From Hamiltosporidium tvaerminnensis FI-OER-3-3 (taxonomy: Eukaryota > Fungi > Microsporidia): DNA of 64,000 nt. Numbering within the stretch: position 1 is the first letter of the stretch; each line of letters opens with the position of its first letter. The stretch spans positions 248,001 to 312,000 of the forward strand of contig CM061255.1 in assembly GCA_022605425.2 (NCBI GenBank), given 5' to 3'. The notes below the pieces were generated by a model. That model ran no database searches. It saw nothing but the letters and a program-made list of their open reading frames with translations, and was not told where the DNA came from. This document shows, in pieces, positions 1 through 64,000 of the stretch. The position numbers were made by a program, and so were the translations under genes.

Positions 1-1740
1 AGAAATATATTTAATATCATCTTCGCCGATGTCAGAATTTTCAATATGAATGCATTCTATAATTTTTTCAGCGGAAAAAGTGCCCAATATTAATTCAAAT
101 TTAGAAAATAATGAGCAATTTCGAAGGTGTAAACTCTTTAAATTCCGAATGATATTAAATATTTGATATTCACCGGACGCAAATGTGTAATGATATATTT
201 TCAAAGTCTTGATAGTTTCAGAGAGATTTGTTTGATATAATTGTTCCAAAGAATTCAAAGGAATTTCAAAATTTCCGAGATCCAAAGTTTCAAGATTCTT
301 AAAATCTAAAAGCATTGGAAGCATATTCGGAAGTTTACACGAAGAGCTTAAGCTAAGTTATTTTAGAGCATTAGTTATTTTTGGTGCGATAGAATTCAAA
401 AAAATCTCTTCCAATGCTGGATCAACAGTTATCTTCAAGCCTACCAGTTCATTAATATTACTTAAAACTTTTAAAAAAGAACCTGTAATAAAAAAACAAG
501 AATTCTGAATATTAACATACCTTAATGTTTTCAAAAATTTGAGTTCTGATTCATATTCTTTGAAATACACAAACCATTTATTCTTATTCATTGTTATATG
601 TTCTAAACATGAGAATTTCGAGAAAAAAAATACGAAGTTCGCATTTATTTTAAAGTTACAAATATCAAGAATTTTGCAGCTTTTAAAAATAGAATGTTCG
701 GAAGTGCACCTCTGAAAGTTAAGACCCAGTATTTTTAAGTTAAATAAAACATTTTTTTTAGCTTTCATGTTCAAAATTTGTTCTAATTTCGCTATATTGA
801 AACCCATGTTTCTGTGAACTACTTCTTCTGAGTTTTCTATTATATTCTTTGAATTAATATAATTATCTATTATATCTCTGTATATTATATCATAAAAACT
901 AGTGGAAAATATATATATGTAATATTATCACATTTTAACTGACTATATTTGTTTGATATTATCGATGAATTTTCCATAATTTCAATATTCTTCATAATAA
1001 CATTTTTTAAATATTTATGATAAATACTAGTTTTAAAAAGAAATATATTTAGTTATGAAGCAACATAGACTACTTGAATCAATATTTTCGTTATAAGAAT
1101 CAAAAGTATCTGTATTGGGAAATGATATATTGGAAACGTTTGATTTAGAATATTTAGTAAATATAAAATCTTTATGTTGCTTAGTGCCAATAACATTATA
1201 AATAAATTTTTCAAGCAATTGTCATTACAAAATTCAAGTAAAAATATAATTCTGGTTTTATCAAGATATAGCTCATATGACTCAAAATGTTTTAAAGCTG
1301 CGTTTTATTGAGTATTTTCATGTAAATAATTTATTTCTAAATGTATATCTTTTTCGTTGAAAGCCATAATTATATTTTGATTTTGTAAAAGCCGCTTTAA
1401 AAGACGCAAGAAGAATATATTATTGAAACCATTGCCGGATTCATCGAAATAGTCTTTAAATTCTGACATTTCACCCTCATCAGATATCCCGTATTTAACT
1501 AAGGATACAATACATGAATAATATTTATTAATTTCCGAATCTACAATACCTTCATATACCCTATACACGGCCAGAGATCTAATAATAAAGTTATAAATCG
1601 GATCAATTTTGGAATCTAGAATACCCATAATCCTTCTACCATTAGGATATGATTTAAAAACAAAGTTATAGCAGGTATCAATATCAGAGCCTAAAAATGC
1701 AAAAAAAATTATAAATTATTATATGCTGATATATGCTTAA
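1..1740 (-). pseudogene. Fragmented LRR-like/lineage-expanded family gene, runs off the left edge
   Basis: Same-strand ORF pieces 1305-1628, 1033-1218 and 358-807 carry LxxLxL-type repeats (FSCLEHITM, LKTLRYVNI). LRR-like coding continues past the stop toward base 1. Same style as 57922-60275. Confidence 0.6.
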
Positions 1741-2331
1741 TTCTTTTATAAATTTTTTACTCAGAAGATTTGTTTGTGCTTATAAATACCAAAAAACAGT
1801 CCATCGGAATTATTTGATCCAAATATATTGGTCCTCGTCGAAAATGTAAATTTGTAAAAGGGTAATTAAAAAACCAGAAACTATCACACAACCTCTTTTC
1901 GTTAATAAATTATAACACAATTACATCTTTATATTGCATGACAGAATTTTCTACATCACAGATATTATTTTGTATTTGGTCTTCATCAAATTTATAAATA
2001 CGTATTTATAAATTGACCGTTTTTGTCGAAAATGCCTCTTTCGATTTCGTATTTTATTCCATTTAAATATGATATAAGATGTTCATTCTTTTTGTAATCA
2101 AAAACCATCAACAGAGTTTCTGAAGATTTAATATTCAAGAAATCTAGAAAAATAATCCAAATACTCATGGATTTTAAAAAAATTCGATGGAAAAATCTTT
2201 AGAAACTTGCGGAAGTTAATATGATTCATGGATAATATTCGATATTCTGATTTTAAATCTTCTTGTTTTTATAAAAATATTAATTTAGAAAAAAACGATA
2301 ATTTAATTTACTATTTTTGGTTTTTTCTAAA

Positions 2332-5300
2332 ATGGGTAGAAGAAAAAAAGTTGACAGCGAAAATATAAAAAATGAAGAAATAAAGGCTGTAAACAACTCG
2401 GAAATTAGTTTAAAAGAGACAAAAACGTATGATAGAGATGAAGTGACTATATCCGAGACACTTCCACCACAACCGACCATCCATAATAACACCCACTCCC
2501 CATCGAGCACTACGTTATATTTTACTGCAGTCAGCCTGCTCGATTCCGCACCCCCTTCTTCCTGTCCCGATTCTTCTGCGTGTGGACCAGCCAACACAAT
2601 GGAAAGCCTCAATGCACCTGCCATGTCAGAAGGAAATCGACTGATGGTATTGCATTCAATACTTGACTCTGTCACAGCCGTAGAGCAGGAATGGCCTAGA
2701 TCTGCTATGTCAGCAGTGCAAAAAAGGTTTGAGAGAATGCCTAGAAATGGCTGGTCTGCAATTCTTAGGTACTATAATGGGAAATTTGGTCGAACTGTTG
2801 ATATCGATGTGTTAAAAAAATTAACACATAATGAGGCAGAAAGGGAAATAAGGCAAGAAGAGAATGGAGAGCGACGTAGAATCGCCACTTGTCTCGCCGA
2901 GCCATGTTCTTTAACTGACACTACACTCTATATGAACCTGAGAGAAAAGTTCTTGTGTAAAATCAAGGAACTCTCTGAGAAGGAAATCGGAGATGTAGTG
3001 GTCCGAACTAGAAAACTTCCAAGTGAATTGGTTGATAGTAAAGTTTTGGAACTCATAAATCGGATCACAGGTGAATATGCTGAATCTCATGTGCCTAAGA
3101 ATGTTAGTGATGCAGCTCGAATCATCCAGGCGGCCAAGGTATGCTAGGACGAGGAAACGCGTAAGGAGAAGCCTAGATCTGCTTGGAAGGAAAACATAGA
3201 AAGTAAAATTTCTAAGCTAGTACTTTCCAAAGATCTCCTCGAGAAGGCTCGTAAACTGGAAAAGCTCTCCACTTCGGAAACGAAAAGTCTCAGAAAAATT
3301 ATGCGAGAGTTTAATCTAGACTTAAGCAAAATAAATGATCTCTCTGAGGCTTTGGTTAAGAAGAATGAGGCTTTGAATGTTTACGAGAAAAAAATTACGA
3401 TGTATGAAAGTAGGAGAAAATTTCGAAAAGAGAATCGTATGTTTGAGTTATTCCGAGGTCGATTCTATCGAGGGTTATCTGAGCGCGTTGAATCCGAGCA
3501 TGTGGTTTATCGTGACGAAATTTCAGAATTTTGGTCTACAATGTGGAATAAAAATGATAAAGTAGTTACATATGATGAGTATTTGATACCTTTCGTGTCG
3601 GATACGCACCAGACCACGTTTCCTTCACTTGAAGAGTTTATAGATATTATCAATTAGCTGCCTAACTGGAAAGCCGCTGGAATTGATGGTATTTATAACT
3701 TTTACATCAATAAACTTACGAACCTTCATAAATATCTTTACGATATTGCGAAAGCCATATGTTTAGAAGGAACGCCTCAAGCCGATTGGTATTATTGTGG
3801 ACTTACTTATCTGATACCTAAAGGTACACCAAAGACTGGCTCTGACTATAGGCCAATCACTTTTATGTCATACCTCTACAAGTTAACGACTAAGTGTGTG
3901 ACGAAAGTCGTTCAACTTGAAGTGGAAAGGCGAGGGTTGCTTGCAGAGAACCAATTAGGGGCGGTAAGAGGTGTGCAGGGAGCGAAAGAGCAGGCTCTAC
4001 TGAATATTGCCTTAAATAAAGAGTATGGAAATCATCTTAAGGCAACATGGATTGATGTTAAAAAAGCTTATGATTCAATAGATCAAGCTTATTTAACTCA
4101 ATGCATTGAAAACCTTAATTTACCTGATTGGATCCTGAAATTTATTAAGGTAATTATATCAAAATGGAAAATTGATATATCAGTAGGGCCTGAAAAAATC
4201 ATGAGCAAGAAGATTGATAGAGGGATTATGCAGGGAGATAGTTTGTCACCATTATTGTTTGTATTGTGTATGGATCCATTGAGCCGAAAGCTTAATGAGA
4301 AGACACAAAAGTGACAATAAAGACAGGTGCAGAATCCCACGCGACTAATCATCTCTTGTTTATTGATGATCTTAAGCTCCTTGCCGAATATGGGCAAACA
4401 TTGGAAGAAATGACGGAGGAGGTTAAAAAGTTTATGAATAATATAGGTTGAAAATTAACAAAGAGAAGTTAGCCACTAATGATCCATGTTGTGAAGATAC
4501 TGCTACCCTTCTTGAAAGAATAGGTGTTTATAAATACCTTGGAATTATAGAAGATAGCAGAGGAATTCCAACAAGTAAGTCGTTTGAGGAACTACAGAAT
4601 AAACTTATAGTACGAGTAGAAAGACTTTGTCGCACGAGATTAAATGCAAGAAATTTATTTCAAGCCATTAATCAACATGCAATTTCTTTACTAAACTATC
4701 ATATAGGTGTACTCCGACTAAAACTGGCTGGCTTCTCTAAGTTAGATGATGCGGTGCGTGCAGTGTTAGTAAAGAACAAAATACATCTACGCCCAGGATG
4801 CAAAGAACGTCTATACCTTCCACGTAAAGAACTTGGAAGAGGTTTACATAGTGTCGAGTTCAAAAGCGAACATATGCTTTTGCAACTCTTGGATTGTCTG
4901 GAAAAACATAAAGATACATCGACCAGAAGAGCAGCAATTCTAAACGTTGAGAATAATAATAAAACCCACCTTTCACTAATTAAAAACTTTTTAAAAATAA
5001 AATATGGGTTGGAAGAGGAAGTCACAAAAAAGAAATTGGAAGAAGCTCAACTAGCTAACCTATATAACGAAATCAAAAACCGAAAACTACATTCAAAGTT
5101 ATATAGCGCTAGAAATAACGAGCTGGTAAGTGTAAATGACTCCTCAAGATGGTTAAAGAAAGGAAGTGTAAGACCACGTGATGAAGCAGTGTTCTGTTAT
5201 ATCCAGGATAGAAATGTTTTCTGGGGTGCAGAAGGTATGTGTCAACACTGCAACCAGTCTAGGAAAACTGTTGATCACTTAGCAACGAGATGTGAAAAAA

Positions 5301-6130
5301 TGCTTGGTCATGACTATACTAGACGACATAATGAAGTGGTACGATGTATACATTTACTCTTGCTGAATAAATATAAGTTTAAGTCTTCTAAACGAATTAG
5401 AAGCCACACAGTTCAAGAAATTCTTGATAACGAATATGCAGAGCTAAGAGTGGACACCAGAATAAAAACTGATGTCAAGATTCGGTGTAACAGACCAGAT
5501 ATATTTATTTTAGACAAGAGACATAATAGGATAACCCTCATTGAAGTAGGAATCACATCCCAAGACTCTCTTCAAATAGTTGAAACAGAGAAGCTTAGGA
5601 AGTATGACCTATTAGGAAATGAGTTAGGTCTTATTTATAAATGCAGTGTAGAGATAATTCCTTGTGTGATGACCTGGGACGGTATTGTGACAAAATACCA
5701 TAAGACGTATGTTAAGAGACTGCAAATACCCATGAATGTAGAGGCATATATACAATCCATAGTACTCAAGAAGACAGTCGAAACAATTTCTTTTGATCGA
5801 CGAAGAGGACTTGAGTCCGGACCAAATGCCGAGGAGAGCTGGGAGAGAGCATCATTAAGTGTTATTTTAGGAGCCGAAATGCATAAACAACCAATACCCC
5901 CTTTAAAGCAAGTAGACAACGAGGAAGATGATGTTAAAACGGAAAATACAAAAAATATTTTACCCTTATTTTGGATGGTATAACCACAGCAAAGGAACCA
6001 TCAACTAATACAAATGAAGAGCTGGAGTTGGAGGAAGAGATAGAAGTGGTTGAAATGGTGGAAAGAATTATTTAAAAGAGAAAAATTCGTTAACGCAGAA
6101 TTCTGTTAAATAAAATTTCTAGGTCATAGA
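2332..6130 (+). mobile_element. Non-LTR retrotransposon with RT and restriction-like endonuclease (R4/Dong-like), copy 1, inactivated
   Basis: RT motifs WKAAGIDG, YRPIT, WIDVKKAYDS, GIMQGDSLSP and LFIDD. CCHC knuckle CQHC-x7-H-x4-C, then RHN, RPD..IEV and K..KY of RLE. Premature TAG at 3145 and 3655 (TAT and TGG in copy 2). Frameshifts near 4300, 4447 and 5962. Reconstructed stop at 6073-6075. Confidence 0.93.
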
Positions 6131-6254
6131 TATATTTTTTTTACTCAAAGATTATTTTTTTTACTCAAAATTATTTTTTTTAATTAAAATTTTTTACAGA
6201 CTTTTTTTCATTCTAAAAAGATTATTCTTTTTTTAAAATTTTCTTTTTTTTTAT

Positions 6255-6475
6255 ATATACTACTCTCTTAAATCCTTTTTTTAATATATATTAGTCTCTT
6301 AAACAACTTTTTTTTAATATATACTACTCTCTTAAACACCTTATCTTGAATACTTTTTTAAATAATCCTATCTCTCTTAAACACCTTTTTTAAACACCTT
6401 ATCTTAAATACCTTTTTTAAACACCTTATCTCTCTTAAATCCTTTTTTAAACACCTTATCTTAAATACCTTTTCT
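6255..6475 (+). repeat. Degenerate tandem repeats (TAAACACCTTATCT/CTCTTAAA units) upstream of IQGAP
   Basis: Repeated aaacaccttatc(tc)ttaaa and tatatactactctcttaaa units visible directly. Confidence 0.75.
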
Positions 6476-6513
6476 AAAAAAAAATATTTTAAAAAAAATA
6501 TTTCTTTCCCTTA

Positions 6514-9500
6514 ATGACAATATCACCAGAACAAAAGAGATCAATACGAACAAATGTACATGAAAGGTTAGAAAGTGGATTACCATTGACATCTGCAGAG
6601 ATGGACATAGAAAGAGAACAAAACCATGTATATGAGTACATGTGTCACTTCGAAGAAGCAAAACTATGGCTTTCTGCTGTTATAAATAAAAATGTACAAA
6701 ATTTTGAATCTGAACTTCCCAAGGGTATAATTTTAGCTGAAGTTGGTAAAATATTGGAGCCAGAAATAGTGAAGAAGATATTTTTAGATGAGACTTTACA
6801 ATACCGACATACTGACAACATAAATTTCTTTTTACAAGCTGTTTTAAAACAAGGACTTCCCAAAATATTTTTATTTGAGGTTTTTGATTTATATGAGCGT
6901 AGAAATATTCCCAGGGTTATTTACTGTATCCATGCGTTGGCACATTTTTTAAATAAAAAAAATATTTTTCCCAAAATCAGTGATTTAATAGGAAAAATAT
7001 ATTTCAGTGACGAGCAAATCCAAGAAAAAAACGAAGAAATAAATACAGCAGGACTTAAATTACCACATTTTAAAAGCATAGCACAAAAACTTAGAGACGA
7101 ACTCATTATTTCTTCCCATTTAATATATTTCTTTAAATATTTTATATACAAACAGACTATTACAGAACACCAGCAACTCAAAAACAACACTTTCAACATT
7201 CTTCTCCACCACGAACTTCTCCTAGAAAAAAAAGAAAAAATTCGTAATTTTTTAGTACAAAAAATCAAAGAATTCCTTAAATTACACAAAATTACAATTT
7301 TACAATCCAAGCTAAAATCTCTTCTTTACATAAAAGCATTCAACGAAATTTTCTACAGAAAAAAAACTCTCACCCTTTTTTCTCTCCGTTTCTATATTTT
7401 TCTACTTTTCAACACCTCAAAAACCCACCATTCCTACGAATCAGAAATGCATAAAATTCAAACAAAAATAAATAAAATTTTAAATGAAAACTTTATGCAT
7501 GAAAAATACATTGACGAACTAGAAATGAGAATTTCACTTTTAGTAAACAACAAAGTCACTGTCTCTAATATGGTAATGAATAAACCCATACCTCAAGACA
7601 TAACACTTATTTCTCAAGATACACCACACTATAAAAACCTAACAACTATTTTTTATATATTACAGACTAATCCCAAATACCTAATTAAAATACTTTATAA
7701 TATACAAGATAAAGATACATTTATTATTAATACAATAGTACCTTTATTTTACTTTGGACATGGAATAAGAGAAGAATGTCTTGTTAATAAATTAATAGAT
7801 CACATACTAGACACATATAACAAGGAGGGTTATAGTTGTAATGGTGAGGGTTATAGTGGTGATAGGGATAATTATAGTGGTGATAGGGTTAATTATAATT
7901 ATAATAAGGATAATGGTTATAGTAATTATAAGGATAATAAGGATAATGGTTATAGTAATTATAAGGATAATAAGGATAATAGTAATAATAGTAATTATAA
8001 GGATAATTATAATAATAATTATAATAATAGTAATTATAACACTAACATATATAACCCTTATCCCTATACTAATAACAACAATCCTAACAACAATCCCTAC
8101 AACAATAACATATATGCTAATACCCCTGTTAGTCTATGTCCTTCTGCTATTATCTGTTGTAAAATATTAACACACTTCTATAGAGTATCTAAAGAATCTA
8201 AAAATCATGCATTAAGTATTTCTTCAATAATAAGTAATTTATCAGTTTTAGAAATAGAATGTGATCCAGTAAACATTTACAAAGAATTATATAATTCTCA
8301 ACCATTAAGAGAAATAGCCTTACAAGATATAAAAGTTAAAAATATTTATATTTCTCGTTTAAAGACATTAAGAGGTGTGATAAATTCACTTTTAAATATT
8401 TTACAAAGAAATATTACTAATACACCTTTTATTTTAAGATATTTTCTTAAACAACTTTTTATTAGAAAATATTCTTTTTTTGGTATTAAAAATATGTTTT
8501 ATGAAGAATTTATTTTACCGTTTATTATAGCATCAGATTGTTTTGATAATAAATATGTTAGTAAAGAAGTAAGAGATAAGTGTGTTATTATCAGTCAACT
8601 AATGAGTATAATAGTGGGTATGGAGTGTGGTTTAGAGTGTGATAATGATTGTATTAATGATTTAAGTGATAATAGAGATAATAGTTTTAGTGATAATAAT
8701 GATAATTGTATTAGTAGTAAGGATAGTAGTAAGGATAATAACTATATTAGTACTAAGGATAATAAAGAAAGAGACAATAATACTAAGGATAATAAAGAAC
8801 AAATAAATAATAAAGAAATAAAAAATAAAGAAATAAAAAATACAAATAATACAAACACTAATGAACATAATGACCCCTTCTTATGTGACTCTTATGGTAT
8901 TTTTGTTCCTCTTATAAAATTTATAAGAGAAGCTTCTATAAAATTTAATGAAATAATAATTTCTTTAGGAAATGCAGAAGATTTAAATGAACATTATAGA
9001 TTTGGAGGTTTAAGTAGTAGTGTTAGAGTACAAAGAGCATGTGTTAGTTTTACAGCAACAGAAGTTAATGATATTCTTTCTACATACAAGATATACGTTA
9101 AAGGGGTGGGTGGGAGTAGTAGTAGGGATGGGGATGGGGATTATATTGTTAATGGGGATAATAGTAATAGGGATATTAGTAACTATAGTAGTAATAGGGA
9201 TATTAGTAATAGGGATTATATTAGTAATAACCATATTAGTAATAAGGATTATATTAGCAACCCTAATAACAACCCTATTAACAACCATACTAACAACCCT
9301 ATAAATATCAACCACATAAATAACACCCCTAATATTAACCCTACCCCTTATATTGATCCTTTCTATTCTTTAATATGTGATACTCCTTTACTTAAAGTAA
9401 ATAACAATTATCCTATAAAATTCTATTTAAATGATCCTTCTTTAAAGAAAGTAGAAGAAAAAGAAAATTTAAATAATTTAATTTCTATTATAAAATATAA

Positions 9501-10536
9501 AATGTCTGTTCTTTTATATTTTTCTTTTGGTAAGAATGTTTTAGATGTTGTTTTAAGAGAAAGTAAAGAAGAAGAAAATAAAGAATATTTAGAGAAATAT
9601 AAGTATTTAGAGAGGAGTTATTTTAATGAGAGTGTTAGTGTGGATAGTGTTAGTAGGGATAGTAAGGATAGTGTATTTGATAGTAATAAGTTTGATAATG
9701 TATTTGATAGTAGTAATATAAGAGATAATCCTTATAATACTAACACTAATACTCCTTATACTAACACTAATACTAATACTAACACTAACACCCCCTCTAA
9801 TACTAATACTAACACCCCCTCTGATACCGCTGACTATTGTACTTGTGAACAACAGGGTGTTATTGATAGTACTTTTAATTTAAGTAAAAAATTACCTGAA
9901 AATTTAGAGGAATTAAAATCTGAGATTTTGGATTCTTTAAATTTTTTAGAGAGTGTTGGTATTTTAAAGAAAAGTAATTTATATGTAGATATGTTATTTA
10001 TGATATCTAATGATGTATTAGTATTAAGATCTATGAATGAAGAAAGGAATTCAGAGATGCTTGTAAACAAAATGACTTTAAACAACTTAAATATGAAAAA
10101 TGAGTATTTAAAGGAGAAGGTACGTGTACATGAAGAGTATTTAATATCTTTTGCAGAGAAAATGGTTGGTATAAAGAAAAAGAGTTTTTTTAAATTTGAA
10201 GATTCTAGAATTTCTAAGTTAAATAAGCAATCTGTGTATGGAACTTATGTTTTTTCTGCAAATAAAATGAAAAGAAAAAATGTTTTATTAGAAATTTATA
10301 ATTATAATGTTAATCAGTATAATGGAATTTTCTTTTTAATTTTGTGTGATAAACCTAATTTTTTTTGTGTTGAGATGTATGTTATGGATGTGTTGGTTGG
10401 AGATGGTGTTAGTGTTAGGTTGGATGAGTTGTTGAGGAGTAGGTTTAAAGGTGTTAGTGATATGGATTATTGTGGGGTTTGTAGGTTTAGTGTTAAGGGG
10501 GTATTAGAGTTAATTAATGAGTGTTATATTAAGTAA
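6514..10536 (+). CDS. IQG1: IQGAP-like protein (CH domain, RasGAP-related domain, RasGAP C-terminal) with Asn-rich insertions
   Basis: YEYMCHFEEAKLW...LQYRHTDNINFF...DLYERRNIPRVIYCIHALAH is the IQGAP calponin-homology signature. YILQTNPKYL and REECL mark the GRD N-flank. 1340 aa. CCC at 6508-6510. Confidence 0.92.
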   Translation: MTISPEQKRSIRTNVHERLESGLPLTSAEMDIEREQNHVYEYMCHFEEAKLWLSAVINKNVQNFESELPKGIILAEVGKILEPEIVKKIFLDETLQYRHTDNINFFLQAVLKQGLPKIFLFEVFDLYERRNIPRVIYCIHALAHFLNKKNIFPKISDLIGKIYFSDEQIQEKNEEINTAGLKLPHFKSIAQKLRDELIISSHLIYFFKYFIYKQTITEHQQLKNNTFNILLHHELLLEKKEKIRNFLVQKIKEFLKLHKITILQSKLKSLLYIKAFNEIFYRKKTLTLFSLRFYIFLLFNTSKTHHSYESEMHKIQTKINKILNENFMHEKYIDELEMRISLLVNNKVTVSNMVMNKPIPQDITLISQDTPHYKNLTTIFYILQTNPKYLIKILYNIQDKDTFIINTIVPLFYFGHGIREECLVNKLIDHILDTYNKEGYSCNGEGYSGDRDNYSGDRVNYNYNKDNGYSNYKDNKDNGYSNYKDNKDNSNNSNYKDNYNNNYNNSNYNTNIYNPYPYTNNNNPNNNPYNNNIYANTPVSLCPSAIICCKILTHFYRVSKESKNHALSISSIISNLSVLEIECDPVNIYKELYNSQPLREIALQDIKVKNIYISRLKTLRGVINSLLNILQRNITNTPFILRYFLKQLFIRKYSFFGIKNMFYEEFILPFIIASDCFDNKYVSKEVRDKCVIISQLMSIIVGMECGLECDNDCINDLSDNRDNSFSDNNDNCISSKDSSKDNNYISTKDNKERDNNTKDNKEQINNKEIKNKEIKNTNNTNTNEHNDPFLCDSYGIFVPLIKFIREASIKFNEIIISLGNAEDLNEHYRFGGLSSSVRVQRACVSFTATEVNDILSTYKIYVKGVGGSSSRDGDGDYIVNGDNSNRDISNYSSNRDISNRDYISNNHISNKDYISNPNNNPINNHTNNPININHINNTPNINPTPYIDPFYSLICDTPLLKVNNNYPIKFYLNDPSLKKVEEKENLNNLISIIKYKMSVLLYFSFGKNVLDVVLRESKEEENKEYLEKYKYLERSYFNESVSVDSVSRDSKDSVFDSNKFDNVFDSSNIRDNPYNTNTNTPYTNTNTNTNTNTPSNTNTNTPSDTADYCTCEQQGVIDSTFNLSKKLPENLEELKSEILDSLNFLESVGILKKSNLYVDMLFMISNDVLVLRSMNEERNSEMLVNKMTLNNLNMKNEYLKEKVRVHEEYLISFAEKMVGIKKKSFFKFEDSRISKLNKQSVYGTYVFSANKMKRKNVLLEIYNYNVNQYNGIFFLILCDKPNFFCVEMYVMDVLVGDGVSVRLDELLRSRFKGVSDMDYCGVCRFSVKGVLELINECYIK

Positions 10537-10900
10537 AGTGGTTTATTAGTGTTATTTAGTGTTATTTAGTGTTAGAGTTAATTAATGAGTGTTATATTAA
10601 GTAAAGTGTTATTAGTGTTAAGGGGGTGTTATTTAGTGTTAGAGTTAATTAATGAGTGTTATATTAAGTAAAGTGGTTTATTAGTGCTAGTTTAGTGTTA
10701 TTTAGTGTTAGAGTTAATTAATGAGTGTTATATTAAGTAAAGTGTTATTAGGTTTAGTATGGTGTTATTTAGTGTTAGAGTTAATTAATGAGTGTTATAT
10801 TAAGTAAAGTGTTATTAGTGTTATTTAGTGTTATTTAGTGTTATTTAGTGTTAGAGTTAATTAATGAGTGTTATATTAAGTAAAGTGGTTTATTAGTGTT
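10504..10900 (+). repeat. Six copies of a ~36-bp unit containing the last IQGAP codons and stop
   Basis: TTAGAGTTAATTAATGAGTGTTATATTAAGTAAAGTG (LELINECYIK*) occurs 6 times, separated by TTTAGTGTTA-derived spacers. Confidence 0.92.
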
Positions 10901-10925
10901 ATTTAGTGTTATTCTTAGTGTTAAT

Positions 10926-11402
10926 TGTTAGTAAGTATATTATAGTGTTAAGTAAAAGGGTGTTATTTATTAGTAAGTATATTATAGTGTTAAGTAAAAG
11001 GGTGTTATTTATTAGTAAGTATATTATTAGTGTTAAGTAAAAGGGTGTTATTTATTAGTAAGTAGGTTTAGTGTTAAATAAAAGGGTGTTATTTATTAGT
11101 AAGTATATTATAGTGTTAAGTAAAAGGGTGTTATTTATTAGTAAGTAGGTTTAGTGTTAAATAAAAGGGTGTTATTTATTAGTAAGTATATTATAGTGTT
11201 AAGTAAAAGGGTGTTATTTATTAGTAAGTAGGTTTAGTGTTAAATAAAAGGGTGTTATTTATTAGTAAGTATATTATAGTGTTATTTATTAGTAAGTATA
11301 TTGTAGTGTTAGTAAGTATGTTTATTAGTGTTAATTGTTAGTAAGTAGGTTTAGTGTTAGTAAGTAGGTTTATTAGTGTTAATTGTTAGTAAGTAGGTTT
11401 AT
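10926..11402 (+). repeat. ~42-bp minisatellite with two alternating variants
   Basis: TTAGTAAGTA(TATTA|GGTT)TAGTGTTAA(G|A)TAAAAGGGTGTTATTTA about 8 times, decaying to the right. Confidence 0.9.
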
Positions 11403-11461
11403 TAGAGCTTAGAGGTTTTGTCTATTATAATATATTTACAAGTACAATAGTCGTGTTATAA

Positions 11462-11615
11462 CAAGTTCTCTATATCAAATTCTTTATATCAAATTCTTTA
11501 TATCAAATTCTTTATATCAAGTTCTCTATATCAAGTTCTTTATATATCAAGTTCTTTATATATCAAGTTCTTTATATCAAATTCTTTATATCAAGTTCTT
11601 TATATCAAGTTCTTT
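11462..11615 (+). repeat. 13-15-bp tandem repeat upstream of the cyclophilin gene
   Basis: TATATCAA(A/G)TTCTT about 11 times. Confidence 0.9.
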
Positions 11616-11657
11616 GTATTTTTTTTTTATTTTTTTTTAGTAGGGAGTTACAACCCT

Positions 11658-12299
11658 ATGGTAATGTTACTGATATTCTTTACAATATTAAAATTTATAA
11701 GAAATTTAAAGAAAGAAGAAATGATATTTAATAAGAGAAATGATATTTATATGGATATTTCATATGTAAATATAGAAAGTAAAGAAAGAGTGACTGAGAG
11801 AATAATTATAAAACTGTATTACGATGATGTTCCTAGAACATGTTTAAATTTTTATAAATTTGTTGAGGGTTTTGAGGTGGAGGAAGAAGATGGAAAAATA
11901 AAGAATTTAAGGTATTTGAACAGTACGTTTCATAGGATTATTAAGGATTTTGTTATACAAGGTGGTGATGTGGTGTTACATGATGGTAGGGGGAGTATTT
12001 CTATTTATGGGAAACAATTTAAAGATGAAAATTTTATGTATAAGCATGATAGGGTAGGGCTTTTGTCTATGGCTAATCATGGGCCTGATACTAATGGGTG
12101 TCAGTATTTTATTACTTTGGGGAAAGCTGAGTGGTTGGATGGAAAACATGTGGTTTTTGGTGAGGTTTTGGGTGAGTATTTGGATGTTATTAAAAGAATA
12201 TCTATGGTTGAGACTAGAGGAAGAGATAATAGGCCTACTAGTATGGTTAGTGTGGTTGGGTGTGGGTTTATTAAGAAAAGTGGGAAAGATGAGTTATAA
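11658..12299 (+). CDS. Cyclophilin-type peptidyl-prolyl isomerase, ER type (signal peptide plus KDEL)
   Basis: VPRTCLNF, FHRIIKDFVIQGGD, LSMANHGPDTNGCQYFIT and WLDGKHVVFG. Hydrophobic N-terminus, C-terminal KDEL, CCC at 11654-11656. Confidence 0.95.
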   Translation: MVMLLIFFTILKFIRNLKKEEMIFNKRNDIYMDISYVNIESKERVTERIIIKLYYDDVPRTCLNFYKFVEGFEVEEEDGKIKNLRYLNSTFHRIIKDFVIQGGDVVLHDGRGSISIYGKQFKDENFMYKHDRVGLLSMANHGPDTNGCQYFITLGKAEWLDGKHVVFGEVLGEYLDVIKRISMVETRGRDNRPTSMVSVVGCGFIKKSGKDEL

Positions 12300-12514
12300 T
12301 TGGGTTTTTTATGGAATATTTTAAAGGTGATTTGCAATACTTTATAGGTGATTTGGAATATTTTGTATTAGAAAGTTTTTGATTGGTGGTTTGATATTAA
12401 AGTATTTTTATTTAATTTTTCTTTTTGAACCCCTGAATTGTATTAGAAAGTTTTTGGTAGGGAAGTAAAGAAAATTTGAGTAAGAATTAAAAAAAAGACA
12501 AAATTGAGAATTCA

Positions 12515-13215
12515 TTTAGAAAATATAGCATCTTAATAGAAAGCGACAGGTGTTATATTTATTTTCATGGCATTAACGCAGTTCTAGGTTTAACATAAAT
12601 AACTCCCTCAGCGCAAAAAGCTATCTTCTATGTTACTTAAATTTCAAAACCTTTTATCTAAAAAGGGTAGAGAACTTATTAAAGGGGTAAGTGGTTGCCT
12701 GGGTGTAATTGCAGGTTGAAATCCGCTTCTGGTTCCTTAGTTACAAGCAGAATCTCCACCATACCCTTACTGAACGAATATACTTTCTGTCAAAATATAT
12801 CCCTGCGACATATATGGAGTTTTTCTGGACATTTAAATATCATATATACGGATATAACTTCTTACTTAGCATTAACTGTATTTTTTAAAATGTGTTCTTT
12901 CTATCTCACAGGCGCCAAAACTTCCAACCTTAGTGAGCAAAGCTAGATTTCAATGCTTTTAAATGGCAATTACCTATAATATTGGCTGCGGTTTCCGTCT
13001 AGCTACATAAAAAACTACAAATTTCTTTTTAAAAAAAAATCATTATTTTGTAGGTTATCTCTTCATGATACCAATTCGAACCGAAAAGCCAAAAATAAAT
13101 GTGGTTTTCATCCTACTAAAATCTAAATAATGATTCCATTCCAATTTCACATACTTATTGACAAAAGTATATATGTTCTAATGAGCTAGCTGATTCATCT
13201 CAGTAAATGACAAAA
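12515..13215 (-). repeat. Dispersed ~700-bp structured non-coding family, copy A (diverged)
   Basis: Shares ATTAACGCAGTTCTAGGTTTAACATA, TACTTAGC, GTGAGCA..GCTAG and AATTACCTA...GGCTGC colinearly with 28595-29300. Confidence 0.85.
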
Positions 13216-16200
13216 TTAAAAATTTATAGTAAATGAATGTATTATTAATTCGGAATTTACGCTAAATAGAAAAATAAAGAATTTGCAATTAAGAAATCGG
13301 AATGAAAAATTTTTACAAAATTTGATTTTATATGAATAGTGGTTTTATATGGGAATGTTGGGTTCGACGCGGTTTTAAATATTTTAAAGTTTTTTGCTTT
13401 GTGGATCAGTTAAAAATATGCTGAGAACACATATTCGTTTATTAGGTACTAATACCTGAGTTTTAAGAATTCACTGCTGGTTAATTTTTAGATGGAATCC
13501 GGATATATTTATATGACAATATTATTTTATTGAGAATAGTGTTTTCTTCAGATTTTTAGATTTCATTATACATATTTTTTTATTCTATGATTACATAGGA
13601 AAAAAACAATTAAGTTTAGGGTTTTTGTAGGATTAAGAAGAATTTTGGTTTATAATAAACTTTTGGGGGCAAATAATTCTAAAAAACCAGTTTAATCCCA
13701 TAAATGGTGCTATGTAATGAGTTATGTAGGTTTTCATATAGAAATTAAATAAAAATACAAGGTTTACATGTATTTTATTATAAGGAAAAGAAGCAAATAA
13801 AACTAAAATTATACAAAAAGTAAAGCGTAGTAATAAAGTTGCTTTCATCCAATCTTCAATAACTCATGATGAATATTTGTGGTATAAATGTAGAATATTC
13901 GAAAAAAGGCAAGCAATTGGTATCTGTTGTATTATTTAGAAATAAACGTAAGAAAATATTTATTTAGGTTGGCGATGTCATAAATAGAAGTTTTGGGATC
14001 TTTAGTTCAAAAGAGTTATTATGGATGAAAGTAAAATGATATTTAAAGCTGAAAAAAAATGTTTAAGTTTATAATAATAAAAATTAAATTGAGTAATGAG
14101 GTAATTCGTTCTATATTTGGTCTTTGGTTATGGGTTTTAATGACTTTTAGTAATAAATTATAGAATTTATTTTGTAAAAATGTCGTAGGAATGTCTTTCA
14201 GTAATATTTTTAACATTATCATTTGATTTATTTCGAAAATAAATAGATTATTTTTTAATTAGCTGGGTGAAGAGTATAATAGTTGAATTTATGTCTAGTA
14301 ATTAGATATCTTGATTAATCTACGAACTCAGAACATAATATTTGTAAAAAATAAAAATTATTCTAAGCGATTAATTTTGCTATACAAAGATTAAGTATAA
14401 AAGCTTCGAATTTTAGTCGTTCCTTTTCAATTTCTGATCATCAAGTTAAAACCTTTTTAAGTCTAAATATTAATTTAAATAACCTGATAAAATCTGAAGA
14501 GACAACAATTACCACGAAAGACCAGTTAAGATGATGAAAAGGATGTAGCCTAATAGACAACGGGGTAACCTAGATAGGATTTTTATAATGACTAAACAAA
14601 TTCTTATAAATAATTATTCTCGTATTATATAATTCTTGTGTTACTATAATCAATAAAGTAAAAGAAATGAGGAAAATAAGGAACAAAAAACTTTCAAAAA
14701 TGTCAACCTTTAAGCCTTTTTTCATATTTTTTTTCTTTTTCGGTGTAAACCGATTTTAAATTAAGTGCACGGATAAAACAGTATTAAAAAAATATGTTAA
14801 AGTTTGCAATGTTTGTACTTTAAACGAATATTCTAGATCTTTTGGCAAATTAAATATGCTTTTGCAAAATTTTAGAAATTACCCGTTGTTTTATCAGTAT
14901 CAGATATGATTTTAAGCTATAAAAACCCAGAAATATTTGATAAATATCAATTCGGGTGTTATGAAAAGTATATTCAAGTTTGTAAAAACAAAGAATTATT
15001 TGACGATGTCTATTAAAAAATACATTTAATATTTAATAAAATCATATATGTCTAAAATAGAAATAAATATTAAATGAAAATGTACAAGCACTTAATATAT
15101 TAAAATACACACTATGTCCTTTAATATACTAAAAAAGAATTTTAGATTTTTGGTAACCCAAAAATGAATATGATCGGAAAGTACGGTTATCTTTTCTTTT
15201 TTAATTCCGGTTAACGTAAGACAATTTTTGAATGTACACGATTCTAAAAAAGCTTTCATATTTAAAATGTCGAATGTATTTTTAAGATGTGAATTTTTTT
15301 AATTTCTTAGTAATTTTAGTCTGGATGGCAAAATATGATTTTTAGTCAAGAAGAAATCGGATCTTCCTAGCGTCGGATTATATCAATAAACATAATACCA
15401 CAAGTTTAGAATAAAAGAGATTTTATTGAAATTAATTATAGAATGTAACGTTCAGTATTTTAAATTTACTTTATAGTAAATTAGTATAGGACTAAAGATA
15501 AATTAACGTTATTGATAAATTCTATTCAAAATTATAAAGAGACCTAAAAATTATATTTAAATCAAAAAATTTAATTGATATTATATGAATTCTAAGGGAA
15601 AGTTTGGACAAAGATATGAATTGGATTGTAAGCTAATTTTATAAAATTATTCTTAGAAATTTAAGATTTTTCCATTGTCTTGTCGTTTTCGTAGATTTCA
15701 CTAAATATAAAACCTCTTACATGAAAAACGAAAACTATAGGTAGACATCTAAAGAGTGAATGCTAATCATTATGTCATCAGTTTTATATGAATATCATAA
15801 TTATAGATCTTACAATAATTGTGAGATTGTTTTTTTAAGAAGATAAAAAGATTTATAAGCAGAAAAATATAATACATTTTATTCCAAACAGAATATATTT
15901 GCAATATATTTACAAATCTATTTCGAATAAACAATATTTGAAATGCTCGCGATATTAAAAAACTTTTATTTGTTAGAATTGCTAATATATTAAAACCGAG
16001 AAACTTAAAATATAAAAAATAATGCGTTTGATTAAATAAATCTTATTATGGTTTTTTATGTTATATAAGTCCAATGAGATAATTTTAGAATTGATTTTAT
16101 CATCAAAACAAAATGATAGAATTCAATTTTGAATATCGGTCGAACAGAGAACAATTAATTATATATGAATTAAAAACCAGTAAATTTTATTTTTCTTATC

Positions 16201-18729
16201 GAAAGACGATTACAAACAAATAAAATGTAAAATAAAGATGAGAAAGCCTTAATTCTTTTTTGCACAGTACAACTATGAAAAATATTATGTTATCATTTAC
16301 TTATACTTATAAATAAATAAAAGAATTTGGCTTAAAGAACCACTTAAATTAAAATAATTGCTGAAAATCCGAATATCTACTTAAAATACCAATTTATATG
16401 AGAAAATAAACTAATCAGTGAAATTACGAGCAAAGATATAATTCAAAAAGTAATTTTCAGACGAAATAACTTAATTATATTTAACAGTCCTTTATCCGAA
16501 AATGAATCCTATAAAAATATTTTATATTCACAGTGTAATTTGATTCGTTTCTGTTTAATGTGATAAATTAATTTATTCATATTTTTCTTTAGGAAAGAAC
16601 AAAATTTTCAACATGAAAAAAAGCGTCAAATTACGCGGTATAATAAATAAATTTATGCCAAAAAACGTAAATTAATGTATTTATATATATTTTTCAACGT
16701 ATTTAAAGTTGTTTTAATAAAAAGAACTACAAATGTCTTTGTATTTGTTAATTTTTTGATAAAAAAATAAACTGCATTACAAAAAACTACTGCCATTATT
16801 TAAATCGCAAAATATTTGAGAAAAATAAACACAAAACAGATTTAAAATATTCATTGATTTAAAACAAATTTTTACATTTATAGTCTTACATTTAACTTTG
16901 ATATTTTTTTTATTTTATAGATGATTTTAATAATAAAATAAAACAACAAATTTTAATTTATCATTTACTGATAAATTGTTTAACTAATTAAACGAACAAA
17001 AAAAATACTTGAAATTTTTTAAAAAGAAGCTTGTATGCTGTAAAAATATTATGAATATAGTGAAATTATAAGCTAAATAAATCATTAAAAGCAATTTTTA
17101 AAACACTCATTAAATTTCTTGAAATTCACCAAAAAGTATTTAATGATTCCCAAATAAAATTATTTATTGATATTTTCACCTCATAAATTTAATTAATTCT
17201 TGAATATCGTGTTTTACTTGATTGGTATCGAACTGCTCGTTATTTTCTATATAATTTTGAAATTTAGAATATATTTTTTTGATAATTGTATCATTATAAC
17301 ACTCGACTGGGGTATCTTTGTCTTTATAGACTTTTTAAAAAAAATAAGTACTTTCAATGTAGTGACATCTACTATAGGATTTGTAACTGATACTTTAGCT
17401 TTTGCTCTCTGGTTTTTAAAAAACGAACATTCAAAGCAACAAAGTAAAAAAATGTTAGAAAAGCAAATGTATATTTCATATCCAAGGAATAAGTGATGAA
17501 AATTTAAATACAACAAAAATTACTTTATTTGGTAATAATGTAATTTATTTATGATAAAAATTAATTTATGGAACAAAATATAGATTAAAATGTAATTAAA
17601 TTTATTAAGCGGTCTAGTTTGTTTTAATTTTTGGTGAGAATGTTCTAAGATTTAAATAATATCTGAATAGAAATAAAATTAAATAAATATGAATATATAA
17701 AGTAAGAAAAAAAATTTGAAAAAGCTACTGTAAATAATAATATAGCAATAGCTAATAAATTAAAAAACAAAATAAGATAAATTAAAAAACAAACTAAGAT
17801 AAATTAAAACCGCAATTTGTAATCATAAGCAAAAAAACTTATTTGAATGTGATTTTTTTAATTTTAAGATTATAACTTAAACAGATAGTACTAATAAAAC
17901 TTTAACTCAGAATTTTCAATTTATTTTGGTTACTTATCCGGATTTGATTTGCAAAAAGTTTTTGATTCTGCGTGTGAACATCCCATTTCCGTCTATTTTT
18001 GATAATTCCTTGTCTTCTAATATTTACAATGGAAACTGATTGGTAGCATTCATTTAAATTTAGGACAGCAATTTATTTGTGCAATACTTTTTTATGTTTC
18101 ATTTTGTAATACTGACCAAGTTTGATTTAAAAAAGTATTTTTTTAGGTGTAAGCCTATATAATAGAAATTTTTATGTTTTATAACATCTCTACTTTTTTT
18201 AGAGCCTTCAAATATAGCTTATTTCTATGACATAGCTCAGAGATTCCATTGTTTTTAAATTTTGTTATCGATTAGAAGATTACTTAATTTGCTGCCTATT
18301 TGATGTATTTTATAAAAATTATAGTGAAATTGGCAAATATTCATTAAAATGTAACCGCTAGCAGAGTAACTTCGTTATAGTTAGATAATAAAATTATTTG
18401 AAGCGACTAAAACTCAGCCATTCTATATAAATAATCTATGAAAAAATTAGTATTTATATCATTATTTGAATTCAATCAAGAGTTACTTTTTTAATCGAGC
18501 GAACATTTATAATATAAAATTTTTCAAGAAACTGATTATTTGATAAAACAAATAGAATTTCGTTTAAAAAAATGAATTTTTAATTGGTAACAATTTTTTT
18601 ATAAAATTTTAGCTTGTTTCCCTTTCAATGAGTACCTCAATATATATATAAGCTGGTATACACTAGAAATATTTTTTTGTTAATTCTGAAATTTATTCAT
18701 TGTTAAATATAAAACTATTTCAATTTAAA

Positions 18730-19450
18730 GACTGATTATCTGAAGAGAAACAAACAACACTAAAAACTATTTTTAATCTAACGATTCGATGAAATTAATG
18801 ATTTGCAAAACAATTGAGTGATTTTTTGATGAAACTATGCTACATTATAATTGTTTCATCTGAATTTGTAAAAAAAGCAAACAACATACAGAATAGTGAA
18901 GGTCATTCAAAAAACTTGGTTTTAGCTTTTTATATATCAAGATAAAAAAACCTTCGGCTGAAACTTAAAGTATTTCTTTTATAAACTTATAAAAATTTGG
19001 GTTTGTTGCCCGCGTGTCAATATTTAGTCCCTGGAAGATACAAAAAAATACCCCTTGAACATTCTCTAACAAGTAAAGTGTTATATATGCTGGTATGACG
19101 GGCAAACGTATCAGTAGACTTCATTTCGGTCGCCGATGCATATCTTATCTAGAAGTTTATTAAGTTTGAAAAGTGTAGAGAATGTAAGGATACTGCATAG
19201 TGTTAGTTGAACCCGGGGGTATTTCAAACTACGATCAAATACTGTGCAATAGACACAAATGAACTTTGAGCAACTGCTTCGCCCCTTAATTTGGTTTTAC
19301 ATATATTTTAAATGCAATGCTTAGAATTATGGTCTTGAAGGGGTACCGATATGGTGTTGGAGGCGGAGTTATTTATATTAAAACTAGAACAGCGTATATT
19401 CCATGAAACAAATATTAAACCTGCCGTTTTTTGAACATATGAACTATTTT
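18730..19450 (+). repeat. Dispersed ~700-bp structured non-coding family, copy D (diverged)
   Basis: TATCTTATCTAGAAGTTTATTAAGTTTGAAAAGTGTAGAG, TGGTATGAC and AGTTATTTATATTAAAACTAGAAC are colinear with 32836-33570. Confidence 0.8.
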
Positions 19451-20265
19451 ATTAATTACAGATCTTAAAATATATTTAATAGGAATTTATAAATCTAAAA
19501 ATAACAGATTAAAATTTTAAACACGTTATAAACTTTTATATTTATTCTTCCATCATATTAATTTATACAATTTAAAATATTACCAACTAAAGCAGTACAA
19601 GCTATAACGTTTTCTAATCAGAAATTAATATTGGGATTATTTATTTTAAAACAACCATAAATAACGCCAGTGAGAATATATTTTATACTTTTATATTTGC
19701 CATAATAGTATTATTACCTTATAATATCTTAAAAAAATTGTCATAATAACGCCTTACGTGTAGATTATAATAATTACAAATATATTGTATAGTTGCAATT
19801 CAATTAAAAATTCATTGTTTTTAAAATAAAGTATTTGATTATACTCATATTATTAAATTAAAAAGTATAATTTATTATAAATTTGTATAAAAATTCGGTT
19901 GAAATGTTTTTATTTCATTTACCATCGTATGTGTATAATTAAAAACTTAATTCCAAAAGTTTTTTTGTTGCTTAATTTAGAGAGATTTTTGGATATATTG
20001 CAATTTCTTCAGTATAAATATTAATTATGGTTCACTTTTCGTTTGATATAGTTTTTTATAATGCAAATCACCACATATAATATCATTTATATAAGTTTAA
20101 ATTTTTAATTTAGTATTTTTTGAATAGAATTGGTTTTAAATTTGATTTATTTGAAAATAGGAATTAATTTGTGTTTAATTTTTGTGTGATGAATTTATTT
20201 ATAGCAATTAATGTTTGATTATTCGTATAAAAAGAATTTAAACATTTTTATTTGAATTTTAAGAG

Positions 20266-21272
20266 ATGTCATTATCACTTTACAAAATTTTAAATGTTAA
20301 AAAAACAGCAACCAAAGAAGAAATAGAATTGGCATGTGAAATACTTATAAAAGAATATAGCTTACACCAAGAACCAGATGAAGCTAGCATTTCAAAAATT
20401 ATTCAGGCACAAAATATTTTATGTGATACAAAAAAAGGGAGATATATGATTATTTAGGTGAAAGAATAGTTAAATATTTATGTACAGAAAATATTGACAA
20501 AATAATTGTAGAATTATTTAGTTATGTAAATACATATTCTTTTATATGGACATTTGGTTTATTTATCCTTACTTTTTTACTTTTTCCGTGGATATATTTT
20601 TTAAAGATAAAAAAAATTTTAAATTATTTAAGTATTATACTTATTCCTTTCATATTTGAAATTTTATTAACCGTATATCCGTTTTATAAGTTAATTATCT
20701 TCTTTGATGATAATTCTGCATTGGATTCTTACAAAGTTCTATTTATTAAGCCACTAAATATATTTTATAGCAATTGTTTCAACGGTATAATAATGATGCT
20801 ATCATTTGATGTGTTAATACCTAAATATTTTGCACTTCTCTTAGTTTCCCAAATAGAATCATTACCATCAACAATCGATACCGATACCAATGAAATGACT
20901 GAAAAGATACCAAGTACAGAAATATACAAAAACTTATTTGAAAAATTCTTAGAAAATATTTCTTCCATGATAATATTTGTAAAAGATATTCATCCATTAG
21001 TAAAATGGATGTTTGTTATCATTAATGTAACTAAAAAACTTATGAAGGCAAAAATGGATCAAAAATATTTGTACAACCTACTGGGCATAATGATTCCTTA
21101 TTCGATTACTGTTTTCTTTCTAACTATAGAACACAGTGCGTGGTATATATTTTTACCATTGATATATATATATTATAAAATTATTTATACTTTGTTTGGA
21201 ATTACAATTGAAATAAGAAATAATCTTAAAAAAGAAGATGTACCATTATCTTTATCATTTAACAATACGTAA
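20266..21272 (+). CDS. J-domain (DnaJ-like) multi-pass membrane protein, one frameshift in an A-run
   Basis: SLYKILNVKKTATKEEI is a J-domain start. Adding one A near 20430-20437 gives DTKKREIYDYLGE and an open frame joining the 20721-21272 ORF, which has several hydrophobic segments. Confidence 0.8.
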
Positions 21273-22707
21273 AAATAGACAATTATTAATAGGAAAGAGT
21301 ATTGTTAAAAAGTTATGAAGTTATATATGCTTTTAATTAATCAAATATAAAACTGATATATAATTGAGTTAATTAAAGATATATTATAATATTAAGAACA
21401 TACGAGCGTATATGACAAGAAATTATAATAAAATCTTTTGTTTTTATTATAATTGAAAATCTAATATAAGATTAACAATAATATATTTAAAAAGAAAAAA
21501 AATTGAGTTCTTAATTTTATTAAATTCCTTGTAAATTTTTATTTTTTAATAAAAGTTTATTTAAAATTGTCGTAACTCAGTTCTGAGTAATCATACTAAC
21601 ACCCAATAAATAATTTTTGAATGAGTAACGTAAAAATTAGCAAGTAAAAACAAAAAAGGAATATAAAAACAACCAAATAAAACAATAGAAAGGAAAGATA
21701 ATTACAATAATCGTTTATAAAAAAAACAGAAACAACCTGTGCAATTCCTTTAATTCCGGGGATTTTACAAAAAAACGTTTAAAAAGGATTTTGAACTTCT
21801 CGAAAACCAAATTTGAGAATTAATAAATCATATCGATTTAAGCGTTGGTATTTTTTTAAATTAGAGTTTTTATAACATGCTATTGTGAAGAACCTAAAAA
21901 AATAGACTTAGGCTGACCATAAAAATATATAACATATATTCTATTTATTTAAAACTTTTAGGCAAGCCTAATCTGGATTACATATTTGAAAATACGGACA
22001 CGATTGGGAAAAATAACTTTTAAAAAACCCAGAAAGAATTACCTTATAAGGTTTAACAACGGGAAATTCCCTGTATTTTTAGTATAAATGTGCCAAAAAA
22101 GTACTACGAAAATATTTGAAAAAATAGAATGTGCAATACAAAAGTTAAATTACTTATAATTGCCACTTGTCACACTGAGCCTTGTTTATGACCTTAACCA
22201 CTTCTAAACCGACCTGATAAGAAATATATGAGTAAAATCGAATGAATCTCAATTGGGCTAAAAAAAGTTGTTTAAAATTCAAAATTTACAAGGGAATTCA
22301 TCGAAAAAGTTAGATTATATTCTTTAATCAAATGACGAATAAGTGTGCAAATTTTTATGACTTTTTATAAAGTCTGAACGGTTCAGCCATGCACATAACA
22401 GTAATTTTATAAAGGAAAAAAAACGTAAAAGACAGCTCGGTTGAATTAAAAAGAAAATTAAGAATGCCAAATTTTTATTTTAATGTTCTGTAATCTTTCC
22501 TATAATATAAACACATATTATGATCATGCTCTTTAGAATCGAAAGCCCAAAAATTCGTATGATTATCATTTAAAAATAAACAAATGACTATCATTCGCGG
22601 TTTATGTCAGGACTAATGAACCCTCTGAGCTTCTGAATTAAAAATTCGAGAAATGTGGAAATGGGAAGCATTTTTAAGGAGAAAATATTACGCTTGAACT
22701 ATTCTGA

Positions 22708-22820
22708 AAACAGGTAGAAATAGAATAACCACATTGATAACTATCTATTCAACGATGAGTGTGTTACTGAATGTGAGAATCATTGATTGCGTTTTTTATA
22801 GTGCATGAACCCCCCTGGAT
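22708..22820 (+). repeat. Fragment matching the 5' part of the dispersed non-coding family
   Basis: GGTAGAAATAGAATAACCACATTGATAACTA...GAGTGTG resembles 55778-55860 and 32847-32900. Confidence 0.5.
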
Positions 22821-23347
22821 CTAGTGCTATTCACCCAGAATCGCTGATTTACAACCGATTAAAATAAACAAACGAGAAAACAAAGAAATGTCTCAAAAAT
22901 CAATGAGCTGGCGTATAAATTGGATTATAGCCTATGGAACATTAAAATAGAGGGTTAATGATGAAAAATGAAGAATTCATGAAAGTTAAAATGCTTTGAC
23001 CCCGCAGAACCGGCTTTCTATAAAATGTTAAAAGACTCGAGATACGCTAGAACATTAACCAGCCACATAATACTTTAGCGTTCATCTGTCTAACCTCAAC
23101 ATAGAGAGGGGGAAGAAGACCAGAATAAGTAAGTAAGCAAGAAACGCAAATAGCTGCTGATTGGGCATATGTTTTGAATAAAAACAGGTATTATCCAATA
23201 AACTTCAAACATAAATATTCATAATAAATAATATACCGTTAAAATTTTCTTCCTAAATTTGATCGAATAGATTTGTTCCATAATCTGAACATTTTTTATC
23301 AAACTTTCAAATTCTTCTATCTTTTAGATTCTTAATCTTTTTCTCTC

Positions 23348-23495
23348 ACAAATATTTTAAATTTTATTTTTATATCTCTTTATAACCCACATCCATGGTA
23401 TTTAACAACCGTATAAACACAAATATTTTAAATTTTATTTTTATATCTCTTTATAACCCACATCCATGGTATTTAACAACCGTATAAACACAAAT
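23348..23495 (+). repeat. 70-bp tandem duplication of the SF3A2 promoter and first codons
   Basis: CACAAATATTTTAAATTTT...AACCCACATCCATGGTATTTAACAACCGTATAAA occurs twice. ATGs at 23396 and 23466. Confidence 0.92.
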
Positions 23496-24047
23496 AATAA
23501 CACAAATATTTCAACAAAAAATGAAGAATTACTTCAAAAAAGAAAAAGAATAAAAAAAATAATTGAAGAAACATCATCAATTATAAAAGATAAGTATCAT
23601 CGTATAAATTCTATAGGTAAATATGAATGTCTTTTATGTTATACATTACACAACACAGAAATAAATTATATTTCTCATTGCCAAGGAACAAAACACCAAA
23701 ATCTACTTAAAAAACAAATTGATACAGAAAAAATAATAGATTTAAAAAAGAACAAACTTAGTCCCAAATATATAATAAGAAATATTATACAAGAAAATAA
23801 AAAAGGACACAATATTCAATTAGAGTATACACAATCAACAGAAAAACCAGTATTTAAATTTATTAATTCGTTAGAACAAAAAGTAGAAAAATATAATAAA
23901 GAAAATATATATTTAGTTATTTTATGTGAACCATATATCAATGTAGGATTTAAAATAGAAAATAAAAAAGTAGATGAATGTAGTATTATTAGTTATTTTA
24001 ATGAATTTGAAAAACTTTTTACGATACAATTTTTGTATTTAGAATAG
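23466..24047 (+). CDS. SF3A2: Splicing factor 3A subunit 2 (Prp11/SF3a66), shortened
   Basis: Matrin/U1C zinc finger NSIGKYECLLCYTLHNTEINYISHCQGTKHQ, plus EQKVE and YLVILCEPYINVGFKI of the SF3A2 domain. Confidence 0.9.
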   Translation: MVFNNRINTNNNTNISTKNEELLQKRKRIKKIIEETSSIIKDKYHRINSIGKYECLLCYTLHNTEINYISHCQGTKHQNLLKKQIDTEKIIDLKKNKLSPKYIIRNIIQENKKGHNIQLEYTQSTEKPVFKFINSLEQKVEKYNKENIYLVILCEPYINVGFKIENKKVDECSIISYFNEFEKLFTIQFLYLE

Positions 24048-24114
24048 AATTTAAAAAACTGTTAGTAACTTATACTTGCTTTATAAAATAATTTTTCGAA
24101 TATAAAATATTTTA

Positions 24115-24185
24115 TAAATTAAAAAATTAAAAAATTAAAAAATTAAAAAATTAAAAAATTAAAAAATTAAAAAATTAAAAAATTT
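24115..24185. repeat. (AAAAAATT)n microsatellite between convergent genes
   Basis: About 8 direct copies. Confidence 0.9.
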
Positions 24186-24390
24186 TGAAATCCCGATTTG
24201 GCATTTAAACTGTTAAGTTTGTATTGTGTAATTCGTTATTAGTCTTATTAAATAAATTTTTCGCTTTTGAATATTATTTTCCACTTTTTTAACAATTTCT
24301 TTCTCTTTTTTTAAATCTAAATAGTCTATAATTATATATTTAAATTACAACTTTGAAATTAATCCAAAAAAAAGAAAAATAAAAAATATT

Positions 24391-24534
24391 TTATTATTCA
24401 ATAAATTTTAAACAATAATCTCTTTATTAACTTAAATATTCTGTTCCTCTTTAAATACGAACTTATTATTCAATAAATTTTAAACAATAATCTCTTTATT
24501 AACTTAAATATTCTGTTCCTCTTTAAATACGAAC
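24391..24534 (-). repeat. 72-bp tandem duplication spanning the GlyRS stop codon
   Basis: TTATTATTCAATAAATTTTAAACAATAATCTCTTTATTAACTTAAATATTCTGTTCCTCTTTAAATACGAAC occurs twice. Confidence 0.92.
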
Positions 24535-26285
24535 AATCCATATTCATTTTTTAAGTTTTCCCATTTCACATTATTGTTACAAAGTTGTTGGATTAAAATT
24601 GGTATTTTTTCAAGAGGTACTCTTATTTGTTCCATGGTGTCTCTTTCTCTAATAGTTGCTTTTTTATCAGACATACTTTGTAAATCAATGGTAATGAAAA
24701 ATGGAACACCTATTTCATCATTTGAAGCATATTTTCTACCTATTGAAACATTTCTTGTGTTTATTGAGAAACTAATATCGTTTTTTGACATTTCTTCTTT
24801 TAAATTTGTAAGTAATAATTGTAGAGATGGTGTTTGTTTTAAAAGAGTTATTACGGCTTTTAAAGGAGCCATACGTGGTACAAATTTCATTACTCCTCTT
24901 TCTTTATCTTCTTTTCTGGTATAAAAAGAATGTTCACACAAACAATAAATTATTCTTCCAATACCAAAACTTGGTTCAATTACACCGGGAACAAATTCTT
25001 CAACGTAAATATTTTTTTTGTTTCGAATAAATTTTATTTCAATATTTTGAAAAGTTAAAATATTATTTTTTAAATTCTTAGAAATAAATTCTTCGGGTAA
25101 ATTATTTAATTCTTTTAAAAAATCACCGGTTTTTTCTTTTAAAATTGATGCGATCGCTTTTTTATCAATTTCTGGTTTCCAAAACTCTACAGATTTAGGT
25201 TCTGAATACTGAATATGAGCATTAAGATTGGTTTTTGAAGCCATTTGATGTTGTGTTAGATCGTAACACGATCTATCTGCAATTCCTACACACTCAATCC
25301 ATCCGTATGAACAGTATATTTCTGCATCCCAACAATCACATGCATAATGTGCCATTTCATCTTTTTTATGTTGTCGAAATCTTAAATATTCCTCGTTTAT
25401 TCCAATTTTTTCTAAAAATATTTTTGTTCTTCCAATAAAATATCCAAGAGACTGATTATTAATTATTTTATTTTTAACGGCATCTCCAATACTCATTTTT
25501 TCAGTTTTTTGAATTTCATTTTCTTTACTAAAATGTAAATTAATTTTTAAATCAGAAATAGTTTGAAATTTTGGATGATCTTTTTCTTTTGGATGAACAA
25601 AATATTCAATTTCTGCTTGTTCAAATTCCCTTACTCGTAAAAGACCAGATCGAGGAGAAATTTCATTTCTAAACACTTTTCCAATACTGGCAGAAGCAAA
25701 AGGTAATTTACTATTATTTAATTCATAAAGTTTTTTAAAATTTATAAATTGTCCTTGGGCTGTTTCTGGTCTAAGAAATGCCATATTTTGTGTTTTAGGT
25801 CCAATAAATGTCGAAAACATTAAATTAAAATATGTTGTATTACCAAGTTCATTATTATTTGGACTTTTTATTTCATAAGCTTTAATAATTTCATCACATT
25901 CTTTAATATTCAAACAGTCTAAATTATCAATAATTCTTTTTATTTGATCTGTTTCTTCCATTTTTGAAAATTCTTGTTTTAATAAATGATCTGCTCTATA
26001 GAACTCACCTGTGACTTTGTCAAAAACAAGTAAATCACAGAATTTATCAACATGACCACTCGCCTTTAAAACTTCATATGGTGTCAAAATTGTTGTATCT
26101 AATTCGTACATCATCTCTTCTATTATAAAAAATTTACGCCAAAAATTTATAAAATTGTTTTTTAGAGGACATCCGTACGGTCCATAGTCATATAAACCTG
26201 ATACACCTCCATAAATGTGAGCTGATGGTGAAATAAAAAAATTCTTTTTTAAAAGTCTTTCAACTTTTTCTTGCTCAAATTCCAT
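24504..26285 (-). CDS. GRS1: Glycyl-tRNA synthetase (eukaryotic homodimeric type)
   Basis: IYGGVSGLYDYGP, LRPETAQGQF, FRNEISPRSGLLRVREFEQAEIE, VIEPSFGIGR and the anticodon domain SIGRKY. The probable start is ATG 26285 (MEFEQ, preceded by CCC), not the TTG at 26348. Confidence 0.97.
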   Translation of the reverse strand: MEFEQEKVERLLKKNFFISPSAHIYGGVSGLYDYGPYGCPLKNNFINFWRKFFIIEEMMYELDTTILTPYEVLKASGHVDKFCDLLVFDKVTGEFYRADHLLKQEFSKMEETDQIKRIIDNLDCLNIKECDEIIKAYEIKSPNNNELGNTTYFNLMFSTFIGPKTQNMAFLRPETAQGQFINFKKLYELNNSKLPFASASIGKVFRNEISPRSGLLRVREFEQAEIEYFVHPKEKDHPKFQTISDLKINLHFSKENEIQKTEKMSIGDAVKNKIINNQSLGYFIGRTKIFLEKIGINEEYLRFRQHKKDEMAHYACDCWDAEIYCSYGWIECVGIADRSCYDLTQHQMASKTNLNAHIQYSEPKSVEFWKPEIDKKAIASILKEKTGDFLKELNNLPEEFISKNLKNNILTFQNIEIKFIRNKKNIYVEEFVPGVIEPSFGIGRIIYCLCEHSFYTRKEDKERGVMKFVPRMAPLKAVITLLKQTPSLQLLLTNLKEEMSKNDISFSINTRNVSIGRKYASNDEIGVPFFITIDLQSMSDKKATIRERDTMEQIRVPLEKIPILIQQLCNNNVKWENLKNEYGLFVFKEEQNI

Positions 26286-28594
26286 GGGTATAAAACCTTT
26301 TTTTTTGATAAAAAAATATTTACAATATAGTTTTCTTAAAGAGCTCAAGATATGTAAAATAAAATTTATTGCAAATAGTTTTTTTAAAAGAAGACAGGAT
26401 ATTTAAAATAAAATAAATTTTAAGAAAAATGGTTTTTTTCTTGATTTTTTGTTTGGTTTAAATTACCATCAGCTGTTCGTTTGATATTTTTTTATAATTG
26501 ACTGCTTTGCTATATTCCAAACTAATGGGTCGATTAAGTCATATTATTAACGCTTTTAGATTCAATAAGTCAGGTGTTGTATCGCCTGAAACTCTCGTTG
26601 AAAGCATCTGTAGTATAGGCATGAGGTTTCTATGCTTTAAATGTCTTTGTACTGAATTATTTATACTTCTGCATGGCTCTTTTCGAAATTTGGTTTTGAT
26701 AGTGATTGAATTTTTAGATTGAAATAAATGAATTCGGCGTTCCTTTAAAACACAGTTGATACTTTTTATATCAAAATTTATACCCGTAATCAGAGACTTA
26801 TGAGGCACATTGTCTGGTTTTACTTATATTCACACACTCTTTTTATCTTAAGCGAAATATTTTCTAACCTAAATGGTTGAATAAGATTTCGATGGTTTGC
26901 CAGAAACTCTTAGCTTCAAAATTTTTTGGTTTCAAAGATTTAAACCAAATCCTAGTGAACGGAGTCACAAGTTCAATGTGTCTTTTTGCATTACTTTTTT
27001 TATCTAAAATAAATGTATCTTTCTTTTATTCGGAATCTAAAAAAATGTTTTTATCCTTGTATTCATCTTATTTTTCCACATTTATCTCAATATTTTTTCG
27101 AACAAAGTGACTCGAAGTTCATTTTGATAACTTTAATTTTTATTTATGAAGAAGAAGTGAAGTAAAAATTAAACTACATCTTTGTAATGCTTTTATAGTT
27201 GTTTCTGGATATTTTTACATCTACTTTCGAAATCATTCCATAATGATCTTATGAGATTCTAAAATATTGACACGTGCTTTCTGCTAACCAATAGTTTTAT
27301 GTAATTTGAATTTACCAGAATAATAGTTTACCGTTATCAAAAGTTTCGTTGCTTAAGTCATATACAAGTGCCGTGAACAAAAAACAAATTATTTTTCAAT
27401 ATAATATAACATTAAATGTCATTTTTTTTCTTGTTATTTAGATATATTGATAGATGGTTAAACTTTGCTATTTTTTGTTAGTGAATTTTTTCCTATCTAT
27501 ATCAAATCAAATGATTCCTTTGATCACTACAAAATATCTTTATTATTCTTTACCGCAGAAATCAACTCATTAAAATTTTCACCTTAAATTTCGTTAATAA
27601 ATAGGTAGAAAAGCTATATTATGTTTTTTATTTACCACGAGGTTTTTTTCAATGGTAAAATTGAACAACCATATACGTTTCTTAATTTAGAGATGTCCAC
27701 GTGTATTATTTTTGTCCAAAATGGATATATTTTATCATTAAATTCGGAGAAATATTAGTTTTAAATTTATTATACACTTAATTGTAAGTCTATAGACAAT
27801 ATTGCAGATAATACCTGCTTAATTTTCATGTTTTAATTTAGTGACAAAAGGCTTTCGGCAAAAATTACTAAAACCTTCACTTTGCTTTTTTCAAAGTAAA
27901 CAACTGCAAAGCTAGTTTTTTATCTTATTTTCAAAATATTTATAGGGATTCAAAGCATATATAAAAGATGTTTTTTAAGTAATGACTAATAAAATGTTTA
28001 GTTTTATGGAAAAACTACATTAATTCAGCACTCACAAGGTGTTGATCTATTATATAGAAAGTATTTGAAATCATTTTATCCAAAGAATTAAATTTTTTGG
28101 TTTTAACGTGTTCTCGCATATATACATATTTGTGTATTTGCAACTCGAAAAATTCATACCTTAAAAGCATAATAAAAATTCAAACGGCGTTCTTTAATTA
28201 TTCTTCTTCCAAATTTGTTTCTAATGATTTGCCCGAAGCCTAATTCTATATAATTTTTTGATTCTGATATATTTAATTGACAAAGATTTATATCAAGATG
28301 TTTTGTGTGATAAAACATTTTTAAAAGATGTTTGATTGAAGAATTATATGCCTGTTTTGAATTTATCATGTGTATTCTCCACTTTTTAGAATCTTAATAT
28401 TTAGGCTTAAATTTATATAATTTCTGTGATTATTATTCTTTGAATTCGAAACTTAACTATCTTTTTTTAGCAAACTTATAGTTTTTACATTAAAACGTAA
28501 ACCCTTTCGGATTGAAATAAATCAATAAAATTATTCGTTAAAAATTATGTAAAAATATGTAGTTTAAGATATTATAACTCAACAAGATAAATTT

Positions 28595-29300
28595 ATTTAA
28601 ACATATCAACTCATTTTGAAATAGTGGCACGTGTTATATTTGTTTTCATGAAATTAACGCAGTTATAGGTTTAACATAGATAACTGATACCTTGACACTC
28701 TATCGGTACCACCTGCGATACATACGTACCATAGCCTTTCATCTATCAGGTGTATAGAACCTAATATATAGGCTAAACAGTTTCCCGTAGCTCCTTAATG
28801 TCCGTTGCATGGAGTGTGATTGAAGGCCGAAGCCCCCTGGGCTCCCCCAAGACTATGCAGCATTCCCACTTACGCTACACTTTCCGAATCCAATAAACTT
28901 CTAGCTAAGATATATTTCATAGACTTACATGGTGTCTACCTAGACGGTCCAATGTCATACCAACAGGTAAACCTGCTACTTAGCTCTCCCGGCTTTCAAT
29001 GGTTTTTTTTCTAAATCTCTCGGCGCTAAGTTTTCTAACCCGAGTGAGCAGGCTAGGCTCCCATGCTTTTAAACGGAAATTACCTACATGTTCGGCTGCA
29101 ATCTATATACATAAAAAACTACAAATAAATTTGCACAAAAAATTTCGCTATTTCGTAGACCTCTCTTCCTCATAGAAATTCAAATGGAACAACCAGAATT
29201 GTAATTGATTCATTTCACTAAAAATACAAATAATAATCTTCTCACATTTTCATCTTCAAGCAGATTATTTATTTGTTATTCTCCCTCTCTATAAATATGA
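28595..29300 (-). repeat. Dispersed ~700-bp structured non-coding family, copy B (well preserved)
   Basis: The reverse complement aligns with 32836-33570. The core has long identical runs such as GAAATATATCTTAGCTAGAAGTTTATTGG and TAAGTGGGAATGCTGCATA. Confidence 0.93.
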
Positions 29301-30809
29301 TAAAATAGCTTATTGCGTTTTTTTGTAAATTTTTTTATAAACTTCCCAAGTATATATGATTTCTGTTATTTTTTCTATACATTTGAAAAAAATTCTGATC
29401 ATTTAATTACTAGGAACTAGATACTATCATAGAGTCGATATTTTTGATCCAAATATATGTTATATGCCAACCTTTTATATATTTTTTCTACTACAATAGA
29501 CAATGAATTAAATTTCTAATATATATTTCTGAGTTATTAATTTGTTTGACTATTAAGAAGTTCAAGGCAAACCAAAATTAACATATAAAGACAAAATAAT
29601 GATTTTGCATGATTTCAAAAAAATATGTTTAACGAAAGGCTATTCCATTCCTCTGTGTATTGCAATCTATTTGTTTCTATTTTGTTTTATCCTTCTTTTA
29701 TATTCGACTTTTCTTCCTCTTTCGAGTTTATTATGTATATTTTCTGCCTTTTTTAATAGGTTGTGATCCAAAAATGATGAAGTTCGCTACACAATTCATC
29801 TTTCTTTATTTATCTATAAAATATTGGTGCAATGATATTTGCGTATTTCTGGACATTGTATGCAATCTCGCAAACTTTTCGTACCTCTTAAAGTTAATAT
29901 ATGTTTTTTTTCGTCCATCAAAAGAAAACGGTAGTATTGTTTGTTAATTTTTTCGACGCTATATCTCACTTTTCTTATCGATATTTTGGGCTTCTTATAA
30001 TAATTTATAAGATATTTGGATGCACGCAATATTGTAGTATCACATGAAGCAGCATTTCCTCAAAGAAATATAAATAAGACTGGAATCATTGATTAATAGA
30101 GCGAAATCCCGCATTTTTTTATTTTATCCATTTGAAGCTAATCATATGAAGAATTCTCACTTGGTTAAGTGTTGTACTATATATATTCTGGTAATAATAA
30201 ATTTATAATTATCGCCTTGAATTTTATATCGAGTTTGATTCTGATACGTTTAAGCTTATTTGCAAATACATATCTTAAAGATTCCTCTGCCAAAGTGACT
30301 ATTAATTTTTTTTAAAGAATTTAATAAATATTTATTCCAAGTGAAGTAAACGAAGACACGCAAAAACATCATCGTAACAACTAATATAGTCATTTCTAAA
30401 TATTTTTTTTGCTCGATCGCTAAATACTATCTATTCCCGAAACGCAAATCCTTTTAAAATTTAATTTTCGAAGTTTTAATTTATCGAAGGATAAATTTTT
30501 TATTTTAGATAAAAAAATAACCTTACATCCTATGCTTAAATTTTTTTTCCCAATCCATTTGGTTAACTACTCTTTACCAAATATATTATTAACAGAAAAT
30601 AAATATTTTTTATACCTTTAAAATAAACCCGAAAAATCTCTACAAAAAACTCGAATTATTCAACAATAGACCATTTAAATTTAAATCTTAAGCAAATTTT
30701 GAGAAATAGGAAGTAATAATTTTAATAATTAAAGTCTTTAAATCTAAAAGCTAATAAATAAATATTATATTCATAAAACAGTGTTATATTTAATAAACAA
30801 AAGCAACAT

Positions 30810-32594
30810 TTAAAAACCGCATGTATCACTTTGTGCATCATAAAAAATATCAAGTAATGGTTGTTCCTGTGTCTTAACACCCTCCTCCTTTTTGGTTCCT
30901 TTGATTTCTTTGATCATCCCTTCGATTTCATCTAATAATTCACAAGACAATTCATCCTCATATATAGTTTTATAATTACGAGTGAGACCAATAAAATCAA
31001 GTCCAAATCTTGGTTTTTTAAAAAAATCAGAAATATAATCGTGGCCAGATTTCAAGGGAATTTGATATTTATTATAATGATTTATATTTTTTTCTTCGAA
31101 CATTATACATTTATCTTCAAAAAGAAACCCATAAATATTATTTTTAAGGCTAAAGGCAGCGAAACCGTCGATATCGTACGAACACACTCTGGTATCAAAT
31201 AAATTATTTCGAGAAGTATACTGAAAAACACCTCTTTTGTTATAAAATATCAAATCTCTTTCGCCTATATACATTTTGCAGTTTCTTAAAAATACACCTA
31301 TTTCATCACAAAATGTTATTCCTGTTCGTATATCTGGTATTCTATAAATTCTCATAAAGCAAAATATATACAAACCGTTTTCATATTTATTTATTTTTGT
31401 AATATCTTCATTAAACACCATCAAAACTGTCAAATTGCTATATATTGGATTCTTTTTATCAAAATCATAATTTGGTCTTTCAAAACCCTTTTTCTTTGAT
31501 ATTTTTGTATATTTATATTCAGGAATCATTAATTTTAATTTTTTAGTTTTGTCAACATCCGATTTTTTCAATTTATTTTTCTCCACTGTATCTTTTCTTA
31601 AATCATTTGAAATGTTCGCTTTATTCCCTTTATTTTTTTTGTTCAATCTATTTTCTGTATTCTCTTTATTTATTTTATTCTCATTACTCATTTTACTCTC
31701 TTTATTCACATTAAACACTTTACTAATTTTATTCTCATTACTCTCTATACTTTCTTTAGTTTCTTCACATTCTTCATTCGCATTAGACACTTTGCTTATT
31801 TTATTCTCATTAGACACCTTACTTATTTTATTCTCATTACTCTCTATACTTTCTTTAGTTTCTTCACTTTCTTTATTCACATTGCTTTTCTTTTTTTCTA
31901 ATTTTTTTTTCTCCTTACTTTTTGCTCCTTTCTTTGGATTTCTAAGCTCAATATTTTCTTTGATACTGGAATCTAGATTTCTTAATTTAAACAACGGATT
32001 TTGTTTTATTGTTGAACTTCTAAGATCAACGAGAATAAGATGTCTAATAAGAGAAACAACTACAAGACGAGGGTGCTGAAGTACACGTATAAACAATGGT
32101 TTGGGTAGATAATGTGCATACGTACTACGTTGTCTTACCTCTCCGTATATGCTTATACAAGTATCGGTTAAAATAAAAAGTTCGTTGGTAATTTCGGAAA
32201 AATCAAAATCTATAATATTAGACATTTGAATACATTTCAATACTTTTTGATTAGCAGTATAAAGATAATTTTTTGCTATGAGATATATTACAGAAGGCGT
32301 GACTATTAAACTTTTTACTTCTTCATTTACTTTGAATGAATATGATTTATTTGAATCGATATCTCTAACATGAAATTCTTTATTATTAATACTGTAAATT
32401 ATTGAAGATGCAGATATTATTTCGAAAGTTTTCATGCGGCCAAAAAATTTAATTGATGTTGCATTTTTTACAACAGTGGGAAAAAAAGAAGGGATTGGTG
32501 ATAACTTATCTGGTCTTTGGAATGTAAACGTACCGTTTTTATATGATACCGGACCGAGATGAAATGGTAAAAACTTTGGTTTACACCTTTCCAT
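30810..32594 (-). CDS. Hypothetical protein, probable beta-propeller with a Lys/Glu/Asn repeat insertion; possible TAF1C/Rrn6 homologue
   Basis: Intact 594-aa ORF with CCC-ATG. Short beta-strand pattern, QHPRLVVV..LVDLR motif, C-terminal GF, internal repeats (EETKESIESNENKISKVS). The ORF is solid; the function is tentative. Confidence 0.75.
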   Translation of the reverse strand: MERCKPKFLPFHLGPVSYKNGTFTFQRPDKLSPIPSFFPTVVKNATSIKFFGRMKTFEIISASSIIYSINNKEFHVRDIDSNKSYSFKVNEEVKSLIVTPSVIYLIAKNYLYTANQKVLKCIQMSNIIDFDFSEITNELFILTDTCISIYGEVRQRSTYAHYLPKPLFIRVLQHPRLVVVSLIRHLILVDLRSSTIKQNPLFKLRNLDSSIKENIELRNPKKGAKSKEKKKLEKKKSNVNKESEETKESIESNENKISKVSNENKISKVSNANEECEETKESIESNENKISKVFNVNKESKMSNENKINKENTENRLNKKNKGNKANISNDLRKDTVEKNKLKKSDVDKTKKLKLMIPEYKYTKISKKKGFERPNYDFDKKNPIYSNLTVLMVFNEDITKINKYENGLYIFCFMRIYRIPDIRTGITFCDEIGVFLRNCKMYIGERDLIFYNKRGVFQYTSRNNLFDTRVCSYDIDGFAAFSLKNNIYGFLFEDKCIMFEEKNINHYNKYQIPLKSGHDYISDFFKKPRFGLDFIGLTRNYKTIYEDELSCELLDEIEGMIKEIKGTKKEEGVKTQEQPLLDIFYDAQSDTCGF

Positions 32595-32835
32595 GGGTTA
32601 TACACAAATTATTTTTAAAATGTAAATTTTCAAAAAAAAAATCGTTTTTTTAATTTAAATATTTAAAGATTAAAAAAAAATCGATTTAACTTGTGGTTAT
32701 TTAAATGTGATATCATTATTTAGAGTTCGTAAAGTACTACTCTTGGTACTTTTTTTTACAAATTCTAAATATACAACCAATATTTGAAAATATAAATGTT
32801 TAAAATGTATTGTATAATATTTTTAAATATTGTCT

Positions 32836-33570
32836 TTTATGTCACTGGTGGAGGGAGGATAACCGCTTAAAAAACTTTCTGCTTGGCAATGAGTGTGTGA
32901 AACTGTTTTAAGATTATTGTTTAGATTTTTGGTGGAAATAAAACCACACATCATCTTCAGTTGTTCCATGGGAGTTGTTAGGAGGAGAAGAGGTCTAAGA
33001 AATGAAGAAACTTTTTCTACGATTTATTTTTAGTTTTTGACGTAACCAGATTGCCGACTGCAGCTAAACATGTAGGTAATTTCCATGTAAAAGCATGGAA
33101 ACCTAGCCTTGCTCACTCGAGTTAGAAGACTTAGCGCCTGGGAGATATAAAACAAAAAACCATTTAAAGCCAGGAAAGCTAAGTAGCAGGTTATATCTGT
33201 TGGTATGACATTGCACTGTCTAGGTGGACCTCATGTAAATCTCTGAAATATATCTTAGCTAGAAGTTTATTGGGTTCGGAAAGTGTAGAGTAAGTGGGAA
33301 TGCTGCATATTCTTGGGGGAGCCCAGGAGGGGGCTTCGGCCTTCGATCACATTCCATGCAACGGACATTAAAGAAAATAGGGCAACCCTCGCCTAGTAAT
33401 TAGGTGCTACACACCTGGTAGATGAAAGGGTCTGGGGCTTAGGTATCGCAGGGGTTACTGATGGAGTGTTGGGTAGCAGTTATTTCTGTTAAACCTAGAA
33501 CTGCTTTAATGCCATTTAAACACATATAAAACTCGCCACTATTTTAAAAAAGATGTGATACTTTTAAATA
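32836..33570 (+). repeat. Dispersed ~700-bp structured non-coding family, copy C (well preserved; candidate ncRNA or SINE-like)
   Basis: GC-richer island with no long ORF. Hairpins TTTCCATG/CATGGAAA, ACTTAGC/GCTAAGT, TCTTGGG-GGAG-CCCAGGA, GGGGGC-TTCG-GCCTTC and GCAGTT/AACTGC. Confidence 0.93.
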
Positions 33571-34498
33571 AAAAAATTTACAAACCTTAAAAAAAATCTA
33601 AAAGAGGTTTAAAAAATTTTTTTTTGGTTCTTATATGGGTAAACTCCTCATATAGATTTGACATCATAATACTTTTATTTTATGAATCAAAAAAAAAAGT
33701 TATCAATTTTCTTATTTGTCTTGATCATTGTTCAAATTGACCGTAACTTATAAGACACCCTTTAACATCCAATTGCCTTGATAACACCGTTACTACAATA
33801 CTTATAATAACCTCTTTTATTAATCTATCTTTATTTAAAAACGATCTCTTTATTAAAAAAATAACATACTTTATTTAGATTAAATAGACAAACATATATA
33901 TACATTTATTCGTTTTTAGACATATATATAGATACATTTGTTCTATACTTCATATTTATTTATTTTTATTTTTATCTGAAATCCGCTATATATCTTCTTC
34001 GTGTATTCTATTTCATGGATATTACTATCGGTCTATAACCCAAGCTTTGCTAATTCCCGAATAACAACAGATTAAATGAAAGAGATTTAAAACTTTTATT
34101 TAACATCCTCGACACAGAAAAGTAGAATAGGAATGGAATATTAGGTACGTAAGTAATATTACTACAGGTTGCTTGTTAAAAACTAAAAAGTTTTTAAACA
34201 ATAAAGTATAATGATTAGAGATAAATTTGAAAATGCGCAATTATAAAAATTTGTTTGTGTAAGCTATTTGTTTTGTGTTTTCCTAAGAATTTAATTCGCG
34301 TTTAGATTTTGGGCTATAAGAAAATTAAATGTATTTTGTTCGTACAGTATAAATAAGCTGTTATCTCTATAAGTATTATCGTTATCATAAACAATTACAA
34401 CTTTAGATAGCTATTTTAGAAAATATCTTGATTGCTAAGATTATCGAATTGCCATTTATAGTAATAAAATCTATATAAAATCCGAAAAAAATTACTCC

Positions 34499-36667
34499 AT
34501 GTTTTTTCATGTATTCGTTTGTTTAAAAATTTTACATTGTTTTACTGGTTTGAATATTGATCCAATGATTGAAGTATATTTTCGCATTAATTTAAACCTT
34601 GTGCTACGACAAAATGATGAAATTCGGAATATTCTTCATGGAATAGGTGATGAAATAAATGAATCGGAAATGGAAAAATATGTTTCAGTTATATCTTATT
34701 ATCTTGACGTTGTCAAAGAAAACACAAATTCTGTTCATCACCCTCTTTTAACTCACTTTGTATGCTTAATTTTCTACTTGGTGCATCACAAAGATACAGA
34801 TGAACCAATCATATTCGATGCAGATCTTCTCTTTAATATTGTAACCTTTTCAAAGTTGTATGAATATACCAAATGCAACAGGGAGATGAATGATATCATA
34901 AAAACAAAAATGATTATGCTCTTCAAATCTGGTATGGAGACTAAAGAAAATATGAAAGAAATTCTCAAATCAAAAGTAATAAGACTTAATGAATTAGAAA
35001 CTGACTGTCCATTGATTATAAACAATATTAAATCCAGTTTCGATCTCGATAGTAACATAGACTTCCAAATAATAAAAAATATGCGAGTCAAATTCCAAGA
35101 TTTACAATCCTGGGAATACGTGCGATTTTATCTTAGAGTTGGATCATTTGAATCTATATACTCTTTTTTCATATCTTTGAAGCTATGTTTTCTAATTGAA
35201 AAATGGCAAGATTTAAATAGCGAGACAATTGGTTTTTCCTTAAATGATTTTTTTTTAGATTCAACATTTTGGGATCAGCTTAGAGCTCTTAATCCATCTT
35301 TAACTCCATATATATTTTTAAAATTTGATAGAGTAACCTACAAAGATTTTATAAAATTTATTTCTGCAACGTGGCTTAATAAAATTTTAAACGAATCCTC
35401 AAGTTTTGATTCTATTTTCGAATTTTCCGAAGAAAAATTTTTCTACGGAACCGCTAATATTTCTAGAAAATTTCCAGAAATTTTTATAGAATTTTTCAAA
35501 GTAAAACCATATGAAAATCAAATAAATATGATTTACAGTCTCTTAATTGATATATCTAAGTCCGAATTTCATCAATATATTCCTATAGTGTTTATTTTAA
35601 AATTTTTTTGCTTCAAAAAGGTAACATCTAATAGTGAAATATTATTGCGAGTTATCTTAGAATGTATATTTTATATGCATATTTTAAGCACTGAGAGGAA
35701 TAATTGCAATACATTTAGCCCAAGAAAAGCATATGAAGACAAATTATTCAGCCTGTTGGAAAAAAACTTAACTAGCAGAAATATAAAAATTAACATACCT
35801 GTTAATAGAATAACCCTGATCCAAAGATATATTCCGGAGACGTTTAATTTTTTTGAGAATTTTATATTAGCATTAGAATTTGCAAATGCAGCTTCTATTA
35901 TTTTTTTTAATAGAAATTTTACCTGTAATTTACATGCCATCAATCGGAGTGCTTCTCAAGATGTATATAAAAATTTAAAAAGTTACTGCAAATATCTTTT
36001 GGATATTGAATTGGATAAAACGATTAGATTGGCTCCTGTGACTGCACATGAACATGAACCTATACCAGAATCTATAACAGAATCAGACATCATATCTGAA
36101 TATATACCGAACTCAATACCAACATCTGAAACCAAACCTAAACCTAAACCCAAACCTAAGCCCAAACATAGGTCTAAATTCTTACCAACACCCGAACCCG
36201 AACATGAAAATATGATTAAGCCTAAAACCGTACCCGAATTACTACCCGAATCTAAACTCAAACATGAACAACCTGTACCTAAATCTATACCCAAACCTGG
36301 CAAAATTCCTATAAGCGTACCCCTACAGATAATTGAGAAAAAACAATCAAAAATTTCGCCTAAAGATCAAAATGAAAAATTGGCTTCAACATCTGTGGGT
36401 ATAAAACCTGAAATATCACCACAAACCCCGTCTAAAATAAAAATAAAAAATAAAAACAATAGAAATAAGCTAGAAAACATAACTAAAGAAGATAAAGATA
36501 GCACATCAGAAAAAGAGACACAATCGAAAACATTAGAAGGAAAGAAAAAGAATAAAAATAATATTTTCAAAATTATCTTAATAGTCACGTTGGTTTTTAT
36601 TTCGATTATTGGAATATCTGCGATCGGATATTGGGTTTATGTCACGTGGAAAGTTCAAATAAATTGA
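34499..36667 (+). CDS. Lineage-specific type I membrane/surface protein
   Basis: N-terminal signal-like MFFHVFVCLKILHCFTG, ~500-aa globular region, Pro/Lys/Glu-rich stalk (KPKPKPKPK), Lys-rich linker, C-terminal TM helix (IILIVTLVFISIIGISAIGYWVYV). Confidence 0.85.
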   Translation: MFFHVFVCLKILHCFTGLNIDPMIEVYFRINLNLVLRQNDEIRNILHGIGDEINESEMEKYVSVISYYLDVVKENTNSVHHPLLTHFVCLIFYLVHHKDTDEPIIFDADLLFNIVTFSKLYEYTKCNREMNDIIKTKMIMLFKSGMETKENMKEILKSKVIRLNELETDCPLIINNIKSSFDLDSNIDFQIIKNMRVKFQDLQSWEYVRFYLRVGSFESIYSFFISLKLCFLIEKWQDLNSETIGFSLNDFFLDSTFWDQLRALNPSLTPYIFLKFDRVTYKDFIKFISATWLNKILNESSSFDSIFEFSEEKFFYGTANISRKFPEIFIEFFKVKPYENQINMIYSLLIDISKSEFHQYIPIVFILKFFCFKKVTSNSEILLRVILECIFYMHILSTERNNCNTFSPRKAYEDKLFSLLEKNLTSRNIKINIPVNRITLIQRYIPETFNFFENFILALEFANAASIIFFNRNFTCNLHAINRSASQDVYKNLKSYCKYLLDIELDKTIRLAPVTAHEHEPIPESITESDIISEYIPNSIPTSETKPKPKPKPKPKHRSKFLPTPEPEHENMIKPKTVPELLPESKLKHEQPVPKSIPKPGKIPISVPLQIIEKKQSKISPKDQNEKLASTSVGIKPEISPQTPSKIKIKNKNNRNKLENITKEDKDSTSEKETQSKTLEGKKKNKNNIFKIILIVTLVFISIIGISAIGYWVYVTWKVQIN

Positions 36668-39611
36668 TTGATTTATATTTTAAAGAATTCTATTTTTAAC
36701 TAATATATTTAGAAAAAAGTAAAAACAATAATCGATGTGTCTTTTACGTAAATAGTTTCTACATATTTCTTTTTTGGTTTTTTATGGAATATTGCGGTCT
36801 TTTTCACATTTATTTTTCTTTATTTCTTATTATCATGACAAACCTTTCAAAAAATAGCTATTATGTTTGTTCTGGATGTTTATATTACTTTAATTATTTA
36901 AATTAAAAAAATATGCTTTTTTATGAGTCGAATTCCTACTAAGTATCATACAATATTTTTTTTAATTTCAAATTATAAGTGAATAATATATCGGGACAGA
37001 AAATATCACCAATTAATCATAGAAAATCTTAAAAACACTTGTATACATTCTAGTTACACCACTATTTCTACATTATATTTTTGCGTAAATTTTACCTATG
37101 ATGCGGTCTTTGACTTATAACATATTTTCTTATAAAAATAATCCAAGTGTTCTAATTAGTATGAGGTATACTATTTACAATTATTGTTAATGATTAAACA
37201 TATAATATAAACACCTTAAATTAAAAAATTACATAATTTATATCTCAAACCAAAAAATAACATATTTAAACATATATAATTCATTATTAACTTTTTGTAA
37301 ATTTAACATGTAAAAAACCTTCTAAATGTATGGTATGCTGAAACGAATAATATTTCTTATACTTTGATGTCTAATAAACCACAAAGTTTATATCTTTTAA
37401 TTAAATTTTACATATTATTACGCTCAGTACTTTAAAACTATATTTCCTGCTATTTCAGCTTGTTGTACCAAGAAAAATAGTAAAAATTAAAATTTTTACA
37501 TGCTTGGAAAGATGTATAAAGTTTATGTCATAAACGAGATGTAAACAGCTATTATTAATTATATCAGCAAAACAAGATAGACACTACCACATTCCTTTCA
37601 TAACCAAAAAATAAATATTCTACTTCAAAACTCTAAAATAAGATAATATATCGATTCACAGAGCTAAATATATTTATTCACATAAATTATTCACTTAAGC
37701 CATTTATATTGCGTTTCTTATATTTAATATTTTTTTTACTTTATAAGAAATATAGATTGAAGAAAAAGCAAAATCACATTAAGAATGTAAATGGAAACGC
37801 TAATCGAAAGATTCTACGCTTAAGGATACAAAAGATACACATTGAGAAATAAGCTCAATATTTTATTATTTTGTAGTGGGAGATAATTCAATATGATAAT
37901 ATTTTTTATTCAATTTTTAAATTAAAATTATGTTTTCTTGTCGCATTCTATTGAATGTCTATCATTATCTTTTTTGGCAACTGACTTTCTAAGGCTTTTC
38001 TTTATGATGGATAACCTTTTAATTATTTTTTGAGTTTCAATAGCTATGTAAATCTATCTTGTGTAGCCTTAATCCACAGTGATTTTTTTCTAAAAGACAT
38101 AAATATGCATCTGAATCATTATTACCACAAGCCATCTGATTTTTTTATATAGAAGTGAAACCTATGTATAGACATTGAACTTGGTATATACCACATGCTC
38201 AATACCTTTTCGATTTTCATCGAATCCCAATAGATGGTTAGATTTGTATTCTTTAATATAATTTAAATTTAGAGTTAGAAAAATTCTTCATAAATTATAT
38301 TTTTTTTACTTGTAACTGTTTTCCTCTATATGGAATAAATATGGTATTTTCGGAGTTTGTGATAAGCTCTGCTCTAGATTTAATTGTAGCTTAGCGCGAT
38401 TTTTTATATAAATCAATCAAACCTTTTCGAAGAGATATTCTGTAATTTATAACAAGCTGCGTGTTTTGTAGGATTGCATTTCTCAATTTGTTATTGCTTC
38501 TAGGGATGCCTTTTACTCTACATGTAATAGAATAAATGTTGTTTTGAGCACATATTTTAATATCTCATCATTTAAAAACACTTTATTCATTGTCTCTTTG
38601 TAAGATACTGGGTACGACAGCGTAAGAAATGATATTTTAATCGACGTTCTTAACACAGTAGCTGATTTTTTTTGTTGAGGTATCTTTAATAAAAGCTTGA
38701 TATATACATCAAGGATATGCAAGATTTATCTAAAATCTTCATTATATGTTGAATATTTTAGTATATCGACAAAAATCCTGTGAATTCTTCTTTTAAATAA
38801 TTTGTACTTATTGACTATAACGAATCATTGCGTTTCTAATATTGGTAATTTTGGCACGTTTTGATAAACATTCTATTTGTAGTCGCTTATCCCGGCAATA
38901 ATTTTCGAATAATTTCTTGTTGCATTTTGTTCAAGCCTATGTGGCGTGAAGTGTATAGTATTAAAACCATTGGATAAGCTATCCGATTTTCATACTTTGT
39001 TGCTTTTTTCTACATCTTAAACATTTGTAGTAAATATTTTATCCTTTTCTTAATTGAAATCGCCACATCATTTTATAAACCATTTTTTATGGTTAGATTT
39101 CACGTAAGAAGGTAAATTTCGCGATACTTCCAAGTTTTTTCGGTATTATAATTTAATTTTTGTTATACCGTTTAATTTTTTTAAATATTTGTCTATAAAT
39201 ACAGTATGTTTTTGCATTTTATTTAATAAAATTCTGGGTTAAAATATTTTTACCATTTTTTTTATATGTTTTCTTCTACCTCTTTAACCATGTTTTTGTA
39301 TAATCATCACTTAAATATAAACAAAAAACTTTAAAAGTTTATATAAGCAGGTTAGGTTTAAGAAAATCTGATTTTATGAATTTTTATTTGATTAAATTGT
39401 TGAATTCTACAAAATCTGTTTGTGTTATTTTCAAGTGTCTTCTTTTTTAAGTTTTTTCTTCTTTTTAACTTTACTTCCAGCTAAAAGTAAATCTAGCTGA
39501 TCATCACTTTGCTTAATCGCATGGGTCTGTAAAAAAAAATATTACTTTGCTTTTTTTAAACAGAAAATATCAGTTTTAGGATGGAATTAAACTTTATTTA
39601 AGAAATAATGA

Positions 39612-39815
39612 TTAACGATATTAGTAATTTATATCATATGGAAATTTTAAAAGAAATCAAAAAAATGAGTAGAAATAAAGATTAACGATATTAGTAATTT
39701 TAATCATATGGAAATTTTAAAAGAAATCAAAAAAATGAGTAGAAATAAATATTAACGATATTAGTAATTTATATCATATGGAAATTTTAAAAGGAATCAA
39801 AAAAATGAGTAGAAA
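39612..39815. repeat. 69-bp tandem repeat, 3 copies
   Basis: ATTAACGATATTAGTAATTT..ATCATATGGAAATTTTAAAAG(A/G)AATCAAAAAAATGAGTAGAAA three times. Confidence 0.92.
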
Positions 39816-40144
39816 GAATATTTTGTGTCGTTTTCAAAACTTACTTTGGACTAATTTAGTTTATTTTAATCAAAAAAAAGCTGAAATATTACAATAAACA
39901 TCTACTAGACCTTTTAAATCCTTACAGCTTCTCTAAAATCTCTTTAATTTTATAAAATAGCAGAGTACATTATCAAGCAAAATACTTATAATTTGTGTTA
40001 TAGTAATAATATATCATTTGGATTAGAATATAACATAATATGATTTGTTATATTTTCTATTCTCTTAAATTAAGCTATTTTTGGTAATTTACTTACTTAT
40101 TTCATAAACTTGTACCTCTCATTGTTAAGGACTATATAAACTTT

Positions 40145-40395
40145 AATTCCTTAAAATTGTACTATAATTAACACCCTTTTATTTATGAGTGCTTCTATCT
40201 AAATAATTATCACCCTTTTATCTTTAAGTACTTCTTATATATAATTATCACCCTTTTATCTATAAGTACTTCTTATATATAATTATCACCCCTTTAATTA
40301 AAAGGACATCTCATAAATAATTAACACCCTTTTATTTATGAGTGCTTCTATCTAAATAATTAACACCCTTTTATCTATAAGTACTTCTTATATAT
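40145..40395 (-). repeat. Tandem repeats including the stop-codon region of the gamma-tubulin complex gene
   Basis: TTATCT(A/T)TAAGTACTTCTTATATATAA x3, interleaved with TAATTA(A/T)CACCCTTTTA units. Confidence 0.85.
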
Positions 40396-43185
40396 AAATA
40401 ACCCTGTATTTTCCACTCTACTACCTAATTCTATATAAAATTCTCTTAAACACTTTTTAACACCAAAATCATCAAACGGTTGTCCTGTCCTTCCAACTTT
40501 TACAGAAAGCGCTTCTAATTCACTAAAAAATAAAAATAATTTTTCTTTCATTCTTCCAGTCATATAACCTCTCTCTATAATTTTACCTGTTAAATCTAAT
40601 AACCCATCTTTAAAGGATTCAATAAGCCTTGAATTCATAAGAGTACTGTTATTTATAGAAGGGTTATGATATATATCATTAAAGGGGTGTTGCTGATGTA
40701 TACTGTTATTAAAGGGGTGTTGTTTATCAATGTTTTTACTAACACCCTGTTGAGCACTATCCCTATAATTAACACCCTTTATACAACTACCTCTATCATT
40801 AACACCCTCTTCTAAATTACCTCTATCATTAACACCCCCTCCCTCCACATTAGTATATCTACAATTTTTACTCTTATTTTCATATAAATTCTCCTCAAAA
40901 CACTCCAACCTAAGAAAACAAGACCATTCAATACTAATAACTTCTTCACAGCAATAAAACATAAAACTTTGTACAAAACAATAATAAAAATGAATTCTAT
41001 TTAAACTATTCTTATCCAATTTCCTTTTCTTTAAACTTCCCAATATTCTTTCAACTTTTTTTACTTTCCACAAAAATTTAAAAATTGTAGAAAATCTTAA
41101 TATTGTCTTCTTGTTGATTATCATGTTCAAAGGAAAGTCAATAACACATAATAGTGTTAGATAGTCCCATGTATTATCTAAAGGGGTGTTGTTTATATTA
41201 TTATTGTTTTCTAATATAGTAGTGTTAACAGAATTTGTAATAAGACTATCACTATCAACAAAAGTACTATTAATAACAGGGTGTTGTTCATATGTTGTAT
41301 TGTTAACAGGGTATTGTTTGTCTGTACTGTTACTAACACCCTGTTGTTTATCTGTATTATAGTTAACAGGGTGTTGTTTATTATATATATTGTTAACACC
41401 CTGTTGTTTATCTATACTGTTACTAACACCCTGTTGTTTATCTGTACTGTTACTAACACCCTGTTGTTTATCAGTACTCTTACTAACACCCTGTTGTTTA
41501 TTACCCTTATCATTAATACCCACGTCCCTACTAATCCCCCTATTCTGTTCTAAAAGACACACATCCATATACTTAATAAAAGGACATTCATTTCCAAAAG
41601 TAACACCCAAAGAAGTATCCAATATAAACCCTACACTTCTCTTATAAGAAACTCCATATTTATCAACATTCCACTCTTTAAGCATTTCAAATAAATTCTG
41701 TACAAAATCAGATCTTTTAAACATAAAAATGTCTTTTAAAAAATACACAAATGAAAGAACTTTTGAGTTTATAAATATTTCTGACCAAACACGTCTGTTT
41801 ATCTGTAAAAGTATTTTATTAATATTTTCCTCAAAATCAGAATCAAGAATATTTATATTATTAGTATTAGTAGTATGGTTATTAGAATGTATATTAGAGT
41901 AGTTATTAGAATAGTTATGTATATTAAAAATATTTTTATCAAACCTATTATCTATATTTTCATCAACTATATTATTAAAATTATTTTCTCTGTTTGTTGG
42001 ATAATTTTTGTTTTTAGAAACTTCTTTAATAAGATTGATACATCTACCAATATAAAGTATGTTATTTATACAGTGGGGAGATATAAAATAAGGGACTTTT
42101 TTAGTGTTAATAGAAAATTTGTGCCAGGTGTTATTTTCAAGGGAATTTACTTTTATGAAGAATTCTGATGTTGGGTCTATAAAGGTACCTGTGTATAACC
42201 ATGAGGATAACAGGGTGTTAGTTCTTATAGAAGTATACAGTGTTATTTTCTGTAAAATAATATTTAAAGGTGGGAAGTTGTTAGTGTATGTGTTATTTAT
42301 AGTACTGTAATTTAAAGGGGTGTTATTTGTATTACAGCTATAAGTAACACCCTTTAACGATTTATTTCTATCTAAAAGGGTGTTATTACTATTATACTTA
42401 TAACTAACACCCTCAGACATATTCTTACAACTAAAGGGTGATATTAACCTATTATAAAAGGTATCATTACTATCATATAAATAAGAGGTACCTTTTAAAA
42501 GGTTAATATTAAGATATCTTAAAAAAGAAAAAGAATCTTCCGTATTATCTTTATAACACTGACATATCTGATTAAGAGCTTCTAATCTATTATAAGCTAC
42601 ATACATTAAAGTATGAAATATAAGAATAGGTTGGTCATTATTATATGAAAGTACAATGTTTTCATATGTTTGTAAAATATCTTCTATTGCTTTATAAAAA
42701 TATTGGTGAGTTATTGTTGTTGGACGGGGGTGGTATTTCAGTTCTTTGTATATTTTACCGTAATAGGAAGCTCTTTCTATTACATGTGCATCTAGAGCAT
42801 AAGTGTTTGTGTTTGTAATAGGTCTATTGTTGTTTGTATTTTTCTCATATTTATTAATATTTGTAATTCTTTCTTCTCCTCTGTATGTGTTTATGCCCAA
42901 TGCAATTTTTTTAATATTTAAAGTGGAAATTTTTGGGGTTTTTTTGGGATGGAATTGTGAAATTTTGAGGAGAAAATAGAAAGTTTGGATTTCAATTTGT
43001 GATAAAGAATGGGTGGGAATGGGAAAGGTGATGGATGAAAGTATAGATAGTGTGTCTGGTGGTATAATGCGTGGAGAAAGTGATAGGAGAGTGGATAGGT
43101 ATTTTAATAGAGATTGGTCTATGTTGGTGTTTTTTTTTGTTGTTTTGTAGTATTCTAGTATTAGTTGTGAAAGTAAATTTTCCAT
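40375..43185 (-). CDS. Gamma-tubulin complex component (Spc98/GCP3-like) with repeat insertions
   Basis: GRIP motifs WLYTGTFIDPTSEFFI, VPYFIS...ILYIGRCIN, DFVQNLFE and WDYLTL..IDFPLNMII...IFKFLWKVK. Spc98 versus Spc97 is less certain. Confidence 0.87.
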   Translation of the reverse strand: MENLLSQLILEYYKTTKKNTNIDQSLLKYLSTLLSLSPRIIPPDTLSILSSITFPIPTHSLSQIEIQTFYFLLKISQFHPKKTPKISTLNIKKIALGINTYRGEERITNINKYEKNTNNNRPITNTNTYALDAHVIERASYYGKIYKELKYHPRPTTITHQYFYKAIEDILQTYENIVLSYNNDQPILIFHTLMYVAYNRLEALNQICQCYKDNTEDSFSFLRYLNINLLKGTSYLYDSNDTFYNRLISPFSCKNMSEGVSYKYNSNNTLLDRNKSLKGVTYSCNTNNTPLNYSTINNTYTNNFPPLNIILQKITLYTSIRTNTLLSSWLYTGTFIDPTSEFFIKVNSLENNTWHKFSINTKKVPYFISPHCINNILYIGRCINLIKEVSKNKNYPTNRENNFNNIVDENIDNRFDKNIFNIHNYSNNYSNIHSNNHTTNTNNINILDSDFEENINKILLQINRRVWSEIFINSKVLSFVYFLKDIFMFKRSDFVQNLFEMLKEWNVDKYGVSYKRSVGFILDTSLGVTFGNECPFIKYMDVCLLEQNRGISRDVGINDKGNKQQGVSKSTDKQQGVSNSTDKQQGVSNSIDKQQGVNNIYNKQHPVNYNTDKQQGVSNSTDKQYPVNNTTYEQHPVINSTFVDSDSLITNSVNTTILENNNNINNTPLDNTWDYLTLLCVIDFPLNMIINKKTILRFSTIFKFLWKVKKVERILGSLKKRKLDKNSLNRIHFYYCFVQSFMFYCCEEVISIEWSCFLRLECFEENLYENKSKNCRYTNVEGGGVNDRGNLEEGVNDRGSCIKGVNYRDSAQQGVSKNIDKQHPFNNSIHQQHPFNDIYHNPSINNSTLMNSRLIESFKDGLLDLTGKIIERGYMTGRMKEKLFLFFSELEALSVKVGRTGQPFDDFGVKKCLREFYIELGSRVENTGLFIYKKYL

Positions 43186-43224
43186 TTTTTTATAAAAGGG
43201 GGTTGGTTGGATATTTGTAGAATT

Positions 43225-43510
43225 AGGTTTTTATATATATTTTAAGAAGAAAGGGGGAGAGTAGAGTAGGAAAATAGAATAGAGGGGTAGAAAAAGTGAT
43301 TCAATTAAGGTTTTATATATATTTTAAGAAAAAAGGGGGAGAGTAGAGTAGGGAAATAGAATAGAGGGGTAGAAAAGGTGATTTAGTTGGGTTGTATATA
43401 TTATTTTAAGAAAAAAAGGGGGGAGTAGAGTAGGGAAATAGAATAGAGGGGTAGAAAAAGTGATTCAATTAAGGTTTTATATATATTTTAAGAAGAAAGG
43501 GGGAGAGTAG
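43225..43510 (-). repeat. ~80-bp purine-rich tandem repeat (about 3.5 copies) upstream of the GCP gene
   Basis: TTTTAAGAA..AAGGGGGAGAGTAGAGTAGG.AAATAGAATAGAGGGGTAGAAAA repeated. Confidence 0.88.
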
Positions 43511-43789
43511 ATGGGTAGAATAAGTGGATATAACCAGATTTTTTTATTTAAGAAGAAACTATGGTAAGAGGGGAATTGAATAGAGGGGAAAATAAGTGAT
43601 TATAAACCGGTATTTTATTTATAATAATTTGGAGAGATTGGAGGAGTAAGTGATGTTTTATAAATGTTTGTATTAATTTAGGTGAGAGGAGAATATATTT
43701 AAATAGAAAGGAGGAATTAATTTGTAAAATATAAATGTTTTATTTTATTTGAAATAATAACTTTCTCCATGATTAATTCAAGAATAATA

Positions 43790-46173
43790 TCTTTTCTTTC
43801 GATCATCTGATTCTTTGTTTCCTCCGGTTTATCTTTTTTGCGTGTAAAAATAAATAATATTTTACTTAGTCTTTTATTAAATATTTTTTTAATTATTACT
43901 ACTACTAAATGGCGCTATATATCTTAAATAGCCAGGTATCTTTAACGATTTTTATCTATTCTTCTCAATCTAGCGCCTTTTCATTCCAATACTTTGTAAT
44001 AAGCATTCACAGATCCTTTTCTATAGTATATATCCATATTTTCCATGATCTACCTTTGTTTTTTTTCATTCAGGCTATGCTCATAGACTTAGTTGCTTGT
44101 AGATCGGGAAACATCGTATTATAGTCTCTAGCCATATTAATCTTCCTCTATATATTTCAGATACTAAATTTGATTTACGATAGAGATCATACTTTTCTAG
44201 ATTATCTTCGATTTTTCTTTATTTATTATGGTTTATTGGTCATATATTTTGCGAGGTATAATTCTTCCCTGCATATCTAGAGTATTTAATTTCTTTTTGG
44301 CATAACTCAACTCTCAGATTCATATGTTACAACAGGTTGTATGATGGTTCTATATCTATTCTTTTTTGAATTCCTACTTATACATCTTACTTTAATCGGG
44401 GGTTGCGTTACAAAGTAGACTGTATTTCCAGCTTTCATCCTTTCCTAAATTTCCTCATTGCTTTTGTTATTTTTATTTAAAAGCTTCTTAGATATGTAAA
44501 GACGATACTTTTTCGAACTTTATATAGTCAATTTCTAGAACATTGTTTAAGTTACTTGGCGAAAATGTCATTTCCATTACTTAATTTTGTTCTGGTTTTT
44601 CTTTAATTCGGCCTTTGTTTATTTCGTTGCGATTGCACCAAAAGAAGAATTTATATCGTTTTTGTTTCTGCAGATTATACTTAAATCGTCGGTATATACT
44701 ATGTAAAAGGTTTTTAGATTGAAGATAATTTCATTTTTATCAGGTTTGATTTTACGAATAATATTTTTCATTGTAAAGTTAAGTAATATACACGATAATG
44801 TATCTCCTTGTTTTGATCATTTGTTTATTTTAAAATCCTTTGAAATATCGTTTTTCATCCATATCTTTCATTTCGTTTTAGCTGGACAATTTTATCATTC
44901 TGATCAGTTTTGTAGGAATTCATAAATCTCCAAGAAAATTGAACGTGTATTTACGATAAACATTATCATAAGCTTTTTTATAATCCAAAAAAAAGTTGAT
45001 GTGTAGGAATATTATATTGATAGCTTTCTTCAATATCATTCTTATTATAAATTTTGATCTGTTTTCGACCTTCTTTCGGAACCACATTGATAATCTCCTA
45101 TAATTCCTTCGTCGCATTTCTCTAATCTTTTGCAACTATTTTGCTTAGAATTTTATAACCAGTATTTAATGGAGATTTTCCCATATTATTACCACATTTC
45201 ATCTGCGCACTTTGCTTGTGTAAAGGTATTAGCAGGCTTACATTCGATTCCTCGGCAATTTTTTCCTTTCTCCATATAATTTTTACCGATTGGTGTATAT
45301 TTTCGCTTAATTTATCACCTCAATATTTTAGAAGCACAGCTGAAATTTTATCTTCGCTCGGTGCTTTATGATTTCGCCAACTCATAATGACAGTTATTGT
45401 CTCCTCGAGAGTTGGATATTCAATAGCTTCAATATTCCCTTTAGCTGAATTATTATAAAATTCTTCCTTATCAGATTTATTTATCCTCTTCCATGCTGTT
45501 TAGAAGGCTTTCGAAATATTTAGCCCATGTATCGAAAATTTCTTTGGGATCCGTAAAAATGTCAGCCTTCTTTTCTTCTAGAATATCGGTTTTAGGTACA
45601 AAGCGTCGGTTCATATTTCTTATTAACTCATGCATCCGCCTTATTCATTTACTTTCTGCATTTAATTTTATTTCTTTTAGTCTTTTGATCTCTCTTGCTT
45701 TTCTTTTTCTTCTTAAAACACGGTTTACATTGGTTTTGCTGCACAGAACTCCTGTTTGAGGAATGTGGTATTGAGTTGTAACATTTTAATTCTGGCTTTT
45801 TTTCGATGGTTGATGGCCTCTCTATACTCTTGATCGAACAAATTATCTCGTGGCTCATATTTTTGAACTCTAACACTTCTTCCAAAGTTCTGTGATAGTT
45901 TTCTTTATCTTGCCCCGAGTGTCATCTATGTCAGCTGTAATATAAGGCTTGTTGATTTTTAAGTGTTTAGTCAGTGTCTTTGCATATTTTCCTCTTGTGT
46001 CTAAATCCTTCTGCATATCAGTATCAAATCTTTCTAAGGTAGATCTTCATGGGAGGTTTTGAGACTGATATTCGTTGCCCACAGTTCATCTTTATCAAAA
46101 AGTGATCTGAATCTGCATCAGTGTCTCTAAATCATCATGAATTTTAGATAAATTAAAAAGAATATGAATTTTT
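43790..46173 (-). mobile_element. Heavily decayed APE-RT LINE (RTE-like)
   Basis: Minus-strand remnants in the expected order: ADSDHFLIK (APE end, ~46090-46115), WAKYFESLLN, HKAPSEDKI, FLDYKKAYDNV, KQGDTLS, YTDDL, YRTIIQPVVTYESE and RKIY*P. Confidence 0.85.
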
Positions 46174-46184
46174 ATGGTAATAGA

Positions 46185-49100
46185 ATGGGAAAAAAGAGAA
46201 AAAAAAGAAAAAATCAAACAACGGAAATAGTTTAAAGAATAAAAACGTGGAAGAGAGAGTAACATATCCGAGACGCTTCCACCACAACGACCATCTATAA
46301 TAACACCACCCCCATCGAGCAATACGCTTCAGGCACCCAATCAGCCTGCTCGATTCCGCACACCCTTCTTCCTGTCCCGATTCTTCTGCGTGGGACCAGC
46401 CAACACAATGGAAAACCCAATGTACCGCCATTCCAGAAGAAACGATGATGGTATTGCATTCAATACTGACTCGTCACAGCCGTAGACAGGAATGGCCTAG
46501 ATCTGCTATTTCAGCGGTCAAAAAGGTTTGAGAAATGCCAGAAATGGCTGGTCTGCAATTCTTAGGTACTATAATAGGAACTTTGGTCGAACTGTTGATA
46601 TCGATGTGTTAAAAAAATTAATACATAATGAGGCAGAAAAAAATAAGCAAGAAGAGAATGGAGAGCGACGTAGAATCGCCACTGTCTCGCCGAGCCATGT
46701 TCTTTAACTACACTACACCTATATGAACCTGAGAGAAAAGTTCTTGTGTAAAACAAGGAACTCGGAGAAGGAAACGGAGATGAGTGGTCCGAACTAGAAA
46801 ACTCCAAGGAATTGGTGATAGTAAAGTTTGGAACTCATATATCGGATTACAGGTGAATATGCGAATCCATGTGCCTAAGAATGTTAGTGATGCAGCTCGA
46901 ATCATCCAGGCGGCTCAGGTAGCTATGACGAGGAAACGCGAAGGAGAAGCGTAGATCCGCTTGGAAGAAAACATAGAAAGTAAAATTTCAAGTTAGTACT
47001 TCCAAAGATCCCTGAGAAGGCCGTAAACTGGAAAAGCTCCCACTCGGAAACGAAAAGTCTCAGAAAAATAGCGAGAGTTTAATCTAGACTTAACAAAATA
47101 AATGATCTCTCCGAGGCTTTGGTTAAGAAGAATGAGGCTTTGAACGTGTACGAAAAAAAATACGATGTATGAAAGTAGGAGGAAATTTCGAAAAGAGAAT
47201 CGTATGTTTGAGTTATTCCGAGGTCGATTCTATCGAGGGTTATCTGAACGCGTTGAATCCGAGCATGTGGTTTATCGTGACGAAATTTCAGAATTTTGGT
47301 CTACAATGTGGAATAAAAAGATAAAGTAGTTACATATGATGAGTATTTGATACCTTCGTGTCAGATACGCACCAGACCACGTTTCCTTTACTTGAAGAGT
47401 TTATAGATATCATCAATTGGCGCCTAACTGGAAAGCCGCTGGAATTGATGGTATTTATAACTTTACATCAAGAAACTTACGAGCCTTCAAAATATCTTTA
47501 CGATATTGTGAAAGCCATATGTTTAGAAGGAACGCCTCAAGCCGATTGGTATTATTGTGGACTTACTTATCTGATACCTAAAGGTGCACCAAAGACTGGC
47601 TCTGATTACAGACCAATAACTTTTATGTCCAACCTCTACAAGTTAACGACTAAGTGTGTAACGAAAGTGGTTCAGGTTGAGGTGGAAAGACGAGGATTAC
47701 TTTCAGATAATCAGTTGGGAGCGGTTAGAGGAGTGCAAGGACAAAGAACAGGCCCTATTGAATATGCCATTAATAAAGAGTACGGAAACAACTAAGCAAC
47801 ATGGATTGATGCAAAAAGCTATGATTCAATAGATCATGCTATTGACCAATGCATGAAAACCTTAATTTACCTGATTGGATCCTGAAATTTATTAAGGTAA
47901 TTATATCAAAATGGAAAATTGATATATCAGTAGGGCCTGAAAAAACATGAGCAAGAAGATTGATAGAGGGATTCGCAAGGAGATAGTTTGTCACCATTAT
48001 TGTTTGTGTTGTGTATGGATCCATTGAGCCGAAAGCTAATGAAAATACACAAAAGTGACAATAAAGACAGATGCAGAATCCCACGCGACTAATCATCTCT
48101 TGTTTATTGATGATCTTAAGCTCCTTGCCGAAGATGGACAAACATTGGAAGAAATACGGAGGAGGTTAAAAAGTTTATGAATAATATAGGATTGGAAATT
48201 AACAAAGAGAAGTAGCCACTAATGATCCATGTTGGAAGATACCACCCTTCTGAAAGAATAGGTGTTTATAAATACCTTGGAATTATAGAAGATAGCAGAG
48301 GAATTCCAACAAGTAAGTCGTTGAGGAAGTACAGAATAAACTTATAGTACGAGTAGAAAGACTTTGTCGCACGAGATTAAATGCAAGAAATTTATTTCAA
48401 GCCATTAATCAACATGCAATTCTTTACTAAACTATCATATAGGTGTACTCCGACTAAAACTGCTGGCTTCTCAAGTTAGATGATGCGGTGCGCAGTGTCA
48501 AAAGAACAAAATACATCTACGCCCAGGATGCAAAGAACGTCTATACCTTCCACGTAAAGAACTGGAAGAGGTTTACATAGTGTCGAGTTCAAAAGCGAAC
48601 ATATGCTTTTGCAACTCTTGGATTGTCTGAAAAACATAAAGATACATCGACCAGAAGACAGCAATCCTAAAGGTTGAGAATAATAATAAAACCCACCTTC
48701 ACTAATTAAAAACTTTAAAAAATAAAATACGGGTTGGAAGAAAGTCACAAAAAGAATTGGCAAAGCCAACTAGCAACCTAATAACGAAATCAAAAACCGA
48801 AAACTACATTCAAAGTTATATAGCGCTAGAAATAACGAGCTGGTAAGTGTAAATGACTCCTCAAGATGGTTCAAGAAAGGAGTAAGACCACGGACGAAGC
48901 AGTGTTCGTTATATCCAGGATAGAAAGTATCTGGGGTGCAGAAGGTAGCCACACGCAACCAGTCTAGGAAAACAGTCGATCACTTAGCAACGAGATGAAA
49001 AAATGATTGGCAGACATACTAGACGACATAATGAAGTGGTACGATCTAACATTTACTCTTCTGAATAAATATAAGTTTAAGTCTCGAAACAAATTAGAAG

Positions 49101-49803
49101 CCACCAGTTCAAGAAATTCTGATAACGTATATGCAGAGATAAGAGTACACCAGAATAAAAACGATGTCAAGATTCGGTAACAGAACAGATATATTTATTT
49201 TAGACAAGACAGAATAGGATAACCCCATTGAAGTAGGAATCACATCCCAAGACTCCTCAAATAGTTGAAACAGAGAAGCTAGGAAGTAGACCTATTACAA
49301 ATGAGTTAGGTCTTATTTATAAATGCAGCGTAGAGATAATTCCTTATGTGATGACCTGGGACGGTATTGTGACAAAATACCATAAGACGTATGTTAATAG
49401 ACTGCCAATATCCATGAATGTAGAGGCATATATACAATCCATAGTACTCAAGAAGACAGTCGAAACAATTTCTTTTGATCGACGAAGAGGACTTGAGTCT
49501 GGACCAAATGCCGAGGAGAGCTAGGGAGAGAGCATCATTAAGTGTTATCTTAGGAGCTGAGATGCATAAACAACCAATACCCCCTTTAAAGCAAGTAGAC
49601 AACGAGGAAGATGATGTTAAAACGGAAAATACAAAAAAATATTTTACCCCTTATTTTGGATGGCATAACCACAGCAAAACAACCAACAACTAATACAAAT
49701 GAAGAGTTGGAGTTGGAAGAAGAGATAGAAGTGGTTGAAATGGTGGAAAGAATTATTTAAAAAGAAAAATTTGTTAACCCAGAATTTCATTAAATAAAAA
49801 TTA
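46185..49803 (+). mobile_element. RLE-type non-LTR retrotransposon, copy 2, with many 1-bp deletions
   Basis: Colinear and mostly near-identical to 2332-6130 from the ATG to the 3' UTR. Flanked by the direct repeat ATGGTAATAGA at 46174-46184 and 49804-49814. Confidence 0.93.
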
Positions 49804-52009
49804 ATGGTAATAGATAATCAATTAAAAAAATTTTTGTTCAATAAACAAATATTTTTATTCTTAAGTACATATAAAAACAACATGACTTCAGAGTCTCTTT
49901 CTTTTAAGTTTTCAAAACCAAGACACTTTATCGTAAAAAATATTTTTTTTTCTTTCATTGTTCTAGATTATTAGTAATACTCAAAAGAATGTGATATCAA
50001 ATTATTAAATCTATTTTGAACGTATAAAGTAAAGCAAAGAAAAAAAAAGCTTTTAATTTCAAACAATTACAAAAAGAATTCTAATAAAATTAATATGAAG
50101 CCTCTCTTATCTTAATATATACCTTACTTAAATAAAACACTATCATACTTATATTAATGTTTAAATATTTTTTAATTATATCACATATAAATTTTTTATA
50201 TAATTCAGTAATATCCCGACCACGAAAGACGAGTCATCTAAAGATGTTTAATTTATTCGAAAAAAAAGTAATTGTCCAAGAATATAGCTCAAATTAAGAA
50301 TATGACTTTTTCTATTTGTTCATAAATCTTACACAACCAATAATGGTGAGTGAAAGTGAACATTAAAAACTTGAAAAAGCGTAAAAATTTTAAAAAATAA
50401 ATTAAAATAAATATAGTAAAAATATTTTATAGGTTGTATTTCGTAGTCAGAATATCATAATAAATAAATTTTTTTATTTTTCTGAAATTTGGATTTTTCA
50501 AAAAAATTTAAATTATTTGGATCAAATTAATTTTTCTAAGAATTTTACAGTTATATAAACATTGTATGATGATATTGATTGATATTACCTTTCTTCTTTG
50601 CCTTATTTATATTCTCAATAATAAATACATAAAACAATTATTCCTTGAAAAATCTCATAGAATTTATACCTGATTAAATTTAAAGATTATTAATAAAAAT
50701 GACTAAGAATTTATACAATAAATAAATTTACCAATACCTCATATAGTTAAAAAGAACTGTTTTTCGGACAAAGAAAACGCTTCAGATGAATAAATTGATT
50801 TGAGAAATAAGACAACATGGAATGAAAATATATGTTTAATTAAACATATTGAATATAAAATACCGACCTGAAACCATAAAAAGTATAAACTAACTAAAAA
50901 AAAGTAAGAGAAATATGCAGATTGAAAGAAACCCAAATTTTTTTTAGGAAATTCTTCAAGAGCGGCTAATAATTCGAAGATAAAACACTAAAAAAAATTT
51001 ACGTAAAAGAGATCAGATGAAAATATAAAATTCCTATTTAAAAGATTGAGAAACTATAGCTCATATAATGAACTAGAATATTATAATCGAAAAGTTTTTC
51101 ATATGGTTTTTTTAAATGTAAAATAAAGTTCATTTCAACAGCCATGCCAGCTAGTACAATATAAGTCTAATTAATACTTATAAATAATATAAAATAAAAT
51201 ATATCATAATATCTTCATTTATCTTTCTTTCAGTAAATACAAGAATTTAAATCATTCAGTTATATTTTTATCAGATAAAAAAACAAGAATTTACGATTCC
51301 TCAAGTAATCACTAAAAAACAAACTTTTAGAAACGAAATTGAAATAACTTAAAAGACGAATGCCAAGTTTTTCCTATTTTAAAAAATACATAATAACCAA
51401 TCTAATAGATCAACCTAATATATTTTTACAATTATAATATTTTTTTTACAATTATAATTAATACTTCAATCCTAAATAAATTCATAAAAAAAACCTGTCT
51501 TTACAAATTAATTATTCGAATTCCAGAAATTTTAATATAAATATATATTTACGATAGATACAAATTATATTTTAATATAAATGTATTAATTATAATTTAA
51601 TTGTTAAGTAATGTATGAGAATAGTAATTTATTGTAATACATAAAATGTTATATAAGTTATTATGAGTAAATTGAAAGTAAGATATTTTTTTAGTAAGTA
51701 ATATAGGTGAACAAAAGTAAATAATATTAGTAAATAAAAAGTAAATACGGATTTATTTTATTATTTTTTGTAAATATTTTGGTAATACTCTTTAAACTAA
51801 TCTATAAGCAATATTATATTTAAGTTATTTTTTTTGTAATTTTGTATTTAACTGTCTGAAGAATAGAAAATATATAAAAAAAATGATTTTTATCAGTAAA
51901 AAAAAATGTATTTAAAAATGTTAAATTAATAAAAAAAAATATAAAATTTGTCTAAAACGAGATAAATTCTTTTTTTTACGTTCTAATAACGGTATTGTAC
52001 CCTGGGATT

Positions 52010-54048
52010 ATGAAATGTAATATAAATAGAATAGAAGGGTCTTTTACAAGTACGATTCTTAGTGATATGTCGGAGACTGTGGAATATAATTTGTGTGGAA
52101 AATATAGTGAATGTGAGGATTTTGGATTTTTGGAGAGTAGTGAGGTTTTTGGTGTGTCTGGTTGTAATACTAGTTTAAGGTTTAAAGAAGATAATATTTT
52201 TGATGAAAATAATTTTGAGGAGAACAAAGAATCTTTTGTTTTCAACGAAACAAATTTTGAGGAGAAAAATATTTTTGAAGAATCAATTTTTGAAAGGAAA
52301 AAAGAATCTTTTGTTTTCCACGAAACAAATTTTGAGGAGAAAAATAATTTAGAAGAATCGATTTTTGAAAGGAAAAAAGAATCTATTGTTTTCAACGAAA
52401 CAAATTTTGAGGAGAAAATTATTTTTGAAGAATCAATTTTTGAAAAGAAAAAGGCGTCACTCCTTTTTAAGAAAACGAATTTTGATCAAAAAAATATTCT
52501 TGAAAAGAAAAAAGAAGAGTCTCTCATTTTTGATGAAAAAAATATTTTTTCAACACAAAATAATTTTACAGAAAACGAAGTAGAGCAGCAATATAACACC
52601 CCTTATAATAAGTGTAATAGAAAAGATAAAAATCATTTACCTGACACTTCTAATTCACGTGTAAATATATCGATTAAAGATAAAGATATTACAGAAACAT
52701 CATATTATAAGGATATTAAAACCATCACCCTTTATTTATATGACCATATAAATAACACCCCTGTGCTTTCTCTTACTAATAACACCATTAATAACACATA
52801 TAATATACTTATAAATAACACCCCTGTGCTTTCTCTTAATAATAACACACATAATAGATAAATAACACCCCTATTAATATCACTCATAACATACTTATAA
52901 ATAACACCCCTGTGTTATCTTTAGAGTATATTTTTTTTACTTTACTATATAATAAAACCCTATTATCATATGTTGATAATTATTTAAAATCAAAAATGGA
53001 CAAAAACAACAATTTTCTAAAAAATAAAAATAAACCCAAAATGTCTGTAAAAATGATAGAAACATCTTCACCTGATAAAATAAAAAGAAAGAAGATTGTT
53101 TTATCAGAAAAGGTTTTAAATTTACGTCCATTTACATATCACTGGAGCAATTCGTATAAAAATATGTGTAAAAATAATTTACGGGTTTTTTCTGCACCTT
53201 CTGGTCCAACACTTGATAGTAAATTGTTTAAAGAAACTGAATATTTCTGTAAAAATAAAGTAGACTTTTATTCAAGTGAAATTGAAATTTCTTCTGATTT
53301 TGAAGATTCTATTTTGAAGAATAAAATAGACTTTAATGATTGTGAAACAAAGACACCTTACAATTACAAAAATTCTATTAGAAAGAATATAATGGAGTTT
53401 AATGATTGTAAAGCAAAGGCATCTTATAACAATAATGATTGTATTTTGAAGAATAATAATTTTCTAAATAATTCAACGAAAGAAACTTTTTATGAAAGAA
53501 AAAATGTAAAACTGCAATCTTGTATTTCTAAAAAGAGACACCTTATAGATTTTTGGTCGTTACAAGAAACAGGTGAGAAACATTCGTTACCTACTTTGGG
53601 GCCTGGTAAATGTGATAGTATTCAAAGAATCTCTACTGAAGTAGTAAAAAAATGTGTAGAATGTAAATACAATATTAAATATAAAATAATAGATTGTAGA
53701 TTTATGTATGAATACAGAGGTGGACATATTCAAGGAGCAATAAATGCTAATACGACTAAACAAGTAGATTCGTTGTTTTCACAATACCAAGGACATATTC
53801 TTATATTCCATTGTGAATATTCTTCTATCAGAGCTCCTAGACTTGCTAAATATTTACGAAATAAAGACAGAGAAGTAAATAAATATCCGAAATTATTTTT
53901 CCCTGAGATATATATTATGGAAGGCGGATATAAAAATTTTTATTGGAATTTTAAAGATTTTTGTGAACCTAAAATGTACGTACCGATGGGTGGGAATAAA
54001 GTTACGAATAGGATTAAATGTGTTAGGAATAAAATGGGTAGTGAATAG
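52010..54048 (+). CDS. CDC25: Cdc25/Mih1 M-phase inducer phosphatase, frameshift near 52855
   Basis: IIDCRFMYEYRGGHI, active site HCEYSSIRAPR, and DREVNKYPKLFFPEIYIMEGGY. The upstream ORF (ATG 52010, FNETNFEEK repeats) shares the INNTPVLSL repeat with the downstream frame, which opens at 52858. Joining the two ORFs is an inference. Confidence 0.88.
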
Positions 54049-55771
54049 ATAAAAAAATTGAAGTAATTTTAATATTTTAATGTTTTGATTTTTAAATATT
54101 TTTGTACGTTGGTTCTCTTAATATGTTTGAAAGATTCTTTGGTATTAATTTAATCAGTTTAAAATTATGTATTTTTATTTTTAGCTTCAATTTTAATTTA
54201 TTTGATAGGTTTTTAGGTGTTCATTATAGTTAGATAATTTTATTTGTATTGTTTATTTCGATTTTAATTTATCAAATTTACTTTTTTATTTACATTTTTT
54301 TATTATGATATTATATTTAATATATAATGGTCTCTATGCTGTTATATTATTCATAAAAGAAGTAGGTGAGTATTTTTGATATTTTTCTATTTTTAAATGT
54401 TTTTTTGATTGTACTTAGTATAATTATTTTCTATGTTACAAATTATTAAAGAAAAATATTTTTGAAAGAATTTTTTCGGTAATTAAAAGTGAATTATACA
54501 AGTAATTTACTAATTTGTGATGATTTTTACTTATAGGATATTTATATTTCGGGGACTTGATTGTTCTGAAATATTATTATAATATATGTATGTGTTCCGG
54601 ACTTACTTTCATTTTTTTTATTTCATTCTCTTAGGTCTTTTTCTGCTCTGACTGGTCACACTGCTCTCGCTGTGGATCTTGGAATATTTATATTAATTTC
54701 AATATTATAGATAACTCGCTTGTAACATATATTTTTAAATTATTTTGGTCTCCTAGGCTTTTGCTTTGTTAATTTTGGCATATTTGATTATTTATTGAAC
54801 CGAGATACACACACTTATATGTCTTGATTCTTAACACCTTGCTTTTTTAAAATAATGATTCGATGTTTTTTAAATCATTTTTTTTATATTGTGGTTTACT
54901 TCACTCTTTCTTTTGTATGTCGACCATGTTCTAAATCATGGATTATTATTAGTCTATGAAAGATTTCAATATATTTTCTTTGTAATATCTAAATGAGAAA
55001 TAATTTATTTTAAATGTGCTTTATCTCAAAGTAGGTATTTCTGTTATAAGTGCCCTATTCCTTAATTTCAAGCTGCCATTGATATCTTATATCAAGACAA
55101 CTTTTTTGTACTTGCAACTTGTAGTTTTCTTCGAAGTTACTTGAATTCGCTTCAACAAATGGTTCACGACGAATTATGATTTAAAAATATTCTTACTAAT
55201 ATAATTAGATCTACAGTAGCTAAGTTCAGCTTTCTAATTCTTATGTTTAAAAATGAAGATTTAATGTATTTTAATTTTAAACTGACGGATCAGATAATTT
55301 GTTTGTAGTATTTTTTATTCATTCTACCTAAAGATTATCACCGGTATTTGAGTCTAAGATAAAAACTATTTACATGTGAAAAAATATCAAAGCTAAAAAA
55401 ATTCTCTTTTGTTTTAGGTTTCTTGGATTCTGAAATAATAGAAAATTTACTTTTAGAAAATTTTCTCATTCTCTAGCCTCTGGATCTCAAAACTACGGTC
55501 GTTGACCACATCTGGATTGCGGTATCGATCCAGGAATTATCTACATCTACATTAGAAATTTTTTATTGTAAGGTTGGTGTATTTTTAAGCTAAAAAATCA
55601 TATACTTCCAGTATAATACAAAAAAATTACAATTAAAGATGAATTATATCATAAATTCGTGATACAAAGAAAATTTATTTGGTATTTAACATTTTTTTAA
55701 AGTATTTTATACTAAAAAATCAAAATACAATAAAAAAAATTTGGTGGCGTATTTTCTAATTAATTATATTG

Positions 55772-55900
55772 ATATAGGGTGGAAAAAGGATAAACACATT
55801 AAAAACTAACTGATTGCCAAGAGTGTATGAAATTGATGGAAAAATCACTGTTGATATTTTGATGGAATATAACCCACATCGAATCTATAGACCAATCCCC
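55772..55900 (+). repeat. Fragment matching the 5' part of the dispersed non-coding family
   Basis: GGTGGAAAAAGGATAAACACATTAAAAACT...GAGTGTATGAAATTG...GATATTTTGATGGAA versus copy C GGTGGAGGGAGGATAACCGCTTAAAAAACT...GAGTGTGTGAAACTG...GATTTTTGGTGGAA. Confidence 0.65.
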
Positions 55901-56619
55901 TATAATCCCGAAGGGAAACATATTAAAAGAAGCGATTGAAAAATTTCCAGTTTTTCATCTTTTACACCGAGTGGTAAAAGAGGCATGGAATAACTAAGTA
56001 AATATGTTGATAGGCTGAGATCCGCGCTGATTATTTGTAAAAAACGTGGGTTGAATTTACTTTATAAATTATGACCGAAAGTGCATATTTGCTACTTTGG
56101 ATTTGTAGATATATTATGTGTATTATTTTTTAAAATATTTGTTCATGAAATTTGTAGGACAAATGCAGACACAATCACTAGTGCAAATATACGAACGTGA
56201 TTAAATGTATGAATGGAAGAACTTTATAAAAGTTCAGTAATTTATTTGAATATTTTTGTAAAAAAACATGATCAATATACATGATTATTTTTTCAAATCT
56301 CTTTTATATGAACTTGAAAAATTTGTTTTAAAAATATTACTAATAAACATTGAAGCAATACTTTTAATTATGTTTGCACAACATCTAATGAGTTATTGGC
56401 CTCAGAGACTTTTTATATAAGTTAATATGGTCCGCAGCCCAAAATTTTGCAAAGCTTGGTCTGTCCAAAACAATTATGACTAAAAAATGAGGCTTATATG
56501 GTTTATCCATTCTTAAAGAGTCTAAATAACTCGAAATACATAGGATGTAAAATATTAATTTATTGTCTGTACGGCCGACTATTTTATCTTAAAATTTCTC
56601 GTTTTTTGCTTTGTTTTAT

Positions 56620-57320
56620 TAATGTGTGTCAGAATCACTGTAAAAAAATATTTTCAGAGCAAATGTTGAGATAAGTGATGTTGAAATTATTGTTATGTCT
56701 TCAGTAGAAATAAATAAACGAGATAATTTCGGACTTTTTGTTGAAATATATTTATGGGAGGGAAACTCTACACCATAGTGATCCTTTCTCAAAAAGTTAG
56801 CTTTTAAAATTTAAATAACTAAATTGCGAGCCCTGCATGTGAACACACAAGTAATTTTTAAGAAAATAATTTAAACCTAGCTTTATTTACTCAGATTAGA
56901 AGACTTTGAATCTGTTAATTATATTAACATATCATTTAGAATAGAAAATTCTAATTAGTGATTATACTCGGGGTATACCCTGCGACGTCTAGCTGCACGC
57001 ATGTAAATCACCGAGATATATCTGAACCGAAAGTCTATTAAATTCCGAAACTGTAGAGTATGTAATAATGCTTATGGCTTGAGAAGGCCCAAGGTTGGCT
57101 AAAATCACTCAGAATAGAAACAACGGTCATATAAGAACTCCGGATGACTGCTTCCCCTCTTAACTGGTTTTGTTGATCTGCAGAAAAAAATACTTAGATG
57201 TAGGTATCATAAAGAGATGTGATGGTATTTTAGAGGTGCTGTTATTTATGTTAAACCTATAACTGTGCTATTGCATGAAAAGATACAACATGTGCCACTT
57301 TTTAGAACAATGAGATATTC
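56620..57320 (+). repeat. Dispersed ~700-bp structured non-coding family, copy E (diverged)
   Basis: AAACCTAGC, TTAGAAGACTT, CATGTAAATC, TGTAGAGTA, CAACGG and GTTATTTATGTTAAACCTATAACTG..GTGCCACT are colinear with copies B and C. Confidence 0.85.
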
Positions 57321-57921
57321 ATTGATGAACATATTTTTATAAAAATATCTAGGTATAAAAAATAATTAAAATCTTGACTTACTGGAAGTGTACTTTTAGA
57401 TTGGTTCAAATCAGAAAACTTGGAAATGATTTTACAGTAGGAAAGAACTTACGTGCTTTGGGTTATCTTCCCAAGTAGGTTACCTTTGATCAAATGCTCT
57501 TAATATGAACACTATATTTAGATGATGTTTTACATTATAACCCGAATCGTTGGTTCAATGCAAGGTAGTTTACTCATTTTATACCATAAAAATATGATTA
57601 TAATTTGATTGACAAATTAGTAAATTGGGAATAAATATCTAAGGAAGAACAGCAAATAGAAAGTGAATATATTAGTAGAATTTGTATATTGTCTACCCTT
57701 ATGGAGTCTAATGGCCGAAAAAAATACGCTTTTACAAGAAATATTTATTATTAATTTACTTTACATTTTACACTTAACTTTATAATTAATTTATTTCATA
57801 TCTTTGAACTCAATGCACGAATTAAACAAATAAAATACTAATAAACATATAATAATAGAATAATAAAATTGAAAATATATTTATTGCTCTACGAAATAAA
57901 TTATCTATTTGTAAAGATAGT

Positions 57922-60275
57922 TTATTGGCATAAATCATCTTCAAGCCAATTATAGCTCGATTTTAGCCTATATATATGGAAATGGATTAAATTCATACCA
58001 ATTAACCTTTCAAGTCTCTGTTTATTTATTTCGGTATCTAGAATGATACCCATTTTTAATATTTTAAGTTGTTTGAAATTCAAAATAGAAAAAATCTCAA
58101 ACTTTTCCAATTTATCAGCTCGGATATGAAGCTTTATAATTGTATTCTTAATATTCTGTTGAAGTATTTTATTTAAAATCTTTAAATTTAAATCAGTCTT
58201 TTGAACACTTAAGCTTAGATATTCCAATAGTTTAAACCTTGAAAAAACAACAATATCTTCTGTATATAAAGTTCCAACGTCGTAATTAAGTTTTTCTAGA
58301 TTTTCTAAATTGAAGAAATATGAAACTACATTTAATATACTGAAGGATGTTAAATTTTTATTTTTGCAATCGGTTTGATATTTATAACATTTTAATAACG
58401 CTAAATTTTCTATATTTTTCGGTTTCGAAATATCGACCTCAGAAATTTTATCATTAAAAAAAAAATTTCTTGGTTTGTATTTTTTAAATGGTGCAAGTTA
58501 AAAGAAAGGTATTTCAAACTTTTAAATTTGCTCAAAAATATAAAGAAATTATTACTCAAGCTATCTAGGATAGCACGAAATTCTATATGAATGACAGATT
58601 TGTTGTAGAAAGTCCATCCAATATTATCTTTTTTTATATCAAAAACTTTAAATTGATAAAATATTAAAGAAGTCGAAGCTAGGATAGCTGTATAAAGCTC
58701 ATCAGTGAATTTAATATTCTTAAAATATAGCCTTTTTAAGGATTTAAATGATTCTAAAAATCTATAACTATTTAAAGAATTGTTTTTCACATTCCGTAAA
58801 TCTATTTTCAATCGCCTAATTAGCTCAAAGTTAAATATTTTTGAAAAATAAGTAGAATCATAAGAATCTTTGTACAGAATTAAATCAATCCCACGTAAAT
58901 AATTACGACAATTGTATGAAGAGAAGATCCCAAAATCATCTTCGTCATCAGAAATTTTTAACTCATTAGATAGATCTATAATTATATTATCTTTTGTTCC
59001 CAGTAAAGAAGAAGAAGCATTATAAAGATGCGGTGAACTTATGGAGAAAAATAGTTTCATAACTTTTACGGATTTTAATATCGTTAATTTTTCTAAAATA
59101 ATTATACTCTTTTGCAAGTTATCTTCTAAGAATTCTAACGCAAGTTTTTCCACAGTTTCAAAATATTGTAATTTTTCTAGAAATGATTGAAGTTTTATGT
59201 CACAAGATGATATTTTTACTTTTTTGACAGATTTAAAACATCCAATTTGGTGCAATTTACCAAACAAAGGTAGTTTGCTCGGGTCGATTACTATTTTTAA
59301 ATTTATAAATATTTTTGGTAAAAGAGCTATAATTATATCCGAGTCTAAATCATTTTCGTAGGAACAGAAATTAATGTATAGCTTATCAATTAAAAATATT
59401 TTCATCAGGATTTTCCATATATTTATATTGTTTCTGCTTAATATACATTTATTTAAGCAACAAGCTCTCATCTCAATGCATACAATTTTTTCACTTGTTT
59501 TATATTTCTTATGTTGACTTAATATATGAGAAAAGATTATCGGATTATATTTATGAAATATATCATAAATATAAGCCTTTTGCATCAAAATCAATTGTAA
59601 AAAACATTCAATTACATCTCTAACATGTAAATTACCATATTCATTCTGATTCAAAATCAATACATAAGAATTTTTTACAAAATCTGAATTGGAGATCACA
59701 TAATAGTATACCAATGTTCTAATAAATGCTTTGTAATTTCTGTTTCTTTCAACTCGAAAAATATTTAAATATTTAAGAATTTCAAAAAATATCTTTGAAT
59801 CGGTTTGAGTAATCGTATCATTACACTCTTGAAGTATTTTAATAAATAATGCAAGCATATGAAGCTCATTTTCTTTCATGTATATGGAAACTTCTTCCTT
59901 GTTTTCGAGAATTATTTCGTCTAGAAATTTGAATGAAATATTTATATCGTTTGGATATGAAATAGCAATATATTTTTCCCGATTCGAAGTTTCTAATGGT
60001 TCCTGAAAATATAATGAATCATCTATTCTAATAAAAGAGCTTGTTTTTGGACATAAATAGTAACTTTTACTATGGCTTACGGGAGAATAGTCTTCGAAGC
60101 CGTTATATTCAATAAATTTTATGTTTAAGCAGTATATATTGTTGCCTAGTAAGAATATTTCAAGAATTATACGATTAATTTGTCTGAGGAAACAAAGAGG
60201 CGTAAAGATACAATACAAAAAAGTATTAGATGCTTCGAAGTATTGCAAAAATTCATTCTTGGATTTTTTTATCAT
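57922..60275 (-). CDS. LRR-like lineage-expanded family protein, frameshift at an A10 run near 58455-58464
   Basis: Repeated F..L..L.L units (FKSLKRLYF, FKSLKYLSF, FKQLKILKM). The 621-aa and 101-aa ORFs are bridged by LRR-like coding. Confidence 0.75.
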
Positions 60276-62547
60276 AATTAACCGTTCGATTAAAACCCAT
60301 TTTTGAGGGTAATTAGTTTTGATTAATATTGATAACGTTTTTATCTTTACTGATCTCTATAAAATAAGAAATACATTTTTATCAAATTAAAATTTTATTA
60401 AATTATATGTTGTTTGGTACCGGTCTTTGCTAGATTGACTTCCTATTTTTGCCACAATATCTCTTTTTTTATCATTCCAGCTATGTTTAATTTTATCGAA
60501 TATTCATCGCTTTTATATCCTCTTGGCTATAAATCGGTATTTTGAATCTTTGAGGTTAGCAAATTGTTTTTTTTGTAGTAAAAATTTAAAAGATCTTACC
60601 TATATTTTTCCCAGCTTCTTTTATGAATATTATGCCGCGTTGCTTCATTCTCTGTATATTTTTCTTAATAATAGCCACTTCTATAGATAAATAAGATTAA
60701 TTGGCTGCCTTAGGAAATACAATCGATGTATTGTTACGGTAAATTTAAATAACGACTAATATTATTGATTGATTCAATCCATTAAAGAGAATCAAAGATG
60801 TTTTATTACATTTTCTGTTAATATTAATATTTCTGCATTTTCTTTGGTCACTTCGATGGATGAACGGCAATTTAGCAACGAGGTCTGTCGCTATTTTAGC
60901 AAGAAAATCATCAATAAACTTAGCCTTTCTGTTTTATGCCTCGCACCATAACACGTGTAAGATTATTTTGGTTCTTTCCATTTTAATTATTAGTTGTTCT
61001 TCTAAAAAATAAAATGCTAGGCAGATGCTAACTGATATGAATCATCGCTTCAACCAAAACTTCTTGAATTGAGCTTATCAAAAATCTATGATAAGTAAAT
61101 TTTCAAAATTGCTCATGGTATTTACATCATTATTAATAATACCCGGGATATTTAGAGTTTCTTATAAAATTTATTATTCTGTTATATTCAACTGAGCACC
61201 TTTTGAATTGACCGGTAAATTCAATATAACTGTTCAATCAAATTGAGAAAAACATATATGCTCAATATTGAGAAATTTTACGGGTAAAAAAACTTTTAGT
61301 GTTTTAATATATTTGACCAAAGAACGGAAACATAACTTAAGAAGTATAAGGTGAATCCGCTTTCTTATATTCATCATGCGTGACTATTTCATCATTCTTG
61401 TTCCCATTTTGGAAGAAGAACTATAATTCAATTATAATTAAAACTATACACTTGGATTATTGGCGCTCAAATATGTTACAATAATATCAGATTTTAAATA
61501 GCAAAAATATAGAATCCTCTTTTAGAATTACTTGCTGTTTTCATGCAAAATGCGTTTTGGTTTTTTAAAATCATAAAAATAAATTTTTCTTGTTTAGAGA
61601 GAGCCTCTGGGCGATCATTTTTGAGGGTAATTTTTAATTTAAATATCGTTTGATCTACTTTGCGGCATATATTTTGTAGGAAACCCAAATTTTTTCAGTC
61701 TCGTGCTTTCCCTAGATAAAATAGTGAAATTAAAACTCAAAATTTATCTTTCAATAATAGTATATTCGTGTAATAGAATTTTTATAACGCGCACTTCAGA
61801 ATAAAATACTTCCTCGGCTTATATCACAAGTTCATGTTTACAATTGATCTATTGTAATAGAATCTGTATATTTCAGGCCAGTCTACTGTGTATTTCTAAT
61901 GTGTTTCTATTTTTTAACATATTTGTAATCTATGTATTTCGAATCAGAAGGTTGATATCCATTTATCTAATCTTATTTAATTTATAAAATACTTATATTT
62001 CAGGTAAGCACTGATCAGTAAGCAATTTACCATTTTTAGGTGCATCTATAACTATTAATGTCATTTTTAATTCTTCACTTTGCTCATTTTTATTTTTATT
62101 TCAGCTAGGCTAAGTTTATTTAATCATATCGAAAATCCTGGCAAAATCGAATTGTTTATTGTTATACACAAGAATTATGTTCAGCACTATGAATTCCTGC
62201 TGTCTCTGTTCTGTTATGTAAAAAACTATTACATGCTATTCTAGCTGTGGATTCTGTCTAGTCCGTAGCAATTTTAGCCAGTCGAATGTGGCAATAAAGT
62301 TATTGCAGAGGCCTGAAATCTTCTGTAATAGATATAAGTAGATATTTCTAATTTCTACATAATTATTTGACCAGGTATATGTTTTGATTCAAACAAACTG
62401 ATGTATTTTGGTTTATCTTTTTTTTTCGAGTGATACGATAATAAAATATAGATAAACAAATCTGAATTTCTATTAAAGCCATGTATTATTTTTCTTATTC
62501 TAATTGAAAATATATTTTATATTTTCAATTTTTTATAATAAAAGTCG

Positions 62548-62612
62548 TATATTTCATATTTCATATTTCATATTTCATATTTCATATTTCTTAAATTCTT
62601 AAATTCTTAAAA
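62548..62612. repeat. (ATATTTC)n then (TTCTTAAA)n microsatellites upstream of the ING gene
   Basis: About 6 and 3 direct copies. Confidence 0.85.
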
Positions 62613-62809
62613 TATACGCTATAGTCAATCCTTTTATATCTTAGTCTTAAATGAATTTTAAATTTTAATTCCTTCATTCTTCATACTATTTACTCTGCTA
62701 GAATCTTATTTTATATCTTATAAATATTTTATGTGTTATTTCCTCCATTTTCTTATTTTAATACAAGTGTTACAAATTTTACTTGTTAAACTCTACAATG
62801 CCCTTCTTC

Positions 62810-63367
62810 ATGTTACTTAAAACATCTTTAGATACTTTAGAAGAAATACCTATTCAGATACAACAAGCACTTACAAAACTTAAAGAAACAGAATCAAAGA
62901 TAATGAAATACCAAGAAGAAATAAACAATAAATTATCTAAAATAGAAAATGACACATCTGATACAGATAAAGATTTAAATAAAGTAAACAGTGCATTACT
63001 AAATATTTATAAGCACGAGAAAGATATAGAAGTACATCTCAGTCATCTACATATGGTTTTGGATGAACAAATGTGTAATTTGGAAGAAACATGCGAAAAT
63101 TTTAAAGAAATTGTTTGTAAAACAGCAATACCACTTAAGAATAACAGAATTACTGGTGCTTTTGGAGTTTCACGTACAAATCAATCAGAAAAACAGGATA
63201 TTCCATATTGTTATTGCAGAAAGGGAGCAGAAGGACCAATGGTGGCATGTGACGGGCCAGAGTGTTCTCTTGAATGGTTTCATAATAAATGCGTTGGTCT
63301 TAAAGCACCACCTGTAGGTAAATGGCTGTGTAAAGAGTGTCAAGAAAAAACGGTAAAAGAAAAATAA
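62810..63367 (+). CDS. ING-family (Yng/Pho23-like) PHD-finger chromatin protein
   Basis: N-terminal coiled coil (SLDTLEEIPIQIQ) and PHD YCYC..GPMVACDGPECSLEWFHNKCVGLKAPPVGKWLC. Start is ATG 62810 (after CCC) or 62798. Confidence 0.93.
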   Translation: MLLKTSLDTLEEIPIQIQQALTKLKETESKIMKYQEEINNKLSKIENDTSDTDKDLNKVNSALLNIYKHEKDIEVHLSHLHMVLDEQMCNLEETCENFKEIVCKTAIPLKNNRITGAFGVSRTNQSEKQDIPYCYCRKGAEGPMVACDGPECSLEWFHNKCVGLKAPPVGKWLCKECQEKTVKEK

Positions 63368-64000
63368 TAGTTCTTAATAAAAAAATATTTCTGATCAAAA
63401 ATTGTTTTATTCTTGTATTTAGTACGTCATCTATAAATTTATTTCAGTTCCATTTTTTCGAACTTTTTTTTTACATTTTCTATTTACTTTTTTAATTACT
63501 TTTAACTTTTCTTTTTCTATTTTTTGTAACTTCTATTAAAGCTTTGAGCATAAATTTGTTGGAATGGACAAAAAATGTAAATACTGTTTTAAGAAAATAA
63601 ATAATTCTTTGATACAACAATAAATATAAATGAATATTTGCAATCTTCTAGTATATATCGAGTAATTTCACAAAGATAAACGATAAGAACTCACTTCTAA
63701 ATATTTAATTTTTATAAAAATATAAGAAAACAACCCAGTATTCCGATTAAAACATAAATCTTATTATTTGTTCATAAATATGTCACAACTAACAATAGTT
63801 AGTGAAGTATAATTGGATATAATTTAAAACAATTGATTGGTCAAAAAAAAATATTTGCACTAACAATCTTAAAAAACTGTTCTAAGTTTATTAAATGGCA
63901 AGAATGACTTGAATAAATGATGTTTTTTTAATTCTTTAGGGGTAGGATTATGATTCAATGTAAATGCTTGTTTGGATTTTTTTTCTAAAAATTGATCAAA

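What the first reader, a model, noticed from the sequence alone, without database searches (positions are those of the whole stretch)
32836..33570. High-copy dispersed non-coding family that looks like a large structured RNA
Seen: near-full copies at 12515-13215(-), 18730-19450(+), 28595-29300(-), 32836-33570(+) and 56620-57320(+), plus 5' fragments near 22710 and 55775, i.e. about one per 10 kb. They are GC-richer than the flanks, differ by 1-bp indels, share no ORF, and show no obvious TIRs, LTR ends or poly(A). The B/C core (33059-33370) is more conserved than the 5' third. Helices in copy C: 33080-87/33094-101; 33129-35/33178-84 enclosing 33137-41/33170-74; 33185-90/33196-201; 33218-21/33226-29; 33283-88/33407-12 enclosing 33304-08/33356-60, which in turn encloses a GGAG-loop hairpin (33311-28) and a C(UUCG)G hairpin (33329-44); a GNRA position (GCAA in C, A, D; GAAA in B); and a 3' hairpin 33476-81/33499-504 followed by a T-run. 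I recognise no known RNA family. Inference: an undescribed ncRNA family or a SINE-like/ribozyme-bearing retroelement, possibly mobilised by the local LINEs.
Basis: partly seen in the sequence, partly recalled or inferred. Interest (0 to 1): 0.88.

Follow-up and report, generated by a model that had tools for sequence, protein, structure and literature searches.

The report
SINE-like retroposon family in a microsporidian
The repeated ~730-base non-coding sequence is a parasitic "jumping" element that copies itself through RNA using the enzymes of a neighbouring LINE; it is not a cellular structured-RNA gene, and it makes up a few percent of this Daphnia parasite's genome.

Summary
The window comes from Hamiltosporidium tvaerminnensis (microsporidian parasite of Daphnia; 21.6 Mb, ~26% GC). 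They belong to a ~728-bp family with roughly 1,000-1,700 copies, about 3-5% of the genome.

Young copies elsewhere in the genome (about 97% alike) settle its nature:
- Sharp ends: 5' GTGGAGGGAGGATAAC, 3' TTTTAAATAAA(G).
- Variable 9-19-bp target-site duplications at 38 of 42 sites. In 580 mismatched flank pairings the longest exact repeat never exceeded 11 bp.
- 0-3 extra bases at the 5' junction and 0-15 at the 3' junction.
- Some 5'-truncated copies.
- One paralogous empty site.

This is the signature of target-primed reverse transcription by a non-autonomous, SINE-like retroposon.

The abundant, intact LINE with a restriction-like endonuclease (RLE), two copies of which lie in the window, has the same duplication lengths and the same terminal AAATAAA. 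It is the likely driver.

The "large structured RNA" reading is not supported:
- Rfam and ARAGORN find nothing.
- The folding z-score is -1.3.
- RNAalifold finds almost no consensus structure.
- Compensatory changes do not exceed the controls.
- Old copies simply decay from GC to AT.

The first ~104 nt are shared with a second, ~222-bp family. Other first-stage readers of this scan noted the same family on other pieces of this genome. No RNA-seq test was possible.

The parts
32848..33572 (+). Copy C: full-length copy of the ~728-bp SINE-like retroposon. It is about 92% identical to the young genomic subfamily, and its TSD is no longer recognisable.
   Evidence: nhmmer HMM positions 1-728, 838.6 bits; 91-92% identity to 39 genomic copies; flanks shown.
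32848..32955 (+). 'Head' module of copy C (~104-108 nt). Its primary sequence is conserved and it is shared with a second, ~222-bp family. I infer that it defines the RNA 5' end, as an internal promoter or a processing signal.
   Evidence: Head HMM hit, E = 9e-26; alignment of 20 heads from both families with no consensus structure; folds worse than shuffles, z = +1.4 to +1.8.
33562..33572 (+). 3'-terminal motif TTTTAAATAAA. It contains AATAAA and resembles the RLE LINE terminus TTTTATTAAATAAA.
   Evidence: Sharp 3' boundary in 30 aligned copies; LINE ends shown.
28592..29287 (-). Copy D: near-full copy, about 80% identical to the young subfamily.
   Evidence: nhmmer HMM positions 4-728, 592 bits; BLAST 80% to copy C.
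12519..13164 (-). Copy A: old, decayed copy covering HMM positions 36-721, GC 32%.
   Evidence: Its best genomic relatives are only 66-71% identical.
18827..19436 (+). Copy B: old, 5'-truncated or decayed copy covering HMM positions 83-704.
   Evidence: Its best genomic relatives are 71-74% identical, and only over the 3' half.
56756..57319 (+). Copy E: old, 5'-truncated copy covering HMM positions 135-718.
55779..56002 (+). Copy of a second, short (~222-bp) SINE-like family. It has the same head but a different body and tail (...GGAATAAGTAAGTAAGT in its relatives).
   Evidence: (207 genomic candidates at 74-81% identity).
22714..22870 (+). Diverged copy related to the short family, comprising the head plus part of the short-family body.
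   Evidence: Head HMM hit, E = 7e-9; BLAST to short-family copies over about 156 nt.
2332..5971 (+). RLE-type LINE copy with frameshifts, 74-84% amino-acid identity to the intact family. It belongs to the family proposed as the autonomous partner.
   Evidence: tblastn with the L043 ORF; ORFs at 2317-3147 and 4448-5983.
46276..49621 (+). Decayed or diverged RLE-LINE relic, 35-45% amino-acid identity spread over several frames.
   Evidence: tblastn; GC-rich block at 46-50 kb.

Best explanation
The finding is one copy of a high-copy, non-coding, non-autonomous non-LTR retroposon of Hamiltosporidium tvaerminnensis. It is 'SINE-like' in the sense used for Entamoeba EhSINEs. It is about 728 bp long, with roughly 1,000-1,700 copies.

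Shown:
- The element has fixed ends.
- It inserts with 9-19-bp target-site duplications and a few untemplated bases at the junctions.
- It is sometimes 5'-truncated.
- It has no coding capacity.
- After insertion it decays neutrally towards AT.

Inferred:
- An RNA that starts at G1 of the conserved ~104-nt head is copied into nicked AT-rich DNA by target-primed reverse transcription. The head probably acts as an internal promoter or another module that defines the 5' end, since a second family with a different body and tail also carries it.
- The RNA ends at, or up to 15 nt beyond, the terminal AAAUAAA. It is occasionally polyadenylated.
- The enzymes come from the abundant, intact ~3.8-kb LINE that encodes a reverse transcriptase and a C-terminal restriction-like endonuclease (RLE). 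This LINE ends in the same AAATAAA and leaves the same insertion signature.
The element is not a cellular structured-RNA gene.
For: Identity of the genome:
- The window's GlyRS is 99% identical to that of H. tvaerminnensis.
- The 21.64-Mb assembly with N50 1,444,059 matches PMC12449221.

Copy number:
- 1,306-1,470 candidate loci.
- The young copies fetched are about 97% alike.

Ends and insertion signature:
- Sharp ends in 30 aligned copies.
- TSDs of at least 9 bp at 38 of 42 sites, median 13 bp. The 5' junction carries 0-3 extra nt (one case of 7) and the 3' junction 0-15.
- An earlier exact-match test found repeats of at least 10 bp at 26 of 29 sites. In 580 mismatched flank pairings the mean was 0.6 bp and the maximum 11 bp.
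- Empty site: in L022 the element sits inside a LINE copy. The uninterrupted LINE in L043 (3042-3222) shows the 14-bp TTCTTCTACCTCTT once.
- 5'-truncated copies: window copies B and E, L048b, and a 70-nt 3' stub in L011.
- 3' junction extras are shared between copies (L006/L007 and L091/L096). L015 carries 10 nt plus A15. These fit read-through or polyadenylated RNA templates.

Non-coding nature and decay:
- No ORF longer than 77 codons, no Pfam hit and no database homologue.
- In old copies there are 720 GC-to-AT changes against 355 AT-to-GC.

Partner LINE:
- More than 100 RT hits lie in open frames of about 1,250-1,300 aa.
- LINE copies are 98-99.5% alike.
- Pfam finds an RT domain and no APE domain.
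- CCHC, RHN and RPD...E motifs are visible in the C-terminus.
- LINE TSDs are 10-18 bp, median 14, with the same T-rich start and A-rich end of the target as the SINE sites.
- The terminus ...TTTTATTAAATAAA is conserved across three LINE subfamilies.
- Two copies of this LINE lie in the window.
- The other LINE families sampled end differently, in (ATTTT)n or poly(A), or have only about 6 copies.
Against: - No transcription data.
- The similarity to the LINE is limited to about 11-14 terminal bases of AT-rich sequence. The LINE's conserved GTTAACCCAGAA block is absent from the element (blastn found nothing longer). The partner assignment therefore rests on the insertion signature, on abundance and on co-activity.
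- The fetched young SINE copies are about 3% diverged, whereas LINE copies are 0.5-1.8% diverged, so the two bursts may not be simultaneous.
Some selected local structure in the master copy cannot be excluded.
Confidence: 0.82

Rival explanations
1. It is a dispersed family of genes for a large structured non-coding RNA, or a ribozyme-bearing RNA, with a cellular or catalytic function of its own.
For: All ten listed helices pair perfectly in copy C. Across 13 copies, 79.9% of cells are paired against 77.4% in shuffles. The element is GC-rich for this genome. Windows 161-480 have mildly negative z-scores, down to -2.2. A weak HDV-like P1 can be drawn, with 7 pairs of which 4 are G.U, and a 6-bp stem at 40-45/67-72 also forms.
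Against: TSDs, junction extras, 5' truncation, an empty site and about 1,000-1,700 copies show insertions, not genes. There is no Rfam hit even at E = 10, and no tRNA. The whole-element z-score is -1.33. RNAalifold gives a covariation term of -0.27 and finds no structure at all in the head shared by two families. Both-side changes are no higher than in most of the slid controls. Old copies decay from GC to AT with no sign of constraint.
Confidence: 0.04
2. It is a non-autonomous retroposon, but its driver is not the RLE LINE. The driver would be another LINE lineage not sampled here, or the element would be an internally deleted derivative of one.
For: Only about 11-14 terminal bases are shared with the RLE LINE. 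A rare RT-only LINE carries ...GTGAATTACATGTTATTAAATAAAG in its 3' UTR. This aligns with the element's last 19 nt, GTGATACTTTTAAATAAAG, if three gaps are allowed. The genome has at least four LINE lineages.
Against: The RT-only LINE has only 6 copies, all in subtelomeric duplications, and its repeat unit continues past that motif. The head HMM found no hit in any sampled LINE locus apart from inserted SINE copies. blastn found no body similarity to any sampled LINE. TSD length and target composition match the RLE LINE.
Confidence: 0.12
3. It is a DNA-level repeat: a MITE or other non-autonomous DNA transposon, a solo LTR, or a segmentally duplicated block.
For: It is non-coding and high in copy number. 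Two pairs of copies do lie in segmental duplications (L002/L012 and L017/L092).
Against: There are no terminal inverted repeats; the apparent TIR was an orientation artefact, resolved. TSD length varies from 9 to 19 bp rather than being fixed. The ends are asymmetric, with extra bases and 5' truncations. Flanks are unrelated in 38 independent sites. The sampled Gypsy element shows no similarity.
Confidence: 0.02

Closest known systems
EhSINE1 / EhLINE1 of Entamoeba histolytica (PMC2996970, PMC2657916)
   Same: Both are 0.5-0.7-kb non-coding, non-autonomous non-LTR retroposons in an AT-rich parasite genome. Neither head derives from tRNA, 7SL or 5S. Both show variable TSDs and hundreds of copies, and both are paired with a LINE. 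From my own knowledge, the Entamoeba LINE also carries a restriction-like endonuclease and inserts without strict site specificity. Both fail the strict Pol III definition of a SINE.
   Different: EhSINE1 shares about 70 bp of 3' sequence with EhLINE1 (PMC2996970), whereas here only about 11-14 terminal bases are shared. EhSINE1 has internal 26-27-bp repeats and this element has none. There is no sequence similarity between the two. The host here is a microsporidian, and none of the microsporidian papers I read describes a SINE.
RIME/ingi and NARTc/L1Tc of trypanosomes; R2 'SIDE' elements (my own knowledge and PMC2996970)
   Same: These are non-autonomous partners that ride on a LINE's machinery. 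They have a conserved 5' module that defines the RNA 5' end.
   Different: Those elements are deletion derivatives that resemble their LINE along their whole length. This element has no detectable similarity to any sampled LINE apart from the last few bases.
Canonical Pol III SINEs (tRNA-, 7SL- or 5S-derived, with a LINE-derived tail)
   Same: Both have a modular build of head, body and tail, with the head shared between families that differ in body and tail. Both depend on a LINE and create TSDs.
   Different: There is no similarity to tRNA, 7SL or 5S. The element is 728 bp long. T5-T6 runs at positions 79, 165 and 188 of the sense strand would stop Pol III. There is no poly(A) or simple-repeat tail.

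Membership tests
Non-autonomous non-LTR (TPRT) retroposon | Variable-length target-site duplications flank independent insertions | tested here: met
   38 of 42 sites have TSDs of 9-19 bp, median 13. In 580 mismatched flank pairings the maximum was 11 bp. An empty-site paralogue was found.
Non-autonomous non-LTR (TPRT) retroposon | Fixed 3' end, with 5' truncation and heterogeneous junction bases | tested here: met
   Sharp 3' end at TTTTAAATAAA(G). 5'-truncated copies are B, E, L048b and the L011 stub. There are 0-3 extra nt at the 5' junction and 0-15 at the 3' junction.
Non-autonomous non-LTR (TPRT) retroposon | No coding capacity of its own | tested here: met
   The longest open stretch is 77 codons. 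There is no Pfam hit and no homologue.
Non-autonomous non-LTR (TPRT) retroposon | An active autonomous LINE is present in the same genome | tested here: met
   More than 100 RT hits lie in open frames of about 1,250-1,300 aa, and copies are 98-99.5% alike.
Non-autonomous non-LTR (TPRT) retroposon | A 3' tail shared with the partner LINE | tested here: inconclusive
   Only TTTTA(TT)AAATAAA is shared. The LINE's conserved GTTAACCCAGAA block is absent.
Non-autonomous non-LTR (TPRT) retroposon | Transcribed into an RNA intermediate | not testable with these tools
The only indirect hints are shared 3' extras and one A15 tract.
Canonical SINE (strict definition) | Head derived from tRNA, 7SL or 5S, with Pol III A and B boxes | tested here: not met
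   ARAGORN finds 0 tRNAs in the window, which includes five copies. Rfam finds nothing at the gathering threshold or at E <= 10. T5-T6 runs lie inside the sense strand.
Structured ncRNA family | Conserved secondary structure supported by covariation | tested here: not met
   RNAalifold gives -7.24 kcal/mol with a covariation term of -0.27 and predicts no pairs in the head. 18 pairs have both-side changes, against 18-20 in most slid controls. One caveat applies: the copies are neutrally decaying insertions, so they are a weak test of the master RNA.
Structured ncRNA family | Folding energy below that of shuffled sequence | tested here: not met
   z = -1.33 for the whole element. The best 120-nt window has z = -2.23 among 16 windows, and the head has z = +1.4 to +1.8.
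Self-cleaving-ribozyme-bearing retroelement (HDV-like or hammerhead 5' end) | A recognisable ribozyme fold at the 5' end | tested here: inconclusive
   No Rfam ribozyme hit at E <= 10. Only a weak P1 can be drawn, with 4 of its 7 pairs G.U, and it is not kept in the short family. Pseudoknotted HDV-like folds are hard to exclude by sequence alone.
MITE / DNA transposon | Terminal inverted repeats and fixed-length TSDs | tested here: not met
   There are no TIRs once orientation is corrected. TSD length varies from 9 to 19 bp.
RLE-type (R2-superfamily) LINE, for the proposed partner | Central RT domain, C-terminal CCHC plus PD-(D/E)xK-type nuclease, and no APE domain | tested here: met
   RVT_1 with E = 1e-27. 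No APE hit even at E = 10. CQHCGKSGKTVDHLATRC, RHNEVV and RPDIFILD...LIEVGIT are read from the translation. The RT matches the R2 and L1 solved structures. The nuclease motifs were read by eye and not scored against a profile.

The most novel reading that the evidence does not exclude
This would be the first characterised SINE-type element of Microsporidia, and it would work by an unusual logic. A ~104-nt, unstructured, sequence-conserved head, shared by at least two families, would act as a portable internal Pol II-type promoter or 5'-processing module. The GC-rich middle, which resembles no LINE sequence, would be a structured decoy selected in the master copy to capture the RLE LINE protein in trans. 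Only the terminal AAAUAAA would be shared with the LINE.
Probability: 0.15. Interest if true: 0.6.

Novelty: new member of a known kind. Interest (0 to 1): 0.33.

Why it matters
Hamiltosporidium is the standard example of secondary genome expansion in microsporidia. Published repeat annotations list DNA, LINE, LTR and 'Unknown' repeats but no SINE class (PMC12449221, PMC4202319, PMC7313128).

Naming this family moves a few percent of the genome from 'unknown repeat' to a defined LINE-dependent retroposon. It explains many GC-rich non-coding islands that could otherwise be mistaken for RNA genes. It also provides presence/absence markers for the Daphnia-parasite metapopulation studies.

The LINE/SINE pair is compact enough for mechanistic work: the LINE has no 5' UTR and the SINE shares only a few terminal bases with it. 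For general biology, however, it is an ordinary kind of element.

Tried and rejected
- RNA-seq and DNA read laying. It still counted, so there is no expression or polymorphism evidence. No letters of L003:755-794 were afterwards sent as a query to any search tool. L003 as a whole stayed in the local FASTA target file used by scripts, and only positions 1441-2300 of it were analysed.
- The look-up of sequencing runs found four holders from one study and no RNA holder.
- Rfam at the gathering and E <= 10 thresholds, and ARAGORN, found nothing.
- An apparent terminal inverted repeat in the first alignment was an artefact of unoriented loci.
- A search for proteins matching the longest open stretch, and a Pfam scan of three stretches, found nothing.
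- A metagenome scan with a 31-nt core pattern gave 0 hits.
- The idea from another note that insertions sit 30-38 nt upstream of start codons does not hold for this family. Among 29 loci, 1 has a same-sense ORF starting 77 nt downstream, and 3 have divergent ORFs starting 61-76 nt upstream.
- A hand search for an HDV-like fold at the 5' end gave only a weak, G.U-rich P1.
Small pieces were still obtainable.
- The clade of the LINE within RLE elements (R2, R4, Dong, NeSL and others) was not determined.

Full report
ORGANISM AND SETTING

The window's glycyl-tRNA synthetase (24507-26348, minus strand) is 99% identical to that of Hamiltosporidium tvaerminnensis. The assembly has 21,638,905 bases in 17 contigs, and contig C3 is 1,444,059 bases long. 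These figures match the near-chromosome assembly described in PMC10542269 and PMC12449221. The genome is about 26% GC. The window also carries ordinary intronless genes, including an IQGAP-like gene, a gamma-tubulin complex component and a rhodanese-domain gene. Two LINE copies lie in it as well.

Yes, as far as the repeat itself goes.
- BLAST and a profile search place copies at 13164-12519(-), 18827-19436(+), 29287-28592(-), 32848-33572(+) and 56756-57319(+).
- Head-only matches lie at 22714-22821 and 55779-55885.
- The in-window copies are only 64-80% alike.
- Copy C is 91-92% identical to 39 other genomic copies, and the first-look candidate count is 1,306-1,470.
- Densities in the window and in about 160 kb of unrelated loci extrapolate to roughly 1,000-1,700 copies, or 3-5% of the genome.
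- Young copies are 41% GC and copy C is 40% GC, against about 25% in the flanks.
- The longest stop-free stretch is 77 codons, with no Pfam or database match.

WHAT THE YOUNG COPIES SHOW

I aligned 30 copies, each with 200 bp of flank on both sides, after correcting orientation. The boundaries are sharp: 5' GTGGAGGGAGGATAACC... and ...GATGTGATACTTTTAAATAAA(G) 3'. An apparent terminal inverted repeat in the first, unoriented alignment was an artefact.

The flanks carry direct repeats.
- In an exact-match test, 26 of 29 sites had repeats of at least 10 bp. In 580 mismatched left/right flank pairings the mean was 0.6 bp and the maximum 11 bp.
- With 20 further copies fetched, 38 of 42 sites have TSDs of 9-19 bp, median 13. 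The 5' junction carries 0-3 extra bases (one case of 7) and the 3' junction 0-15.
- In L022 the element sits inside a LINE copy. The uninterrupted LINE in L043 (3042-3222) serves as the empty site and contains TTCTTCTACCTCTT once, whereas L022 has it on both sides of the insert plus two extra bases.
- 5'-truncated copies exist: window copies B and E, L048b, and a 70-nt 3' stub in L011.
- Some 3' extras are shared between copies: TTTTTAA in L006 and L007, and GTAyTTCTTT in L091 and L096. L015 carries ten extra bases followed by A15. These are best read as short 3' transductions from read-through, occasionally polyadenylated, RNA.

Together these features are the signature of target-primed reverse transcription. 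They exclude a MITE, a solo LTR and a gene family.

THE LIKELY DRIVER

An RT profile search finds 466 candidate sites. More than 100 of the scored hits lie in open frames of about 1,250-1,300 aa.

This dominant LINE is about 3.8 kb long and occurs as three subfamilies about 83% alike. Copies within a subfamily are 98-99.5% identical.
- It has a central RT domain and no APE domain, even at E = 10.
- Its C-terminus carries CCHC, RHN and RPD...E motifs typical of restriction-like endonucleases. I read these from the translation.
- Its RT matches the solved L1 and R2 proteins.
- It starts exactly at its ATG and ends ...GTTAACCCAGAATTTTATTAAATAAA.
- At 15 of 17 sites it has TSDs of 10-18 bp, median 14, with 0-9 extra 5' bases. 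The target shows the same T-rich start and A-rich end as the SINE sites.

The element shares only the terminal TTTTA(TT)AAATAAA with this LINE. No longer similarity to any sampled LINE was found.

The other LINE lineages are poorer candidates. An APE-type LINE ends in (ATTTT)n. RT-only, near-telomeric types end in poly(A) or have only six copies. One of the rare ones has an internal ...GTGAATTACATGTTATTAAATAAAG that resembles the element's tail, so I keep a rival explanation open. I put the RLE LINE as driver at about 0.6-0.7. The retroposon nature itself is well above 0.9.

THE 'STRUCTURED RNA' CLAIM

- The whole young element folds no better than shuffles: z = -1.33, and 2 of 20 shuffles fold as well. 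The reverse strand gives z = -0.75.
- The best of sixteen 120-nt windows has z = -2.2. The first 200 nt fold worse than shuffles, at z = +1.4 to +1.8.
- RNAalifold on 13 copies spanning roughly 50-95% identity to a young copy, gaps counted as differences, returns -7.24 kcal/mol with a covariation term of -0.27.
The number of pairs changed on both sides (18) is no higher than in most of the slid controls (18-20). Moreover, the structure was derived from one of the aligned sequences.
- Rfam gives nothing at the gathering threshold or at E <= 10, and ARAGORN finds no tRNA.
- Differences between old and young copies are dominated by GC-to-AT changes, 720 against 355, although GC is the minority base. 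This explains both the GC contrast with the flanks and the low identity of the window copies.
- Conservation along the element is nearly flat.

One caveat applies. Decaying insertions are a weak test of constraint on the master RNA, so selected local hairpins cannot be excluded.

THE HEAD

The first ~104 nt recur with a different ~120-nt body and a different tail (...GGAATAAGTAAGTAAGT). This defines a second family of about 222 bp with 207 candidates. The sampled copies are 74-81% identical to the window's copy.

Across 20 heads from both families, the primary sequence is conserved in blocks, but no consensus structure is predicted. The 5' junctions carry only 0-3 extra bases, so the RNA 5' end must be set precisely at G1. 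I infer that the head does this, either as an internal promoter or as a processing signal.
- T5-T6 runs at positions 79, 165 and 188 argue against Pol III for the full-length RNA.
- A weak HDV-like P1 can be drawn, but it is G.U-rich and not preserved in the short family.

COMPARISON WITH KNOWN ELEMENTS

The closest analogue is EhSINE1/EhLINE1 of Entamoeba (PMC2996970). It has a similar size, a head that is not Pol III-derived, variable TSDs and a LINE partner. It differs in sharing about 70 bp with its LINE, whereas here the shared stretch is about 11-14 bases.

The element fails the strict definition of a SINE. Unlike RIME/ingi or the R2 SIDE elements, it is not a deletion derivative of a sampled LINE.

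Full-text searches found no paper that mentions both Hamiltosporidium and SINE, and no paper describing SINEs in microsporidia. The microsporidian repeat surveys I read list DNA, LINE, LTR and 'Unknown' repeats. Other first-stage readers of this scan independently noted the same ~730-bp family on other pieces of this genome.

LIMITS

- There is no expression or polymorphism evidence. Those places were not sent to any search tool afterwards.
- Large genomic loci could not be cut.
- The LINE's clade within RLE elements was not determined.

VERDICT

This is a real, abundant and previously unnamed SINE-like retroposon, a new member of a known kind. It is not a novel structured RNA.

Noticed in passing
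L043:3018-6877 (-); window 2332-5971 (+): The dominant RLE LINE begins exactly at its start codon (ATGGGTAGAAAG...) and has no 5' UTR. Its last 26 nt, GTTAACCCAGAATTTTATTAAATAAA, are invariant across three subfamilies that are otherwise about 83% alike.
   Followed up: partly
L031, L034-L040, L042, L050 (G000 C4:7827, C9:2559, C9:6055, C13:50903 and 59462, C14:50722, C16:184454, C2:1800794, C3:1392065): Several LINE lineages have ORF1 (~400 aa) and an RT ORF (~850-940 aa) but no endonuclease domain detectable by Pfam. Most of them sit within about 2-60 kb of contig ends, which suggests they are telomere-associated. They share a hairpin (GTTAGTACTTGGCCATACTAAC or similar) right after the stop codon. 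One type has only 6 copies.
   Followed up: partly
window 55779-56002 and 22714-22870; L055-L062: A second SINE-like family of about 222 bp (207 candidates; sampled copies are 74-81% identical to the window's copy). It shares the 104-nt head but ends in GTAA/TAAG-type repeats, so it probably rides on a different LINE.
   Followed up: partly
L051 and L054 (G000 C1:616800-626700 and C1:585300-595200): An APE-type LINE with ORF1 of 457-558 aa and ORF2 of 1,195 aa ends in (ATTTT)n. It lies inside an inverted segmental duplication of at least 9.6 kb that is 98-99% identical.
   Followed up: no
L087 (G000 C14:454945-455811): A SINE copy lies about 12 nt upstream of a LINE 5' end and mimics a 5' UTR.
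   Followed up: no
window 10504-11400, 40163-40402, 41264-41501, 43221-43511: Strand-asymmetric minisatellites with periods of 30-140 bp and GC skew up to 0.8 lie in intergenic DNA or at ORF edges. They are unrelated to the SINE.
   Followed up: no
L002/L012 and L017/L092: These pairs of SINE copies have identical flanks, so some copies multiplied by segmental duplication rather than by retroposition.
   Followed up: no
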